Shown here: positions 1-64,000 of the stretch, one piece after another
Layout: every line of letters begins with the position of its first letter
How positions within the stretch are numbered: position 1 is the stretch's first letter
Assembly: GCA_963575745.1 (NCBI GenBank)
Contig: CAUYUJ010000072.1
Coordinates: 1 to 64,000, forward strand
DNA length: 64,000 nt
Direction of reading: 5' to 3'
DNA from: Prorocentrum cordatum
Taxonomy: Eukaryota
The notes under the pieces: model-generated
Told to the model about the DNA's origin: nothing
The model's input: the letters and a program-made list of their open reading frames with translations, nothing else
Databases searched by the model: none
Position numbers and translations under genes: made by a program

Positions 1-3000
1 CTCATGCCCCACTGGAGGAGCCTGGCCAGACAGAGCAAGGATGGCCGCAGACAGTGGAAACATTTACATGATGCAGACCTGTACCAGCAAGTCATAGACC
101 TGGCGTTGAAGAACAACATCGCTCAGGACCTGTACCTGCTGACGGAGATGCGAGCAGTGCATCAGTGCGTCAGTGCTGAGGCACATAAGATCGAGCAGCA
201 CATTGCCTCGCTGCGAGGCAAAGAATGGAGGGAGCGACTCAAGCAGGGTTCATTCACCGCATCAGCAAGTGGGCGAAGGCGCCGCCCACACCATGCACCA
301 CCACGGCGCAGATGAATGCTGGCATGCGTAACCTCGACCTGGCGGGCCTGCAGACGCGAACGGAGCAGCATGCAGCAGTATGGCATAGAGTGTGGATGTC
401 CCACCATGGGACCAGCCGAGGCGAACCGCCCCGCCCATGGGACAGCTGTGCCTACGATCGCCCGCTGACCCACGTTACCCCCGAGGCCTTCAAGAAAGTC
501 TGCAGGACATTCAGGGCGACAGCGGGAGTAGGAGCGGACCAAATGCATCCCAGATGGTTGGGGGAGCTGTCCGACAAGGGCGCGCAGTTCATGTGCGACC
601 TAGTCATGTACATCAGTCAACACATCCATTGGCCAACCAGCGTGCAGCACATCCTATACTTCCTTCTGGACAAGAACGCTACCGATACTAGGCCAATCGG
701 GCTCATGACCACCACCATGCGGATCACCGAGAGACCGCATGCGGACATTTATATTCAATGGGAAGCAAAGATTTCGCGGGACTACGATTGGGCAGCCAGG
801 GAAGGAGGAGCAGAGAACGCCATGTGGACCCAGGCCCTAGCAGAGGAAGGCCTACCCGACAATTCTGTTTATCTCAGCGCCGCGTCCGACTTGGAGAAGG
901 CTTTCGAGCACATCAGCGCCTACCTCCTGTGGGGCAGAAGCCTCGATCTCGACTTCCCGCGTCAGATGATACACCTGTTTATATTAATGTGCACGGGGCC
1001 CAGATGGATCATGTACCAGAAGATTGTCTCCAAACTCTGCGCTGTCACCTACTCGGCCGTGATTGCGGGCTCCTGTGGTGGCACCAGAGCGCTGAAGATG
1101 GTCACCATCCCAGTATGCGACAAGATCCGGGCCACGTGCACGACAGGTTTTGCACGTGGGCGACCACCAGATGCAGCGAGATGGAGGGCGCCAAGAAGTG
1201 CGCGAGGACATCTACGCTAGCACCCGGTATTACATCAACCAGATCGAGGGCGACCTCGGCGCACCCATCTCGCGCAACCGCGGGGCCAAGCTAGGCAAGA
1301 GCTTCTTCATCGCACCCGGCAAGGAGCTGCGCCACACCTGCAGGGCCGTGGCCAACCACTTCGGCTACCAAGTTAAAGCCACAGGGGAGCAGCTCGGAGT
1401 GGGCACTGCGGGGGGAGCCCCGATATCACGGAGGAAGGCTGGCTCGAGAATCCGCAAGGCCTGGGGCAGGAAGAGGAAGCTGCTCGGCCTGAAGGCCAGC
1501 GGGGCCACCACCAGAGCAGTGGTCAAGAACGGCCTGCTCCCCAGCATGTTCTACGCCTCGGCCGGCTTCGGGGCCCCCGCCACGAGCCTCAACGCGGCCC
1601 GCATCCTCATGCCCAGCGGCCTCGGAGGCGAGCCCATGGGCAAGGACAGCGCCCTCCGGCTCTGGCTTCACTCGGCCGACCCGATTGCGCAGGCCACCCT
1701 CGCCCCGTTGGGCAAGTGGGCCACGGTCATCTGGGACGCAGGGGCCGACTACGCCAAGCTCGAAGCAGGATGGGGTAGGGGAGTTCGTCTGGCAGCAGCT
1801 AGGCAGCCCCCCCCCACCGCAAGTTCGACTGGGCGCAAGCCAGGGGCCCAGCCACGGCGCTCCATGGATCCCTGGACAGGCTTGGATGGACCTGGCCAGC
1901 CCCGCACATCATCCTTACCCACAACCAGGAGCAGCTGACCATGAGGATCGTACCACCCTCCACGATCAAGGCACTCGCGCTAACCAGGCTCGAGCAGGTC
2001 GCCATCGAGAGATGGGCAGACAAGCGTGAGCTACCTTGAGTTTCGCGACCGTTTCTGGAACCAGTACGCGCCCCCCTTCTCCAGAAGGCTCAGCGATACT
2101 GCCCGAGGCGAAGAGGCGCAATCGAGAGCTACCTGTGCGCCGCCTTCTGCACGCAAGATGCACGATGGCGAAGAGGAGAAAAGGACCTACGATATTGCCA
2201 AGTATGCGGCAGTGATATCGGCACCCAGCAGCACAGGTTCTGCAGGCGCAGCGCGCTCGACCAGCAGCGCAGGGATATTGCCGAAGACAATGCTGGAACC
2301 ATTCACAGGGCCACCAGGGCCACGGAGGGAACGCCACTTTTTGCCCGAGGCATTGTAAACCATCCCGTGGCGGATCCCACTTCAGATTTTCAGGTTGGGC
2401 GAATTCAAACCCGAACAGGAGAGCCAGGCCTGCACAGTGGCTTCGCCTTCCCCGACGGGTCGGGAGTCGGGCATCCAGGATGCAAGAGTTTCGGTTGGGA
2501 TTTCTCGTTCGTGAGAGAGTCGCCGTTCGTCGTCAAATTCTCACAAGGTGGATGCCCTGCTGGCGTGCGAGCAACCCTCTCTGTCCTGCGGTGCGAGCTG
2601 TTAGGGGTCGCGCACCTGTTGCAGTACGCCGCTCCCCCGATCACAGTGGGGATTGATAATGGTATTCTGTTTCGGGGCCTCAAGAGAGGCCGAGCCTGGT
2701 GCACCAACGGGGGCTCGCTCGCATGCCGATGTTTGGACTCATAGTTGGAACGTTCTAGATGACATTTTTCCTTGCCTAGCAGGGCTCACCATGGTTAAAA
2801 TGAAGGCTCACCCTGCGCAGCATTTGAATTCGGATGACCCCAGAGTGAGCTTCCTCGCCCGAGGGAACAAAGAGGCGGACGAAGCGGCCCGAGCAGGGGC
2901 CGACCTCGCCCCTCGACCTGTTGGCACTAGCACGACGTATAAGCAGAGATATACGGACGTCAAAGCAGTTTTGAGTTTTGTGGCCGACCTTACAGTTAGG

Positions 3001-3585
3001 ACGGGGCCTTTTGCCGACACCACCCCGACCCCTCCCCCCTACCAGGAGGAGAGGGAGAGGAGGAGGAGTGCTGGCCCCCAGAAGAAGACCCCGAGTAGCT
3101 TGCAGAGACCCCACCTGCTTAGTTTCTCAGGGCCTGCCTTCTCCTGCCTCCGTTGCGGGCGCAAAGCCACCGCCAGGAAGGAGCGCGCAAAATTCAGATT
3201 CCAAGAGTGCCTGGGCCGCACAGTCAGTAGGAGGCCAGGAGGCCAAGTTCCCCCTCCTCCTCCTCCGACCTCCACCTCCGCATGTAATAGGAACCGCTTT
3301 TGAGGCCACGCACTCTGGAAGACTGGGCCCTTTGTTTTCTGTTATAATTGTGGGTGTTTCTCGTCGCTCACGTTGAGGGGTCTGGTCGGAATCTGTAAGT
3401 TCACACCTGCAGACAAGAATGCAAAGACCCGTAGGAACCGCCTGCGACAGGGCAGGCACCCCAGGGAGAGTGAGCAGCCTGCTGACCCACGGGAGTTAGG
3501 CACCGAGGAGGTCCAGAGATTCGTGGCCGACCTCGGACCCCTCGTGCCCACTCCTGGTGCTGATGCTGCTCCTCCCCTGGTATAG
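1..3585 (+). pseudogene. Decayed non-LTR (LINE) retrotransposon ORF2: RT + RNase H + C-terminal Cys motifs, frameshifted; 5' end probably lies outside the window
   Basis: ORF 225-1220 has GADQMHPRW, TRPIGL and DLEKAFEHI (RT N-terminal motifs). A frameshift near 1150 leads into HVGD (degenerate YxDD). RNase H pieces FPDGSG (~2448), ELLGV, GIDN, KMKAH and RGNKEADEAA lie in ORFs 2367-2744 and 2653-3303. CLRCG and CYNCG motifs occur near the 3' end. Confidence 0.85.
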
Positions 3586-4306
3586 TAATCGTCTCCTCGG
3601 GCTGCGTGCGCCTGCCGCTGCTGACCCGCCTCATCGCCCATTCCGCCCATTCCACCAGGTCGCTTGGTTGGCCAAGCCGGGGCAGCGCCAGGCGGGGACA
3701 GGCCAGGGGCGCGCAGCGACCCCCATTCGCCCATCCTTCGCCGACGAGGGCCTGCTTGGCCCAACCTGCCCAGGAGCGTACGGACGCGCCAACGGGGGCC
3801 AGTCGCCGATCTGTCGGCGATGCATCGCCGATTCCACGTCGATGTTCCCCTCCCCTGAGCAATCCCCCCCCCGCTGTCCCTCAGCCAAGGAGCCAATGAG
3901 CTCGGTGAAGGAGTTCGGTGCACAGACGCTCCAGCACCCCTCGGGTTGAGCAGCTGGAGCGTCGACATGCCGAACTCCTTGGCCGCCCAGGCGCCTCGGT
4001 GTGTACTTCGAGCCCCTCCTGGCCGGCCATCCCCCTCTGGGTCCCCAAGCGAGACGGGGCTGCACGTCGAGGACGTTGGCCCATATGACCCCCCGCGAGC
4101 TTTGTCTCGTCCAAGTAGTTCTTCCAAGCTTCCGAGATTGGTTCCGAGTGGACGGGGTCGGAGGATCGCACCCCATCGACGATGCATCGGCGATGCGTCC
4201 CGATGTGGAGCCTGAGTTTCTCCACGCCGGCGTCGCCGATGCATCGGCGATGCGGCGCGAGCCTCCGACCCGATCCCTTCGGACCCCATCTAGGAGGCCT
4301 CTATTC

Positions 4307-4501
4307 TCGGGCCGGGCGAAAGGGGGGGATTGGGAAAGGGGGGGTTCCGAAATTTGCTGCATGCAGCTGGTTTCGGCCTCACCGAGGGGCCCATTCCTCG
4401 ATACATAGCCGCCTCTGGCGCCGGGAGGCGCCGGGAAAATCAGCTACGTGAGCTGATTCTCAACCCCCCCCTTTGCTATCCCCCCTTTTCGCCCGACCCG
4501 A
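4307..4501. mobile_element. MITE-like element with ~40-bp terminal inverted repeats and a 5-bp flanking duplication
   Basis: tcgggccgggcgaaagggggggat... at 4307 is inverted to ...atccccccttttcgcccgacccga ending 4501. TATTC flanks both sides (4302-4306, 4502-4506). Confidence 0.75.
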
Positions 4502-4858
4502 TATTCCGCCACCTGGTGCTCGTCCTCGGCGTCCGCCCCGCCTCCTCTGCCTGGCCGGCGGCGTGGGGCGGGGGGGGGCCCGGCCGCGGAGGGCCTCCGT
4601 CGCGGGGGACCCCTTCTGGGCCAGCTTGCGGCGTCTGAGTCCTCGGCGTAAGGCAAGCGGATTCTGCATGAAAGCGGAAGGAGAAGGAGGAGGAGGAGGA
4701 GGAGGAGGAGGTTTGAGGGAGGAGGGGGAGGAGGAGGAGGAGGAGGAGGTGCGTTGCTGTTGTGGCTCAGTGTTGGAGGTTGTGAAGGGCCGTAGACGCC
4801 CAAGAACCAGCGATTAGCTTTGGCACGTCCGTCGTCCCTCTCGAGGGGGGCGGGGCTA

Positions 4859-4989
4859 TTAGTTGTTTGACCTAAACGGTTGGACCCCGCCCTCCCCAGT
4901 CGGCTTGGGTTTCTTCTCTCCCTGCTCCTGCCTCTGCTTGCCCTTCCCTTTTCCTCTCTCCCGCTCAAGCCTTCGGGGCTCAAAGCCCT
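4859..4989 (+). repeat. Split direct repeat A1 (131 bp)
   Basis: Matches 20101-20231 with one mismatch (gacct vs gtcct). Confidence 0.97.
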
Positions 4990-5042
4990 GGAGCCGACCT
5001 CAGGAGGTCTGGGCGCCCGCGGCGCCCGGAAGCGTGCGTGCC

Positions 5043-8000
5043 ATGGCTGCCCGGCGCCCGGTGCTGGCAGGCCCGGCGCGCGGGCTGGCCGCGCTGGTCA
5101 CCAGCGCAGCCGCCTACGACTGGCGCGGGCCCCTCAGCTCCGCTGTTGCCCGCGCCAGTTGGGGCCACCCGGCTGCGGCCCAGGAGGCCCCGTTCGGGTA
5201 CACCGTGCCGTACTACGACGACTCCGAGTACGGCATGGAGATCGGCGAGCCCGAGGAGGAGGGTGGGGATGCAGGCAGCCCCCAGGCGCCGCGCGACAGT
5301 GGGCCGCCGGGAGCGCCGCCCCCGCCCCCAGCCCAGGCCGCCGGAGGAGTCGACAACGGCAGCGACCCCACCAAGGACCCGGGCAGCGAGGAGTCTTGGG
5401 TGGGCGGCTGGGGTGTCTGGGCGCTGGGATTGAAGCCACTACGTGCGGGCACCTGGGCCTGGCGCCTGAGTGGCATGGGCGGAGTCGCCTACGAGAAGCT
5501 CGACAGCCTTGGGAGCGCCTTCTCCACCCATGCCGAGACAGGCTGGCTGACCAAGGATGGTGGGTGGTTCTTCTATGCTCTCGAGAAGCTGGGCCTGACG
5601 GTCTTCGGGGCCGCTTGGCCTGCCGTGGCATGGACGTTCATCCTCTTGGCTTTCCTGGCAGTGCTGGCCTTCCTCACTCACATCTGTCGTACCCTACTGG
5701 CCCCATGCGCAGCCGCCCTCTGGCTGATCGGTCTACTGGCGCGGTGCACCAAGTGCCGCCGGCGAGAGCCTGGCGATGCAGCTGCCGAAAGGTACCTGCC
5801 GCCGGCTCCGCCTGCCCTTACCCAGATCAATTGGATGGGGCCAGAGACCGGACCAGCCACGACCACGGAGTACTACAGCAAGAAGGTGAAGGGTCGTGGG
5901 ACTGGGAGGCGGCCTTACGACGTGCTAATCAAGATCGACGACCACGTGGCCCGGCTGAAGATCGACCTTTCGGAGCCCAAGCGGATCGACCGGAAGGGCC
6001 TCTGGATAGACTACCTGGCCGCGAAGGGGGCCAGCTCACGCGCACTCCGTCAGAAACTGGAGTCGCTCGAGGGCCGTTCCATTCACCTGTGCCGCGACCT
6101 GGTTTGCAGAGATCAACCTGGAGAAGTTCATTGTAAAGAGTACGCTGCCTTGGATTCCGAGGCGATCGTGGACATCGGCTCCCACGCCAGGTTCACCTCT
6201 TGCCGGGGCGTCTTCCTGCTCTGGCGGACCGTCGCCGACCTGGGGAGGGCCATCTGGAAAGTGATCGTGTTCCTTTACTGCATCCTCTCCTGCGGTTGCT
6301 CCTTTTGCTGCCGGCGACGCCGCCGTCGCAAGACAGGCGCTGCGGAGCCAGGCGTTGCAGGGAGCATCGCAGAAGTTTTGGATCAGGAGTCAGAGTCGGA
6401 GGTGGAGGCCGAGGACAGGCCATGTGAAGCTGTTCGGGTGGGCATCGTTCTACGCGGCGGCGCTCGCCCCTTGGCACCCGACGGTTGCAGGGGCGCCGCG
6501 GAGGCAGAGCCGACCACCCTGCTCTTCGAAGACGGGCAGGCTTCAGACCTCCCGCCACCCAGCGACGGGCGGAATTCGTTCGCCCATCTCTGCGCACACC
6601 GTGCCCAGGTTTACCGAGCGCCCCGGTACCGTGACAAATGTTCGCAGGTGACTTGCTACCGCCAGGCAGTTGGCAACGCAGAGGGCGTGCCACTATGTCT
6701 TCTTCATCTGGGTGGAGAAGCAGGTCGAGCAGCGCAGGCAGCCGCAGCCGCCCAGGGCCGCGGATTCCTCTCGAGCTCGGGCTTGCGGCGTCGGGCGGTT
6801 CGCAGTCGCAGCCCACGGGCGCGCGAGCAGGGCGCCCCAGTCAACGCAGCTCCCCCCGCAGACGGGGTACGGGGACCGGAGGGCCATCGCGGACAAGCAG
6901 CCCCTGGGCAACACCGACGAGAGGCCTCAGCTTCGCCGCGAGGTCCACCTGTTGGTGTCAGGTTCGAAGCGCCGCCTTCTCCGAGGGTGCCCCTCCCGCG
7001 AGACGCCAGCCCCGCCCCCGACGAGGAGACCGAGCAGGGTGACTCTCTCGTACTGCGCGTGCGAGTCCACTGGGCCGCCGGCCCGCAATGGGTTATCTTC
7101 TTGGGGAAGTCCCGTCCAGGGGGAGGGCCCGCCGGAGATGGCAGCGCGACTGTAGTAGACGTGGAGGAGCCGCACTGCAAAGACTACTCGGCGGAAGGCC
7201 AGGAGAACGTCTGCTTCACCCTCATGACCGCGGGGATCGAGTGCGCCCCCGTCGCCGGCGACCAGGGAAGGCTCCCCGCAGGCTACCTGGAGGAGCTCTT
7301 GTATCACCCACCTATCGGGGCCGAGGAGATGGGGATCGGCGTGCACGGCGTCGTCGTGAGCAGCACCATGTGGGAGAAGCTGCGTCCTTGGAACGGGGTC
7401 CCCGTCGGCGGGAAGACCAAGCGTATCGGCCGCCCTCAGTGGGCTCAGCTTCGGGCCCGCGGGGACTTGCTCGTGCACCGGCATCCCGCGGGCACCTCAG
7501 GTGATGCCCCCGGAGTACCACAGCCCACCTCCGACGAGCTGGACACGCAACTCAAGAAGCATTGGGCGAGGCTTGATCGCAGCAGTTCCCCCAAGCCCCC
7601 ATTCGGCGTCGGGTGGGGCCTGGGCGAGGAGGGTGATCTGGCCTCCTCAGCCCCTCGGCGCACTTCACGCAGCCCGGCGGGGAAGGACCACGAAGAAGAG
7701 AACACCGGGGAGGCCATGCTGGGGCTGTACCTCGCCGCTCATGAAGAAGGATCGGACGACGCCTCGGCGCTGCAGAGCGTGGCGGCAGGATACGACGAGG
7801 ACATCACCGTGGTCTTGGAGCATCTCATCAAGTACACCAAGCGTCTCATGCGCAGCAGCGGGACCGAGGAACGGGCCAAGTACCAGGCGCACATCGACAG
7901 GTGGGAAAGAAAGTTGGAGCGGGTTCGAGCCGAAAAAGATGAAGGGGTGAACCCACCCCTCGCTAGTGGCCTCTTGAAGCTAGACACCGAGCGCAAGCCC

Positions 8001-9740
8001 GATGCCAGCCAAGAGCCCAGCCAACCTGGAGATCCCCCTGGGCAGGGCGCCGCCACGAGCGCTCCGCCATTGCCGCCGCCGGCTACCCCGCCTGGCGTGC
8101 GCGTGCCGGGAGCGACTCGTTTGTCTCCGCCAGGTTTGATGCCCGGCCTCGTACCGAATCTCGGGCAGATGTTCACTAACCGGAGCGCTTATGGCCACGG
8201 AGGACTGGTTGAAACGCCAGGGCAGCCAGATCGTAGGTACGCCGCAGGAGCCGGAGAAGGTGAACCCTCAGCCGCTCTTTTCACCTACGCGCAAGTCCTC
8301 CAGAACGGTCAAGAACAGCAGCACCTAGACAACATGCGGCTGCTGCAGGCGGTGGACAGCCTCCGCAGGTCCGGCGAGGAAGAGAAGGTAGCGCAGCGGG
8401 GCACCCTCGGCGCCATCGGACGTGCCGAGGAGCTGGACGTGTGCCTGGCGCGGGGTTGCGACACCCTCGACGTAGAGGTCTGCGGTACCCTGACCGGGCG
8501 GGAGTTGTTCCATGGCCTCAAGCGCGCCTGCGAGCACGCGAAGCACGTGATGCAGGCGGTGAACTGGCCGACGACGGTGACGAACAGGATGGCGCACGGC
8601 ATCGCCGCCTTCTGTTGGGGGGGGCGGGACCACAAGGATCTGGCCGAGTGGTCGATCTCCGTGGCCGATTTTCCCCATTGCAAAGCAGAGGTGTTCGACG
8701 CCTACACCATGCACACCACGTGCAAGCTCGAGCCGCGCCCCCGGCACCCGGTCGTCTTCTCTCAGTGGGTGAGGCAGGCCGAGAACGCCATCACCGTCTT
8801 CGGGCTAGTCTACGGGCGGATGCACGAGCCCGAGCGACGCCGAGCCCTGGAGACCCTCCGCCTTGCCTACGAGGAGGACGACGTGGCCTTCCCAGCAGAC
8901 TATGTGCACAGCCTTTGGGAGGAGCTTGCTGCAACCTGGTGCGAGCAGCTTCGGGAGAAGCGAAGGGAGGTGTGCCGCATCCTGGGGCTCACCAACCCGC
9001 GCCGGGAGGACATCAAAACCATCGCCCTCGCCCCTACAGGGCCGTCTGGGAGTGCGTGGTTGACCTTTCCGAAGGTATACGACCTCGACGCACCGGACGG
9101 GTACTACCAGGTGGCGTGCGTCCCTCGCCAGGCCCGGCGGCTGCAGAGGTTCCTCCATCAGAACCTCCACGCCGGCCCCTCGAGGACCCCCAAGGCTGGG
9201 AAGGCTGACGAACACACCCCAGCAGATCAGGAGGCGCCCACCGGAGCTGGCCCAGGCACTGGAAAGGCAGGGGCCGCCGTCAAGAAGGCTGCTGCCAAGA
9301 AGCGGCCCGCCGCCCGGGCGCACCCAGCAGGGAAGGCGCTGACGTCCAGCGAGATCGGGCGCTCAGTCAAGCACGCCCCCCGGGACAAGAACGGGAAGGT
9401 CATCTGCTGGGACGCCTGCACATGGGCTGGCTGCCCCAAGGCGGCAGGGGCTGGCTGCCCCAAGGCGGCAGGGACTTGCGCCCACTCCCATGAGGCCATC
9501 AAGGGGCTTGGCAGCCTGGACTGGACCGTGCAGGCGCAGCTCATCAGGCGCGGCGGCCTGAAGTCTGGCGCTAAGGTCGACCCCGCCTCGGTCGACGGGC
9601 GGGTAGCTCAGCTCAGGGCCCAGGCCAAGGCCGAAGCAGACAGCAAAAGGGCTGGGGGAGGCGCCGGAGAAGGTCCCGGGGCCCCTGCGGGGGGCAGCCG
9701 AGCGGGAGGCGGCTGTTTGGTCCCCCCCAGCTGCCTTTGA
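5043..9740 (+). CDS. Element segment 1: hydrophobic/membrane-like N-terminus, Cys/His clusters, Gag-like region, CCCH zinc finger
   Basis: First ATG at 5043 in the 1625-aa ORF 4863-9740. Hydrophobic stretches at ~5565-5756 and ~6210-6310. ICWDACTWAGC...CAHSH at ~9402-9492. First ORF of a DIRS-order element, the usual gag position. Confidence 0.8.
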   Translation: MAARRPVLAGPARGLAALVTSAAAYDWRGPLSSAVARASWGHPAAAQEAPFGYTVPYYDDSEYGMEIGEPEEEGGDAGSPQAPRDSGPPGAPPPPPAQAAGGVDNGSDPTKDPGSEESWVGGWGVWALGLKPLRAGTWAWRLSGMGGVAYEKLDSLGSAFSTHAETGWLTKDGGWFFYALEKLGLTVFGAAWPAVAWTFILLAFLAVLAFLTHICRTLLAPCAAALWLIGLLARCTKCRRREPGDAAAERYLPPAPPALTQINWMGPETGPATTTEYYSKKVKGRGTGRRPYDVLIKIDDHVARLKIDLSEPKRIDRKGLWIDYLAAKGASSRALRQKLESLEGRSIHLCRDLVCRDQPGEVHCKEYAALDSEAIVDIGSHARFTSCRGVFLLWRTVADLGRAIWKVIVFLYCILSCGCSFCCRRRRRRKTGAAEPGVAGSIAEVLDQESESEVEAEDRPCEAVRVGIVLRGGARPLAPDGCRGAAEAEPTTLLFEDGQASDLPPPSDGRNSFAHLCAHRAQVYRAPRYRDKCSQVTCYRQAVGNAEGVPLCLLHLGGEAGRAAQAAAAAQGRGFLSSSGLRRRAVRSRSPRAREQGAPVNAAPPADGVRGPEGHRGQAAPGQHRREASASPRGPPVGVRFEAPPSPRVPLPRDASPAPDEETEQGDSLVLRVRVHWAAGPQWVIFLGKSRPGGGPAGDGSATVVDVEEPHCKDYSAEGQENVCFTLMTAGIECAPVAGDQGRLPAGYLEELLYHPPIGAEEMGIGVHGVVVSSTMWEKLRPWNGVPVGGKTKRIGRPQWAQLRARGDLLVHRHPAGTSGDAPGVPQPTSDELDTQLKKHWARLDRSSSPKPPFGVGWGLGEEGDLASSAPRRTSRSPAGKDHEEENTGEAMLGLYLAAHEEGSDDASALQSVAAGYDEDITVVLEHLIKYTKRLMRSSGTEERAKYQAHIDRWERKLERVRAEKDEGVNPPLASGLLKLDTERKPDASQEPSQPGDPPGQGAATSAPPLPPPATPPGVRVPGATRLSPPGLMPGLVPNLGQMFTNRSAYGHGGLVETPGQPDRRYAAGAGEGEPSAALFTYAQVLQNGQEQQHLDNMRLLQAVDSLRRSGEEEKVAQRGTLGAIGRAEELDVCLARGCDTLDVEVCGTLTGRELFHGLKRACEHAKHVMQAVNWPTTVTNRMAHGIAAFCWGGRDHKDLAEWSISVADFPHCKAEVFDAYTMHTTCKLEPRPRHPVVFSQWVRQAENAITVFGLVYGRMHEPERRRALETLRLAYEEDDVAFPADYVHSLWEELAATWCEQLREKRREVCRILGLTNPRREDIKTIALAPTGPSGSAWLTFPKVYDLDAPDGYYQVACVPRQARRLQRFLHQNLHAGPSRTPKAGKADEHTPADQEAPTGAGPGTGKAGAAVKKAAAKKRPAARAHPAGKALTSSEIGRSVKHAPRDKNGKVICWDACTWAGCPKAAGAGCPKAAGTCAHSHEAIKGLGSLDWTVQAQLIRRGGLKSGAKVDPASVDGRVAQLRAQAKAEADSKRAGGGAGEGPGAPAGGSRAGGGCLVPPSCL

Positions 9741-12348
9741 CGAGATTCAGACCACCGCCCTCGAGGAGGAGCTCAGGCAGGCCGTCCAGGGCCCCGAGGA
9801 GGACTGGTTGCTGGACGCCCACGCCAACGCGCCCGCGGTGGAGGGGACCAGTGAGACGACTCATCCCGCCGCTCTCGAAAGATGGAACATCATTGAGAAG
9901 ATCTTGGAGAGCGGGGCCCTCGCGACGCTGGGCGACATCAGCGACTACCTGCATTCACACGCCCTGGCCAGGCTCGCACGCGCCAGCTCAGAGGGCATCT
10001 CCCTGAGCTTGGAGGAAGTACTGCTGGAGGCGACTCGGGACGGGGGGCCAACCCTCGCCGAGGAAGCCGGTCGGGCCCTCGACAGGCTGGGATCAAAGGC
10101 GGGGAGGAGCAGCACTCAGGACCTCAGCATTGGAGGAGCCTCCTGGGACGAGGAGGCTGGAGTTGGCCGCGGGAAGCTCACGGTGCAAGACCAAGACTGG
10201 GACTATCTCGACTTCCAGGACGAGCTTCAGCCCGACGAAGAGATGAGAACCCGGCTCGGCCTCAAGGAAGGCGACGCAGAGCTCAGGCAGTGTCTGGTGC
10301 TCCACATCGCGGCCGCCCTGCTCTGGGGGGATAAGGAGCCTGATGCGCCGGCCGTGAAGGCCCTGGCTGCTCAGCTCCGCCGCGAGTTGTGGGATGGAGC
10401 CACCACCGCCACCGCCGCATTGGGGGGCGCACCTCCCTTCGTCTCACCACGTGAAGCCGAGCTCCGGATGCGCTGCCATGATGTCCAGCACCCGCACCAC
10501 GACAAGGACTTCAGGTGCATCTCGGTCTTCCCCCTGAGTGCCCTCAACACGACCACCGTCCGGGTCTGGAGGATCAACCACTGGAACCAGCTCGAGATCG
10601 ATTCCGTCCTGCCGACGCAGACCAGCGAGAGGGAAGTCCACGTCATGATCCATCGAGGGCATATGCGGGTGCTCAGGCCACCGGTCATCAGCGGCCAGAG
10701 TCCCAACAAGCGAGGCCGGGCATTTGGGGAGATCCTCAAGACCTGGACGCTAGCTGGGAAACCCGTCCGCGAGCTACTCACAGTCGGCTGGGAGATGTAC
10801 CTGGAGTCAGAGGAGGTCGCGGGGCCCGTGATCCCGAGCCGGCCCCCGCCCTGCATGCACTGCAAACGTATGCAGCAGGCTCAGCTCCCAACGCGTGAGG
10901 GCGCCGTCGGGAACCAGGAGCTCGAGGAGGAGGACTTCTCCGGTCTCGCACCACTCCTGCGCAGACCCGCCTTCGCGTGGGGCATCCGCACTCGCGAGAT
11001 CTTCGCAGGGACAGGGAACTGGACCAAGGCGATGCGAGAAGCTGGACTCCAGACGGCTCCGTCCGTCGAGTATTTCCAGGACCCCCTGGCCCAGACCGGG
11101 CCCCAGGAGGAGCACGACGTCCTCGATCCCCAAGTGCGAGAGAGGCTCCTCCTCGACGCTGGGGCAGCGCCAGGCCCCGACGAGGCGAACGTCTACCAGA
11201 TGGCCCCCCCGTGCGCGACCCACTCAGCCTGGTGCCTCAAGAACGGCGGGACCCGCACGTTTGAGCATCCGGACGGCGACGGGACGGTCCAGGCGGAGAT
11301 CGACAGCAACATCATGACCGATTTCGCCGCCGACCTCTGCGAGCGCCTCGACGCCAACGATCGAGAGTGGATGCTCGAGAACACGGCCAGCGACGGACGC
11401 TACCCGAAGATCTGGGACAGGGCCAGGATCAGGCAGCTGCAGAAGCGCACAGGAGCACGGATTATCTCCGTCGCCATGTGCGAGTGGGGGCTAGGGCCCC
11501 CAGAGGAGCCTGCGAAACGGCACCGCAAGCTGACGTTCTGGATGGTCTCGAAGGGCCTCTACCCCTGGGCGCTCTCTCTGGCGAGGCGCTGCACCAACCA
11601 GCACGAACGCGTCGCCCTGGAAGGGCCTCTCCCCTACGACCTGACCCAGGCCCAGATCGACCACTACAACTCCTCCAAGCTCTCCCTCAGCCAGCCCGAG
11701 CAGAAGGACATCCTGAGCCTGACCAATCGTTTAGCCCTGGCAGGCGCGCAGGCTCAGGGTCTCGCCGCAGATACCAAGACCCTGGAAACCCCACAGCTCG
11801 GACCCGAGCTGCTGCGCCCGCTGAACGACCTCGTCGGCAAGCTGGGGCCCGTGAACTTCCACTGGAGCCGGGTCGAACCACGCACCGGGAAGGCCTTCGA
11901 GGACCTCCCGGAGGGCGCCGTGGCCTTGTACTACGGACGTGATCGAGCCGACAATTTCGTGGCCAAGATCTCACACCAGTCGCACCCGTGCCTGCACGGT
12001 GGCGGGCGCATCCCCAGCGGAGCTCCCCCACTGGCCAAGGCACTGCGGGAGGAGTTGAGCACCCTCGGCTTCCAGGTCGGTCAGCGTGGACTACGTCGCA
12101 CCCGCTACGCCGGCCAGTACCCGACGAGGCCGTGCGCTGCCTGGGCCGAGGTCGTCAAGGCTGCGGGAGCGGGGACCCCCCCCGCGAAGCTCCTGAAGAA
12201 GCTTGAGCCCATCGTCACGACGAGGGCCGGAGACAAGATGGCGGCGGGAGCCGGTGACGGGGTTCACCTGGCGGAACCCCCCCCCTCCTTTTCGCTTCCA
12301 GGACGTGCCAGTCACGGAGAAGGAGGCGGAGGAGGACCATCCAGCTGA
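9718..12348 (+). CDS. Element segment 2: putative cysteine protease domain followed by a C5 cytosine methyltransferase-like domain
   Basis: Frame is open upstream of the listed start (WSPPAAFDEIQTTALEEEL from 9718). RQCLVLH at ~10285 and IHRGHM at ~10648. EIFAGTG (motif I, ~11000), MAPPC (motif IV, 11200-11214) and LEN (motif VI, ~11374). Confidence 0.75.
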   Translation, partial: WSPPAAFDEIQTTALEEELRQAVQGPEEDWLLDAHANAPAVEGTSETTHPAALERWNIIEKILESGALATLGDISDYLHSHALARLARASSEGISLSLEEVLLEATRDGGPTLAEEAGRALDRLGSKAGRSSTQDLSIGGASWDEEAGVGRGKLTVQDQDWDYLDFQDELQPDEEMRTRLGLKEGDAELRQCLVLHIAAALLWGDKEPDAPAVKALAAQLRRELWDGATTATAALGGAPPFVSPREAELRMRCHDVQHPHHDKDFRCISVFPLSALNTTTVRVWRINHWNQLEIDSVLPTQTSEREVHVMIHRGHMRVLRPPVISGQSPNKRGRAFGEILKTWTLAGKPVRELLTVGWEMYLESEEVAGPVIPSRPPPCMHCKRMQQAQLPTREGAVGNQELEEEDFSGLAPLLRRPAFAWGIRTREIFAGTGNWTKAMREAGLQTAPSVEYFQDPLAQTGPQEEHDVLDPQVRERLLLDAGAAPGPDEANVYQMAPPCATHSAWCLKNGGTRTFEHPDGDGTVQAEIDSNIMTDFAADLCERLDANDREWMLENTASDGRYPKIWDRARIRQLQKRTGARIISVAMCEWGLGPPEEPAKRHRKLTFWMVSKGLYPWALSLARRCTNQHERVALEGPLPYDLTQAQIDHYNSSKLSLSQPEQKDILSLTNRLALAGAQAQGLAADTKTLETPQLGPELLRPLNDLVGKLGPVNFHWSRVEPRTGKAFEDLPEGAVALYYGRDRADNFVAKISHQSHPCLHGGGRIPSGAPPLAKALREELSTLGFQVGQRGLRRTRYAGQYPTRPCAAWAEVVKAAGAGTPPAKLLKKLEPIVTTRAGDKMAAGAGDGVHLAEPPPSFSLPGRASHGEGGGGGPSS

Positions 12349-15300
12349 GCTCAGAGGATGGCAATGCGCGAACAGAGGCAAGAAGAGAGGAGGGTGGAAA
12401 CGCAACAAGGCGAGAAAGAGGGATCCCGACCGAGGAGCGCCACCACCGGGCCCTGGAGGAGATGGCGGAGACGACGAACCTGGGGGAGACGAAGGAGAAG
12501 GAGAGGAGGAAGAGGAAGAGAAGGAGCCGCCCAGGAGGGTCAAGAAGTCCAGGCAAGCCGAGCAGCAAGCCGATGAGCCAGTCAAGGTGATTCTTCCACA
12601 GCGGGGGGACCGATGGATACCAATCCCGGGGGCCCCCATGTACGCGCACGAGCTCCAGAGCGTCCTCATGACCTGCAGATGGCTGCGCGACGACGTCCTC
12701 AGCCCCGAGGAGCTTCGCCTGTTCGTCTACACCGACGAGGGGGACGCCGCAGGAGCCGAGGGACCTCCCTTAGAAGACGACGATCGTGTCGAGCCCGGGG
12801 AACGCCTTATCCTGTGGATCGGGAAAGAGGACATCGGGAATTGGGCAGCCTGGGCGCCGCGCTGGATCAAGAGGGCCGCGGACGAGGAGCGTGAGGGGGC
12901 GCCGTGGCACCGCAGCGAGGCCACCCCCGCGTCCCACCGCAGCGTCACGCTGAGGATCGCCGACCGCGTCAGCTCCCAGGGCTTTGGCAGCCCAGAGCTT
13001 GGCGCTGTCTGGAACAGGCGGGCCCCTCCGCCGCGCTCAGGAGGGAGGCGTTTCCAGCAGGCTGCCGCCCAAGCCCTCCAGAGACAAAGCCGCGAGGCGC
13101 CCGCTGGAGGGTCCAGCAGCGGAGGCAGCTCAGCCGACAGCATCAAGCTGGAGAGCATAAGGAGGAAGCTCGAAGCCGCCAAGGCCGCCGAGGTAGGTGT
13201 CCTGGAGGAGGAGGAGAAGCGCATCAAGGAGCTGCAGATACAGCTGGCAGAAGCTAAGGAGCGCCGCCGGGCCCGTCGTGCGAGGGATGCCGGCAAGCGC
13301 GAGGCAGAGCAAGCGCAAGCCGGGCATCCCCGCCGGGCCAGCTCAGAACCCCCCAGCGGGCAGGGCGCGGCCACCCCTCTCGATCCAGCCTGGGAGGACG
13401 AGACCCCGTTGCCCTCGGCCATCCTGGATGGGGAGAACAAGTGCCACGAAGCGGAGTGCATCTTGAATAACCTGCCCGGAGTTCCAGCTGACGATCCCAC
13501 GGGACCTGATCGGAGGAGGAAAGCGCGGGAGCTCCTGATCGAGGGCATCAGCTCCATGTTCGAGGACCTACCGCGGAGCTGGACCGGCACCCCCTACGAG
13601 GAGCAAGGCGAGATCGCGAGCGAGTACGTTGACATCCTCGAGAAGCTGACCCGCAAGATGGTGAAAGCAGGGGAGCTGGACGACACCCCCGCAAAGAAGC
13701 GCCAGAGAATCGTGCACGAGAAGGCGGAGGAGGAACCCACGAGCGACGACGCGGACTCCGACGAGAGCTCGGAAGACGAGGTGGTGGAGAAGCCGTACGC
13801 GAGGACCGAGGAGGGAATAGACCCCCCCCTCCCAGAGGATCCAGATCCCCTGAGCCTCTGGCCCGGGCAAGCGGAGGCGGCCAGGCGGAGCAGGGAGGAG
13901 ACTTTCCAGAGCTCTCCTGGGGCCAGCGGCAGCGGAGGCCCCGCCCCCGCCGCAGGTGCAGAGCCACCGCCGAGTGCACCTCCACCGCCCGAGGTACTGG
14001 AAACCCCCTCAGACCCAGCCCAGTATCGGAAGAGCAGACTCCCCGCCACGATCCCCCAGAAGGCCGCGCCAACGAGGAGAAGCCGCTCGGCCATGACAGT
14101 CGTGGAAGCAGCCAGGCGTGCCGCAGGCAGGTCGACGACCTCCAGCGGAGACCCCCCTACTGGGGGAGCCGACGCCGGCAGCGCAGGGACGTCCGGAGAG
14201 AAGCTCGCACTCAGGCCCAAGCCGAGATCACTGGGTGCCCAGCTGCGCGCCACCTCCAAGGGAGAGCCATCGCAGCCCAGACCCCGCCAAGATGATCCAG
14301 CCAGGCCGCTCGTGCCCCCAGATCACGCAGTCAGGCCCCTGGTGAGGCCCCCAGGGTGGCGCCCGCTTCTCCCTGGGCAACTCGCCCGGCCGCCGGGGAT
14401 GCCGCCGATGATGCCGCCCCCTTGGCCGTCCCCTCCGCGGGGGGGCCGCTGTGGGGGACCCCCTTTGGGGGAGGCGCCGGCGGCGCCGAGCGGTGGGGGG
14501 GCGCAGGAGGAGGCGCGTGACTACGTTAAGTGGTGCGCGGACCACCCCACCTTCCAGCCCGAGAAGGTGCCAGAGGTCGTGAAGCGGGGCAACTCACTCC
14601 TCCGCCTCGCCGGCAGCGTCGAGAGGGCTGCCGAGTTGCTGAAGCACGCGCGGGAGGAGGTCCATGGGAACCCACTGGGCGGCGTACTCCAAGAAGACGT
14701 GCAGAAGTCCTTGGACCCGCACCACGCCGCCTACCTCCGGGCCATGGCCACCGGGGGGGTACCCGTGCGACGCACGGAGGAGCGGACGCGCACGCAGGCC
14801 AAGTCGCACTCCTCGGCGGTGGACCACGCGCTGGAGATGTTCGAGAAGGCCTGGAAGGACAGCCGCTACGGCGTTGTCCTCTGGGCCTCGGACGAGGTCG
14901 AGGGCGTGCTCGCCGCCTCGGCGCTGGTCGAGTCGCCCAGCGGGAGGGTCCCCGAGATGTTGCCGGATCGGACCATCTCGAAAGAGGGCCGGCCGATCCA
15001 CGACATGCGGGCGGCCAACGCCTTCTCTCCGAAGGAGCAGCACCCGCCAGCGAAGCAGCCCCTCCACAGGGGGCTTGCGAGGCTCAGCCTCTGGTGGGGG
15101 GCGAGGCACCCGGGCGTCCAGCAGGTGGTGGCGAAGCGCGACGTGGCCAGGGCCTTCAAGTGGCACCACCTGGAGCCAGCTGCCGTGCCAGAGTTCGGGA
15201 CGACGCTCTCGGGCAGGGAGGTCGGGGTGCCAGGGCGAGTTATCCTGATCCACGGCGTGCTGGTCTTCGGCTGGGCCGGCAGCCCGGGCGAGTACATGGC

Positions 15301-17764
15301 GTTCGCCTGGGCGGCCAAGAGCGAGCACGAGAGGAGGAAGCCGCCGGCGCCCAGGATCAACGATGCCGTCAGGTACGCCTCCAAGTGGCTCATGGACGAC
15401 GGGGTCGTCCTCGAGCCGCTGGTGGGCCTCCGACCCTGGCTCTCGGCCGAGGAGCTCGACGGGGCCATGAAGCGAGTCTGGGGCCCGGACGCAGTTAACG
15501 AGGAGAAACTGGACGTCGAGGGGGAGTTCGCGGCAGAGCAGTTGATCTGGGGACTCCACATGAACTTCGACACGAAGGTGGTCAGGCTCCCAGAACCCAA
15601 ATGCATCAAGGCTCAGTACCTGCTCGCCCTCCCGGATCTCAGAGGATCCAGGCGGGTCCCGCTGAAGGTCGCCCAAGAGCTGCGAGGCTGTGCCCAGTTC
15701 TGGGCGTCAGCACAGCCAGCGCTGCGCCCCGAGCTCCCCGCCCTGGACCGACTCCTCAGCAGCGGGACGAGCTGGGCAGAACCGAAGGGTACGCCTGAGG
15801 AAGTCGAGCTCGCCTGGGAGGAGTGGGGCGCGTCAGTGGGGTTTCTGAGGATGCTCTTCGACGTCCCGGAGGCCTGGAGCACGACCTCCCAAGCCAGCTT
15901 CACGCAGGCCCTGTCGGTGCGCGAACGCCTCGCCTTGCCAGGGACAGCGCGTACCACACGGTGGACGGGCGGAGATGCTACCACCTCCTCGATCGGTGCC
16001 ATCGACTGGGGGAGCGCAACTGCAGGGGATGCCGCGCCGACGCCGGAGTACATGGCCACGGACGCCGGACCATTGCTCGAGGCCCTGAGTCACGCGGTCA
16101 CAGGCGAGAGTGGCGAGGAAGGCTGGATCATAGCGGTGGTCGAGCTGCTGGCGGTGGTCGCGTTGGCCACGAAGCAGGGCTCGAAGTGGGAAGGCGAGTT
16201 GGTATTTTACGTCACGGACAACCAGAATGTGAAGGCCTGGCTCACCAAGAGAAGCCCCAAGAACGCCCTGGCCCGCCACCTGATACGTCTGGTGGGAAGG
16301 ATCGAAGCCATGCACGGATGCCGCATCGTCTCGTTCTTCGTGAGGACCTACCATAATGAAGTGGCCGACTGGCTTACCCGCGAAGAGGTCAAGCAGGTTC
16401 ACGACACGCTGGCCACCTCAGGGTGGACGCGCCTAGAGCCTCCCGCAGCCTGGGGCCAGATACTGGAGGACGCCAAGGAGCGCCTTCTCAGGCTCCCTGG
16501 AGAGACGGGCCCCGTGGCCGAGGCTGCCCTTCGACACCGAGCACTTCAGCGAGGACATGGACTGCCGAGAGCTCTCCCGCTCCGCGGGAAGCTGGGTCGA
16601 GAAGTGGGGAGTCTCATCAACCCGTACACGAAGGCCTTCGAGCGCCTCGGGGGACCGGAGCCCGAGGAGAACCAGAAGGTGGGATGGCTCATGGCGTCGC
16701 TGCCCCTAGACCCCAAGGGCCGAGAGATGGAGGCTTTCTTCGTCGCAGCAACTCAGGAGAGCCCTGAAGTGGCGGTCGTGGACGCCCCGACCGGGGTAGA
16801 CACAGCCAGGTTCGAGAAGGCACTCAAGCAGCTGGGCTACATGGTCTCGAAGTTCGAGGTGGTCTGCACGCACCACGGGGACGCCGCGACGCGGACCAGG
16901 CGGGTGCTCGTGGGCGGACGTCGGAAAGCGGGGGTGGGCCTGGCGTGCATTAACATGCCGCCGGCCTGCTCCCGAGCTGCCAGCGTCAAGCCTCTCCTGG
17001 AGAAGGGGAAGGACCACCTGTGGCTCGACCAACAAGGCGAAGTGTCATGGGACCCCCGCATCCAGTCCACCAGCGACCCCCTCCTCCTCAAGCCGGTCGG
17101 GCACCTCAAGAAGGATGGAGCGAAGCGCCTGATCTACAGCGAGGAGGGGCCGGTGGGCACAATCCGCTGGCCTGGGGCGGAGCTCCAAGGACCCGGGGCG
17201 ACGCTCCTCCGTGTCACCGGAGGGGGCGGAGGCACGGTCCGCGCCCTGACGCCCCAAGAGGTTTGGCGAGTGCAGGGAGGGACCAACGACGAGTGGACCC
17301 ACTTGCGAGCCCAGGGCTTCACCGAGGACGAACTCCTGAAGGGCGCCGCCAGGGCGCTCCCGCCGAGGACCGCGGAGGCAGTGCTGACCGCGGCGACAGA
17401 GGCGCTCGACAGCACCAGCACGCAGCGGGCCGGGGTGTGCCATGATCCAGAGGAGCAAGCTGCGTGGGAGGCCACCAAGCGCTGGTTCCGCGCCTGGGCC
17501 CAGGCACCGGATCAGCCCGCCTTGGCACTGGCAGCAGAGGGCGAGGTGAGGGCCGGAGGAGCGCTCACCGACGAGATGCACAAGAACCGCCGGCGCGCCC
17601 AGGCAGTCCGCTTCAAGATGATCGACGAGGACACGCTCATCGGACCCCGCGAGGCCCCAGCCGCCGAGAAGGTTAAGCTGGATAAAAGTGTGACACGCTC
17701 GAAAAGTCCTCGCAAAAAAAAAGCCCTCGGCGTGCCAAAGAGATGCCAGCAACCGACCTGGTGA
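12203..17764 (+). CDS. Element segment 3: low-complexity/coiled-coil linker, reverse transcriptase, RNase H, degenerate C5-MTase-like domain
   Basis: RT: KRDVARAF (Asp at 15140), LVFGWAGSP (~15260), WLMDDG (~15386). DIRS-type RNase H: GDAT, VELLA, VTDN, NEVADWLTR (15970-16380). MTase C-terminal motifs: HGDAATRTRRVLVG and VRALTPQEVWRVQG. Confidence 0.9.
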   Translation: MSPSSRRGPETRWRREPVTGFTWRNPPPPFRFQDVPVTEKEAEEDHPAELRGWQCANRGKKRGGWKRNKARKRDPDRGAPPPGPGGDGGDDEPGGDEGEGEEEEEEKEPPRRVKKSRQAEQQADEPVKVILPQRGDRWIPIPGAPMYAHELQSVLMTCRWLRDDVLSPEELRLFVYTDEGDAAGAEGPPLEDDDRVEPGERLILWIGKEDIGNWAAWAPRWIKRAADEEREGAPWHRSEATPASHRSVTLRIADRVSSQGFGSPELGAVWNRRAPPPRSGGRRFQQAAAQALQRQSREAPAGGSSSGGSSADSIKLESIRRKLEAAKAAEVGVLEEEEKRIKELQIQLAEAKERRRARRARDAGKREAEQAQAGHPRRASSEPPSGQGAATPLDPAWEDETPLPSAILDGENKCHEAECILNNLPGVPADDPTGPDRRRKARELLIEGISSMFEDLPRSWTGTPYEEQGEIASEYVDILEKLTRKMVKAGELDDTPAKKRQRIVHEKAEEEPTSDDADSDESSEDEVVEKPYARTEEGIDPPLPEDPDPLSLWPGQAEAARRSREETFQSSPGASGSGGPAPAAGAEPPPSAPPPPEVLETPSDPAQYRKSRLPATIPQKAAPTRRSRSAMTVVEAARRAAGRSTTSSGDPPTGGADAGSAGTSGEKLALRPKPRSLGAQLRATSKGEPSQPRPRQDDPARPLVPPDHAVRPLVRPPGWRPLLPGQLARPPGMPPMMPPPWPSPPRGGRCGGPPLGEAPAAPSGGGAQEEARDYVKWCADHPTFQPEKVPEVVKRGNSLLRLAGSVERAAELLKHAREEVHGNPLGGVLQEDVQKSLDPHHAAYLRAMATGGVPVRRTEERTRTQAKSHSSAVDHALEMFEKAWKDSRYGVVLWASDEVEGVLAASALVESPSGRVPEMLPDRTISKEGRPIHDMRAANAFSPKEQHPPAKQPLHRGLARLSLWWGARHPGVQQVVAKRDVARAFKWHHLEPAAVPEFGTTLSGREVGVPGRVILIHGVLVFGWAGSPGEYMAFAWAAKSEHERRKPPAPRINDAVRYASKWLMDDGVVLEPLVGLRPWLSAEELDGAMKRVWGPDAVNEEKLDVEGEFAAEQLIWGLHMNFDTKVVRLPEPKCIKAQYLLALPDLRGSRRVPLKVAQELRGCAQFWASAQPALRPELPALDRLLSSGTSWAEPKGTPEEVELAWEEWGASVGFLRMLFDVPEAWSTTSQASFTQALSVRERLALPGTARTTRWTGGDATTSSIGAIDWGSATAGDAAPTPEYMATDAGPLLEALSHAVTGESGEEGWIIAVVELLAVVALATKQGSKWEGELVFYVTDNQNVKAWLTKRSPKNALARHLIRLVGRIEAMHGCRIVSFFVRTYHNEVADWLTREEVKQVHDTLATSGWTRLEPPAAWGQILEDAKERLLRLPGETGPVAEAALRHRALQRGHGLPRALPLRGKLGREVGSLINPYTKAFERLGGPEPEENQKVGWLMASLPLDPKGREMEAFFVAATQESPEVAVVDAPTGVDTARFEKALKQLGYMVSKFEVVCTHHGDAATRTRRVLVGGRRKAGVGLACINMPPACSRAASVKPLLEKGKDHLWLDQQGEVSWDPRIQSTSDPLLLKPVGHLKKDGAKRLIYSEEGPVGTIRWPGAELQGPGATLLRVTGGGGGTVRALTPQEVWRVQGGTNDEWTHLRAQGFTEDELLKGAARALPPRTAEAVLTAATEALDSTSTQRAGVCHDPEEQAAWEATKRWFRAWAQAPDQPALALAAEGEVRAGGALTDEMHKNRRRAQAVRFKMIDEDTLIGPREAPAAEKVKLDKSVTRSKSPRKKKALGVPKRCQQPTW

Positions 17765-17881
17765 GGCCGCAAGCGCTGGGCGTAGCTCGGAAGACCAACT
17801 ACCCCGGAAAAGGAGCTCGCCCCCGCCGGCCGCGCTGAGCCTGGCGGAGCCAACTACGCCGGCTGGTTCGCGCAGCAGAAG

Positions 17882-18976
17882 ATGGAGGCCATGCTGCAGA
17901 AACTCAGTGAAGGCACAAGGGCAGGTTACGAGGGAGGATGGCGGCTCTGGGTTGCCGCGCGCCAGGCGCAGGGGCTCAGCCCTTGGCTCCCAGGACGTGA
18001 TCGCGAGGAGCGCCTGGCCGATGAGGAGGCGCCCATCAACTTCGCCGTCCTCTTAGCGCGGGTCGTCGCGAGGACCGAGGGGACCATCAAGCAGAAGCTC
18101 TTCGCGGTGCGCTACGCCCACCTGGTGGCTGGCTACTCGGACCCCCTGCTCCACAGAGGCCGCCTCTGGAGCACGCTGGCAGGGCTGAAACGCTGGCAGG
18201 GGCCCGAGACCAAGCGGAAGAAGCCCGTCACGCCAGCCATGCTCGAATGGCTCCGCGGCTTTCTCCAGCAGGAGGCCAAGCTCCCCGAGGAGGATGCCGT
18301 GGTCATCTGGGCGGCCATCGTGACAGCGTTTTTCTTCCTCCTGAGGGCCTCAGAGTACCTCCTCCAGGACGGGCGCTCGTGGTCCTTCGAGCGCGTGCTG
18401 CACGGGGAGGACGTGGAGCCCAAGAAGGAGGGGAGGCGCGTGGCCAGCTTCCAGGACGCCGACGAGATGGTGATCTACATCAAGGGCAGCAAGACGGACC
18501 AGCTCAACGTCGGGACGGTGAGGAACCACTACCGCGCCGGCACATCGCTCTGCCCGATCGCGGCGATGGAGCGGCTCCAGGCTCACCATCCTCAGCGGAT
18601 AAAGGGCACCGAGGAACGGCTGCCCCTCTTCCGCTGGGCGTCAGGTACACCGATCCGCAGGGCAGAGGTGCAGCACTTCCTGACGGTCGCGGGGCTGGCC
18701 GCCGGCCTCTCCAGGGAAGAGATCGGTAGCCACTCCCTGAGGATCGGCGGGGCAACTGCAATGTACCACGTGACCGAGGACCTCTCCCGAGTGCGCCGAT
18801 TCGGGCGCTGGCAGTCGGACGCGTTCCACGGCTACCTGTGGGAGTCGCACGAGCCGATGAAGGGCATCTCCGGCAAGATGGCCAGGGACAACTCCTCGTT
18901 GACCAACCCGGCGAAGGACAGCGCCTCCAGCAGAGCTGCCGCCGGCGCCGAGAGCGCCAGGCGTGAGAGCCCATGA
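17882..18976 (+). CDS. Tyrosine recombinase (phage-integrase family) of the retrotransposon
   Basis: Full catalytic set R-K-H-R-W-Y: FFLLRASEY (R 18344), GSKTDQ, SHSLRIGGAT (18728-18757), FGRWQS, HGYL (Y 18833). Confidence 0.95.
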   Translation: MEAMLQKLSEGTRAGYEGGWRLWVAARQAQGLSPWLPGRDREERLADEEAPINFAVLLARVVARTEGTIKQKLFAVRYAHLVAGYSDPLLHRGRLWSTLAGLKRWQGPETKRKKPVTPAMLEWLRGFLQQEAKLPEEDAVVIWAAIVTAFFFLLRASEYLLQDGRSWSFERVLHGEDVEPKKEGRRVASFQDADEMVIYIKGSKTDQLNVGTVRNHYRAGTSLCPIAAMERLQAHHPQRIKGTEERLPLFRWASGTPIRRAEVQHFLTVAGLAAGLSREEIGSHSLRIGGATAMYHVTEDLSRVRRFGRWQSDAFHGYLWESHEPMKGISGKMARDNSSLTNPAKDSASSRAAAGAESARRESP

Positions 18977-19872
18977 GAGGCCGCAGCGGGCGCCGCCGGT
19001 GCTTACGCACCTGGCGTGCGCCCGACCCAAGCCGCCGGCTTCGCGCCGTGCGTGCTTGGGTGCAGCCACCAGCCACCTGCCCCGCCGGCGAGTAGCCGCG
19101 CGCTCGCAGGGTACACCCGCCCGTGCCTTCAGCACTGGCTAATACCTCACGGCAAAAGCATGCGTGCAGGTCCGTCCGTCAGGGCCCCACTAGTGCCTGG
19201 GATACTGTGGGTCCCCTTGCAGCCCTGGACGAGGACCACGCTGGAACCCGCCTGGCACGCCGGCTCTCCATGCCAAGCCTGGGCGTGCCGGGCATACTGA
19301 CGCCAGCTGTGCTACAGTAGCTGGCAGTCTGACGGCCCGGGTGGCCGCAGCGCTCGAATTCATGCGCAGGCGCGGGCCCGCGCCCCAGCGCCGGCCCGGG
19401 GAACCCCCTCTGTCAGGGGCCGGACCCTGCCCGCCCCGTGCACTTTGGGCACCTGCGGAGGCGGGGAGCCGGGAGATCTGGAGGCCGCGGCGCAGACGGG
19501 GACGCCAAGTGCCGGCCCGCGCCAAGCGCCAGCGACGACACCCTCGGGCCTCAGCCCGAGGTCGGGCTCCGCCGGCAATCCAGGTACCGGCGCGAGCCCA
19601 AGGCCTAGCCTCACGGAGGACAGCCGCGCGCGCCGGCATCAGTTGCCTGGCGGCAGTCGGCAGACAGGGGGCCAGTCGGGCCCCCACACGCACGCCGGCG
19701 CGCACGCCGGGCGATGCGTGACTCAGTGCCTAGACGGTGCCGGCAACACAACGCCTGGCACCCAGTTTTGGCGACGCCCATCAGGGCGCCCACACAGCAC
19801 GCCGGCGCGTAGCACCCGCCAGGCGGCCAGTGTGCGGGGGCACTGGCAGCAGCACCAGTATTATAGAACAAA

Positions 19873-20100
19873 GGCGGCGAGGCCCGCTTCGCGTGGCGGA
19901 AGGAGGGACCCGCCTGGCGTGTCATCGCCGGCGGGAGGAGCGCGCGGCCAGCGCAGCAGCAAAATGGGGGGGGCTGCACCGCTGCCGCCATCATCGTCAT
20001 CGTCTCCTGAGGGCCCGCTTCAACCGCTTCGCGGCTGGCACGTCCCGCGGCCTTAAAGCAGGCCGCGCTTTCGCTAGCGCCGTACTGTGGGGGCGGGGTC
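19873..20100 (+). repeat. Split direct repeat B1 (228 bp)
   Basis: Matches 20299-20526 with two C/T differences; abuts A2 directly. Confidence 0.97.
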
Positions 20101-20231
20101 TTAGTTGTTTGTCCTAAACGGTTGGACCCCGCCCTCCCCAGTCGGCTTGGGTTTCTTCTCTCCCTGCTCCTGCCTCTGCTTGCCCTTCCCTTTTCCTCTC
20201 TCCCGCTCAAGCCTTCGGGGCTCAAAGCCCT
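20101..20231 (+). repeat. Split direct repeat A2
   Basis: Copy of 4859-4989. Confidence 0.97.
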
Positions 20232-20298
20232 CCCAGGGCCCAAAGGGGCCCTCTTTTGCCCGCCCACCCTGGGCTTTGCCTCGGTGTCCTACGGCACC

Positions 20299-20526
20299 GG
20301 CGGCGAGGCCCGCTTCGCGTGGCGGAAGGAGGGACCCGCCTGGCGTGTCATCGCCGGCGGGAGGAGCGTGCGGCCAGCGCAGCAGCAAAATGGGGGGGGC
20401 TGCACCGCTGCCGCCATCATCGTCATCGTCTCCTGAGGGCCCGCCTCAACCGCTTCGCGGCTGGCACGTCCCGCGGCCTTAAAGCAGGCCGCGCTTTCGC
20501 TAGCGCCGTACTGTGGGGGCGGGGTC
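20299..20526 (+). repeat. Split direct repeat B2 (element 3' end)
   Basis: Copy of 19873-20100. Confidence 0.97.
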
Positions 20527-20910
20527 GGGTCTATCGGGTATAGCCAGGACCCCGGGTAAGGGGGCCCGGTTAGTGGTAGGGCCCTGGGGCCCCTCAATCG
20601 GCCAGATTCATTAAACCAGGTTTGCCGTAACTGGTGTTTTTCGGGTGACGGCAGTTCCGGTTCGTGGAAATGAGGCGGGGGGGCGCCCCCGGTACAAATC
20701 ACTAAACCAGGTTCCACTAAACCCAGTTTTGCCAACGCCCGAGTCTAACTCACCATCAACGCGCACGGTGGATCTATCCCCGCAGTCACCTGACATCTTT
20801 CCTGACAGCGCCGTTCAGGCCTGAGTTCTTGCCAGCCCGTGCGCCCCTGGGGGCGCCCCAGGTACCTGACGTCGGCCACGGAGATGGGCGTGGCGCTCGG
20901 CGGGCTGCTC

Positions 20911-21166
20911 GTTCAAGCAGTGGCGAAGCGTCCCGGCTCGCCTATAGCCCCACCAAACAATGTTCTAAGAACCTTTTGTGGTTCCCACGAAATGTTCTTA
21001 GAACATTTATGTCTGGGACTGTCTTGTTTTAGCACGGGCTTATGTTCTAAGAACATTGTTTTTCCCAACCATCCTGTGGTGTTGGGTCCTCGTTTTGAAG
21101 AGACGGCGCCCCGCGTTCCTCACCTCCTCCTCCTCCTCCCCCCCCCTCCCTCCTCCCATCATCATC

Positions 21167-21198
<32 letters not shown>

Positions 21199-21202
21199 CA
21201 CC

Positions 21203-21236
<34 letters not shown>

Positions 21237-22806
21237 CCACCGATTTCGGCACACCCCTCACACGTTTCGTGGCCCCATAGGGAGCTCCACCGAAGGCCCC
21301 AGTGGCAGGGTCCGCATGCCTCCCCACCACCCATTTCGGCACACCCCTCACACGTTTCGTGCCCCATATGAGCTCCACCGAAGGCCCCAGTGCAGGGTCC
21401 GATGGCCTCCCACCACCGGTATTTCGGCACCATCAGCGTTTCGTGGCCCCATAGGGAGCTCCACCGAAGGCCCCAGTGGCAGGGTCCGCATGCCTCCCCA
21501 CCACCCATTTCGGCACACCCCTCACACGTTTCGTGGCCCCATAGGGAGCTCCACCGAAGGCCCCAGTGGCAGGGTCCGCATGCCTCCCCACCACCCATTT
21601 CGGCACACCCCTCACACGTTTCGTGGCCCCATAGGGAGCTCCACCGAAGGCCCCAGTGGCAGGGTTCGCATGCCTCCCCAAAACCCATGGCACACCCTCA
21701 CACGTTCGTGCCCCATAGGCAGCCCACCGAAGGCCCCATTGGCTCGCGCACGCCCATCCCCCTCCCCACCACCCATTTCGGCACACCCCTCACACGTTTC
21801 GTGGCCCCATAGGGAGCTCCACCGAAGGCCCCAGTGGCAGGGTTCGCATGCCTCCCCACCACCCATTTCGGCACACCCCTCACACGTTTCGTGGCCCCAT
21901 AGGGAGCTCCACCGAAGGCCCCAGTGGCAGGGTTCGCACGCCTCCCCACCACCCATTTCGGCACACCCCTCACACGTTTCGTGGCCCCATAGGGAGCTCC
22001 ACCGAAGGCCCCAGTGGCAGGGTTCGCATGCCTCCCCACCACCCATTTCGGCACACCCCTCACACGTTTCGTGGCCCCATAGGGAGCTCCACCGAAGGCC
22101 CCAGTGGCTGCGTTCGCATGCCTCCCCACCACCCATTCTCGGCACACTCCTCACACGTTCGTGGCCCCATAGGGAGCTCCACCGAAGGCCCAGGGTCCGC
22201 ATGCCTCCCCCACCACCCATTTCGGCACACCCCTCACACGTTTCGTGGCCCCATAGGGAGCTCCACCGAAGGCCCCAGTGGCAGGGTTCGTATGCCTCCC
22301 CACCACCCATTTCGGCACACCCCTCACACGTTTCGTGGCCCCATAGGGAGCTCCACCGAAGGCCCCAGTGGCAGGGTTCGCATGCGCCCACCACCCATCG
22401 TTCGGCACACCCCTTACACGTTTTCGCATGCCCCCACACCAATTCGCACACCCCTCACACGTCGGGCCCAACGAGCTCCACCGAAGGCCCCAGTGGCTGC
22501 GTTCGCATGCCTCCCCAACACCCATTTCGGCACACCCCTCACACGTTTCGTGGCCCCATAGGGAGCTCCACCGAAGGCCCCAGTGGCTGCGTTCGCATGC
22601 CGCCACCCACACCCATTCGGCACACCCCTCAAACGGTTCGTGGCCCCATAGGGAGATCCACCGAAGACGGTACTCACACCAGCATTACTCACAACTGCAT
22701 ATGGTTGGGTCCTTCGCCAGGCTATTTGTTCTTAGAACATTTTTGGGTTCTAAGAACATTTCGTGGTATGACGATAGAAATGCCGGGACGGTCGGTCCCT
22801 GCTCAA
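20911..22806. mobile_element. MITE-like element with GTTCT(A/T)AGAAC iterons, interrupted by the satellite-carrying element
   Basis: 20911-21060 joined to 22725-22806 aligns with the uninterrupted copy at ~43005-43243. Imperfect ~40-bp inverted ends (cgtcccggc / gccgggacg). Confidence 0.7.
21061..22724 (+). mobile_element. Non-autonomous Helentron/DINE-1-like element, copy 1: (CAT/CAC)n tract plus 90-bp tandem array
   Basis: Head ttcccaaccatcctgtggtgttgggtcctcgttttgaagagac and tail actgcatatggttgggtccttcgccagg are shared with four other copies. Array ~21241-22660 has period 90. Confidence 0.75.
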
Positions 22807-23156
22807 CTCGTGGCTCTTCTCATGAGGAGCTCTCCGCGGCAAAGCATGTGGCGCCGCCGCGTGGGCCCGGGATGTGCAGGATGCTAGCGATCGCCGGTCG
22901 CAGCGGAGTTCTTTTCGGAGCGCGACCCTGGTTGGAGGGAGGCGCAGCCGCACCTGTTGGATGCATCGGCACGGTCCCAGCAAGGGAAGGCAGCTTCATC
23001 CCGGGCAACCTCATTGACATCTTGGCAACTCCAACGAATGAGATCGAAGCTTCAATTGTTGTCGCTTCGCGAATCCCCACCAGCCCATCCAGAAACGATG
23101 CCCAGAGGAATTGCCTCGATCAGAGAAGTGGGCAGCACACAGAGGGAGCCATTATG

Positions 23157-24041
23157 AGACATCTTGGGATATCTTGAGCCATCTTGGAGGTCATTTTGGG
23201 CTCTTCCAGACGCTCTTGGAGTCATCTTAATCCGTGCCCCCCCCCAAGAGGCCTCCATGTGGCTAAAACCTGTGTAGAATCAATGATTAGGCATTCTCGC
23301 CGAGGCCTCTTGGAGCATCTTGGGTGCATCTGGGGGGGCTCTTGGGGCCTCTTGGGGGTCTCTTGGGGGCCTCCGGGGGGCCTCTTGGGGGCCTCTTGGG
23401 GCCATTTTGGGGCCATCTTGGGACCTCTTGGGGCTTCCTGGGCGCTTCTTGGGGCCATCTTGGAGGAGATCGATCAAACAAGAGGGGGGGTTGAATTAGC
23501 GCCCCCCCTCGGAAGCCCCTAAAATCGCCTCTTGGACCCCTCTTGGAACGCTCTTGGAGTGCTCTTGGGCGCTCTTGGGGCCGTCTTGGGGCTCTTTTGG
23601 GGCTCTCTTGGGGCCCTCTTGGGCCATCTTGGAGCCATCTCCAGGCCTCGGATGGCCATCGGAAGCGAAAAGGCGAGAAAGCAAAAATCATTGATTTTCC
23701 TTAGTTTTGGGACGATTTTGGCCTCTTCGGGGCCTCCTTGGGGAGCTGTTTGGCCACTTGGAGTTATCTTGGGGCCGTCTTTGGGCTTCTTGGAACCATC
23801 TTAGGAGCCATCGTGAGCGATCTTGCGCTATCTTGAGCCATCTTGGAGCTCATCTTGGGTTCTCTGAGGCGCTCTTGGAGCCGTCTTGGGCCATCTGGAC
23901 GCTCTAACTACCCGCGGCCCCCCCCGTCCAGGTCCAGGGGAGGGGGTAGGGGGAGGGGTAAACCCCTCCCCAAGGGGGAAGAGGGAGGGGTGGAAGAGGA
24001 TCTGCTCTAGACCACCTACGCCCAGAGGGCTGGTGGGATTC
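23157..24041 (+). repeat. Dispersed TCTTGG-rich repeat family, copy 1
   Basis: Degenerate (g/c)tcttggg(g)cc units with blocks catcggaagcgaaaaggcgagaa, ccaggggagggggtagggggagggg and agagggctggtgggatt shared with other copies. Confidence 0.8.
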
Positions 24042-24739
24042 ATCGACGGCTTGGCGAACTCAAAGCAACAATGGTGGCGGAGACCGATGACCACACAAGT
24101 GATTTATTTCAAGAAGTGGTTGGCTGGCAGGAGCGTTTCAACACCAACACCCAGACTGATGACGATTGATTACAAGCTAGACAGGACGCACTCGCCCACT
24201 CCCGGGAACATCTACGGCAACAAATGGTTGAGATGCGAAAGTAGTTGTTTTGCCACGAGCGATCGATACCAACCAAGGATTCTGAGGAGATGGCCGCATT
24301 CGATCACATCTCAGACCCCACCATCCTCGTGACGAGCCTCACCGAGTTTGTGGCCGTCGGAGGCTTCAAGAGATCCCTATCGGACTGGTTGGGGGCAGCA
24401 GGTATCACAGAGGAACTGTACAAAGCGGTGGGCAGCAGCCCGAGCAAACGGTTCGTGCTTCAAATGTGCGGCAACCGGGACTCAGCTCAAAGAACAAAAA
24501 GCGCAGCTAGACTTTCGCTTCGGTTGGAAAGTTAACGCTGGAGACAGTTCGATAAGCGCATGCCCCAGATCATAAAGCATCCCCCCCTTAAGACCTGAGT
24601 GTTGGTTATCTCCTGCCAATACAGTTTTGGTCCGAACTTCATTATCACAGAGGGAAAGTGCGGATCGTTCATTGGATCCCCTTGCTGCGTCATCCTCATG
24701 CACATGAGCATTGCTACCATCATTCAGATCAGAAGCTAC

Positions 24740-26720
<1,981 letters not shown>

Positions 26721-27214
26721 TAACTACTCCGACTATGACTACTACATTCTGTCCCCCCCCACAGGCGATTGACCGGTGTTGGGAAAATGCCCGAGGACTA
26801 GAACGCCTTTTTGAGTTGATTGGGTCTTTGAAAGGAATTCGATAGGTTTGCAGTTTTTTCCCAACATGTTTCGTGGGGTTCTGGTTCTCTTCTCACCCGC
26901 GTCGCACCCGCGTGTTCCTTACTTCCCGTCTCCCCCATTTTCCTCCTCGTCCTTCTTCCCCTTCACCCACACGCAACACATGCACTGCACATGCATCAGA
27001 AACGCGTCTACACGCAGCCGCACACATGCACACACTCGCACACACACAACATACACCATACAACGCTAGTGCACGCCTGGCTTGTCCATAGCACCATACA
27101 CCCAGGACATATGCACAACATACTGGGCACCCACATGAGGCACGCGTCCCGATACGGCCGCACACGCATCAGACACATACACATCACACGCCATACACAA
27201 ATCGCACGCTTAGG

Positions 27215-28165
27215 AAGCGCAGGGCACGGCAGGCATGGCACCTTCTCGACACCAGAGGGAGTGCGTTGGTGGTGGTCCCTGAATGCGGTGTATGTCTACG
27301 ACACTGTCGAAAAGCCTAGCAGGCGTGCCATGTTCGACACAATCGTGGGTGCTCACGAGGTGGTCCCTGAGCGTGGCCGCTATCCGTGCCGGTCGTCCAG
27401 GGCGTAGCAGGCGTGGCACTTTCTGGACACCATGGGGGGTGCCCACGGGGTGGTCCTTGAGCGTGGCCGCTATCCGTGCCGGTCGGGTGCGCAGGAGGTG
27501 GTCCCTGAGCGCGGCCGCTATCCGTGCCGGTCGTGCAGGGCGTAGCAGGCGTGGCATTTGGGGGGAGCGCACGGGGTGGTCACTGAGCGCGGCCGCTATC
27601 CGTGCCGCTCGTCCAGGGCATAGCAAGAGTGGCACTTTCTCGACACCATCGGGGGTGCGCGCGGGGTGGTCCCTGAGCGCGGCCGCTATGCGTGCCGGTC
27701 GTCCAGGGCGTAGCAGGCGCAACACTTTCGACACCATGGGGGGTGCGCACGGGGTGGTCCTTTAGCGCGGCCGCTTTCCGTGCCGGTCGTCCAGGGCATG
27801 GCAGGAGTGGCACTTTCTCGACACCATGGGGGGTGCGCAGGAGGTGGTCCCTGAGCGCGGTCGCTGTACGCGCCGGTCGTCCAGGGCAAAGCAGGAGTGG
27901 TTTTTGTTCGACACCATGGGGGGTGCGCAGGAGGTGGTCCCTGAGCGCGGCCGCTATCCGTGCCGGTCGTCCAGGGCGTAGCAGGCGTGGCACTTTCCCG
28001 ACACCATAGGGGGTGCCCACGGGGTGGTCTCTGAGCGCGGTCGCTATCCGTGCCGGTCGTCCAGGGCGCTGCTGTCGGTGACGGTCGTCCAGGGCATAGC
28101 AGGCATGGCATATTGTCAACACCGCAAGGGGTTCGCACGGGGTGGTCCTTGAGCGCGGCCTCTAT
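27215..28165. repeat. ~90-bp minisatellite (gtggtccctgagcgcggccgctatccgtgccggtcgtccagggc...)
   Basis: gtccagggc recurs at ~27610, 27700, 27789, 27879, 27969 and 28059. Confidence 0.9.
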
Positions 28166-29089
28166 CCTTGACGGTGGTGCCCAAAACACATCTGTACGCA
28201 AGTTTGCTATCCTTGCTGGTCGTGGTCAGGTCACAGGGGGGCGCTGGCGGCGAGGTGCGTGGTATTATCTTCGAGCATGTGTAGCCACCTTGGCTCATGT
28301 CGGCTCAGTCTCGTTCGGGTTTGCACGCAGGCGCGTTCGCGCCAGTGATTGTTCGTCAAAGGTGCGGTGCCCGTCATGGCGCCCAAATGTGCCATGTCCG
28401 TGCTGCCGCCTCCGTGCGAGCAGCCCAAGAATTCCATGCTAGAGATGGGCGCCGCAGTGAGTTTAGATGGTTTACGCGCGCATGTTGAGAGGCATCGGAA
28501 TTGCTTTGTGCGCAGCGCATTTAATGCTTACCAGCGACAGCTTCTAAACTGGTGGCCCGAGACGCCCCTCACCAGGTACGACGAGTTGCTGCGCCAACGA
28601 GGCGCCGACGATGCCAGGAGGCAGTGCTGGGTGAGGTATTGGCTGAGCCCTTCTTCGGGCGGGTTTCCGAGAGACGTTTCTTCCCATTGGCCTGGGGGGA
28701 AGGTGGCTTTTGGCGGCCCGCCGCCAGCGAAGGTTCGGTGAGTGCAGGAGGCTGGTTGGCATCGCGGGCGCTGACCCGGCACCTTCCTCAGGGCAAGATG
28801 CCACTCCTATGAAGACCCCGCCTGCGAAGACCACGCCAACGACGGCTCCGCCCGCGCAGGCTTTCACCCTTCAGCGGTCTCCAGTTGTTCTGCTGGCTAC
28901 TTCTGTTCGTTCCTCCGGCACGCCTCGCGTTGCGGCACCCCCGGCGTCGCAGGGAACGGCCGCCAACATCATTATCACATGCTGGATTTCAGCCGTCACC
29001 ACTCCAGCCAGAATATAAGTACGTGGGATTCCTCGGTGGCGATTTTTGCTGCACTCGCCCCCCCCCATCCCCCCCTCCCCGCCAACAGC

Positions 29090-29915
<826 letters not shown>

Positions 29916-31249
29916 ATATTCTTGCTACGATAATTTCTTTCACCGGGATTACGACTATCTGCTCACACCACTCTTCCCGTCTCCCCCATCGTCAAGTCAT
30001 CATCAAATCAGCATCGTATCATCATGTTCTTCGTCGTCATCATTGGCGCCCTCGTCCTCCTCCTCAATGTCCTCCATGCTGTGACCGGCCGCCGAACGTT
30101 TATTCGCGTTTGTGGACTTTTTGGAATTTATGATCATTCCCAGTGGCGTAGGGTTACGAGAGCAACGGAAGGTGGTCCGGCGAATATTTTTACGTCGTGG
30201 ACAGGGCGAAAGGATAAGTGCACGCAGCAGCGCAGGACAAGCGAGCGTAGCAGATGGCACTGCAGGATATGTTCGGTGCTGCGTTTTTCTCGGTGGGTGG
30301 CGAGGCACAGTGGTCTCTTGAATCGAACGCTTCGTGTGTGGCGGGGGGGGGGTCCGAGAGTGCCGCGCCCGCGAACATTTCATGCGCGGCATGGAACATC
30401 CGAGCGTCGTTGTAACGTAGGAAGGACACGAGGAAGAGAACATGTGACAGGCTGAGAGACACCGGCACATGTCAATCCATGATTGGGTTGCAGGGAGTTC
30501 ACGGGTTTGAGGAAGAGCTCGAAGCCAAGTTTTATTTTCGTCGGTTGTGCAATGCCAGTTCAGCCTCTACTCCTGTACATTACTCGGGGGGGGCGATGAT
30601 CTTTCCAGTTTTCTCCCTTGGCCAGCTTCGAAAAAGATAGGGCACTGAACGCGTCGGATTTTCAGAGCTGGTCCCTGGGCGGGCGCAACGAGTGGCACGC
30701 AGAGAGAGAAATACTGACAACAGAGAGGAAACACCGCTGGTCTGGTCAATAAATACGATTCCGGACTACCAGCCGAACAGTCACATCTGCTTGCAAATTG
30801 CATCTGGTCTTGAATTTGAACGGTCAGGCAGAGTCACGGTGGTCGCGTTGGGGGACGTACTATCACGAAGCGGTGTTTGCGTATCTTCGCGCGCCCAAGA
30901 TTGACAGCGGATCGTTGTCCAAGGCGAGGGGTCTTGAACGATGTGCCGCATTGTCGGAGGCACTCATGGAGATGACCGGGTTAGACACGCAACGGCCGAC
31001 ACAGCGCATTGCCGAAGATGAGAGGTCCCACCAAATAGACAAGCTCACGAGTCCGACCCCGCCATGGCAATTATTGCAGTGGAACATGACAGATACAGTG
31101 ACGACTGACCTAGGGCCGTGGTCTTCGCCAAGCGACGTCGCACGCTTGTCGGTTTCGCCCGCCCGACGACCAGGCCACCCCGAGTTTCGCATGCCAGTCA
31201 GCGGGCGTCCAGCAGACGCCCCGCGCGCTCCTCGAGCTGGCAGGTAGAC

Positions 31250-33950
31250 TGAGGCTTCCGACAATCCAACAAGGGAAAGAGCTGAAGAGGCTTCTCAGAG
31301 TAGCTGCTCGTATCGCCAGGGGCGAGTGGACTCGCTCCTCGACCCCTCCCCGCGTGGCTCGCCTCTTCGCTCCTCGCTCGATCCCATGGGTCGCGCACTT
31401 CAATGGCATGCGCCTTGCCCGCGTTTTCCTGGCCAGGGTTTCAGAGGCTTTGGAGCGCATGACTCTCCCGGCTGATCCGAAAATTGATGCCTCGATGTCT
31501 AGGCCAGCGAAGTCCCACGGGGCTTTTCCGCGGCTTCAGCAGGAAGCCCTGGAGGCTCGGCCCGCGAGGGCCCGACGAGGGGGCGCTGGCGGAGCCGACT
31601 CTCTTCCTTCAGCGGAAGCGTCTGAAGACTTTCATGAGGGCTGAGCGGAGCCAGGCTTGCCTTTGGGCTCGCTCTGGCAACGCGCATTCCTTCCAGGGCC
31701 TCGCGGTTCCGTCGGGCGCGACCCCTTTTTTCGCCCTCCTTCGCGGCGTCTGCCACGAGAAACCACTGGGCCCTCGTCCATGCGCCACGGAGAGCTCCGG
31801 GGAAGCATCCAGATGCGCGCGCGAAGAAACGCATCGAAGTCTTCGGCCGGTCGGATGCGAGGCCGCCAACGGAAGCTCTAATTCGGGCCGCCATTGCGAG
31901 AGCCTCGCGGGCATTGCCCGGGCCCGACGGCGCCCCCCTTATGCCGCGTGGCAAGGCGCGGCGCTGGCGGCGCCTGTTCTTTTCAGTCTGTTTGAAGAGA
32001 TGCTGGCAGGTCGCCCGCCGCGGGCGAGCCCCGTGCCCCTCCTCCTCGCTTTTGCGCCCGAGGCGTATCCTGCTGCTGACTCGACTTGCGCTGTTAGGAG
32101 CGCGTCGACGACGTGCCTGCTGGCTCTTGAAAACGCGGATGTTGATGCTGGCAGCGACTTGCAATGGGGAGTCGTCAAACCTTCGCGAGGCAAGGAAGTT
32201 CACGCGGGCCAAAGGGGGTTTGTAGATGGTCGCAACTGTCTATGCAATTGGACGCCCCTCAGTAACCGCGGCCGCCATTTCCAGCATGCTTCCCCCCCTC
32301 GGTCCTCCTCGTGGACTTTCGGAATGTTTCCGTCCCCATCGAGCGTGAGTTTTTGTGGCGAGTGCTGGAGATGGTAGGTTCGCCATCAGGTTTTAGGCGC
32401 TTCGCTGGCGCCGTTTGCGCCCGTGCTGCTGATGGGGGGCCGCTCAAGGGATGTCTCGCGAATTTGGGCGCGCTTGAACCCGGGGCAATGCAGGGCGACC
32501 CAGCTCGCGGCAGCACGCGGCCCCCTGCGGTAAACGCATGAATTCGTGACGTGCGCTCGGGGCTGGAGAAGCACATTGGGTCGGGGGTGGGGGCGCGCGC
32601 GGATGATGTGGGGGCGGCGGTGAGGGGGTTCGGGGCTTTTGCGCGCCTGTCAGGCGCCTGCTGCGCCCAACTTTGCAGCGCGTCTCTCGCTCGAGATGCC
32701 CGCGTGCAGGCTAATCGCAGTTGCGGGGCCCACTAGGAGAGTCTCAGTGGTTTTGCGCAGTCCACGCCGAGCAGGTTGCCCCCGAGATGGGCCGAGCATC
32801 CCATCGCGGATGCGGCAGAATGCGAAAGGGGCGTGGATCGGCCCAGCAGCGAAGCGAGATCTCGCGCGGGCTCGGGCGCTTCGCGGGTGGGCGGGGGTGA
32901 TTAACAACGCCGCTGCCACGAAGGCAGCCCCTTTTGATTGCCATGTGTAATTCCAGAGCTGTCTCGAAATTCAGCCATTCAGCTCAGTTGTGCAGCGTGC
33001 CCACGCCCATTCTTCGCTGGGGTCGTGGGCTCTTCGCAAGACCCTTCACCTTCCCGCCTGTTCTTCTCCCGTCTCCCAGCTTTTCGCGTTGCGCCAGTGG
33101 CCCCATCTTCGATCCGAATCAATGCGCATCCAGACCGTCTCTGCTTTGCTCCGCGCCGCGCGCCAAACCGGATCACATTGCAGACCCTCGTGGGCCATGC
33201 TATGCAACCTCGCCGGAGAGCACCCACCAATCGTTTTCTGGCACAAGCGCGGGCGGTCGCCGACGCATTGGTTGGAATCCTCGTTTGTTCAGGAACTGGT
33301 CATTGTTGCCGCAGGTTTCCAAGAGCGCCCGCACCTCAGAGGTCCTGTCCAGATCGCGCTTGAGGTTGTACAGCTCTTGACGAGGCGTTTGTTGCTGAAT
33401 CGTTGGCCCCCGCGCAGCGGGCGATCTTGCGCGCCCTCGAAGCGTCATTGTACCAGGATGACCTCAGGGCGACGATTGTCAAAAGGGCGGCGAAGTGGAC
33501 GCTTAGACCTCCCACCCCACAAGGACTAGCGGAATGCTATTAAACTTCTCTTCGGGAATGTCTGGAACCCCCCGTTGTTCGGCAAGCTTCTGCTCTGAAA
33601 ACGGTGCTTGGGGCGTGGGCAACGGGAAGGAGGTTGATTCAGAAAGCCGTAGCGTGCAAATTCGGATATTCGGGTGAGTGTAGCATCCAGGAGCACTATG
33701 TGTCTTGCCCGCTGCTGTGGGCGGCCGCCCACGATGCCTGGGTCCCTCCAGTCCCACTGCAGTATTTCCTCAGTCGCCGTGCAGGCATCGGTCGCTCGAT
33801 GTCGGCGGAGGATCGATTTCTCGCTGTGCAGAGTTTGGTTGGTAGCCTTTCATCCACACTATTCCATTCGAGGACTGAGGAGGGCTGATCTTGCAGCAAG
33901 TGGGCAGGCAGCGCGCCACAGCTGACAGAACGCAGCTTCAACAACAGCAA
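31250..33950 (+). pseudogene. Heavily decayed LINE ORF2 (RT and C-terminal Cys/His motif)
   Basis: Fragments across frames: PGPDG..YAAW (~31917), SIEREFLWRVLEMVG (~32340), GAMQGDP (~32482), ADDVGA (~32598), CKFG...EHYVSCP (~33655). Boundaries approximate. Confidence 0.7.
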
Positions 33951-34473
33951 AGTGATCGTGAGCAAACGATTGCGAACCTTGTCCGAGCTACGTGCGAGGA
34001 GGAAGAGGAGGAGGAAAAGGAGGAAAAGGAGGGGGAGAGGGGGGGACAAGGATGATGATGATGAGGAGAAGGCGCAGGCGCAGGATGAGGAGGTGTGGGG
34101 GGGGGGTCCAGCTTGCGGCCCCCTTGGGGGCTCTCTGGAGGCCCCGGGGCCGTCCTGGGGAACGCCCTGGGGTCTAGGGCCCGTGCCCCTCGGTATCCCC
34201 TCCTCGTCGTCGCCAGAGCCCGCCCGTCCGCCGGGTGGGCCGCCCGGCGGGCTCGGCTCCCACGGGGGTGGCGGGCGGCGGGCTCGCCCGGCCGACGCGG
34301 GCCCGAGCGCGAGTCCGCGCGGCGGCCCAGGTCTGACGACGAGCGTGTTCGGACGGGGCGAGCGGCGGCTCCTGGCCGCGCGGGGCGCTGCAGAGAGGGC
34401 ATCGCCCCGGGGGGGGGTCGCGAGTCGGGCCTCTCCTCTTCGGCGGGAAGCCTGCGGAAGCCGGTGGCGGTAG

Positions 34474-34626
34474 AGTTCAGTCGGGCCTGTCCCTCTACAG
34501 GGGGAATATTCGAAAACAGTCAAAAAGTAGTCTGGGGACTATGTTTGGGCACCTTTTCTGCATTTTTGGTGTATTTTTTATTTTTCGTCCAAAATTACCC
34601 TGTAGGGGAACAGGCCCGACCTAACG
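34474..34626. mobile_element. Short MITE-like element
   Basis: gtcgggcctgtccctctacaggg is inverted to ccctgtaggggaacaggcccgac; AT-rich core; (G)GTAG on both flanks. Confidence 0.7.
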
Positions 34627-35974
34627 GTAGGTAGAACGAGAGTGTTTCCGCTGGTGGAAGCCGGCGAAAGCACCAAGATCCCCCCTTCCCCCCCATCGAG
34701 GTGACGACTTTTTGTTCGGGGGCCAGGCTTTCCGGAGTCGGAGACGTGCGTTATCGGGAAATCGTGCCTTCGGTTTCGTTTACGCGGGTCACATGAGACA
34801 GGCGGAAGTTACTGTTGCCGCCAAGCACTTGCATCAGGACGATCGGATTGACAGGGGACTTGTTCGAGTCAAAGGTGAAAACGTGAAGCAGCCACGGACG
34901 GAGCATGTGGTTTGGCAAGTCGAATGAGCATCATCATGGATCAAACACATGCAGAGATCGAGCGGGGACGGTCCCTCGCCACGCCCTGGTGCCTCCTGCA
35001 GCCATCCTTGGCAGACGACGTCCTGACGGTATGCGACAGTGTCGAGCAAACTTGGCACCAGAACGGAACACCCATCGATCGGAACTTCCAAGACAGATTG
35101 CGGCCGCCGCAGCTAGCGCAGCGCCACCACGCTTAGCGCTCCCCATCGCGCAGCGGGGAAGTCCCAGTAGGGCTTCGACGTTGGGCTGTTCACAATGCCT
35201 GCCGTCGAGATAGTCCAGGCTTGCTTCAACATGTCCTCAGTGGTCCGTGCGGTGTCAACACCCCGGCGACGCCCCTGGCGGCACCACAGGGGCGATTCGC
35301 ACACGAGGGGCGAACCCCCCCTCCCGACTATTCAGGGAAAGTGTTGGGGCGTGGCGAGAACCACCAGGGGGGCTGTCTGTCTATGCGCAGCCCTAAGCCT
35401 TACCATGAACTCCCATCGTTCATAGGTCTCAAGACGGTCCAGAGAGCAGACCGTCAGATGATCATCGATGACGCCGCGCTGCTAGCCTATACTCCGGTCC
35501 CTGCTGCGCGTCCCAAGTTTCCTCACAGCAGTGGGACGGGAGGCTGGCCTTGATGGCGAATTTGCACGGTGCCGAAGCCGTGCAGAGGGGGCCCATCGAT
35601 CGGGGCCCCCAATCGGTCAAGTCAGCAGACCGTCGCCGTCAAGTAATCAGAGTGGGATCATGGGAACGGGTTTGTCTTGAGTACCTTGCCCTCCGAGCGC
35701 CACGAGCATAATCACGGCTGCCAGAAGTTTTGAAAATTTCAAAGTTTGGGCGCTTCTGGGCCCTGGGTCAGCAAATGTTTGCCAGCGTGGACCCCGAAAT
35801 GCCAGTTCTAGGCATGACGTGAGAGCGAGAGGCAGCGGTGGCATGGAACGTGCCGTCTGGAGCGACGTGGCGGGCGCGGGCTCGAACATGCGGCTACCAG
35901 AAGCCGTTCCGATTCCTGCGGGGCGACGGTGCCGACACCGCTGTCTGTGCGAGCGAGGAGGATTAAAAGGGAGT

Positions 35975-36620
35975 AGGAGGGAGGATCAATGAGGAGGAGG
36001 GGGAGGAGGAGAAGCAGGAGGAGGCGGAGGAGAAGCAGGAGGAGGAGGAGGAGGAGGAGGAGGATAAGCAGGAGGAGGAGGGGGAGGAGGAGGAGAGAGA
36101 AGATGAAAGAGAGGAGAAAGGAGCAGAAAGGAGGAGGCGGAGGAGGAGGAGGAGGGGGAGGGGAGGGGGGCGGGAGGAGAGGAGGACAGGAGGACGGCTG
36201 CGCCTCGGGAGCGGAATGGGAGAGCGGAGGGGTCAAGAAGAGGCAGGCGGAGCGCCGAGGGGGGACGGCGGCACACGAGGGGGGGGTGGGGAAGACTGAG
36301 GAGGAGGTGTGAGAGGGAGTCGGGTCGTGCGTCTGCTGTGCGCCGCCTCCCGAGGCCCCACGCCCCTCGAGAGGCTCGGCGCGGGGTCAGCACTGGCCGA
36401 CCTCCCTCCGCGCGGGGCCTGGCCTGGCCTCGGAGGACCAAGGGGGGCGTCGTCGGTCGTCGGTCGTCGCCGTAATTATCCGTTGTCGAGCGTTGGTTGC
36501 CGTGATCCTCGCCTGTCGATGTGGTCCTCCTCCTCCTCCTCCTCCTCCTCCTCCTCTCCCCCTCCTCCTCCTCCTCCTCCTCCTCCTGCTCCTCCTCCTC
36601 CTCCTCCTCCTCCTCCTCCT
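35975..36620. repeat. (GAG)n tract followed by an inverted (CCT)n tract
   Basis: Purine-rich ~35975-36310; pyrimidine-rich 36525-36620. Confidence 0.85.
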
Positions 36621-37884
36621 GTGATCCTCGTCGCCGCCGGCACTCGATACCAGAGAACCGACCATGAAGGAATTCCATCGAGCATATTTTCATCAGACTT
36701 CCGCCCTGCTGCCCGCACTGGCCATGGAGGGAACAAGCGACAGCAGAATCTGGCAGTCGGCATTTTCGTATGTTTCTCGCAGCGACGGTTATGAAGACTG
36801 CGTGCTACACCCCCCATCGCCAATTCACATCATGAGGGGGTCAGCCAGGAATTGCGGGGATGTGACGTGGTGGTGCGGACAGGTAATTATTCACATATTG
36901 ATTTGACCAGAACCGACACATACGACGCATCTGGAACACCATTGGGGGTTGCAGCTAGGAGGAACAGGCATCTGGATTTCTATGGAATGTTGTCTTATGT
37001 GCCTCGTCACAAGACACACATGGACCCAACGCCGTCAGACAAATCTACCTCCCTCCAGGCATAATGCAACGGCGACTTGCGGGGGTCAGGTTGGCCTCGA
37101 ACGCTTTCGATGTGACGTTATTCGCGACGTACCTCCCCCCGACCCACCATCACATCGATGGACAGGTATCCCAAAATATGTTGGAGTGGGTGGAAGGATG
37201 CTGAGATGGGGTGGCTTGCAATTCTACAATATTACTGGGAGGGAAGTTTCACACCCGATGGGGGGCTTCACAGAGGAGATGCAGGAGGAGCCGAGAGACG
37301 TATACCCTAACCAACCATGGGGCCCTTGCCGAATGGCATATGGAATGACCGTGGCACAGCGTTTTGGAAGTTTTGTGCGGTGAGTGATCTAGCAGCTGCG
37401 ACGGCACATTGCAATTTGTGGGCCAACATACAGGCCTCGGAAGAAATTAGCGAACATGCATGCCGCGTTCATGTGTCAATGCTCCCCCATGATCACTGTT
37501 GGCGGATGGTTGAACGAGCTGCACTTCGACCGCAGTCTTCCCCGCGCGTGCCAACTTTGAGTTTGGAGGAAGCGGGGGGGGCGGTCCACGAATTGTTTGC
37601 TTCTACCGTACTGTAGCACGAAGGGTGCATCTACGAACGTCGACCACGTGGCGATGCCGACCGCAGCGCTGCACGTTGTGAAGGGCTGCGTTGCATTCGG
37701 AGGGGCAGCGGAACACTTGCAAGCATGAACATCTAGAGTAGAGGCCACCGAGACAACACACCCGTAAGAGTCGTCAGCTTGGCGATCGGCTCAAAGCACG
37801 GCATTGTCAAATGCGGGGTGTGTAGGCGCGCGGGCGCACCGCGATGTCTTATCCGAGTCTGCATAGGACGCCCCTATGTTGGAC

Positions 37885-38410
37885 CCCCCAGCAGCCCTCG
37901 AAATCGGGGACGGTTTCGCACATCGCAGCCCCCCAGGGATGGCGAGGTCGAATCTGAATCTGCGTAGGACGTCACTCCGCTGGACCCCCCCACCAGCCCT
38001 CGAACGTGGCGACACTTCCGCAGATCGCAACCCTTCTTGGATGGCGAGGTCGAACCTGAATTTGCGTAGGGCGTCACTCCGCTGGCCCCCTCAGCAGCCC
38101 TCGAACGTGGCGACACTTTCGCAGATCGAAGCCCCCGGGGGATGGCCAGATGGACGTCATTACGCAGCCCTCGAAAGCGGCGACAATTTTGCAGATCGCG
38201 GCCCCCTGGGGATGGCGAGGTCAAGTCTTCATCGGCGCAGGACGTCACTGCGCTCGCCCCCCCCAGCAGCCCTCGAAAGCGGCGACAGTTTTGCCCGTCG
38301 CGGCCCCCAAAGGACGGCGAGATCTGGTCTGGATCCGCGCGAGACTTCGAACGTTGCGACAGCTTCGCAGATCGCAGCCCCCGAGGGATGGCGAGGTCTG
38401 CTCTGAATCT
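37885..38410. repeat. ~100-bp degenerate minisatellite
   Basis: cagccctcgaa...gatggcgaggtc recurs about five times. Confidence 0.85.
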
Positions 38411-38522
38411 GCCCCGTGCGGGCCCGTCGCGCCACGCCGCGCCCGGCCCAGGCCGCAATGCCCGGGACTGCCCTCCGCTGGGGCGAGGGTTTCCCCCCCC
38501 TGTCTCTCACTATGGCGCAGCT

Positions 38523-39251
38523 TAGCTAGACAGCCTTCGCTGGACAAGTGGCCCACCCGCCACCTTTTCGGGCGTCGGAGCTATCCCCCTCGAACGCCCG
38601 ACATCTCACTCTCACCGGCCTTCGTGGGCCACTGCTGACTCACGTCCGTAGTGGCCTCGGCCACCCTGGAAGGTCCTGTCCGAAGATGGCAGTCCTCCTT
38701 TCTCTCAACCCTGAGCAGCGGTTAGCTGCGACCCTGGGTCAGCTCGTATCCCCACGGGTGCGTCGGCCCGTTGCAACAGCGCTGTCAGTCAGCACGTACC
38801 TCTGCGGGATGAAGCCGACCCACCCTGGACCGCGTCTACAATGGGCGGAAAGATCGACGGATCGCGCTGACGGTAGCTTAGCTAGATAGCTAGACAGCCT
38901 CGCTGGACAGGTGGCATATCTGCCACCCCCCCCTTCTCGGGCTCGCCGTCGGGGTCATCCCCCACGGGCGCCCGACATCTCACCCTCACTTGCCCTCATG
39001 GGCCACAGCTGGCTCATGTCTGTAGAGGCCTCGGCCACCCTGGAAGGTGCTGCCCGAAGATGGCGGCTCTCTTTCTCTCACCCTGAGCAGCGGTTAGCTG
39101 CGACCCTGGATCAACTCGGACCCTCAGGCTCACGGGTGCGTCGGCCTGCGACAACAGCGCTGTCCCTCGGCACATGCCTCAGCGGACTGCAGCCGGCCCA
39201 TCCTGGACCGGGCCACAGGGGACGGTGAGACCGACCGACCGCGCTGACGGC
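38523..39251. repeat. Diverged ~360-bp tandem duplication
   Basis: tagctagacagcct...ccctgagcagcggttagctgcgaccctgg...cgcgctgacgg at ~38523-38872 and ~38888-39251. Confidence 0.85.
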
Positions 39252-40121
39252 ATTTGCTGTGACCCTGGATCTCCGCGGGGCACGACAGATAGGTCAGGCT
39301 GGCCGATGCCCCGTCGGGGCCCGCCTATCCGCCCACCTGTCGGGCCCGTGGTCTGTCCCCGGTCTGTCCCCACCGGCCCCCCCCCCCCCTGTGGGTCCTT
39401 CGCTGTCAGGGCGGCTCCATGGTCCTGTCCCCCCTGGAGCGCGGGGGTGGCCGTTCTGTGCAGCGCTTCCCTGGACTCCGGGCCTCGCTGGCGATGTTCC
39501 TCCCCGCCTGCCTGGCCCTTCCCACGCACTGCATCAGTCGGCGCTTCCTGGACAGCTGATGGAGGGGTCGGCCCTCGTCTGGACTTCCCCGTCGTGCTCG
39601 GGATGGTTGTCCTCGAGCCCCGTGCCGCGGCCGAGTGGTTCAGCCTTCGCAGCCGCGGCCGCTCCCCTGGGCCCCTCCCGCCGCAGGCAGGTTTGCGACG
39701 TTCCTCGGCAGTTCAGCCCACTTTGTGCGCACACGCCGCTGGAGCAGCCCTGGGCTTGGCGCCCCGCTGGCGACTCGCCTTGTGTCCCACCTCGCCTGGA
39801 AGCCCTTGGCATGTTGGCCACGCAGGTACCGGCGCACCCGCCTCGCACCATCCCGTGGGCTCTGCCTCGCGGCACACCTTATTCACATAATTTCCTGGCA
39901 TTTTGCTAGGCTGCAAGTGCCTGAGCTTCCCTGGACGCCCTCAGCTTGCCAGCTTCGGCGCAGCCCCGCCGCTGCTGAGTGGGCCGGCCGACCCGTGTGG
40001 CGTCTAGTAGCTAATTAGGCCGCTGCCGTGTCCCGGGGCGCTGTTGACTCCGCCTGCGCTTCCGCTGGCGGACGCGACCGAAAAAGTATCCCCCCCAGCC
40101 CAACCATAATTGATTGCCAGT

Positions 40122-40956
40122 TTTCTTGAGGCCTCTTGGAGGCTATCTTGAGCCATGCTCGGCTAGAGGCTGTCGGAGGCTATCTTGAGCCATGCTCGGC
40201 TATCTTGGGCCATCGTGAGGCTGCCTTGAGGTCTCTTGGAGGGCTGTCGGAGGCTATCTTGAGCCATGGTTCGCTATCTTAGGCAATGTTTAAGCCCATC
40301 TTGGGCTATCTAGGGTTCTCTTGGAGGCATCTTGGGCCCAAAAGGGCGGGGTGGAGGGTCTTTGGGAGAGGCTGGGAGGCCTCTTGGGGCCATCTTGGGC
40401 CCCAGGGCTCAAAATGAAGAGGTCCCTCAATTAGGATCCTCCCCTCGGAGGCTCTCAAACGGCGTCTTGGGGCCGTCTTGGAGCGCTCTTGGGCGCCTTT
40501 TGGGCGATCTTGGGGCCGTCTTCGGCCTTCTTGGCCCCTTCTTGGGGCCTTTTTGGGCCATCATGGTGCCATCTTGAGGCTTCCAAAACCCATCGGAAGC
40601 GAAAAGGCGAGAATGCTAAACACATTGATTTTCCTAAGGCTTTTGAAAGGTTTTGGCATCTTGGAGATCGCCGTGGAGGGCTCGAAGGGCACTTGGATCC
40701 GTCTTGGGGCTGTCTTGGGGCCTCTTGGGGGTATGTCGGAGGCTATCTTGACCCATCTTGAAGTAACATCTGCCATCTTGGAGGCCATCTTGCGACTTTG
40801 AACGCCTCTTGGAGCAATCTTGGGCCATCTTGGACGCTCTAACGCCTCGCGGCGCGCTCCGTCTAGGCCCAGGGGAGGGGTAGGGGGAGGGGTTTCAGTG
40901 GAAGAGAGAAGAAATCAATTCGTTATACCACCTAAGCTCAGAGGGCTGGTGGGATT
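40122..40956 (+). repeat. TCTTGG-rich repeat family, copy 2
   Basis: Same internal and 3' blocks as 23157-24041. Confidence 0.8.
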
Positions 40957-41285
40957 TGAGGAATTCCCCAGCGAACGCGCGATTCCTGAATAGCAAGAGC
41001 GCGGCGCCTGAGTAAATCGCGAGGAAGTCTCAGGCGGGAGCGCGATTCTTGAGTCAAGCGCGAGGAGGTCTCAAGCAGGAGCGGGGGGCCCGAGTCAATT
41101 TCGAGGACGTATCAAGCAGAATCAGTTGCTGTTGTAAACCGGGGGCCAGGTGCACAGTTTGAGGAGGACGATTTTCCTCGATAAAAAACAGGGTGTGAGC
41201 GCCGGGAGGAGCATTTCAGTAGAAGAAACAACATATGCCTTGGAGGGGGGAGATCAACAATACATATTCCTCAGTAGTGAGGGTT

Positions 41286-41429
41286 CAACAACAACAACAA
41301 CAACAACAGCAGCAGCAGCAGCAGCAACCACAACCACAACCACAACCACAACCACAACCACAACCACAACCACAACCACAACCACAACCACCACAACCAC
41401 AACCACAACCACAACCACAACCACAACCA

Positions 41430-41473
<44 letters not shown>

Positions 41474-41490
41474 ACAACAGCAACGCAACA
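41286..41490. repeat. (CAA)n/(CAG)n/(ACAACC)n compound microsatellite
   Basis: Direct reading. Confidence 0.95.
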
Positions 41491-42417
41491 AGCAGAATCT
41501 TCACCACGGATTCTCACTTCAGCCACGCACCCAGGGACAATGAATGACCGTTCGGCCCCCTCACTCTGACATGACCCTTTCAAGCCACAAAGCGCGCTTG
41601 TAACCCACTAGCGGGTGGACAAAACCCCCACCCTGACACGTCGATTAGTGATCATCCGGTTCTCGAGAGGGCGCCGCGGCCGTCCTTCCCACGCCTGCGC
41701 AAGGCAGGTTTGGGCCCGAGGGCGTTTTCACTAAACCACGTCCGCTATGCCGGGTCAGGCACATCCCACCTCCGCACCCACTACACGCCGGTCGTTGAAA
41801 GTAGGTATTTTTGGATTCCCAGATCCCGATCTACTTCAAGTGCCTTCCCACTTCAAGAATCGGCATGATTTTGCTGTGTTTTGTGGTTCTCTGGGAGGGC
41901 CTGGACCCAATCCACTTTATCCGCCTTCCTACTTCATGTTTCTACCCACTTCTTCCGACCGACGTGTACAAGAATCACCCCATCATCTCAGCAACCCCCG
42001 CGGCCACCCCCGGCGGGGCCGGGCGAGAGGGCCCCCCGGAGGCCCAGAGAGTGGCCGAGGCCCCCCCCCCCCGTCGCATGGACTTCGCGGCGCGAGGGGG
42101 GTCCAGGCCCCCAGCCTCCTCCTCCTCCCCTCCTCCTCCTCCTCCTCCTCCTCCTCCTCTTCCTCCTCCTCCTCCGCGCGGACCTTCCTCCTCCTCCTCC
42201 CTCCTCCTCCTCCTCCTCCTCCTCCTCCTCCTCCTCCTCCTCCTCTTCCTCCTTCCGCTGGCAGCCTGGCCTCCTCCGCCCCCGCCCGGCCCCCCAGAGA
42301 TCCGCCGCTCCAGCGAAAGTTGGCAGCGCCGGGCTTTTGGCCCTGTTCCGCCTCTGGGGGCCCTCGCCGGGCCTCGGGAGCGTCCAAGAACGGCTCAGGG
42401 AGAAACACCGGTGGCCG

Positions 42418-42620
42418 GGGAAGTGGTCCAGACCTCCGGGGCCCACGCTTATTCGTGATTTCGGAACGGCGGAAAAGCTAAATTGTTGTAGCTGATCCTA
42501 TTTTGGCATATATCCGAGCTAGGGCAGAGCGTCTCCAAAGTAGGGAAGGTGGTCCAGACCTCCGGGGCCCACACTTATTCGTGACTTCAGAACGGCAGAG
42601 AAGCTAAACTGTTCGAACTG
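42418..42620. repeat. ~130-bp-period tandem duplication
   Basis: gtggtccagacctccggggccc...cttattcgtga...aagctaaa occurs twice. Confidence 0.8.
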
Positions 42621-43004
42621 GTCCTATACTGGCTGGACGGATGTCTGATCCTTAGAACTGTCGGAGGTTGATCGACCTCCTACCCTGACACGTTTTCGGT
42701 TCGCGAAAAACGGCGTCGCGGCCGTCATTGTTGCGGGTCCTGCAGGTCCGTCGGTTTCGGGCCCAGGCCGTTTTCACTAAAGGGAGGTTTGCGAAAGGGA
42801 GGTTTGTCCACCGCCGATAACGGTAAACACTGGAGCGGACGGATGCCTGGGCCGCAGGAAGCGGCGGCCGCCCGCGGCGGCCCCGCCGGCGGCAGCGCCC
42901 CCCGGGAAGGCCGCGGGCCCATGCAGCGCTGCGGATCGAGCGCGATCCCGGGCCGGCGCCCCGCGGCCGCTCGCCCTGCAGATGCCGAGGAGGGGATTTG
43001 TACA

Positions 43005-43243
43005 CTCAGGCAGTGGCGGAGCGTCTTGGCTCGCCTCTAGCCCTACTGAACCATGCTCTAAGAACCTCTTGCGGTTTCCACGACATGTTCTTAGGACATT
43101 TCTGGCGGAGTCATGTCTTGGTTCAATACATCGGGTTGATGTTCTAAGAACAGTGTTTTTGTTATTAAAACATCTCTGGGTTCGAAGAACATTTCGTGCG
43201 TGGTAGGACTATAGGAATGCCGGGACGGCCTGTCCCTGCTCAA
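43005..43243. mobile_element. Uninterrupted copy of the GTTCTAAGAAC MITE-like element
   Basis: Colinear with 20911-21060 + 22725-22806. Confidence 0.7.
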
Positions 43244-44269
43244 TACATGACCACCGCCTGGAGGGTCAGTTTTCGGAGCCTCGGCAGGCGGTGGATATGG
43301 ACATCTTCGGGCCCCCGGGGGCCGAAGTATATCCATATCCCCCGCCCGCTAGGGCACCAGGACGTCGGTTCCCAGGCAGTGGATATGTGTAAATCCCCAC
43401 CTTGCACAGATGGGTTGTCCTCGGAGCCGTCAGGGGGTCGTTTTCGAGCCTTGCCAGGTGGACCCCGCGAGCGGTCCAGGGACCGACTTTGAGCGGTTTG
43501 GGGTATCGACTAGACGTAAGAGTGACCTTTCGCCGGAGTGACCTTTGGTGCCGGCGAAATGGGGTCCCCCGATCGCCGAACGCGAGGCGGCAGTGGCGTC
43601 TTACGCGCTTGTGTTTGGCCCCCTCGCGCCCCCGCGAAAGCCGCGCACCAAAGTTCACTCTTACCCAGGGTCACTCTTGCGCGTAGCCGAGGGTATTCAT
43701 CCACCCTCCAGGCCGATTCTCCAGGGTGCCATCCAGTTCAGAGACCCCCGGGCCGCCTCGAAGGGCCCGTGTCGAGGAAGCGCAAACATCGATTGAGGGG
43801 AGTGGATTTTTGGCTTCGGCTTGGGGTCTGAGGTGGCCTGGCACTGGTTCCGGCCAGCAAGAAAGGTGGTGGGAGATGTTCGAGGTTCTGGGCTCGGGAA
43901 GGTCTTACTCCTCCTTCCTCCTCTCCCTTCTCCCTCTTCCCATCCTGGCCTCTGCCCTCCGAATGTCCATGTTGGCATACCCTCACACGCTTCGTGGCCC
44001 CACAGGGTGGTCCACCGAGTGTCCCGGTTGCACAGTTCGCTTACGGCGAATCACCGCCGCCTTCTGCTTTCCAGAATCGCCCATGTGGCCGAGCGTTGTG
44101 ACAAGAGCTCCGCCGAGCTATCGGACCATATGGTCCCCCAACCGCTGTGGAGACCCTTCGGGGAACGCTTGGGACAGGATGGCGGGGAAGATCAGGAGGA
44201 GGCGGGGGAGGATGTGGAGGAGGAGGAGGAGGAGGAGGAGGAGGAGGAGGAGGAGGAGGAGGAGGGGGC

Positions 44270-45330
44270 ATCTTTGGAGCCTATGGGAACACTCTTGGGG
44301 CATCCTGGGAGCTTCCTGTGAGCCTCTTGGAGGAATCTGGGGTGCCTCCTTGGGCCTCTTCGGGGACATTTGGGGGCTTCTCGGGGGCCTCTTTGGCCGT
44401 CTTGGTGGGCTCCTGGTCCGTCTGACGCTGTCGGAAGCCGTCTTGGGGGCCTCTCTGGGCCGACCTGGGGCCTTCTTGCGGTGCTCCAGGGCCGTCTTGG
44501 AGACCATCTTCGGCGTTTTGGGGGCCGTTTGGGCCGTCTTGGGGGCCTCTTGAGGCGTTCTGGGGCCATTTTGGAGGCCTCTTGGGCGATTTTGGGGCGA
44601 TCTTTGGGGGCTATTGGGCCGTCTCGGGCCGTCGGAAGGCCGAATAGAAGCAAATGCTAAAATCCGTCAAACACCTAAGGAAAATGTTGGCCTCTTCGGG
44701 CCTTCCTGGAGGCCCTCTTGGAGACCTCTTGGGCCGTCTTGGGCCATCTTAGAGCCACCTTGGGCCGTTTTGGGGGGCTCCTGGCCCGTCTGACGCCTTC
44801 GGAAGCCGTTTGGGGGGGCCTCTCTGGGCCGACTTGGGGCCCTCTTGGGGTGCTCCAGGGCCATCTTGGAGGCTTCCTTGGGCGTCTTGGTGGGCTCTCG
44901 GGCCGTCTTGGGGGCCCTTTGGGGGGCCGTCTTGGGGGCCTCTTGGGCAGTCCTGAGGCCATCTTAGATGCCTCTTTGGCGCTCTGGGGGCGATCTTGGG
45001 GGCCTCTTGGGCTGTCTTGGGCCGTCGGAAGGCCGAAAAGGAGCAAATTCGAAAATCCTTCAAACACCTATGGAAAATCAATGGTTTCGGCCTCTTCGGG
45101 ACCCCCTGGAGGACTGTCGGAGGCCTCTTGGGCTGTCTTGGAGGCCTCTTCGGCACCTCTTGGGCAGTCCTGGGACGTCTTCGAGGCTTCTTGGGGGGAC
45201 TTGGAAGCATCTTGGACCCTCTTGGGCTGGCCGTTTTGGAGGTCGTCTTGGCCACCCTGGAGGCATCTTGGAGGCCAGCTTGGGCCATCTTGGCTGTCTT
45301 GAAAGCCATCTTCAGCTGGGAGAATTTTTT
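44270..45330 (+). repeat. TCTTGG-rich repeat, related subfamily with internal duplication
   Basis: gggccgtcggaaggccgaa...caaacaccta block at ~44626 and ~45019. Confidence 0.7.
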
Positions 45331-45398
45331 CCCGGAAATGGTGCCTTTCGGGTGGCCGGCTGCCTTGGCCGGAGCCCCCGTGGGAGTTTCAAAAATTC

Positions 45399-46664
45399 GC
45401 CTGGCGAAGGACCCAAGCATATGCTGCTGTGAATACCGCAATCGTGCTGGGTGGTGGCGGACGCATGCGGGCGGTGCCACTGGGGCCTTCGGTAGAGACC
45501 CCTTATGGGGCCACGAAACGTTGTACTGGGTGGGTGAAACGCAGGGAGCAAGGGTGGTGCTGGGTGGTGGCGGACGCATACGGGCGGTGCCACTGGGAAC
45601 GTCGGTGGAGCCCCCTATGGGGCCTCGAAACGCTGTACTGGGTGGGTGAAACGCAGGGAGCAAGGGTGGTGCTGGGTGGTGGCGGACACATGCTGGCGGC
45701 GCCACTGGGACCGTCAGTGGAGCCCCCTATGGGGCCTCGAAACGCTGTACTGGGTGGGTGAAACGCAGGGAGCAAGGGCTGTGCTGGGTTGTGGCGGACG
45801 CACGCGGGCTGTGCCTCTGGGACTTTCGGTGGAGCCCCATACGGGGCCACGAAACGCTGTGCTGGGTGGGTGAAACGCAGGGAGCAATGGCTGTACTGTG
45901 TGGTGGCGGACGCATGCGGGCGGCGCCACTGGGACCCTCGGTTGAGTTCCCTGTGGGGCCACGAAGCGCTGCACTGGGTGTGTGAAACGCAGGGAGCAAG
46001 AGCTGTGCTGGGTGGTGGCGGACGCATGCGGGCGGTGCCACTGGGACCTTCGGTGGAGCACCCTAGGGGGCCACGAAGCGCTGTACTGGGTGGGTGAAAC
46101 GCAGGGAGCAAGGGCTGTGCTGGGTGGTGGCGGACGCATGCGGGCGGTGCCACTGGGAACTTCGGTGGAGCCCCTACGGGGCCACGAAACGCTGTACTGG
46201 GTGGGTGAAACGCAGGGAGCAAGGGCCGTGTTGGGTGGTGGCGGACGCATGCGGGCGGTGCCACTGGGACCTTCGGTGGAGCCCCATATGGGGCCACGCA
46301 GTGCTGTACTGGGTGGGCGTAACGCAGGGAGCAAGGGCGGTGCTGGGTGGTGGCGGACGCAGGCGGGCGGTGCCACTGGGACCGTCAGTGGAGCCACCTA
46401 CGGGGCCACGAAACCATGTACTGGCTGGGCGAAACGCAGGGAGCAAGGGCGGTGCTGGGTGGTGGCGGACGCAGGCGGGCGGTGCCACTGGGACCGTCAG
46501 TGGAGCCACCTATGGGGCCACCGAGCGCTGTACTGGGTGGGTGAAACGCAGGGAGGAGGGAAGAGGGGGAGGAGGGAGGGGGAGGAGGAGGAGGAGAAGA
46601 GGAAAGGAACGCGGGGACAGTCTCTTCAAAACGAGGACCCAACACCACAGGATGGTTTGGAAAA
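45399..46664 (-). mobile_element. Helentron/DINE-1-like element, copy 2 (112-bp array)
   Basis: Reverse-complement tail cctggcgaaggaccca at 45400 and head ...aacaccacaggatggtttggaaaa ending 46664. Period 112. Confidence 0.75.
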
Positions 46665-46859
46665 GCAGAAGCGCCAAACCAATACCGAAAGGATCCAGCA
46701 CGCCAGGCACCCCTGTGATGAATCAACAGGGGGCGGCGGATGACGGAAAGCGCGCGTAGCGCTGCAATCCGTTAGTTGGGAGAAGTAGCCAGGGGTGGGG
46801 TGGGGGGTGGCAAAACCGGGATTGGATTTAATGCCCCAAACTTCTGCCATTTCGACCCA

Positions 46860-47420
46860 AGAATGCCCAAGCCAGCCCCAAGAGCGCCTAAGAGGCCCCC
46901 AAGACGGCCCAAAACAGCCCCAAGAGGGCCCAATATATTTCCAAGGGGGCCCCAAGACGGCCCATGAGCGCTCCAAGAGGGCCCAAGATGGTTTCAAGAC
47001 GGCCCAAGATGCCCCCAAGACGCCACAAGAGGCGCCCAAAGGGGACCCCCAAGAGGCAGACATCGCCCAATTCCTTCTTAGGAAAACGTGCATGTTTAAC
47101 GGCCCAGGAGGCCCCCAAGACCGTCCCAAGACAGCCCCAGAGGCCCCCAAGACAGCCCGAGCGGACGCCAAGACGAGCCCCAAGACGGCCCCAGAGAGGC
47201 CCCTGAGGGCCCCCAAAGGTTCCCAAGAGAGCCCCAAGGGGGCCACAGGAGGTCCCCAAGGGGACCCAGGAGGGCCCGCAGAGGGCCCCAAGACGGCCCA
47301 AGCCCTCCAAGACGACCCAAGAGGGTCTTGGGACGGTCCAACCTGGCCCCAAGACGGCCAAAAAGAGCTCTAAAAGGACCACCAGGCAGTTCCGGAAATG
47401 CAAGATTCATTGATTTTCGC
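46860..47420 (-). repeat. TCTTGG-rich repeat, inverted copy (CCAAGA units)
   Basis: Degenerate ggcccccaaga units. Confidence 0.65.
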
Positions 47421-47511
47421 AAGGTTGATTGCTAGATTTGTGTATGTCGTACCGAAGCCTGCCTCGGGATCCTGGTTAGAGCGCACCCCCGGAAGGTTTT
47501 CAGGGAATAAA

Positions 47512-47677
47512 ATGATGGGCTTGTTTTCCACCGCCACCACCAGAAGTCCTCCTCCTCCTCCTCTTCGTCCTCCTTCTCCTCCTCTTCTTCCTCCTCGTCG
47601 TCCTCTTCCTCCTCGTCCTCCACCTCCCTCCCCCCTCCAACGTAAGTTGTGGTGGTGGTGGAAAACAGTCCCATCAT
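47512..47677. mobile_element. Palindromic MITE family (atgatgggc..ttttccaccacc TIR, CCT core), copy 1
   Basis: Inverted ends; homologues at 52607-52798 and 62514-62726. Confidence 0.75.
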
Positions 47678-50600
47678 GAAGGTCGGAGCTCAAGCGACGG
47701 GGGTCAATGTAAACGGGTGTCAGTCAGAGCGCCCGATCTTGCGGGATCCTGCAGGGCCGAGGTTGCACGGACCTGGGTTTGGGTGCAGGATCCTGCAGGG
47801 ATCCTGCAGGATCCTGCAGGCTCTTGCAGGATTCTGCAAGGCCTGAATGACCCGGGTTTTGATTGTCCCGGGCGAGTAGATCTTCGAAAAGGAATATTTT
47901 CTTGTTTTCGGCAACAGCTATCCCGCATAATTAGGACGGATGAGCAATTCTCCAAGGCACCTTTGCATCATTGCCCCTTCTGCCCATCCTCGGCGACTTT
48001 CGCTGGCCAGTCTTGTCCGAAAAGCGTCAACATGGCCCCTCAGGGCCCTTGCATCCGTACCGCGCACACTTGTCATGCGGCTTGACTACCATTCCAGGGC
48101 TCAAGGATCAACGCCATCTCCTGCTGGTCCGCAGAGGGCATCCTCATGCGGGGCGCTCCACGGAGGGCCTCGCCGTCGAGGGACCTGCAGGTTGGAGCCC
48201 CCCGCCTCGGCGGAAGGCCGGTGGCAGCGCAGAGGGGGCGGCTCCGCCGGGCAGGCGGCGGTTCGGCTGTCGGGGGCAGCGATAGGGGGGGTAGGCACAG
48301 GGGGGGGGTGCATTGACCCCCGCCCATTGATCGCCGATAGGAGGTGGTGGTGGAAGGGGGGAGGGGGCGCAGGAGGGCGAAGGAGGGAGGATGAGGTGGT
48401 GGTGGAGGGACGGGGAGGAGCAGCGGCGAGTGAGCAGGGCGTGCAGGAGTGCAGGGGCCAGCTGGACGAGGGCGAGCCCAAGGCGCTCCTCAGGGGCAAC
48501 GATAGGGGGGGATAGCCATAGGGGGGGGATGCATCGACCCCCAATCGCCCATTGATCGCCGATAGGGGCTCGATGGCCCCAACCTGCCCAGGAAGGTTCG
48601 GATTCACAATCGGGGGCCCATCGCCGATCTACCGGCGATGTATCGCCGATTCCAGGTCGATGCATCCCCCTTTACGCCAGTCCCCGCCTATCGTTGCCCC
48701 CCAGGCTGCCAGAAGCCAGCCAGCGCAAAAGGATGGAGAGCCCTCCCCCCCCAAAGTCGGGGGTTGCTTGAAAGGTTCGGCGGCGAGCGAGGGGGGGGGA
48801 CGTGAGAAGGAGAAGGCCTTCTCAGAAGGCCGCGGGACTTCTCAAAAGCTCTCGCCCCTTCTGAGAAGTTTTCTGCGTCTTCGGGGAAGGCTTAGAAATC
48901 CTTTCAGAAGGCTGTGGACTTCCGAGCCTTCTGAGAGGGTCCGCCCCTTTTTGATTTTTCGCCGAGCAAAGGACAGAGAGCCCCCCCCCAAAGTCGGGGG
49001 GTGCTAAAGGTACCCCTGGTCCGAGGTGTCCCCAGCTTTTCGCTCAAGTTTGGAGCCCCTGGTGCCCTCTGGGCCTCGTGAGGGGAGCTCTGGAGGCCGT
49101 GGGGGCCTCCTTGGAAATCTTGGTGGCACCCTGGGTCAGGGGCGTTTCTAGCAACACCCGAGAAAAGGGCCTCTGTGTCGCCATTTGAGTGACAAAAGCA
49201 AACAGGGTCGTCTACGCCGACGTTCCCGCGTGAGCTCCCCGCGTGAGATCGCGCGTCCGAGCCCTCGTTTCCAGCGTAGCGTGCCACGCTGGCGGCCCCC
49301 GTAAGCCACCGCGTAAGGACGCTGTCCCACCCGGCGTGAGACTCCTTTCGTTTCGTCGCCCGTCTCTCGAGATGGCACCGTCATCTCCGCAGGAGGCGGT
49401 TCCCCCCATGCGGTCGGACCGAGCTATGATATCGAGATCGGCTCGGGGAGGACACCCTGGTGTTCTTCGTGCCTGTGGGATGCTCTTTGTGCATCCTGGG
49501 GGAGAGTGCTCATCAACGTTCTTCAGTTTGGCTGGCGGAGGGTCTCGTGCTCCTGGGGGATGTCCTTCTGCCCCGGCTCCGTCCGCACGGGGCGTCTGGC
49601 GCCAAAGGGGCTCCTTTTTGGGGCCCCTTTGGGAGCCAGCGGGTGCTCCAAGAGGGGCCATCAAGGGGCGCGTTCGGGGTCTCCCCGTGGTAGATGGGTG
49701 CCTCACCACTACTTGCACTGGCCGGCCCCCCCTCTTGAGCCTCATCACACTGGCTCTCTTTGGAGGGGCCCCCTTACCAACTGACAGGAAACCTGAAGAA
49801 CTCAGCGCGAACCGGGAAACAATGAAACAGGGCGCGTTCAGGGTTTTTGTTCCTTCACTTCCATGTGGGCCACCCCCCAGTGCGGTGGGGGCGTTGGTTA
49901 AGGAATGCGCCCAGGAGGCTGCAGACCCTGGAGGGTTCCTCATCTGATGAGGGTGGCGGTGACATCCACGGCCAAGCCTCGATCGGAGTTCCACTGGCCT
50001 CCAGACCCTGGATTCCTCATCGAAGGGTCCCTTATCCACTGCCACCACCGCGCGGAGGCGCGTGCCCGCGGGGCGGCGGCTCGCCCGTCCCGTGCGGCCG
50101 CAGCGGCGGCCTTGCGTGTGCAGCGCAGCATTGCCAGTGTGAACTTGTTTGGCACGGGCAGTTTGCCCTCGAAGAGAGAAAAGGGGAGGTTTGTCTCAGG
50201 AGGGGAAAAAGCACGCAGACACAATGAATCGTCGATCCCCAGGAAGAGATGGGAAAACATGGGAAGTGGCGGGGGAGGGAAAAAGCCAGAACATGTGGGA
50301 AAGTAGGGGGGATCCTGCTCTCCGTGTGTAGTGTGTATCTGATGTCTGTGCCCCAAGGCCCCTGCATTGCCCACCGCCGAAGTGCCACCACCTTACCGCC
50401 CGCCCGCTGTGCGGCGACGTCTCCGGCCTCGCGGGCCGTCGGCGCTCGAGGCATGCCTTCGGGCGCGGCGCGGCGGGGCGCCCCCCCGCCCGGGGCCTGG
50501 CCTGCCTGCCTGCGACGACGCGCTGCGGTGGGCCTCGCGCAAGGGAGCCGTACACCTTAGGCGATGCTCGATGCTTAAGAAAACTTAAGTTTCCGACTAG

Positions 50601-51680
50601 AGGTTCGATTATTCGTAACGTTTCAATGTAAATCCTAAGATTTGAATCGAAATGTTGTGTTTTTATTCCAGTTCTGAAGCTATGAATTTCTTAACCCATG
50701 ATTTCTTAAGCATTTCGCAGGGTGTACCGTCAGCCCGCGGACACACTGCTCGTTGCTTATCCTCCGAAAGTTTTTTGGTTGTTTTTTGGGTGGCCAGATC
50801 CTTGCATGTCTAACTGCTCCATCATGGGCCTCTGCCTGGCCACCAGGGGGCCAGGAGCAACTAGGAACGAGCACACTTAGAAATGATATCACTTAGAAGT
50901 GAGCGACGTGTACGGTGGGGGCGTTGGTTCAGGAATGCGCCCAGGGGGCTTCAGACCCTTGAGAATTCCTTATCTAATAAGGGCGGCGGTGATATCCGTG
51001 GCCAATCCACGATTGAAGTTCCACTGGCTTCGAGACCCTGGATTCCTGGTCCATTGGTTCCTTATCCAATGCCTCAACCGTAGTAAGGCTGAGCGACTTT
51101 CCGAGGTTGCCCCTGCATCCTTCCACTTCGGCCCATCCTTGGCCGCTTTCGCTGGCCGGGCCCCGCTCGCAAAGTGTCGACACGGCCTTTCGAGGCCCTT
51201 GCATGCGTATCGTGCGTCCGTATCATGCGGGGTGACCTGTGTTTCTCGAGTATGAGGTCGATTGGAGACTGGATTTGCCCCAGAATTGGAATCTTCGTGG
51301 GGTCTGCGAGATACACATAAACAGTTCCGTCGATCTTCGGAGCCTTCTGGCATTTTTCGCAGATTCGACTGAGCAAGACTTTGGGGTCAAATCAAGTCTG
51401 TAGTCGATACCATCTTCGAATTTCCGAGGAGCTGAGTTGAGCAATCCGTTTTCTTCTGTTGATGTCGGTTTGGGGGGCCTGTCATCTGCCGTGGGGTCAT
51501 CAGAAATTGAGCTGGGGCGAATAGCTATACCCCTGGGGAAGGATTCGAGGCATGATTGGGGCCACGCATTTAAAACAGCGTCTTCGGGTGTTCGGGTGTC
51601 CATTTTCTTCTGGACATGCTGACCTTATGCTGGTCTTGCAAGTTGTAGAAGGGGGAAGGAGGAGAAGGAGGAGGAGGAAG

Positions 51681-51712
<32 letters not shown>

Positions 51713-52606
51713 GGAGGAGGAGGAAGAGAAGGACATCCCTGGGTGTCTCCAAACTGCCCTGGCGGGCTCCAGAGAGAGAGAGGGTGGAATGAAGGTGGCG
51801 AGTACGAGCGGAGGGGGAGGGGATGACGAGGAGGTAGTAGGTAGGAGGAGTGAGGGAGAAGGGAGCGGGAGGGGAAGAGGCGGGGATGAGGAGATGAGGA
51901 AGTGGGAGGCTGGGAGGCGGGGGGGGGAGAGAGCCGGAGTCAGCCACGCGCAGAGAGGGGTAGAGAGGGGGGAGGGCTTCTTAGAAGCACCCCTGCTTTT
52001 TAGAATGCGCGGGCATTCCTGCAGGTGTGAGGCCAGCGCCTTCTAAGAGGCAGCCTCCTTCTATGAAGCCTGCCACCCTCCCCCGCGGCGCAGGGGAGCG
52101 GAGGGGGGGAGCAGGAGGAGTGTCCGACAGGTGCGGTATGATCGTGCCGACAGGCGCGGGGAGTGAGGCTTCGGACACTCGATCTCCTCGATCGAATCCT
52201 CCTCGATCGAGGACGTGGCCCGACGGGCGCGGTATGATCGTGCCGATTTGGTCGCCCTTTCCGAGGCGTTGGGGCCCCCCAAGTCGGCGATGTCGTGGAG
52301 GGCGCCGTCTCCTGGAACAATCGGAACGGGCGAGTCGAGGTCCGCGGGCTCGCACTTGAAAAGGGAGATGGGGGAGAGTCAGCATGACGCACCCCGCGAC
52401 GGTTACTATTGTTCATTCGGTGTGTTTCCATCGATGTTGGCCCCCGTGAGGCCTGACATTTGGCCCCCGTGCAGGACCATCACAATGGGTCCGGGGCGAA
52501 AGCGCACCCCTCAGGCAGGGGGTCGGGGCATCCTGGGACAAGCGCGAGGTCGGCCCGGGGATGCCTGGGAGCGAGCTCCGAGGGGGAACGGGTCATGACG
52601 GTCTTC

Positions 52607-52798
52607 ATGATGGGCTCGTTTTCCACCACCACCACTACCATAAGTTGGAGGGGGGGGTCTTCTTCCTCCTGCCCTCCTCCTCCTCGTCCTCCATAAGTTG
52701 GAGGGGGAGGGGGTCCTCTTCCTCCTGCCCTCCTCCTCGTCCTCCACCTCCCTCCCCCCTCCAACTTACGGCGGTGGTGGTGGGAAGCAGGCTCATCA
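52607..52798. mobile_element. Palindromic MITE family, copy 2
   Basis: Same TIRs, with an internal duplication of ccataagttggagggg. Confidence 0.7.
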
Positions 52799-52905
52799 CT
52801 TCACCGTCCTCGCGCTCGCTGGGCTCTCTAAGGCCCCAGCGCCCAGGACCCGTTTCCTTCACGACCCCTCTCTCTCATGGCAGCGGAGGAGGGTGAGGGG
52901 GGAGA

Positions 52906-53203
52906 TTCCCAGCCATCCTGTGCTGAGTTGGGTGCCTCTTCCTTCCTTCCACATATCCCTCCCCTGCCCTGCGCGCGCGCACATTTCGGCACACCCCTCA
53001 TACGTTTCCTGGCCCCATGGCCCCACAGGAAGCTCCGCCGAAGCCCCCAGGGGGTGGTGTTCCATAGCGTCCCCCCGACCAGTTCGGCACACCCCTCACA
53101 CGATTCGTGGCCCTCTAGGAAGCTCCGCCCAAGCCCCGAGGGGGTGGTGTTGCATAGCGTCCCCGCGGCCATTTCGGCACACAACTCTCTCTTCTGTTTT
53201 TTT

Positions 53204-53235
<32 letters not shown>

Positions 53236-54212
53236 TCCCTCTCACACACACACACCTTACACGTTTCGTGACCCAAGGGGAGCTTCACCGACTCCCCCAG
53301 CGGTGGTATTGCCTAGCGTACCCCCGCCCATTACACGTTACGTGGCCCCATGGGGAGCTCCACCGAATCCCCCAGGGGGTAATGTGACATAGCGCTCCAG
53401 CCGACTAATTCGGCACACCTTTCAAACGTTTCGTGGCCCCACAGGGGGCTCCACCGAAGCCCGTACAGGGTAGTGTTGTATGGCCTTCCAGCCGACTATT
53501 TCGGCACACCTTTCAAGCGTTGCGAGGCCCCACAGGGAGCTCCACCGAAGCCCCCATGTGCTTCTGCATAGCTGCATAACGTTCCCCCGGCCATTCTGGC
53601 ACACCACCTTCGCGCGTTTCGTGGCCGCAGAGGGAGCTCCACCGAATTCCCGTATGGCACAGTTCGAATGCGGTCCACACCCTCCATTCCGGCACACCCC
53701 TGGCACGTTTCGTGACCCCCATAAGGGGGCTCCACTGAAGGCCCCAGTGGCGCAGAACGCACGCAGTCCCCCCCTCCCGTTTCGGTACACTCCTCGCACG
53801 CTTCTTGGCCGCAAAGGGAGCTTCACCGAAGGCTCTGGTGGCACCGTTTACAGGCAGTTCCCCCCCCATTTCGGCCACATCCTTCACACGTCTTGTGGCC
53901 CCACGGGGAGCCCCACGGAATGCCCCAGTGTGGGGCAATTGACATGCGCCCCCCCGCCCAGATCGGCAACCGGCCAGGTCCCAGCACGGAGAGGCAGTTG
54001 TGTGAAGAGATCCGGCGAGTCCTCTGGCGCTGCAACGGTGGCCGGCACGACATGGCAAGCAGACTCAAGGCAGAGAGACATGGGAACATGATAGACCGCC
54101 CCTTGCCAAATCGGCACGCCCCTCACGCGTTTTGTGGCCCCATAGGGAGTTCCACCGGAGACGATCACAACTGCAGCACTCACAATGCAGATGGTTGGTC
54201 TTTCACCGGGAT
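52906..54212 (+). mobile_element. Helentron/DINE-1-like element, copy 3 (old, degenerate array)
   Basis: Diverged head ttcccagccatcctgtgctgagttggg and tail actcacaatgcagatggttggtctttcaccggg. Confidence 0.65.
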
Positions 54213-54289
54213 AATTGTTTTTTGTTCGGGAGTGTGGGGGGCCAGGGGCGCCCACTGCTTCCACCATGGGGTCCTGAAGAAGAGTTGTC

Positions 54290-56202
54290 CTCCGCCGAAG
54301 AAAGCGGACGGGGGGGACGCGGCGGGCAATCCAATCTACGCGCCGGAAAACACCCGTCCCCTCAGCATCACCAACACTGACAACCGTTTGTTGGCAGGCG
54401 CGGTCCGGGTGAAATTAGAGCCCCTCATTGCCCCCGAAATCTCCGACATGCAGCGCGGCTTCGTGGGGGGGCGCAGCATGCTGTCAAACTTGGTGGACAT
54501 GGATGAGGGAATGCAGGCTGCAGCTCTGTCCGAGGAGCGAGCAGCAGCAGTCCTCTTCGACTTCGCAGCGGCCTTCCCCAGCGTCAGCAGGGAGTTCATG
54601 CACGAGTTGTTCGCTTCATTAGGCTGGCCAGAGTGGCTCTTGCAGTTCGTCCGCGCGCTGTACTACGACACGACCTGTTTGATTTCCGTCGGCGGGGCTC
54701 GATTTGCTGGCTTCCGGATGGCCGGCAAGGATGCCCTTTGTCGCCGCTATTGTTCGCCGTGGCCGACGACATTTTGCTTCGGCGCATCGCTCGGGCGTTG
54801 CCGCGCGCATTGGTGCGAGCATATGCCGATGACCTCGCCGTTGTCCTCCCCACCGGCGTGTGCGCGGCGGAGACGTTGGAGCCGATGTTCGAGGAGTACG
54901 CGCGCGTGTCTGGCTTGAAACTACACCACGGGATCGCATTGGGTTCCGCTGTATCCAGTTGGGGTGGAAGCGGAACGTGCTCGGTTGGGGGCGGTCGCGG
55001 CTTCATGGGCTGCTTTCAATATTTCATTCTCGGCAGGGTATCTCGGATTTGTCATCGGGCCGGAGCGGAAGTCCCTGTCATGGGCCAAAGCGTTGCGCAA
55101 GTACGATGAACGGGCGCTCATCTGGAGATCCATCGGCGGCGGCTTGGCCTTATCTCTCGCGGCCCACAGCACGTACATACTCCCTGTGGTGTTTTTCCTG
55201 GCGCAGTTGGACGCGGTTCCAGACGCGTGGGAGGATCATGAACGCAGAGCTCTGGCTCGACTGCTGCCTGGCCCTCGTGGGTGGCTACACCCAGACGCTT
55301 TACGTGGCCTCGGACAGCTACATTGCACAGGCTGCGTGCGCGACTTTAAGGACTTCCGGGCGTGGGCCGACGCCGCCAAGAGCAGGGTGGTCAATTGGGA
55401 GGCGTTGCCCGCGGGAGGGCTACGCGTTGCCGCGCGAGCACAGGCGCTCCGTCGTTTACAAGCAGCTTGCGCCCCCCCCAGACATGCGAGCCGCTCTGTG
55501 GAGCGACTGGTTCGGTTCAGTTTTTTGTTTCTCTTGGAGCAGGCGGAAAACCGAGTACAGCGCGCAGCGGACAGTCGTGGAGCGGGGATCGTGAGCTTGC
55601 CCAGGGACCCAGCCCGCTCCGACGTGACCAGGCGGCAGTGGCAGCGCACGTTCTATAAAGTGTTCCTCCCAGATCACACGGAGGCTGAGTTCCGTCACCT
55701 CTGGCGTCGTCTTGACCAATGGGAATTGCCTGTGCTCCCTGGCCACCGCGTACATCGTGCCGTGGACGTGCTCAAGGACCTATCCAACAGCACGACGCCG
55801 CGCATTTTCGCTGCGACGCTGCGTGCGCTGTGCCGGGGCTGGGCTACAACGCGGCGGTCGGCCATTTGCCGCCTCCACTGCGGCCGGGGCGAGGACAGCG
55901 TCGAGCACTACGCACATTGTCCAGTGTTCCGCAAGTTTGCGTGCCAGCGGCTGTGGTTTCCGGATGTTGGGCCGTCTGATCGGCTCGTCGTGCTGTTGGG
56001 GCTCGGCGGGGCTGGGTCGCGCGACGGCCATGTCTGGGCAATCGCTCTGTACGCGCTGTACACCTCGCAGTGCATGTTGCGGCACGGGCATCCCGCACAC
56101 GGCCAATTGGACGACTTACTACTGCAGCGTGCGCACGAAGGAGTTCGCGGGCACGCCCGGGCAACGCAGGCACTTGCCAGCGCCCTGGCTGGCCGCCCGT
56201 AG
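54290..56202 (+). pseudogene. 5'-truncated LINE ORF2 (RT through C-terminus) with two frameshifts
   Basis: PKK...TRPLSITNTDNRLL, QRGF, FDFAAAFPSV, RQGCPLSPLLF, AYADD, YLGF, CRLHC...EDSVEHYAHCP. Frame breaks near 54720 and 54960. Confidence 0.9.
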
Positions 56203-56604
56203 ACGACGCAGGAACGTCTCCCGCCACGACCAGCCCGCCGACCCGCACCGTCCAGCTCATCCGCTCCAGCGCCGTCCTGTTCGCCGGCTTCGCGGCCGAC
56301 GACGGGACAGGTGAAGGACCATCATCGATGACTCTCGCGCCAACCAGCTCACCGACTCCCGTGCCGACCAGCTCCTACTCGGCGCAAATTACACCAATAA
56401 CGAACCCACAGCTGACTTACAGCAACCGACCACTTCGCCGTGTCCCAGACAGCCCAGTTCGCCGACTCCTGCGCTGACCAACCCACCGGCCCCCACACCG
56501 ACAGGCTCGCCGTTTCCCGCGCCGACCACCTCACCGACAATATTTTGGGTGCGCCGGCCTATCCTAGACATTATCGCCATATTGGGTGTACCGGCCTATC
56601 CTCG

Positions 56605-58467
56605 TTTTTCCCAACCATCCTGTGGTGTTGGGTCCTCGTTTTGAAGAGACAGCGCCCCGCGTCCCACCTCCTCTCCTCCTCTCTCCTCTCCTCCGCCGTC
56701 CGCATGCGTCCCGCACACCCATTTCGGCACACCCCTCACACGCTTCGTGGCCCCATAGGGAGCTCCACCGAAGGCCCCAGTGCTGCCGTCCGCATGCGTC
56801 CCGCACACCCATTTCGGCACACCCCTCACACGTTTCGTGGCCCCACAGGGAGCTCCACCGAAGGCCCCAGTGCTGCCGTCCGCATGCGTCCCGCACACCC
56901 ATTTCGGCACACCCCTCACACGTTTCGTGGCCCCATAGGGAGCTCCACCGAAGGCCCCATGGCTGCCGTCCGCATGCGTCCCGCACACCCATTTCGGCAC
57001 ACCCCTCACACGTTTCGTGGCCCCACAGGGAGCTCCACCGAAGGCCCCAGTGCTGCCGTCCGCATGCGTCCCGCACACCCATTTCGGCACACCCCTCACA
57101 CGTTTCGTGGCCCCATAGGGAGCTCCACCGAAGGCCCCAGTGCTGCCGTCCGCATGCGTCCCGCACACCCATTTCGGCACACCCCTCACACGTTTCGTGG
57201 CCCCACAGGGAGCTCCACCGAAGGCCCCAGTGCTGCCGTCCGCATGCGTCCCGCACACCCATTTCGGCACACCCCTCACACGTTTCGTGGCCCCATAGGG
57301 AGCTCCACCGAAGGCCCCATGGCTGCCGTCCGCATGCGTCCCGCACACCCATTTTTCACACGTTTCACACCCCTCACACGTTTCCCCACTCCACCGAAGG
57401 CCCCCGTCCGCATGCGTCCCGCACACCCATTCGGCACACCCCTCACACGTTTCGTGGCCCCATAGGGAGCTCCACCGAAGGCCCCATGGCTGCCGTCCGC
57501 ATGCGTCCCGCACACCCATTTCGGCACACCCCTCACACGTTTCGTGGCCCCACAGGGAGCTCCACCGAAGGCCCCATGGCTGCCGTCCGCATGCGTCCCG
57601 CACACCCATTTCGGCACACCCCTCACACGTTTCGTGGCCCCATAGGGAGCTCCACCGAAGGCCCCATGGCTGCCGTCCGCATGCGTCCCGCACACCCATT
57701 TCGGCACACCCCTCACACGTTTCGTGGCCCCACAGGGAGCTCCACCGAAGGCCCCAGTGCTGCCGTCCGCATGCGTCCCGCACACCCATTTCGGCACACC
57801 CCTCACACGTTTCGTGGCCCCACAGGGAGCTCCACCGAAGGCCCCATGCTGCCGTCCGCATGCGTCCCGCACACCCATTTCGGCACACCCCTCACACGTT
57901 TCGTGGCCCCATAGGGAGCTCCACCGAAGGCCCCATGGCTGCCGTCCGCATGCGTCCCGCACACCCATTTCGGCACACCCCTCACACGTTTCGTGGCCCC
58001 ACAGGGAGCTCCACCGAAGGCCCCAGTGCTGCCGTCCGCATGCGTCCCGCACACCAGGTGTGTGGCGTGCCGACATGGGCGTCGCGGCGCGCGGGCGCTG
58101 CCGTCGGGGTTCCCAGGGAAGCCCCCTGCAGAGGCGACGCTCAGAGTCACGAGTACCGAGAGTCACGCAGACCCAAACTGTTCACAGTCGTATACATACA
58201 TTTACACTGGGCGTATCCATGCACGCATTCATGCGAATAGAATCAATCGCGCGCAGATTCATTCATAATCAGACTCGCTCGCGATCCGACTCGCACGCGC
58301 TCAAGCTTTCATATTCGGACCTATCGTCTTCGTTCGTGTTGTGTACACTGCCACGCATTTCGGCACACCCCTCATACGGCTCGTGGCCCCATAGGGAGCG
58401 CCACCGAAGAAGATATTCACAATTGCGGTACTCTCAACTGCATATGGTTGGGTCCTTCGCCAGGCTA
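56605..58467 (+). mobile_element. Helentron/DINE-1-like element, copy 4 (highly homogeneous 90-bp array)
   Basis: Head and tail nearly identical to copy 1; array 56695-58055. Confidence 0.8.
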
Positions 58468-58619
58468 ATTACTTAACAGCTTTTGCTGATAGGTTTCTAG
58501 TGGGGTCAAAAGAGAGCAGCAAATGACTCCACAGGGGGGTCGGGGCGACATCCGGGGAGCTGTGTCCGAACTCGTGTCCGAATGCGCTTTTCGCAAACAG
58601 TCACACACACACCGTGCTC

Positions 58620-58880
58620 TTCGACCTCCCAGAACTCCATTCCCGGGCCACATTCTGAATGCCTGGAGCCAACTGTAGGCCACTTCGTGGTCTTCGAGTT
58701 CCCAGAACTCCATTCCAGGGCATGATTTTGAATGCCCGGAGCCAACTGTAGGCCACTTCGTCTCTTCGAGTTCCCCGAACTCCATTCCTGGGCATGATTT
58801 GAGTGCCCGGAGCTAATTGTAGGCCACTTCGTGTTCTTCGAGTTCCCAGAATTCCCATTCCCGGGCCACATTTTGAATGC
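58620..58880. repeat. ~73-bp tandem repeat (about 3.5 units)
   Basis: gaactccattcc...tgtaggccacttcgt recurs. Confidence 0.85.
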
Positions 58881-59677
58881 TGAGGCAGGCTGAGGCTGCT
58901 GAGGCTGAGGCTGAGGCTGAGGCTGAGGCAGGCTGAGGCTGAGGCTGAGGCTGAGGCTGAGGCAGAGGCTGAGGCTGAGGCTGAGGCTGAGGCTGAAGGC
59001 AGACTGAGGCTGAGGCTGAGGCTGAGGCTGAGGCTGAGGCTGAGGCTGATGCTGAGGCAGGCTGAGGCTGAGGCTGAGGCTGATGCAGGCTGAGGCTGAG
59101 GCAGGCTGAGGCTGAGGCCGAGGCTGAAGGCAGACTGAGGCTGAGGCTGAAGCAGGCTGAGGCTGAGGCTGAGGCTGAGGCTGAGGCAGGCTGATGCTGA
59201 GGCAGGCTGAGGCTGAGGCTGAGGCTGATGCAGGCTGAGGCTGAGGCAGGCTGAGGCTGAGGCCGAGGCTGAAGGCAGACTGAGGCTGAGGCTGAAGCAG
59301 GCTGAGGCTGAGGCTGAGGCAGGCTGAGGCTGAGGCTGAGGCAGGCTGATGCTGAGGCAGGCTGAGGCTGAGGCTGAGGCTGATGAAGCAGGCTGAGGCT
59401 GAGGCAGGCTGAGGCTGAGGCTGAGGCTGAGGCTGAGGCTGAGCTGGACTGAGGCTGAGGCTGAAGCAGGCTGAGGCTGAGGCAGAGGCAGGCTGAGGCT
59501 GAGGCTGAGGCAGGCTGATGCTGAGGCAGGCTGATGCTGAGGCTGAGGCTGATGCAGGCTGAGGCTGAGGCAGGTTGATGCTGAGGCTGAGGCTGAAGGC
59601 AGACTGACGCTGAGGCAGAGGCAGGCTGAGGCTGAGGCTGAGGCAGGCTGAGGCTGAGGCAGGCTGAGGCTGAGGCT
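58879..59677. repeat. (GGCTGA)n degenerate microsatellite
   Basis: Direct reading. Confidence 0.97.
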
Positions 59678-59844
59678 GTGACTGCGACTGCCGTTGCCAC
59701 TGCGACTGTCATCGCGAATGCGACTACGATATGCTTCCAGATATGCTCCTACACATCGCTGTTAGGTTGCTTTGCCGGGATAATTTTTGGTATACCGGCC
59801 TATCCTCGACATTAGCGTCATTGTGGCATGTTGGCATATACTTC

Positions 59845-60160
59845 GACTCCCCCGCACCGACCAGCTCGCCGACTCCCGCACCGACCAGCTCAGAGACTCC
59901 CGCACCGACCAGTGCACCGACTCCGGTACCGACCAGCTCATCGACTCCAATGCCGACCAGCTCACCGACTCCAGGGCCGACTCAGCTCTCCGACTGCCGC
60001 GCCGACCAGCTCTAGGACTCCCGCGCCGACCAGCCCACCGTCTCCAGCGCCGACCAGCTCATCGACTCCAGTGCCGACCAGCTCACCGACTCCGGTGCCG
60101 GCCCCAGCTCTCCGATTCCTGCGCCGACCAGTTCGCCGACTCTTAGCTCGACCAGCTCGG
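59845..60160. repeat. 24-bp minisatellite ccgaccagctcaccgactcc(cgcg); related copy at ~56335-56540
   Basis: Direct reading; one frame gives PTSSPTPA repeats. Confidence 0.85.
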
Positions 60161-61214
60161 GGGTGCTCGATTCTGAGTCCGATTCTGAGTCCGCTGCTGG
60201 CACCCGTCGCCTGAGCCGATCCTTTATTTAGGAGTTTGCATGGAGTAATGCTGTACTAGGTCCTCCCTTCTCGTCTCTTTCCCCCCTGCGGTGCGCTGGC
60301 TGACCCTGCTGGGGTCGGCCAGCGTTCGGCCTCTTCGGCCTCCTTGCCGCCGCTGCCGCCGCCGTTGCTCCTGCTTCCCCCCTCCTCCCTTCTGTTCTGT
60401 GCACGCTCTCGGCTTCTACGCCATAGTCTCTTTCAAAACGACTGTCTCGTTCAAAACGACTGTCTCGTTTGTGCAGTGCTGCTTTGGCACTGGCTCGCCA
60501 GCGGCTGTCGCCCAGCGATCACACCATTCGACGCGGATGGTTGTTCAATACCTGTCATTTTCCTTCTCGTTCTCCTTCTTCTCCCCTTTTTTCGGTCGGG
60601 CCTCTCCTCGTGTTGTGGCTGTCTTTTTCGCTTTTCCTTTTTGCGTAGACGCTGTATGGGTAATCCGCAGCATCCGCATTGCCTGCTTGCCTGTCTGTCC
60701 TGTTTTACTTGCGCCTCCGCTTGCCAGTGTCGCTTGCCCGCTTTGCTGGCAGTCCGTGGTTGCGACTGAATGCAGGCCTGTGGCGAGTGCAATTGCGCCG
60801 CTAGGGAAGCGTCGCGGTGTCGTCTCGTGACCGGCCGCACCGAGTGCGTGGCCCAATTGTCCATGCGCACGCACTGGACCACTCCAGTCGGGCGGGACTA
60901 GGACAGCAGCTATCGGCCACGCGGCTGGGACAGTTACTTGCTTTTAGGGGCCGAGTTTCGTGACATAAGTTTCGGCTGACTCGGCAGCCGAGGGCGGATG
61001 CACAGAATTTTCTGCTTGGTGGAGTCTTCTTCCCATCAGTTGGGAAGCCGGCAGTCTTCATCGTTCTAGGAAAAAAATGAAGAAGAGTTGTCCTCCTTGC
61101 TACCCTGGCGCGCACATGGGGCCCCAAACCCATTCCGCAAGCGTGGCTTGGAAGGTACTCTCGGGCAGTTAGCATTGTGCTGCAGTTATTTAGTGGGCGG
61201 TTTGGCCAACCTGT

Positions 61215-62286
61215 CCTGGCGAAGGGGCACGACCACGAGCAAGCAGGAGTACTGCAAGGCAGGTGGGACGACGGAGGGGGAAGCTCCCAAGGGGGCCACG
61301 AACGTGTGAAGGGTGTGCCGAAATGGGCTGGGGGACACATGCGAACCTTGCCAATCTCTGTGAGGCCACGAAGCGTGTGGGGGCCGAAATGGGCGGGGGG
61401 GCGCATGCGAACGTTGCCGCAGGAGCCTTCGGTGGAGCTTCCTGTGGGGCCACGAAACGTGTGAGGGGTGCGCCGAAGTGGACTGGGGGACGAACGCGAA
61501 CCCTGCCACCAGAGCCTTTGGTGGAGCTCACTGTGGGGCCACGAAGCCTGGGAGGGATGTGCCGAAGTGGGTGGGGGTTCGCATGCGAACCCTGCCACAG
61601 GAGCCTTCGGTTGAGCGCTCTGTGGGGCTACGAAACGTGGAAGTGATGTGACGAAGTGGGCGGGTGGCCGCAAGCGAACCCTTGAACTGTAGCCGTCGGT
61701 GAAGCTCCTTGTGGCAATGTGGGAGGGATGTGCGAACATGGTCGGGGGGACGCATGCAAGTCCTGCCACAAGAGCCTTCGGTTGAACGCCTCTTGGAGCC
61801 ACGAAACGTGTGAGGTGTGTGTGTGTGTGTGCTGGAATGGGGGAACCCTGCCGCACGAGCCTCGTGGGGCCACGAGGCGTTCGAGGGGTGTGCCGAAATG
61901 GCCTGGGGGGCGCATGCGAACTCTGTCGCAGGAGTCTTCGGTATGCAGCCCCCTGTGGGGCCACGAAACGTGTGAGGTGCGTGCTGAAATTGGGACGCCT
62001 GCCGCGCGAGCCTTCTGCGGAGCCCCCCGTGGGGCCACGAAGCGTGCGAGGGGTGTGCCCAAATGGCCGGGGGGACGCATGCGATTCCTGTCACACAGGC
62101 CTTCGGTGGAGCTCCTGATGGGGCCACACAGCGTGTGAGTGGTGCTGACCTGGACGTGCGGAGGGCGTGGACGTGCGGAGGGCAGAGGCCGGGATGGGAG
62201 GAGGGAGGAGGGAGGAGGCGAGGTGCGTGACGCGGGGCGCTGTCTTCTCGAAGCGAGGACCCACCCACCACCACAGGATGGTTGGG
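61215..62286 (-). mobile_element. Helentron/DINE-1-like element, copy 5 (degenerate array)
   Basis: cctggcgaagg at 61215; head gaggaccca...caccacaggatggttggg ending 62286. Confidence 0.65.
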
Positions 62287-62513
62287 ACACGGTGGACGGA
62301 GACGTTGGAGGCGAAAGGGGGCAGAGAAGCCACGGGCAGGACGAGCAGGAAGCAACAAAGGGACATGAATCACGACCGCAGCAGGAGGAGCAGTGCGGAG
62401 GAGGGGGTGGTGGCGCCAGGGCGGCAGAGGCGCACGAGTGGAGGCAGCGGTGACGGGGGCGGCGACAGTGGCCTACGATACGCTGCGGTGTCATTTTGTG
62501 TTGCCTGTCTACC

Positions 62514-62726
62514 ATGATGGGCCTGTTTTCCACCACCACCACCACCATAAGTTGGAGGAGGAGGGGGTCCTCCTCCTCATCCTCATCCTCCTCCTCCTCA
62601 TCCTCCTCCCCATCATCATTATCCTCATCCTTATCCTCATCCTCGTCCTTCTCCTCCTCCTCCTCCTCCTCCTCCTCCTTCTCCTCTCCAACTTATGGTG
62701 GTGGTGGTGGAAAACATGTCCATCAT
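62514..62726. mobile_element. Palindromic MITE family, copy 3
   Basis: atgatgggcctgttttccaccacc...ataagttggag is inverted to ctccaacttatggtgg...aaaacatgtccatcat. Confidence 0.8.
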
Positions 62727-62974
62727 ACCAGCCAGCGAACATGTTGTTTGGGACATCGAGCTGTTCAACTCCCCCCGCTGGACGGACACAGATGCTTGGC
62801 ATTGTAGCTTGAGCTTGGCGGGGGGATGGCCGAACACCCCCATGCAATCGGCATAATCAGCGCCGCACGTATGTATTCTTGACGCTTCGCATATCTCCAC
62901 CAGCCCATGCAGAACCAGATCGCCAGGCGAGTTGCCGTGATCAGAGCACTGTAGAAGCATGCAGTGTGACAATT

Positions 62975-63640
62975 GCCTTGGAAGCGTTTTCTCGGAGGTC
63001 TCCTGGGGCCATCTTGGGACTCTCTGAGGGTCATCGCGGAGCCTCTTGGGGCACTCTTGAAGCCCTTTCTGAGCTTTCTTAAGGATTTCTTAGTGTTCTC
63101 TTGGGGCTCTTTGGGGGGGTCTGAGAGACCTCTTGGGGCCGCCTTGGGCCCCATGGCTCAACGAGAGGAGGGTAATGAATTCAGCCCTCCTGGAGGCTCA
63201 AACGTGATATCGTGATGCCTTCTTGGGGCGCTCTTGGGCTCGCTTGGGGCCCTCTTGGACCCCTCTTGGGGCTCTCTTCGGTCGTCTTGGGGCCACCTTG
63301 AGGGCTCAAGCGCCCATCGGAAGCGACAAGGCGAAACGGCAACCACTATTGATGTTCCATAGGTGTCTGAAGGATGTTGGTTTCTTCAGGGGACCTTGGA
63401 GTGCCCAGAGGGCACTTGAACACTTCTTGGGGGCGTCTTGAGGGAGGCCTCTTGGATGTGTGTCGGAGGCTATCTTGACTCATCTTGGGGTATCTTGAGC
63501 CATCTTGGAGGCCATCTTGAGCTCCCTGAGGCCCTCTTGGAGCCATCCTGGGCCACCTTGGGCGCTCAAACTACCCGCCCCCCCTTCCCCCCTCCCAGGC
63601 CCAGGGGAGGGGGTAGGGGGAGGGGTCAAGTTACCCCCTC
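62975..63640 (+). repeat. TCTTGG-rich repeat family, copy 3
   Basis: Blocks cccatcggaagcga, tgtcggaggctatcttga and ccaggggagggggtagggggagggg. Confidence 0.75.
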
Positions 63641-63767
63641 CCCGCCCGCAAGCCGTCTCGCTCACTCCCACCCGCCCCCCGAAAAGGACAAATCTAGCAC
63701 CCGAGTGCTGTCCCGAGCCCTCAGCATATATTCTGCAGTCGCCTTGATGGGGCACTACTGGGGCCAA

Positions 63768-63792
63768 TCCGCCCGCCGCCGACGCCGCCTCC

Positions 63793-63824
<32 letters not shown>

Positions 63825-64000
63825 CGCCGGCCGCCGCCCGCCGCCTGCCGCCGCCTCACAGCCGGCGCCGCCGCCCCGCCGCCGCCGCCGCCGTGCGCGC
63901 CGTTGCCCCCCGCCTGCCATACCGCCGCAAAAGCCCCCCCCCGTTGCCGCTGCCGCCACCCCTCCGCCGCCCGCCGCCCCCCGCCCCCGCCGGCCCCCGC
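63768..64000. repeat. (GCC)n low-complexity tract
   Basis: Direct reading. Confidence 0.9.

Follow-up and report, generated by a model that had tools for sequence, protein, structure and literature searches.

A damaged recent copy of a giant, probable DIRS-order retrotransposon in Prorocentrum cordatum

Termini and reading frames of the window copy

The window analysed here is a 64,000-nt stretch of Prorocentrum cordatum DNA, and on its forward strand it contains an element of 15,668 bp (4859-20526) in which a reverse transcriptase (RT), an RNase H and a tyrosine recombinase were confirmed, as expected from the first-pass annotation, which had named a tyrosine-recombinase retroelement. The ends of the element are split direct repeats in the order A1...B1-A2-B2. 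The 5' repeat A1 (4859-4989, forward strand) begins TTAGTTGTTTG, a start that is shared by the relative L001, and differs from A2 (20101-20231) at 1 of 131 positions, while B1 (19873-20100) differs from B2 (20299-20526) at 2 of 228 (99.1% identity); repeat comparison thus reproduced the layout and the mismatch counts annotated earlier. B1, A2 and B2 lie on the forward strand, with a spacer of 67 nt (20232-20298) separating A2 from B2. A 143-nt BLAST match at 97.9% corresponds to the A1/A2 repeat plus 12 flanking bases. The B|A junction, i.e., position 20100 joined to 4859, was found in contigs of all four runs. BLAST revealed no second copy of the element in the 64,000-nt window, the interior of the element showed neither repeats nor further termini, and the dinoflagellate spliced-leader motif was not found anywhere in the window. 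The window copy is probably a recent insertion, and its coding part is damaged. Two further ideas on the element were dropped. The 5' flank has GGGGGCGGGG, resembling the B end, yet a need for target homology to the B end was discarded, as such homology is absent in each of the three further loci that include both flanks (L023, L028, L033); CpG depletion as a trace of self-methylation was discarded as well, the observed/expected ratio being 0.86 in the element and 0.78-0.82 in its surroundings.

The coding sequence covers approximately 13.9 kb of the forward strand and is distributed over four stop-to-stop frames in three reading frames: ORF 1 (4863-9740; 1625 codons, first ATG at 5043), ORF 2 (9607-12348; 913 codons), ORF 3 (12197-17764; 1855 codons) and ORF 4 (17786-18976; 396 codons). 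In all four ORFs the GC content by codon position follows the order GC3 (77-87%) > GC1 (65-70%) > GC2 (49-55%), which matches the expectation for real coding sequence. Two +1 frame changes, at ~9710 and in the C9 run at 12277-12285, and two stops in frame upstream of the recombinase, at 17762 and 17783, interrupt the series, so that the coding sequence of the window copy comes close to being continuous without forming a single ORF. Counted as lesions, there are four frame-disturbing indels plus the two stops, and the polyprotein cannot be made from this copy as assembled.

Contigs of related copies differ from the window copy at these places. At the first break (9700-9715), where frame 0 gives way to frame 1, five extra bases in related contigs rejoin the frames, and loose ends at 9710 occur in contigs of X1 and X2. 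At the second break, related contigs have C8 where the window copy has C9, which connects frame 1 with frame 2; the base is missing at 12277 throughout the depth of X3 and of X4 (a single contig in each) and in a part of that of X1 and X2. The Pol/recombinase junction (17714-17811) comprises an A9 run (17714-17722), the stops at 17762-17764 and 17783-17785 and an A4 run (17808-17811). Here, the ancestral reading of 17723-17808 lies in another frame, and the whole X1 depth at this place (2 contigs) lacks one base at 17808. In-frame variants are present in contigs of related copies at three of the four breaks, and the ORF of L001 aligns through all breaks of the window copy. The frame breaks are copy-specific.

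Domains along the coding sequence

The domain order given by the first-pass annotation was right, and folding sharpened its names: the region it called QC...H has an OTU-like predicted fold, its MTase is modelled as a C5 DNA methyltransferase (MT1), and its MTase-like region as a second C5 fold (MT2). All features described in the following lie on the forward strand. The polyprotein start (5043-5588) includes the first ATG, a beginning that resembles a signal peptide and a part rich in Trp and Gly, as judged by eye, and is followed by a membrane-like region (5589-6362) that was delineated by a Kyte-Doolittle scan and for which phmmer found 11 homologues. Hydrophobic stretches are located at residues 243-296 and 457-485 of P0001, each followed by a Cys/Arg-rich tail and the two enclosing a conserved 160-residue domain, and the first of these two places is hydrophobic in the homologues too. 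Judged by hydropathy and by eye, the N-terminus of all seven of the relatives' ORFs shows a signal-peptide-like start, N-x-S/T sites and a hydrophobic anchor, and the precomputed label PF26692.1 is attached to 12 of 12 N-terminal homologues.

Downstream follows a conserved Cys/His-rich motif, LCxHHxQxY...KCxVxxC...GVPLCxxH (6465-6722), and further on a conserved domain with invariant residues and 39 phmmer homologues (8370-9272), for which a profile search of the PDB returned nothing and no family match was obtained. It is called 'Gag-like' here as a putative name, taken from its position and the adjoining zinc finger. The latter is a CCCH motif (9405-9491; C1515, C1524, C1539 and H1543 of P0001) that is invariant in 24/24 aligned sequences and keeps the spacing C-x8-C-x5/6-C-x3-H in all seven locus ORFs; in the window copy the region carries a 7-residue duplication.

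The predicted structure of 10111-10827, together with its conserved residues, gives moderate support to an OTU-like cysteine-protease fold. The model aligns with OTUD3 (4bou_A) at Z 8.2 over 134/141 residues and, along the same stretch (model residues 169-407), with Cezanne, TRABID, OTUD2 and A20 at Z 7.8-8.1, where values of about 8 are middling and common for unrelated models. Conservation and the model point to a putative catalytic Cys (10291-10293) and His (10660-10662): Cys229, kept in 52/55 sequences, is the first residue of helix 229-239 in the model, and His352, kept in 58/63 sequences, is the first residue of strand 352-357. The Pfam OTU family matched 0/95 family members at E <= 0.1. 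Directly beyond this domain in the series, MT1 (10939-11646) is, by its predicted fold, a C5 DNA methyltransferase in which the catalytic motifs are recognisable as FAGTG (motif I), PPC (motif IV) and ENT (motif VI); a C-terminal motif (12088-12216) lies beyond a 147-residue insertion. Among the Foldseek matches listed, 49/49 are C5 methyltransferases, with DIM2 (9baq_A, E 8.2e-6) as the best one, and the same holds for the 50/50 matches listed in a further structure comparison. By fold, DNMT3B (Z 10.6), DNMT1 and M.HhaI are tied at Z 10.0-10.7. Gly468, Cys536 and Glu591 are conserved in 55/57, 54/62 and 45/51 sequences, respectively.

A low-complexity or coiled linker (12362-14473) shows 32% identity to that of L001 and is much shorter in relatives of 11-12 kb. 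It leads to the RT (14660-15913), assigned by predicted fold and motifs, with LMDD as motif C. Foldseek matched the model to MMLV RT (4mh8, E 2.5e-10) and also to the RTs of CaMV, foamy virus, HIV and Ty3; structural alignment gave Z 18.3 with 329 aligned for Ty3 RT 4ol8_A (VIA) and Z 16.2 with 234/248 aligned for the MMLV fingers/palm 7uyn_A (VIA). The motif A Asp and the motif C DD are each present in 21/21 sequences, and motif B is conserved too. Judged from these models and motifs, the RT is of the Ty3/retrovirus (LTR-retroelement) type. Directly after it, the predicted RNase H (15950-16408) aligns with RNase H1 (4e19_A) at Z 11.5 over 126/133 residues, and its D, E, D and D are kept in 18/19, 18/18, 18/18 and 16/16 sequences. 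The predicted fold of MT2 (16571-17422), which includes a target-recognition part, matches C5-cytosine methyltransferases best, with M.HhaI (10mh_A; Z 19.8, 268/327 aligned) and M.MpeI (Z 19.5), and no Dam N6-adenine methylase chain occurs among the 50 matches listed. At the D-x-P place, taken by eye as motif IV, the sampled homologues have no Cys, so that MT2 is probably inactive as a methylase; the glycines of motif I are likewise degenerate in the window copy.

The tyrosine recombinase (17864-18976) is the part of the element that Pfam detects, by a Phage_integrase match with E 1.4e-4 and 22.2 bits (cut-off 27.1). It has 116 homologues. In a set of 24 homologues eight matched this family, as did 7/15 locus ORFs, and the series R...K...HxxR...W...Y was read by eye in P0004. 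A match to an integrase family was not obtained. Across the window's four ORFs the weak Phage_integrase match was the sole Pfam result, RVT_1 being unmatched, and among the relatives, Pfam families for RT, RNase H, OTU and DNA methylase matched 0/95, 0/24 and 0/15 proteins or ORFs. PDB sequence searches (P0002, P0003) and profile searches (A3, A5) yielded nothing meaningful, and the homologue P0029 had no usable match in the Protein Atlas. The domain names used here consequently rest on predicted folds and motifs.

Relatives in dinoflagellates

P0002 retrieved 666 protein-cluster representatives at E <= 1e-3. The nearest named proteins belong to Prorocentrum cordatum itself (up to 94% identity), and homologues were found in Symbiodinium microadriaticum and Durusdinium trenchii. 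Proteins of Durusdinium, Polarella and Symbiodinium have their domains in the same order, and for P0033 (3270 aa) this collinearity extends over the full course from N-terminus to recombinase. Metagenome loci were searched with alignment A4, alignment A2 being too variable, and 58/80 candidates were confirmed; among the loci of at least 9 kb, 16/22 carry the Gag-like, OTU and RT parts in this order. The first-pass annotation had treated the extra 5' cargo as integral to the element and not as nested DNA, and the collinearity in three dinoflagellate genera and in these 16 loci bears this out for the 5' 9.6 kb. The relatives are 11.1-12.6 kb long, L001 at least 15.8 kb, and together they form a dinoflagellate lineage of giant elements of 11 to 16 kb.

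L001 has a single uninterrupted frame of 4,871 codons that extends from the membrane-like N-terminus through the recombinase, and single ORFs are also present in L013 (3,541 codons), L025 (3,626) and L002 (3,002); in L001, L013 and L025 the recombinase lies in the same stop-free frame. The earlier proposal of one polyprotein therefore holds for these three intact relatives, but not for the window copy with its four frames and two stops. The A1...B1-A2-B2 layout, whole or partial, was recovered in 6/17 loci examined (L001, L023, L025, L028, L033 and L035). Accessory modules, namely a Tpt1 RNA 2'-phosphotransferase, DnaJ and MT2, are exchanged among sub-lineages. In genomes, the element is high-copy and vertically diverged, and the viral contig collection contained no confirmed relatives.

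Placement, rival readings and proposed replication

DIRS-order elements are textbook small retrotransposons with separate ORFs and without a protease. The window element has an LTR-type RT with the RNase H directly after it, a tyrosine recombinase and split direct repeats, all traits of this order, and we consider it likely that 4859-20526 is a damaged recent copy of a DIRS-order retrotransposon from a dinoflagellate lineage of giant elements, a placement within the order that is drawn from architecture. Ngaro elements, as Goodwin and Poulter reportedly set out in 2004, are short and have A1...B1-A2-B2 repeats and a recombinase downstream of RT/RNase H, two features in which the window element is like them; a later overview states that they have no methyltransferase (Piednoel et al., 2011; PMC3266345). 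In the same overview, DIRS1-like elements are all under 6 kb; gag, pol and YR of PAT-like and DIRS1-like elements occupy ORFs that are separate or overlap, and a Dam-like adenine methylase is present. The succession RT-RNase H-MT and then tyrosine recombinase is common to these groups and the window element, whose split direct repeats are as in PAT and whose RT fold is closest to the Ty3/Gypsy type. In contrast to them, and as the first-pass annotation had claimed with respect to size, it is 15.7 kb long, it is organised as one ORF in intact relatives instead of compact separate ORFs, its post-RNase H domain has a predicted C5-cytosine methylase fold, and it includes extra protease-like, methylase and membrane modules.

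The closest known relatives are the DIRS elements that de Mendoza et al. (2018; PMC5890265) described in Symbiodinium, with an A-coding-B-A-B layout, a divergent RT missed by Pfam, a cytosine methyltransferase in Pol, a transcribed 5' region and a recombinase in a separate ORF. SymbioDIRS-Dnmt3 and the window element share a dinoflagellate host, the repeat layout, the Pfam-invisible RT, a cytosine-methyltransferase domain in Pol with the RT, the tyrosine recombinase and many diverged copies. These likenesses, with the homologues in Symbiodinium microadriaticum and Durusdinium trenchii, favour the reading that the element is an ordinary member of the published SymbioDIRS-Dnmt3 or of the Symbiodinium 'DIRS without DNMT', adding nothing to the 2018 description. 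We judge this rather unlikely. The DNMTs of SymbioDIRS were identified through Pfam PF00145 (PMC5890265), whereas here 0/95, 0/24 and 0/15 relatives match this family and two methylase folds occur, one before the RT and one after the RNase H, both invisible to PF00145; the recombinase, separate in SymbioDIRS, is inside the one ORF of L001, L013 and L025; and the OTU-like fold, the CCCH 'Gag-like' domain and the membrane-like N-terminus that precede in the window family are, like a second methylase fold, unmentioned for SymbioDIRS in the accessible text of PMC5890265, a distinction drawn from the published description. The distinct lineage claimed by the first-pass annotation is not wholly new, since DIRS elements with A-coding-B-A-B repeats, Pfam-invisible RT and a Pol methyltransferase were already known in Symbiodinium (PMC5890265). 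In the literature examined, no counterpart was found for the single giant polyprotein, the protease-like domain, the membrane N-terminus or the pair of methylase folds. That a short ordinary DIRS element from RT to recombinase is combined with some unrelated gene, or with another element, captured or nested at 5043-14400 is barely credible: three coding frames and the poor conservation of the linker would fit such a composite, yet the same order, one frame and the same repeats recur in independent relatives at 30-62% identity, and the interior is free of repeats and additional termini.

An OTU fold inside a large element-encoded protein has precedents. OTU domains occur in tymoviruses, arteriviruses and nairoviruses. 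OTU-like proteases are also described for Helentrons (PMC6431247) and Ginger transposons (PMC2836005). None of the named bearers is a tyrosine-recombinase retrotransposon, and our literature search yielded no account of an OTU domain in connection with DIRS-order elements. The protease-like domain within one polyprotein, the signal-peptide-like, anchored N-terminus with N-x-S/T sites in seven of seven relatives' ORFs and the spread of the family over several dinoflagellate genera would suit an endogenous infectious, membrane-associated retro-transcribing agent, a 'DIRS-derived virus' using a tyrosine recombinase. This is highly improbable, since no capsid or fusion-protein fold was shown, viral contigs held no confirmed relative, the copies are numerous and vertically diverged in genomes, and the membrane part forms the N-terminus of the polyprotein, in contrast to env, which is a gene of its own. 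The earlier label 'virus-like' has the protease-like fold and the membrane-like N-terminus behind it, and with neither capsid nor envelope shown it was not upheld. As a speculation that we rate as quite improbable, a tyrosine-recombinase retroelement branch might be moving independently from retrotransposon towards virus, with a flavivirus-style polyprotein (signal peptide, glycosylated ectodomain, anchor), its own OTU processing and its own cytosine methylation, and with some members maybe transmissible from cell to cell.

For the DIRS-order retrotransposon preferred here, cleavage of the polyprotein and every step of replication are what we infer from the architecture. A transcript from A1 towards the 3' repeats would be translated into one polyprotein, whose N-terminus would insert into a membrane, and the OTU-like domain might cut the polyprotein, remove ubiquitin, or both. 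RT and RNase H would make cDNA; through the internal B1-A2 junction the ends could be rebuilt as a circle or an equivalent joined form with a B|A junction, which the recombinase would insert into a chromosome. Cytosines of the newly made DNA are probably methylated by MT1, in line with what was proposed for Symbiodinium elements (PMC5890265); MT2 is probably a DNA-binding module only.

Compared with the textbook elements, the lineage is widespread and two to three times larger, with all functions including the integration enzyme in a single protein that is 3,500 to 4,900 residues long. The role that cytosine methylases and deubiquitinase-like proteases encoded by an element have in its transposition could be studied naturally in this lineage, which also suggests, as a testable idea, that virus-like retroelements can be approached by a second route that is independent of an integrase. 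Standard domain libraries miss the additions, namely the protease-like fold, the membrane anchor and the two methylase folds, and dinoflagellate annotations mislabel such elements as huge 'unnamed proteins'.

Element ends and collinear relatives

The element (window 4859-20526, + strand) is bounded by split direct repeats exactly as described in the first-pass annotation, with 1 mismatch between A1 (4859-4989) and A2 (20101-20231) and 2 mismatches between B1 (19873-20100) and B2 (20299-20526). A2 begins directly where B1 ends, a 67-nt spacer separates A2 from B2, and the B|A junction is present in contigs of all four public sequencing runs compared with the element (X1-X4). Short direct repeats, imperfect in both cases, flank the element (GGGGCTA at window 4852-4858, GGGTCTA at 20527-20533) and the related metagenome locus L033 (CAAATAGAT / CAATAGAT); none were seen at the loci L023 or L028, and no consistent target homology was found in the flanks of the window copy, L023, L028 and L033. 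The first 11 bases of the element (window 4859-4869), TTAGTTGTTTG, are identical at L001:45-55, at an overall DNA identity of only 67%, and may represent a conserved terminal site; distant relatives begin with TTGGAGCTTAG or TTTTGGCATTTAG.

The 5' cargo is shared with relatives. ORF B (9607-12348) matched 666 cluster representatives (E <= 1e-3), and a search of metagenome contigs based on the RT alignment gave 80 candidates, of which 58 were confirmed. A Durusdinium trenchii protein of 2935 residues is collinear with the element from residue 535 of ORF A (frame 4863-9740) to the recombinase, and in the homologous protein P0033 (3270 residues) collinearity already starts at the membrane region and again extends to the recombinase. 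The order Gag-like, OTU, RT is found in 16 of 22 loci of at least 9 kb, 15 of which also carry MT1, the C5 methyltransferase-like domain before the RT. L001, whose RT is 62% identical, encodes one frame of 4,871 codons with no stop from a membrane-like N-terminus through the recombinase, and its A1, B1, A2 and B2 are arranged as in the window element; further single frames span 3,541 (L013), 3,626 (L025) and 3,002 codons (L002). The loci L023 (11.4 kb), L028 (11.1 kb) and L033 (12.6 kb) are enclosed by split direct repeats, of which L025 and L035 show a part. The collinear proteins, the ordered loci and L001 therefore argue against a consensus that lacks window 5043-14400, and the 5' part is integral to the element, as had been proposed. 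The nearest named proteins are annotated as 'unnamed protein product' of Prorocentrum cordatum (15 of 117 among the matches listed, up to 94% identity), and more distant relatives occur in Polarella, Durusdinium and Symbiodinium. These matches place the host among the dinoflagellates.

Accessory modules vary among these relatives. Between RNase H and recombinase, a Tpt1/KptA RNA 2'-phosphotransferase replaces MT2, the second methyltransferase-like domain, in L006 (5853-7853), L008 (10663-14883) and 3 of 24 proteins by Pfam (among them P0014 and P0017; E down to 3.5e-28), and a DnaJ domain follows the recombinase in the same frame in L002 (1190-10192, residues 2319-2379) and in 2 of 24 proteins by Pfam (P0011, P0015; E 6e-13 to 6e-14).

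Domains of the predicted polyprotein

In a Pfam scan of the four frames the sole match was a weak one to Phage_integrase, located in the last frame, and sequence and profile searches of the PDB with the element proteins gave no matches; because these searches yielded almost nothing, relatives were collected and two stretches were folded. ORF A contains two hydrophobic regions, each followed by a Cys/Arg-rich tail, a conserved Cys/His motif, a well-conserved domain called Gag-like from its position only, and a CCCH finger that is invariant in 24/24 sequences. In relatives the N-terminus opens with a hydrophobic leader, behind which lie N-x-S/T sites and a hydrophobic anchor; the signal peptide and the membrane spans are putative. 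The Durusdinium protein P0016 and every one of the 12 N-terminal homologues carry the precomputed label PF26692.1, which the Pfam scan did not return; part of the Gag-like region may already belong to a Pfam family. In the window copy, seven residues of the finger are duplicated in tandem (~9430-9475; GCPKAAG twice), unlike in L001 and other relatives.

The ORF B model (95 aligned sequences, mean pLDDT 73) is confident at residues 85-430 and 445-670. A C5 DNA methyltransferase fold is predicted for residues 445-712, MT1. Enzymes of this type make up all 49 rows listed by Foldseek (best DIM2, E 8.2e-6) and all 50 rows listed in a second structure search, and the match to DNMT3B reaches Z 10.6 over 204 aligned residues. 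Motifs I (FAGTG), IV (PPC) and VI (ENT) are kept across the family, with Gly468 conserved in 55/57, Cys536 in 54/62 and Glu591 in 45/51 sequences. Compared with P0016, MT1 contains an insertion of ~147 residues (window 11647-12087) that separates the core from the C-terminal motif and is also seen in a few representatives (P0055, P0078, P0089).

For residues 169-407 the model matches OTU deubiquitinases, with five different structures scoring Z 7.8-8.2, values near 8 being only middling by the search tool's own guidance; 134 of 141 OTUD3 residues are aligned. In the model Cys229 (kept in 52/55) opens a helix and His352 (kept in 58/63) opens a strand, which is the papain/OTU arrangement, and the domain named 'QC...H' in the first-pass annotation is therefore read, with moderate confidence, as an OTU-like cysteine protease.

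The second folded stretch (window 14474-17596, 24 sequences) has a mean pLDDT of 78.6. Its RT model matches MMLV RT in Foldseek (E 2.5e-10) and in VIA reaches Z 18.3 with Ty3 RT and Z 16.2 with the MMLV fingers/palm (234/248 aligned), whereas retron, DGR, telomerase, R2 and group II intron RTs reach Z only 8.5-10.8; we therefore assign it to the LTR-retroelement kind. RNase H follows (Z 11.5, 126/133 aligned), and the catalytic residues of both domains are invariant or nearly so in the family. MT2, after RNase H, is predicted to have a full C5 methyltransferase fold (M.HhaI Z 19.8, 268/327 aligned; M.MpeI Z 19.5), whereas DIRS1/PAT elements would be expected to have a Dam-like fold here. As judged by eye, MT2 retains motifs VIII, IX and X and has a conserved D-x-P at the motif IV position, without the Cys, and it is probably catalytically dead. 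The recombinase frame matches Pfam Phage_integrase (E 1.4e-4, below the family cut-off), shows by eye the R...K...HxxR...W...Y pattern and has 116 homologues.

Reading frames of the window copy

The copy in the window is read in four stop-to-stop frames on the + strand, 4863-9740 (first ATG 5043), 9607-12348, 12197-17764 and 17786-18976, all showing the codon-position pattern of real coding sequence (GC3 77-87%, GC1 65-70%, GC2 49-55%); G+C is 67.6% in the element and 62% in the window overall. Aligned to the window, the L001 frame runs in frame 0 to 9650, in frame 1 over 9718-12291 and in frame 2 beyond. At 9710, contig ends of X1 and X2 have five extra bases that would join frames 0 and 1. 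At 12277-12285, a C9 run in the window copy, a variant that is one base shorter brings frames 1 and 2 together; it makes up the whole depth of X3 and of X4, with a single contig in each, and a minority of the depth of X1 and X2. Before the recombinase, 17723-17808 is L001-like only in another frame, is flanked by an A9 and an A4 run and contains both in-frame stops; one base fewer at 17808 is seen throughout the depth of X1 (2 contigs) and nowhere in that of X2-X4.

Since three of the four breaks are homopolymer sites, assembly error is possible there; the five-base difference at 9710 is not of this kind. Simple decay is one explanation of the recombinase junction. Where the A run at 17808 is the shorter one, the -1 frame directly after the A9 run would hold the recombinase, and slippage at the A9 run would be an alternative to decay. 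The proposal of one polyprotein holds for the family, as in the single frame of L001, and does not describe the window copy with its four breaks and two stops. In all four runs the family is high-copy and diverged, with contigs 90-99% alike that differ mostly by transitions.

Proposed replication and comparison with known elements

On analogy with DIRS-order elements, the replication scheme of which was reportedly set out by Poulter and Goodwin, the polyprotein would be translated from the element transcript, and the OTU-like domain could act in polyprotein processing, in counteracting ubiquitination, or in both. RT and RNase H would then make cDNA, the internal B1-A2 junction would provide template or homology for rebuilding joined ends, and the recombinase would insert the joined form. 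New DNA may be methylated by MT1, as proposed for Symbiodinium elements (PMC5890265); the element shows no CpG depletion, which speaks neither for nor against such methylation.

The Symbiodinium DIRS elements, as far as the text describes them (de Mendoza et al., 2018, PMC5890265), are the closest known: they share the repeat layout, an RT that Pfam misses and the presence of a DNMT within Pol. In contrast to that description, Pfam DNA_methylase is found in 0/95, 0/24 and 0/15 relatives here, the element has two predicted methylase folds, an OTU-like fold and a membrane-like N-terminus, and its intact relatives have the recombinase in the shared ORF. These four features were not found for DIRS-order elements in the literature searched, de Mendoza et al. 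being compared by text only, and part of the architecture may already be on file (the 2018 paper, Repbase or Dfam). OTU-like proteases are reported in Helentrons (PMC6431247) and in Ginger transposons (PMC2836005).

Elsewhere in the window, two adjoining long frames at 53725-56199 (+), the first matching Pfam RVT_1 just under the cut-off (E 7.8e-7), are, judged from sequence, another retroelement unrelated to that at 4859-20526. A (GGA)n microsatellite (4667-4762) lies just upstream of the element; downstream are a (CAT/CAC)n run (21139-21257) and a direct repeat of 64 nt, perfect in its two copies at 21263 and 21437 (21263-21500). At 24001-30000, G+C drops to 43-53%, compared with ~62% elsewhere, and GC skew is strongly negative.

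Follow-up and report, generated by a model that had tools for sequence, protein, structure and literature searches.

A predicted OTU-type cysteine peptidase domain within the polyprotein of a dinoflagellate DIRS-like retroelement

Where they discuss the enzymes of these elements, PMC3783388 and PMC3950715 describe tyrosine-recombinase retroelements as being without an aspartic protease. So far, no enzyme has been proposed for the separation of their Gag and Pol products. The locus analyzed here raises the question whether a compact domain, located between the Gag-like and the Pol regions of such an element, could be a protease of another catalytic type, as suggested by the original prediction of a papain/OTU-like cysteine protease. 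In the reading that we rate as most likely, with a probability of about 0.5, the modelled domain represents an active OTU-type cysteine peptidase of a DIRS-like polyprotein whose tasks include the processing of this polyprotein; in analogy to viral proteases of the same fold it may also deubiquitinate. Within the window, i.e. the whole stretch of 64,000 nt that was analyzed, the domain occurs in one copy only. The element and its parts are as follows.

4847..20526, + strand: whole DIRS/PAT-like tyrosine-recombinase retroelement, ~15.7 kb, with A-coding-B-A-B split direct repeats, colinear with the single ORF of the related contig L001
4847..4989, + strand: terminal repeat A1, 143 nt, 97% identity to A2
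20089..20231, + strand: repeat A2, 97% identity to A1
19873..20100, + strand: repeat B1, 228 nt, 99% identity to B2
20299..20526, + strand: repeat B2, 99% identity to B1
4863..9740, + strand: ORF1, 1625 aa, Gag-like, with a CCCH zinc finger and a helix at its end; P0002, P0003 and L001 have homologous N-terminal parts
9405..9491, + strand: CCCH zinc finger, C-x8-C-x4-5-C-x3-H in relatives
9722..9729, + strand: frame change from ORF1 to ORF2 at a C7 run (9722-9728), absent from relatives
9730..10104, + strand: conserved linker and helical bundle ahead of the OTU core
10105..10870, + strand: predicted OTU-fold cysteine peptidase domain, based on the model, fold searches and 596 relatives
10996..11223, + strand: methyltransferase-like motifs EIFAGTGNW (motif-I-like) and PPC (motif-IV-like), downstream of the OTU domain
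12203..17764, + strand: ORF3, Pol, 1853 aa, with RT-like motifs
17882..18976, + strand: ORF4, tyrosine recombinase, 364 aa, with a weak Pfam Phage_integrase match and motifs

The split direct repeats in A-coding-B-A-B order together with the recombinase ORF identify the host of the domain as a DIRS/PAT-like tyrosine-recombinase retroelement of the dinoflagellate type. The domain had been assigned to a retroelement class thought to lack proteases, and both the nature of this host and the literature cited above agree with that statement. ORF4 matches Pfam Phage_integrase with an E-value of 1.1e-4 and 22.5 bits, which is below the gathering score of 27.1, and carries the motifs LLRASE, HSLRIGGAT and RWQSDAFHGYL (R...HxxR...Y-type); the same Pfam match was found in the relatives L001 and P0068. 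In ORF3 the RT-like motifs KRDVARAFKWH (15134-15166), FGWAGSPGEY (15266-15295) and WLMDDGV (15386-15406) contain the elements D..AF, FG..SP and LMDD, while comparison of Pol with Pfam and with PDB sequences, including a search with a 10-sequence Pol profile, gave no match to RT/RNase H or any other entry. A total of 24 Pol homologues was found, and those with a named organism are from dinoflagellates. The RT of Symbiodinium DIRS elements is likewise described as too divergent to align well with the Pfam seed alignments (PMC5890265, in its description of the RT). No Pfam family was obtained for ORF1. Since neither Pfam nor PDB sequences gave a match for the C-terminal part of ORF2, its methyltransferase-like assignment is based on the motifs, which are kept across relatives as E[VL][FY]AG ... 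PC.

The coding organization of the element is best seen in L001, where a single stop-free ORF of at least 4,615 aa comprises Gag, zinc finger, OTU domain, methyltransferase-like part, Pol and recombinase and aligns colinearly with all four ORFs of the window; in Pfam its sole match is Phage_integrase. In intact relatives the entire coding capacity would be translated as one polyprotein (4,615 aa or more), reaching from Gag and the CCCH finger to a putative RT/RNase H and the recombinase. The copy in the window is broken in frame at three places. Across the ORF1/ORF2 junction P0002, P0003 and L001 are uninterrupted, one contig of run X4, covering 9300-9926, has a net 19 fewer letters than the window, and contigs of other runs show one-letter differences at the frame breaks of the window. 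Since other copies and relatives are uninterrupted at the three junctions between ORFs, programmed frameshifting was rejected as an explanation. Being frame-broken, the window copy may not yield the full polyprotein product. Among the best-supported copy-to-copy differences 21 of 40 are synonymous.

The original prediction had stated that no DTG or DSG motif is present in the domain, and this holds far beyond it: D[TS]G is absent from ORF2, ORF3 and ORF4 as well as from the whole 4,615-aa polyprotein of L001. One non-conserved DSG occurs in ORF1, within the low-complexity N-terminus. Judged by these motif searches, the Gag-Pol context of the element does not contain a retroviral-type aspartic protease motif. 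Gag, an RT-like part and a recombinase that are joined in one reading frame of at least 4,615 aa, in which nothing else resembles a protease, call for a processing activity.

The stop-free 255-aa translation of 10105-10870 contains ELRQCLVLHIAAAL and HVMIHRGHMRVL. The predicted Cys at 10291 and His at 10660, said to be about 120 aa apart, were located exactly there, namely as Cys63 (codon 10291-10293, TGT) and His186 (codon 10660-10662, CAT) with a spacing of 123 residues. The residues of interest are listed below.

10210..10212, + strand: D36, acidic, upstream of the Cys, ending strand 30-36, kept in 77/81 domains; candidate third catalytic residue
10279..10293, + strand: Cys loop E59-x-R61-Q62-C63, with C63 as putative nucleophile
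10477..10515, + strand: cluster H125-D126 ... H132-D-K-D135-x-R137 in the helical lobe, very conserved
10657..10662, + strand: G185-H186, with H186 (10660-10662) as putative general base

A Cys and a His some 120 aa apart are meaningless on their own; it is the conservation together with the fold that lifts this pair above chance. A profile search yielded 596 representative relatives at E<=1e-3, the organism-named ones again being dinoflagellate. Residue conservation was counted over 81 near-full-length domains taken from representatives of 50%-identity clusters. The proposed check on the invariance of the QC and GH motifs in homologues revealed near-invariant catalytic candidates (C63 in 78/81, H186 in 79/81), accompanied by Q62 (77/81), G185 (69/81) and E59 (79/81). 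The cluster in the helical lobe is equally striking, with D126 in 81/81, H125 in 78/81, H132 in 79/81, D135 in 79/81 and R137 in 78/81; the OTU mechanism offers no explanation for these five residues, which counts against a processing role. His186 is followed by M-R, thus neither by Asp nor by Asn. Conserved acidic candidates for a third catalytic residue are D36 (77/81), E59 (79/81) and D126 (81/81).

The AlphaFold2 model of the domain reached a pLDDT of 93.7 and a pTM of 0.91, and a relative with 34% identity (P0006) was modelled independently with AlphaFold2. As originally predicted, the Cys starts a helix: it is the first helix residue in both models, opening helix 63-73 in the window domain and helix 297-310 in the relative. 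H186 opens strand 186-191 following a hairpin, corresponding to strand 428-433 of the relative. A Foldseek search against the PDB returned OTU/otubain proteases for all matches listed (best E 3.5e-3, probability 0.99), and the search with the P0006 model had OTU proteins in rows 1-29. Fold matches in BFVD comprised nairovirus L proteins, giant-virus OTU proteins and chrysovirus OTU proteases. In the structural alignments with TYMV PRO the His of the two models precedes the alignment end by 5 and 6 residues, an offset equal to that of TYMV His869. OTU structures headed each of the fold searches, and no other fold came close to their scores with the confident model, in favour of the proposed OTU/papain-fold layout. 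According to the models, the domain possesses the OTU alpha/beta fold, and models and alignment agree in placing a conserved, putatively nucleophilic Cys at a helix N-terminus and a conserved His at the beginning of a central-sheet strand, as in the OTU superfamily. That the domain has the OTU fold and retains its Cys-His pair intact is regarded as highly probable.

Searches at the sequence level did not lead to any curated OTU family. The domain gave nothing in Pfam at E<=1 and 41 members gave nothing relevant at E<=10, including no PF02338; its profile found no OTU among PDB sequences. The domain was not recognized in Pfam searches with the long relatives, in the ESM Atlas or in a word-based search of proteins of 140-447 aa. 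Metagenome contigs were searched with alignment A2, and viral contigs, searched with alignment A3, provided no usable pattern. A precomputed annotation, PF26692.1, is present on Gag/OTU-bearing relatives; this family was not contained in the Pfam release searched, and no paper matching it was found. Since it rests on the fold and the conserved residues, the label protease is used here as a predicted one. The missing sequence-level link to any OTU family and the H-M-R at the His argue against the processing reading.

With respect to the mechanism, Cys63, which opens the helix, would act as the nucleophile and His186, which opens the strand beside it, as the general base. The OTU domain would then be the element's own processing protease, cleaving in cis or in trans, with cuts between Gag and OTU at basic Gly motifs, i.e. 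RRGG or (R/K)(A/V/Q)G at the linker start, and in the clade of the window an additional cut ahead of Pol at KRGG. Its role would be that of the OTU-type proteases in tymovirus and arterivirus polyproteins, and the domain may deubiquitinate in addition. The candidate sites are the following (the arrow marks the presumed cut).

9546..9557, + strand: RRGG motif, LIRRGG↓LKSG, ubiquitin-tail-like; candidate cleavage site
9645..9710, + strand: KRAG (9645-9656) and SRAGG (9696-9710), (R/K)(A/V/Q)G motifs where the flexible linker begins; a second candidate region for cleavage
12380..12394, + strand: KKRGG↓W where Pol begins; candidate cleavage site specific to the clade

Of the 33 relatives whose upstream part extends over at least 200 aa, 24 have [RK]GG at the RRGG position, and 29 of the 36 [RK]RGG occurrences in 153 proteins fall 101-200 aa ahead of the domain. 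In the P0006 model this motif forms a confident loop that joins two helices (pLDDT ~94) and not a free tail. A [RK][AVQ]G motif 20-70 aa past RRGG is present in 35/36 proteins with zinc finger and RRGG, compared to a chance expectation of ~17%, and the equivalent KQG of P0006 is located in a segment with a pLDDT <50 (residues 98-101). As a general site KRGG↓W was rejected, being present only in the window, L001 and P0169. Likewise, a conserved Gly-Gly site directly after the domain occurs only in some distant members and is missing from the clade of the window. The structured RRGG loop, the restriction of KRGG↓W to the closest clade and the absence of Gly-Gly at the C-terminal edge are all observations against processing. 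The wider proposal that dinoflagellate DIRS-like elements overcame the lack of a protease in their class by recruiting a highly divergent OTU protease, with ubiquitin-tail-like sites as the points at which it matures the polyprotein of more than 4,600 aa and with deubiquitination as a second activity, is put forward tentatively, at slightly less than even odds.

Comparison with known systems unveils both parallels and differences. Polyprotein maturation, in cis as well as in trans, and deubiquitination are both carried out by the OTU-fold proteases EAV PLP2 and TYMV PRO, as outlined in PMC3968130 and PMC3744425; the former source assigns to TYMV PRO a Cys-His dyad only, with no third residue. 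Like the window domain, tymovirus PRO and arterivirus PLP2 have their OTU fold within a replicative polyprotein. Cellular OTU deubiquitinases (OTUD3, OTUD2, OTUD1, A20/Cezanne/TRABID, yeast Otu1/Otu2 and OTUB1) show 7-16% identity to the window domain. Usual OTU motifs are D-G-x-C and H-aromatic-D/N, whereas the window domain has E-x-(R/K)-Q-C in its Cys loop and a His followed by M-R, adds the invariant HD/HxDKDxR cluster and sits inside a retroelement polyprotein. The aspartic protease of LTR retrotransposons and retroviruses lies, like the window domain, between Gag and RT and has the task presumed for this domain, the cutting of the polyprotein, but differs in fold and catalytic type. Ginger1 and Helitron DNA transposons carry an OTU cysteine protease domain (PMC2836005); according to the description given there it is recognized as pfam02338 and located at the transposase C-terminus, in contrast to the Pfam-invisible domain between Gag and Pol found here. 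A further parallel is SymbioDIRS-Dnmt3 of Symbiodinium (PMC5890265), which, as far as described there, has A-coding-B-A-B repeats, a divergent RT-like part missed by Pfam, a tyrosine recombinase, a cytosine-methyltransferase-like part and a dinoflagellate host in common with the window element; in the main text of that source the words 'protease' and 'OTU' are absent. Open-access full texts on tyrosine-recombinase elements yielded no report of an OTU or cysteine protease in DIRS/YR retroelements. To our knowledge, a cysteine processing protease would be the first of its kind in a reverse-transcribing element.

Two other functional readings have to be weighed against processing. The domain might serve solely as a deubiquitinase or ubiquitin-like-protein protease, stripping host ubiquitin from proteins of the element or from factors of the host, for instance as an escape from proteasomal restriction, with the polyprotein being cut by host proteases or left uncut. 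This reading draws on the best-scoring structural neighbours, all of which are deubiquitinases, on the modelled RRGG loop and on two precedents: the nairovirus OTU, which resides within the L protein without processing it, an example of an OTU with no processing role towards the viral protein that carries it (PMC3968130, in its treatment of viral OTUs) and a point that also weighs against the processing reading, and the OTU domains of Ginger1 and Helitron, for which the relevant passages of PMC2836005 make no link to polyprotein processing. It leaves the joined Gag, RT-like and recombinase parts (at least 4,615 aa in one ORF) with nothing else that resembles a protease, does not account for the conserved basic Gly motifs at the edge of the flexible linker beside the domain, and loses force as an alternative where both roles coexist, as reported for arterivirus PLP2 and TYMV PRO (PMC3968130, same treatment). 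Altogether, we consider an exclusively deubiquitinating domain rather unlikely.

The second of these readings retains the OTU fold for a non-hydrolytic use, as a binding scaffold or as an enzyme with an active site built from H125-D126/H132-D-K-D135-R137, possibly with a metal. That the conservation of the cluster tops that of Cys and His (D126 in 81/81), that sequence similarity to OTU families is missing and that the usual place of the third residue holds no catalytic residue would fit such a use. Pseudo-enzymes, however, usually lose their catalytic residues, and here Cys (78/81) and His (79/81) are kept on exactly the secondary-structure elements of OTU proteases in two models, which renders this explanation improbable. 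A chance Cys...His pattern in a decayed or non-functional stretch, to which the three frame disruptions of the window copy might point, is contradicted by the conservation and fold data, i.e. 596 relatives, near-invariant motifs, a pLDDT of 93.7 and 21/40 synonymous copy differences, and its probability is close to nil.

A whole family of tyrosine-recombinase elements pairs a giant polyprotein with a predicted OTU-fold cysteine peptidase, and if the processing reading is true, the OTU-type proteases of retroelements and RNA viruses would be a case of convergence. Cellular deubiquitinases, proteases of RNA viruses and DNA transposons are the known carriers of OTU domains; a retroelement is a new setting, with a form of the domain that escapes sequence methods entirely. 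Dinoflagellate genomes contain methyltransferase-bearing elements in abundance, and a predicted, so far unannotated enzyme is added to them here. Interest would be more modest if the domain were only a deubiquitinase. Should a newer Pfam release already cover the domain with PF26692, the descriptive novelty would be smaller while the functional question stays.

Regarding the surroundings of the domain, the claim that it closely follows the Gag zinc finger stands as far as the order is concerned, as the finger is indeed upstream; it does not stand for the closeness, the finger being ~265 aa before the Cys and in another frame in the window copy. In alignment A4 (22 sequences) C20, C29, C44 and H48 of the finger are invariant, and in the window the finger is interrupted by a 9-aa tandem duplication (GCPKAAGA).

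The domain at 10105-10870 is translated in frame and without a stop codon into 255 residues, which contain ELRQCLVLHIAAAL and HVMIHRGHMRVL. The original prediction had placed a papain/OTU-like cysteine protease here, and its coordinates and motifs proved exact for the two putative catalytic residues:

10291-10293, + strand: codon of Cys63, putative nucleophile
10660-10662, + strand: codon of His186, putative general base, 123 residues after Cys63 (about 120 had been claimed)

In an AlphaFold2 model of the domain, based on a 41-sequence alignment (mean pLDDT 93.7, pTM 0.91), helix 63-73 begins with Cys63 and strand 186-191 with His186, the latter directly after the hairpin 176-183. All PDB matches listed by Foldseek for this model were OTU or otubain proteases, the best one being the Taggert virus OTU (E 3.5e-3, probability 0.99; no match at 1e-3). 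VIA-align, a second fold search independent of Foldseek, was run on 48,161 representative chains and gave OTU-type proteins in all of its best 32 rows, VCPIP1, 3von and Ceg23 among them; nairovirus OTUs at 7-8 and the TYMV proteinase at 4.8 appeared in lower rows. Matches in BFVD were nairovirus L proteins, giant-virus OTU proteins and chrysovirus OTU proteases. A second model was obtained for the relative P0006 (459 aa, pLDDT 88.6), whose domain is 34% identical. Here, OTU proteins filled rows 1-29 of the fold search, and again a helix begins with Cys297 and a strand with His428. The proposed cysteine at a helix start was thus borne out in both models, and OTU proteins, rather than a non-protease fold, top both sets of searches.

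Residue equivalence could be checked indirectly through TYMV PRO, whose catalytic residues are reported as Cys783 and His869 (PMC3968130, available text). In the alignment of TYMV with the first model (46..191 versus 772..874) His186 and His869 each lie 5 residues from the end, and with the P0006 model (278..434 versus 773..875) His428 and His869 each lie 6 residues from the end. The offsets were likewise equal in the OTUB1 and OTUD1 alignments, taking His265 and His431, respectively, as the positions to be compared. No Asp or Asn follows the histidine in the sequence of the domain; according to the available text of PMC3968130, TYMV PRO likewise lacks a third catalytic residue.

Sequence searches did not reveal the fold: the domain had no Pfam match at E<=1, 41 family members gave nothing relevant at E<=10, and a PDB sequence search with the domain profile returned four chance-level matches and no protease. 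A precomputed Pfam label, PF26692.1, is found on the Gag/OTU-bearing relatives P0002, P0003, P0121, P0175 and others and is absent from Pol-only relatives; it may already delimit the domain. A profile of three sequences (the domain itself, P0002 and P0003), searched against 1.84 billion representative proteins, found 596 relatives at E<=1e-3, 318 of them with E no higher than 1e-10 and 40 no higher than 1e-30. Conservation was assessed in 81 domains covering most of the profile, taken from the 150 matches listed and the three profile sequences. Since these are representatives of 50%-identity clusters, the conserved residues must be under strong constraint.

Residues kept in the 81 aligned domains
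D36: 77/81
E59: 79/81
Q62: 77/81
C63: 78/81
H125: 78/81
D126: 81/81
H132: 79/81
D135: 79/81
R137: 78/81
G185: 69/81
H186: 79/81

The Cys and His proposed as catalytic are therefore conserved among homologues, and together with the OTU fold of the two models this supports the predicted OTU/papain-like protease. The cluster H125-D126 / H132-D-K-D135-x-R137 (10477-10515) is kept even more than the putative catalytic pair.

The domain resides in an element with the following parts:

4863-9740, + strand: ORF1, Gag-like
9808-12348, + strand: ORF2, holding the domain
12203-17764, + strand: ORF3, Pol
17882-18976, + strand: ORF4, tyrosine recombinase
4847-4989 and 20089-20231: repeats A1 and A2, 97% identical
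19873-20100 and 20299-20526: repeats B1 and B2, 99% identical

These split direct repeats bound the ORF block in the order A-coding-B-A-B, the layout also described for SymbioDIRS-Dnmt3 elements in the available text of PMC5890265. ORF4 matches Pfam Phage_integrase (E 1.1e-4, under the gathering score) and carries R...HxxR...Y-type motifs. ORF3 carries the reverse-transcriptase-like motifs D..AF, FG..SP and LMDD; it had no Pfam match and no PDB sequence match, even by profile search, in agreement with a remark in PMC5890265 (available text) that Symbiodinium DIRS reverse transcriptases align poorly with Pfam seeds. Named relatives of both the domain and Pol belong to Durusdinium, Polarella, Symbiodinium and Amphidinium. 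The repeats, the recombinase and these relatives place the element, about 15.7 kb long, among the DIRS/PAT-like retroelements of dinoflagellate type. The claim that this class is thought to lack proteases agrees with PMC3783388 and PMC3950715, whose available texts state the absence of an aspartic protease. Altogether, we consider it highly probable (roughly 0.85) that a retroelement class said to be without a protease here carries an OTU-fold domain whose Cys-His pair is intact and conserved. A literature search of open-access full texts for an OTU domain or cysteine protease in DIRS, Ngaro and other tyrosine-recombinase retroelements found no report, and the main text of PMC5890265 mentions neither 'protease' nor 'OTU'.

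P0002 and P0003, found in the first search, encode Gag, the domain and what follows it in a single frame. In L001, a metagenome contig whose related domain is 57% identical, Gag through recombinase form one ORF (247-14091) of at least 4,615 codons without a stop and open at its 3' end, an unusual length for a retroelement reading frame. The only Pfam match of this polyprotein is the recombinase, and no D[TS]G was found across it; this giant ORF without D[TS]G suggests that a protease would be needed. L001 aligns colinearly with frames 3, 1, 2 and 2 of the window, hence the window copy has two frame changes and one in-frame stop:

9722-9728 (9722-9729): first frame change, in a C7 run
between 12203 and 12348 (about 12277): second frame change
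17762-17764 (within 17714-17809): in-frame stop

Contigs of four other public runs differ at these breaks: they are shorter by one letter at 12277, by two at 17714 and by one at 17809, and one contig spanning 9300-9926 is net 19 letters shorter; by arithmetic on letter counts, all of these differences would restore a single frame. Because of this and the read-through in L001, the ORF junctions are unlike a programmed frameshift. The terminal repeats retain 97-99% identity, so the window copy was either damaged not long ago or mis-assembled at homopolymers. Between copies, 21 of the 40 best-supported base differences are synonymous.

Candidate cleavage sites lie on both sides of the domain. Upstream, a CCCH finger (C-x8-C-x4-5-C-x3-H) is invariant in 22 aligned sequences. 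The finger of the window copy contains GCPKAAGA twice (9420-9470, ORF1), a 9-aa tandem duplication that is absent from 21 aligned relatives and alters the Cys spacing. The helix after the finger ends in (L/I)(R/K)RGG(L)(K/R). Among the matches listed, this RRGG motif, which resembles the ubiquitin C-terminus, occurs in 24 of the 33 relatives having at least 200 residues upstream, and 29 of 36 [RK]RGG occurrences in 153 proteins fall 101-200 residues before the domain. In the P0006 model RRGG forms a loop, predicted with high confidence (pLDDT about 94), that joins helices 52-60 and 72-95, a conformation unlike a free tail. At 20-70 residues beyond RRGG, (R/K)(A/V/Q)G is present in 35/36 proteins versus about 17% expected from background frequency; in P0006 it sits in the sole segment with pLDDT <50 (98-101), at the start of a flexible linker (96-149). 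We infer these two motifs and KKRGG↓W, which is common only to the window, L001 and P0169, as candidate sites, in the window at:

9645-9656: KRAG, (R/K)(A/V/Q)G motif
9696-9710: SRAGG, (R/K)(A/V/Q)G motif
12380-12394: KKRGG↓W, start of Pol

The preferred mechanism is that the OTU-fold domain would act as the processing protease of the polyprotein, for which we see about even chances. A role of the domain solely as a deubiquitinase is the main rival, which we regard as less likely. Cellular deubiquitinases carry OTU domains. The available text of PMC3968130 offers precedents for both: the nairovirus OTU does not process the L protein that contains it, and the arterivirus and tymovirus processing proteases are OTUs that cut in cis and in trans and also deubiquitinate. 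OTU domains are furthermore described in the DNA transposons Ginger1 and Helitron (PMC2836005, available text).

Directly after the domain a conserved C-x3-5-RC pair is found, and beyond it cytosine-methyltransferase-like motifs (E[VL][FY]AG ... PC) are kept across relatives. In the window such a stretch follows the OTU domain at 10996-11415 (EIFAGTGNW, PPC) and another one lies at the Pol C-terminus, at 16895-17281 (TRRVLVGG, RALTPQEVWRVQGG). Neither matched in Pfam or PDB sequence searches; judged by their motifs, they may represent either the halves or duplicate copies of a SymbioDIRS-Dnmt3-type cytosine methyltransferase. In some family members Tpt1/KptA (RNA 2'-phosphotransferase, PF01885) replaces or accompanies this part, being located in the same long protein in P0075, P0104, P0177 and P0179; to our knowledge, such an accessory domain has no description for retroelements. 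Outside the coding block, about 550 nt before A1, there is a 69-nt inverted repeat (4128-4298) with 81% complementarity and a loop of 33 nt. Closely downstream of the element, 90-nt tandem repeat arrays occupy 21235-22666 (13.4 copies) and 27317-28068 (about 5.7 copies), and long trinucleotide arrays of TAC (24742-26542) and ACT (29094-29910) coincide with a drop of G+C to 0.43-0.53.

Follow-up and report, generated by a model that had tools for sequence, protein, structure and literature searches.

The window analysed here, a stretch of DNA of 64,000 nucleotides, contains a 15.7-kb element at positions 4859-20526 that is a DIRS-order retrotransposon with split direct repeats, probably hosted by Prorocentrum. 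Its parts follow the order A1-coding-B1-A2-B2, and all features described below lie on the + strand unless stated otherwise. The 5' terminal repeat A1 (4859-4989, 131 nt) and the internal repeat A2 (20101-20231) differ by one mismatch, with A at 4870 and T at 20112 as the sole difference between them. The B1 repeat (19873-20100, 228 nt) shares 99% identity with the 3' terminal repeat B2 (20299-20526), with 2 mismatches, and the last base of B2 is the end of the element. A unique spacer of 67 nt (20232-20298) separates A2 from B2 and contains CCCGCCCACCC at 20259-20269. C-rich motifs like this one also precede B2 in related loci.

Both ends of A were confirmed by contigs from other copies of the element, which diverge just before 20101 and just behind 20231. 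Ahead of 20101 the diverging contigs carry unlike sequences (agreement 0.55), while behind 20231 they run into A1-internal sequence. A contig joint leading from 20298 to 19873 was rejected as a real joint, being merely B2 mapping onto B1. No target-site duplication was found, the left flank ending in CTA and the right flank beginning with GGGTCT, with no direct repeat between them, and a search of the loci for poly(A) tails was negative. The 3' part of A2 includes GCTCAAG (20205-20211) and GCTCAAAG (20220-20227), two motifs similar to the 3' end of the spliced leader of dinoflagellates (PMC2606063); no longer leader-like match occurs in the window.

The interior of the element is occupied by long + strand frames. 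Two long open frames (4863-9740 and 9607-12348) match no Pfam family, the second having homologues in the polyprotein of locus L009. The Pol frame (12197-17764, 1855 aa) contains a predicted reverse transcriptase (RT) and RNase H-like core (14864-16546), recognised by fold only. The RT model, built from 24 aligned relatives, has a pLDDT of 79.9, and its best Foldseek match is the MMLV RT (E 3.6e-11), followed by the RTs of XMRV, foamy virus, CaMV, HIV-1 and Ty3, indicating at the level of predicted structure that the element encodes a reverse transcriptase with RNase H. Pfam and PDB-sequence searches of the window element do not recognise an RT, and Pfam gives just a weak RT_RNaseH match on Pol (E 0.2-0.26). 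A methyltransferase-like domain is present in PAT and DIRS1 and absent in Ngaro; when such a domain was sought in the Pol tail (16939-17764), no Pfam match was obtained. Two related Pol proteins carry an RNA 2'-phosphotransferase domain.

The last frame (17786-18976) encodes the tyrosine recombinase P0002, matching Phage_integrase with an E of 1.4e-4, below the Pfam cut-off. Its catalytic residues R187, K236, H316, R319, W342 and Y350 are kept across 27 aligned relatives, among which K236, H316, W342 and Y350 are nearly invariant, and the enzyme looks intact. In database searches its nearest relatives (82-94% identity) carry the name Prorocentrum cordatum, and more distant relatives come from marine metagenomes; none were found in viral contigs. 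Given the A1-coding-B1-A2-B2 anatomy with RT and recombinase, B1|A2 is an internal copy of the junction expected if the element ends were joined. Nowhere else in the integrated copy does the close of B, the 3' end sequence, run directly into the start of A, the 5' end sequence. The sequence-only reading had already proposed such an internal circle-junction copy of a tyrosine-recombinase retroelement, and the repeats, the recombinase and the RT fold bear this out.

The B1|A2 boundary lies inside a hairpin. The left perfect arm GGGCGGGGTC (20091-20100) forms the end of B, and the right perfect arm GACCCCGCCC (20125-20134) lies within A, each arm being the inverse of the other with 24 nt between them. 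These arms are exactly as first described, and they form the core of a larger structure than the one then claimed, a full junction hairpin of 68 nt and 30 pairs (20079-20146) with its loop at 20112-20114. In the RNA fold the inner stem adds the expected 9 pairs, including 4 G-U pairs, with a bulged T20102; the loop comprises 3 nt instead of the 5 originally given, an extra G-U pair closing it. The single A1/A2 difference (4870 A, 20112 T) falls in the loop, as had been pointed out.

In the outer helix, B contributes its final 22 nt (20079-20100), which pair with nucleotides 25-46 of A (20125-20146) through 20 of the 22 bases, and in the apical hairpin nucleotides 1-11 of A (20101-20111) pair with nucleotides 15-24 (20115-20124). 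The boundary is flanked by the pairs C20100-G20125 and T20101-G20124, whose partners are adjacent, so that B|A takes the position of a nick within a continuous helix. Nucleotides 15-46 of A (32 nt) thus consist of the complement of the 5' end followed immediately by the complement of the 3' end. Through these pairings of the B end and the A start, the two element ends abut inside one helix. Rfam 15 searched over 19000-21000 with E up to 10 returned 4 matches (E 0.75-4.1), all below gathering scores and none a ribozyme. Inspection of 20079-20146 for R/L boxes or XerC/D sites, using their consensus motifs as generally known, revealed none.

Folding of the central 48-mer depends on strand and parameter set. 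As RNA, the + strand forms one continuous stem at -30.1 kcal/mol, whereas the - strand keeps the outer stem only, at -23.3 kcal/mol. As DNA, the inner stem comprises 5 pairs on the + strand and 4 on the - strand, with energies of -14.8 and -13.8. The sequence-only reading held that only the + strand folds fully, which applies with RNA parameters and fails with DNA parameters. None of 200 dinucleotide shuffles was as stable as the 48-mer, whichever strand and parameter set was used; with DNA parameters the z-scores are -5.24 (+) and -4.78 (-), and with RNA parameters -5.11 (+) and -4.53 (-). For a composition-controlled 75-nt junction window, none of 300 shuffles reached its stability, and the z-scores of -5.35 (+) and -5.59 (-) indicate that the strand difference in the copy studied here vanishes once composition is controlled.

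Conservation among copies of the same family was assessed over 19700-20298 (599 positions) with contigs of 4 public runs, at a likeness of at least 85% and a share of at least 5%. The summed word depth is about 1,800 across B and A, indicating that the family has many copies. At this threshold, 22 of the 599 positions are variable and 0 of them lie in 20023-20156, rare variants dropping out of such public-run contigs. The variation flanks the hairpin, falling in B upstream (19908-20022) and in A downstream (20157-20262). The sole change inside the hairpin is a 1-nt deletion at 20136, found in one run at a depth of 163 of 1,887.

Related families were collected by scanning metagenome contigs with the alignment of 27 recombinases, which yielded 280 confirmed relatives, of which 80 loci were kept. 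Direct repeats were present in 16 of the 80 loci, and a B1/B2-like pair lay downstream of the recombinase gene in 12 of those 16. Both B copies lie inside the contig at five loci (L011, L012, L015, L029 and L078), which together with the window give six junctions defined by repeats, folding having no part in the definition. A single hairpin spans the junction in five of these six, L015 being the one without it. The + strand z-scores are -5.35 for the window, -2.45 for L011, -2.70 for L012, -1.33 for L015, -3.83 for L029 and -3.19 for L078, compared with a mean of about -0.2 and a standard deviation of about 1-1.1 in background windows from five related loci. Three further junctions (L001, L002 and L023), whose B2 is cut by the contig end, were placed by homology. 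Four loci (L031, L058, L076 and L080), with B2 cut and no homology to a defined junction, were excluded from the junction counts.

The recombinases of L001 and L002 are 64% and 58% identical to P0002. The core TTAGTYGTTTG...TAAAC is common to the window, L001 and L002, and the outer arms differ yet stay complementary. Compensatory changes at related B/A junctions, a check that the sequence-only reading had named, were found in the three-way alignment of these families, where both sides had changed in 8 of 21 pairs. Paired cells made up 90.5% of the total, compared with 79.4% in shuffled controls (0 of 500 reaching the observed value) and 35-47% with slid partners. Pair counts from the group-2 alignment, where L012 is misaligned, were not relied on. 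When the hairpins of the window, L001 and L002 were combined into a covariance model and run against 81 sources, the hits, apart from weak noise, were confined to the seeds themselves and the A1 end of the window element, adding no families.

Other ways of finding junctions or homologues were set aside. A core-motif scan of viral contigs produced at least 113 chance matches in phage-like contigs and was rejected as a source of homologues. Taking the strongest hairpin downstream of the recombinase gene mostly picks other GC-rich hairpins, so that raw energy is no locator of the junction. The best hairpin upstream of GCTCAAG, as a best-of-region choice, was excluded from the evidence.

Boundary geometry was examined in seven of the eight hairpin families, all but L023, which has its junction sequence in common with L029 and L078. 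In the window, L001, L002 and L011, the junction reads C-G | T-G and the helix is continuous. In L012, L029 and L078, the outer helix stops at the last base of B or one before, leaving the first 3-4 nt of A unpaired, so that in these three families a nick at the boundary would fall outside a perfect helix. In all seven families examined, the complementarity between B and A ends where B ends.

The bias of wobble pairs toward the + strand, noticed at first in the single hairpin of the window, generalises across the eight families, whose minimum-energy folds contain 28 G-U pairs among 199 on the + strand against 1 among 169 on the - strand. Raw RNA energy is better on the + strand by 4-14 kcal/mol in all eight. 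With DNA parameters, the strands are equal in four families and the + strand is better in four, the window slightly favouring the - strand. After dinucleotide shuffling, the mean z-score is -3.1 (+) against -2.4 (-), a modest difference that is absent in the window and L012. The wobble pairs themselves account for much of the G+T excess on the + strand. We read the G-U pattern, short of proof, as reflecting selection on the sense strand, most simply as RNA.

The flanks of the element were compared with the hairpin arms. The left flank next to A1 (4846-4858) carries a 10/10 match to the left-arm core, GGGGGCGGGG, with CTA after it in place of the TC at the B end, and the covariance model scores the left flank plus A1 (4829-4913) at 53.6 bits. 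Counting both strands, the 64-kb window contains 7 occurrences of the left-arm 10-mer, 3 of which are element-related. A perfect arm copy adjoining A1 is what an arm-reading recombinase would be expected to leave; judging by this one instance, the recombination machinery may recognise the arm in duplex form. On the right, GACCCCG (20548-20554), 21 nt beyond the element end, matches 7 of 10 positions of the right-arm core at a similar distance; this match is weak and post hoc, a lenient pairing test giving P 0.64, which is not unusual. The right flanks of L011, L012, L015, L029 and L078 contained no arm-like complementarity. The possibility that the flanks are decayed copies of B or A was rejected, their Smith-Waterman scores being no higher than those of shuffles.

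The anatomy of the site, its conservation, its covariation and its strand bias are direct observations. An element boundary tied to a conserved, covarying and sense-biased fold-back points to an end-junction signal acting in a single-stranded intermediate. Our leading interpretation, held tentatively and with somewhat less than even confidence, is that the hairpin is a single-strand fold-back signal for end-joining or recombination of the element ends, comparable to the internal complementary region (ICR) of DIRS-1. It is the best candidate so far for a signal that joins or recombines these ends.

For this mechanism we infer every step that involves a protein or an intermediate. The fold-back would form in a single-stranded replication intermediate and bring together or mark the ends, whereupon the junction would be made. 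A single helix would keep both element ends next to each other, much as the DIRS-1 ICR is believed to do, and B|A would be the position of the nick. The intermediate would most simply be the RNA template, as the G-U pattern points to the sense strand. The tyrosine recombinase might then exchange strands at the junction, on the spacer side of the GC-rich left arm, and the hairpin arms may double as recombinase binding sites. Two sub-variants can be distinguished: in (a) the fold-back would serve as a splint and be followed by duplex recombination, while in (b) the recombinase would act directly on the folded strand. The former is the more likely of the two.

Elements with split direct repeats are thought to restore their ends using the B1-A2 copy as a template, a model that does not require an extra self-complementary splint. 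The splint would also need ends that already stop exactly at the B|A boundary. To our knowledge, experimental work on the order is confined to DIRS-1, whose single-stranded cDNA has antisense polarity (PMC7192593). The end-joining interpretation has to accommodate this antisense cDNA intermediate, as the wobble bias in the families compared points to the sense strand. The missing junction hairpin of L015, the unpaired start of A in three families and the modest strand difference after shuffling also weigh against it.

An RNA role in template switching, which the sequence-only reading had offered as one option, is compatible with the data. A related alternative is that the hairpin is a signal of the genomic transcript with no part in end-joining, serving RT binding or initiation, packaging, or strand transfer in the manner of retroviral R hairpins. 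The wobble bias toward the RNA-sense strand in eight of eight families, with the + strand better by 4-14 kcal/mol, agrees with such a signal. A hairpin at the 3' end of the DIRS-1 mRNA has been proposed as a primer of reverse transcription (PMC7192593), and it is the only hairpin mentioned there. We nevertheless consider a pure transcript signal unlikely, for it leaves unexplained both the fixed structural position of the B|A boundary and the mimicry of the left arm in the flank, and the Rfam search with E up to 10 gave no family match beyond noise.

Alternatively, the hairpin could be a folded single-stranded DNA recombination site, a eukaryotic counterpart of attC and CTX attP, in which the recombinase would bind the stem of the cDNA, cleave at B|A and exchange one strand with a duplex target that mimics the stem. 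This overlaps sub-variant (b) above. The site, an imperfect palindrome, has kept its structure rather than its sequence, its B|A boundary lies inside the stem, the left flank presents a 10/10 duplex look-alike of the outer stem at the crossover, and a single-stranded cDNA intermediate is known in DIRS-1 (PMC7192593), all of which would fit. Against it, the expected first cDNA is antisense and loses the inner stem (1 against 28 G-U pairs), and with DNA parameters the inner stem has just 4-5 pairs on either strand. Past the crossover, about 9 pairs and a 3-nt loop are too short for a second binding site. R/L-box or Xer-type motifs were absent on inspection for the consensus motifs, the right flanks of L011, L012, L029 and L078 lack arm-like sequence, and the resemblance to the target comes from one copy. 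Direct recombination of the folded strand is not favoured, since the expected first cDNA strand folds worse and the stem beyond the crossover is short, and we judge it quite unlikely. A still bolder version, prompted by the RNA 2'-phosphotransferase domain of the two related Pol proteins, would have the ends ligated as RNA across the nick in the hairpin.

Equally doubtful is an ordinary site in the double-stranded circle junction, with folding playing no part: the recombinase would bind the two 10-bp arms as inverted sites and cross over where the left arm meets the spacer. Perfectly inverted arms, an element boundary exactly at the arm edge and a left-arm look-alike in the flank are all features that such a site would display, and the arms vary between families while staying mutual inverses, as if co-evolving with the recombinase. 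The spacer of 24 bp, however, exceeds the 6-8 bp generally regarded as canonical, and complementarity runs far past the arms, to 30 pairs. Asymmetric positions are nearly always G-T pairs of the same strand (28 against 1), which a duplex site would not lead one to expect, and the central 24 nt, rather than the arms, are conserved between families. That the hairpin has no function, as a chance palindrome or a by-product of the origin of the repeats, is highly improbable: GC-rich sequence folds easily and the strongest local hairpins sit elsewhere in most related loci, but shuffle controls, covariation, paralogue invariance and recurrence at independently defined junctions speak against it.

How elements of the DIRS order complete their ends, and which DNA their recombinase acts upon, are questions that go back to the 1985 DIRS-1 model, and we know of no signal of this kind other than the DIRS-1 ICR that has been tested experimentally. 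The present analysis points out a short, precisely bounded, conserved and covarying signal at a split-direct-repeat junction, offering concrete oligonucleotide substrates and mutants with which the splint, folded-site and duplex-site models can be compared. Dinoflagellate genomes are rich in such elements, and a junction signal would aid in annotating their ends. A full-text literature search, which did not extend to the older PAT and Ngaro work of Goodwin and Poulter, found no description of a junction hairpin in split-direct-repeat elements. Term look-ups within PMC5890265, PMC8547959, PMC3266345 and PMC13465315, with terms differing between papers, likewise turned up no mention of a junction hairpin.

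Among known systems, attC and CTX attP are imperfect palindromes conserved in structure, with one strand favoured, that are split by integration and restored in the circle. The junction described here is likewise an imperfect palindrome whose structure is kept rather than its sequence. Unlike them, it has no R/L boxes or Xer sites, its recombinase belongs to a eukaryotic family, its favoured strand is the RNA-sense strand (a preference known here from sequence and folding), and its presumed crossover lies in the middle of the 5' arm instead of at the stem base. With loxP, FRT, dif and att cores it shares inverted arms and a proposed strand exchange at an arm edge, whereas its spacer measures 24 bp against 6-8 bp in those sites and its complementarity continues through the spacer and past the arms.

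Within the DIRS order, the arrangement A-coding-B-A-B, a recombinase frame following Pol and an RT that Pfam fails to recognise have been described for the Symbiodinium elements (SymbioDIRS; PMC5890265) and for the Cafeteria Ngaro (PMC8547959). The window element resembles PAT-like, Ngaro and SymbioDIRS elements in its A-coding-B-A-B order, in the recombinase frame following Pol and in an RT too divergent for Pfam, and differs from them in its length of 15.7 kb, with about 7.5 kb of extra coding sequence without assignment.

The closest parallel considered for the hairpin itself is the ICR of DIRS-1, which is complementary to both termini and essential for retrotransposition, acting downstream of first-strand synthesis, as reported in PMC7192593 and PMC3266345. 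In both elements, one contiguous internal segment pairs with both termini, first with the 5' end and then with the 3' end, which places the two ends next to each other at the circle junction. Unlike DIRS-1, the window element has split direct repeats in place of inverted terminal repeats; its segment is just 32 nt long, lies inside A beside the 5' end and is present in both A1 and A2; the internal B1-A2 copy completes it to a closed hairpin; and its pairing is better on the sense strand. The likeness suggests that the ICR principle extends beyond inverted-repeat elements.

The A repeat of the element carries a short spliced-leader-like motif, GCTCAAG, which matches the 3'-terminal 7 nt of the spliced leader of dinoflagellates as given in the abstract of PMC2606063. 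The motif occurs in A1 at 4963-4969 and in A2 at 20205-20211, with a second, imperfect leader-like copy in A2 at 20220-20227, 4 nt beyond which the A repeat ends. Among metagenome-contig loci with relatives of the window's recombinase, GCTCAAG is found at L001 8571, L002 2372, L012 2840, L023 7239, L029 7212 and L078 6943; L016 contains an 11-nt match at 5821. GCTCAAG is located 55-104 nt past the junction in seven of the eight families with a junction hairpin. The element RNA may be trans-spliced at the leader-like motif of A, and strand transfer from the 5' end of the RNA to A2 may use the leader relic as its region of homology.

Outside the element, the window holds an 11-nt tandem repeat of the TCTTGGGGCC type (23307-23898), some units of which read GCCATTTTGG and are similar to the middle part of the spliced leader. 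Several further tandem-repeat arrays, with units of 90 nt and 112 nt, are located at 21170-22740, 53060-54170 and 56540-58180, at 45385-46690, and at 27250-28200. The array at 21170-22740 is flanked on both sides by inverted copies of a palindrome containing GTTCTAAGAAC (20946-21057 and 22713-22766).

Within the element, the unique spacer contains a C-rich motif of the CCCRCCCACCC type just upstream of B2 (20259-20269), G-rich on the antisense strand, with none upstream of B1. A C-rich motif in front of B2 is also present in L002, L003, L012, L015, L023, L029, L031, L058, L078 and L080. The motif is a candidate signal for priming or with a structural role. A separate small GC hairpin, of the GGCGCG-TTT-CGCGCC type, lies immediately 3' of the stop codon of the recombinase gene in several of the related families, at about 7050-7075 in L011, 5418-5445 in L014, 880-905 in L019 and 7020-7050 in L020.

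The coding regions of related elements include additional domains. An RNA 2'-phosphotransferase domain (Tpt1/KptA, PF01885) is encoded within the Pol frames of L011 (1216-5244; E 2e-24) and L014 (1621-5409; E 3e-26), placed behind the RT core, at a position occupied by unrelated sequence in the window's element; no description of Tpt1 in elements of this type came up in a full-text literature search. A DnaJ domain is present in L009. Upstream of Pol, the window's element has open-frame sequence totalling about 7.5 kb (4863-12348) that matches no Pfam family, part of which is common to L009 and L001. With this extra sequence, the element is about double the typical length for elements of its order.
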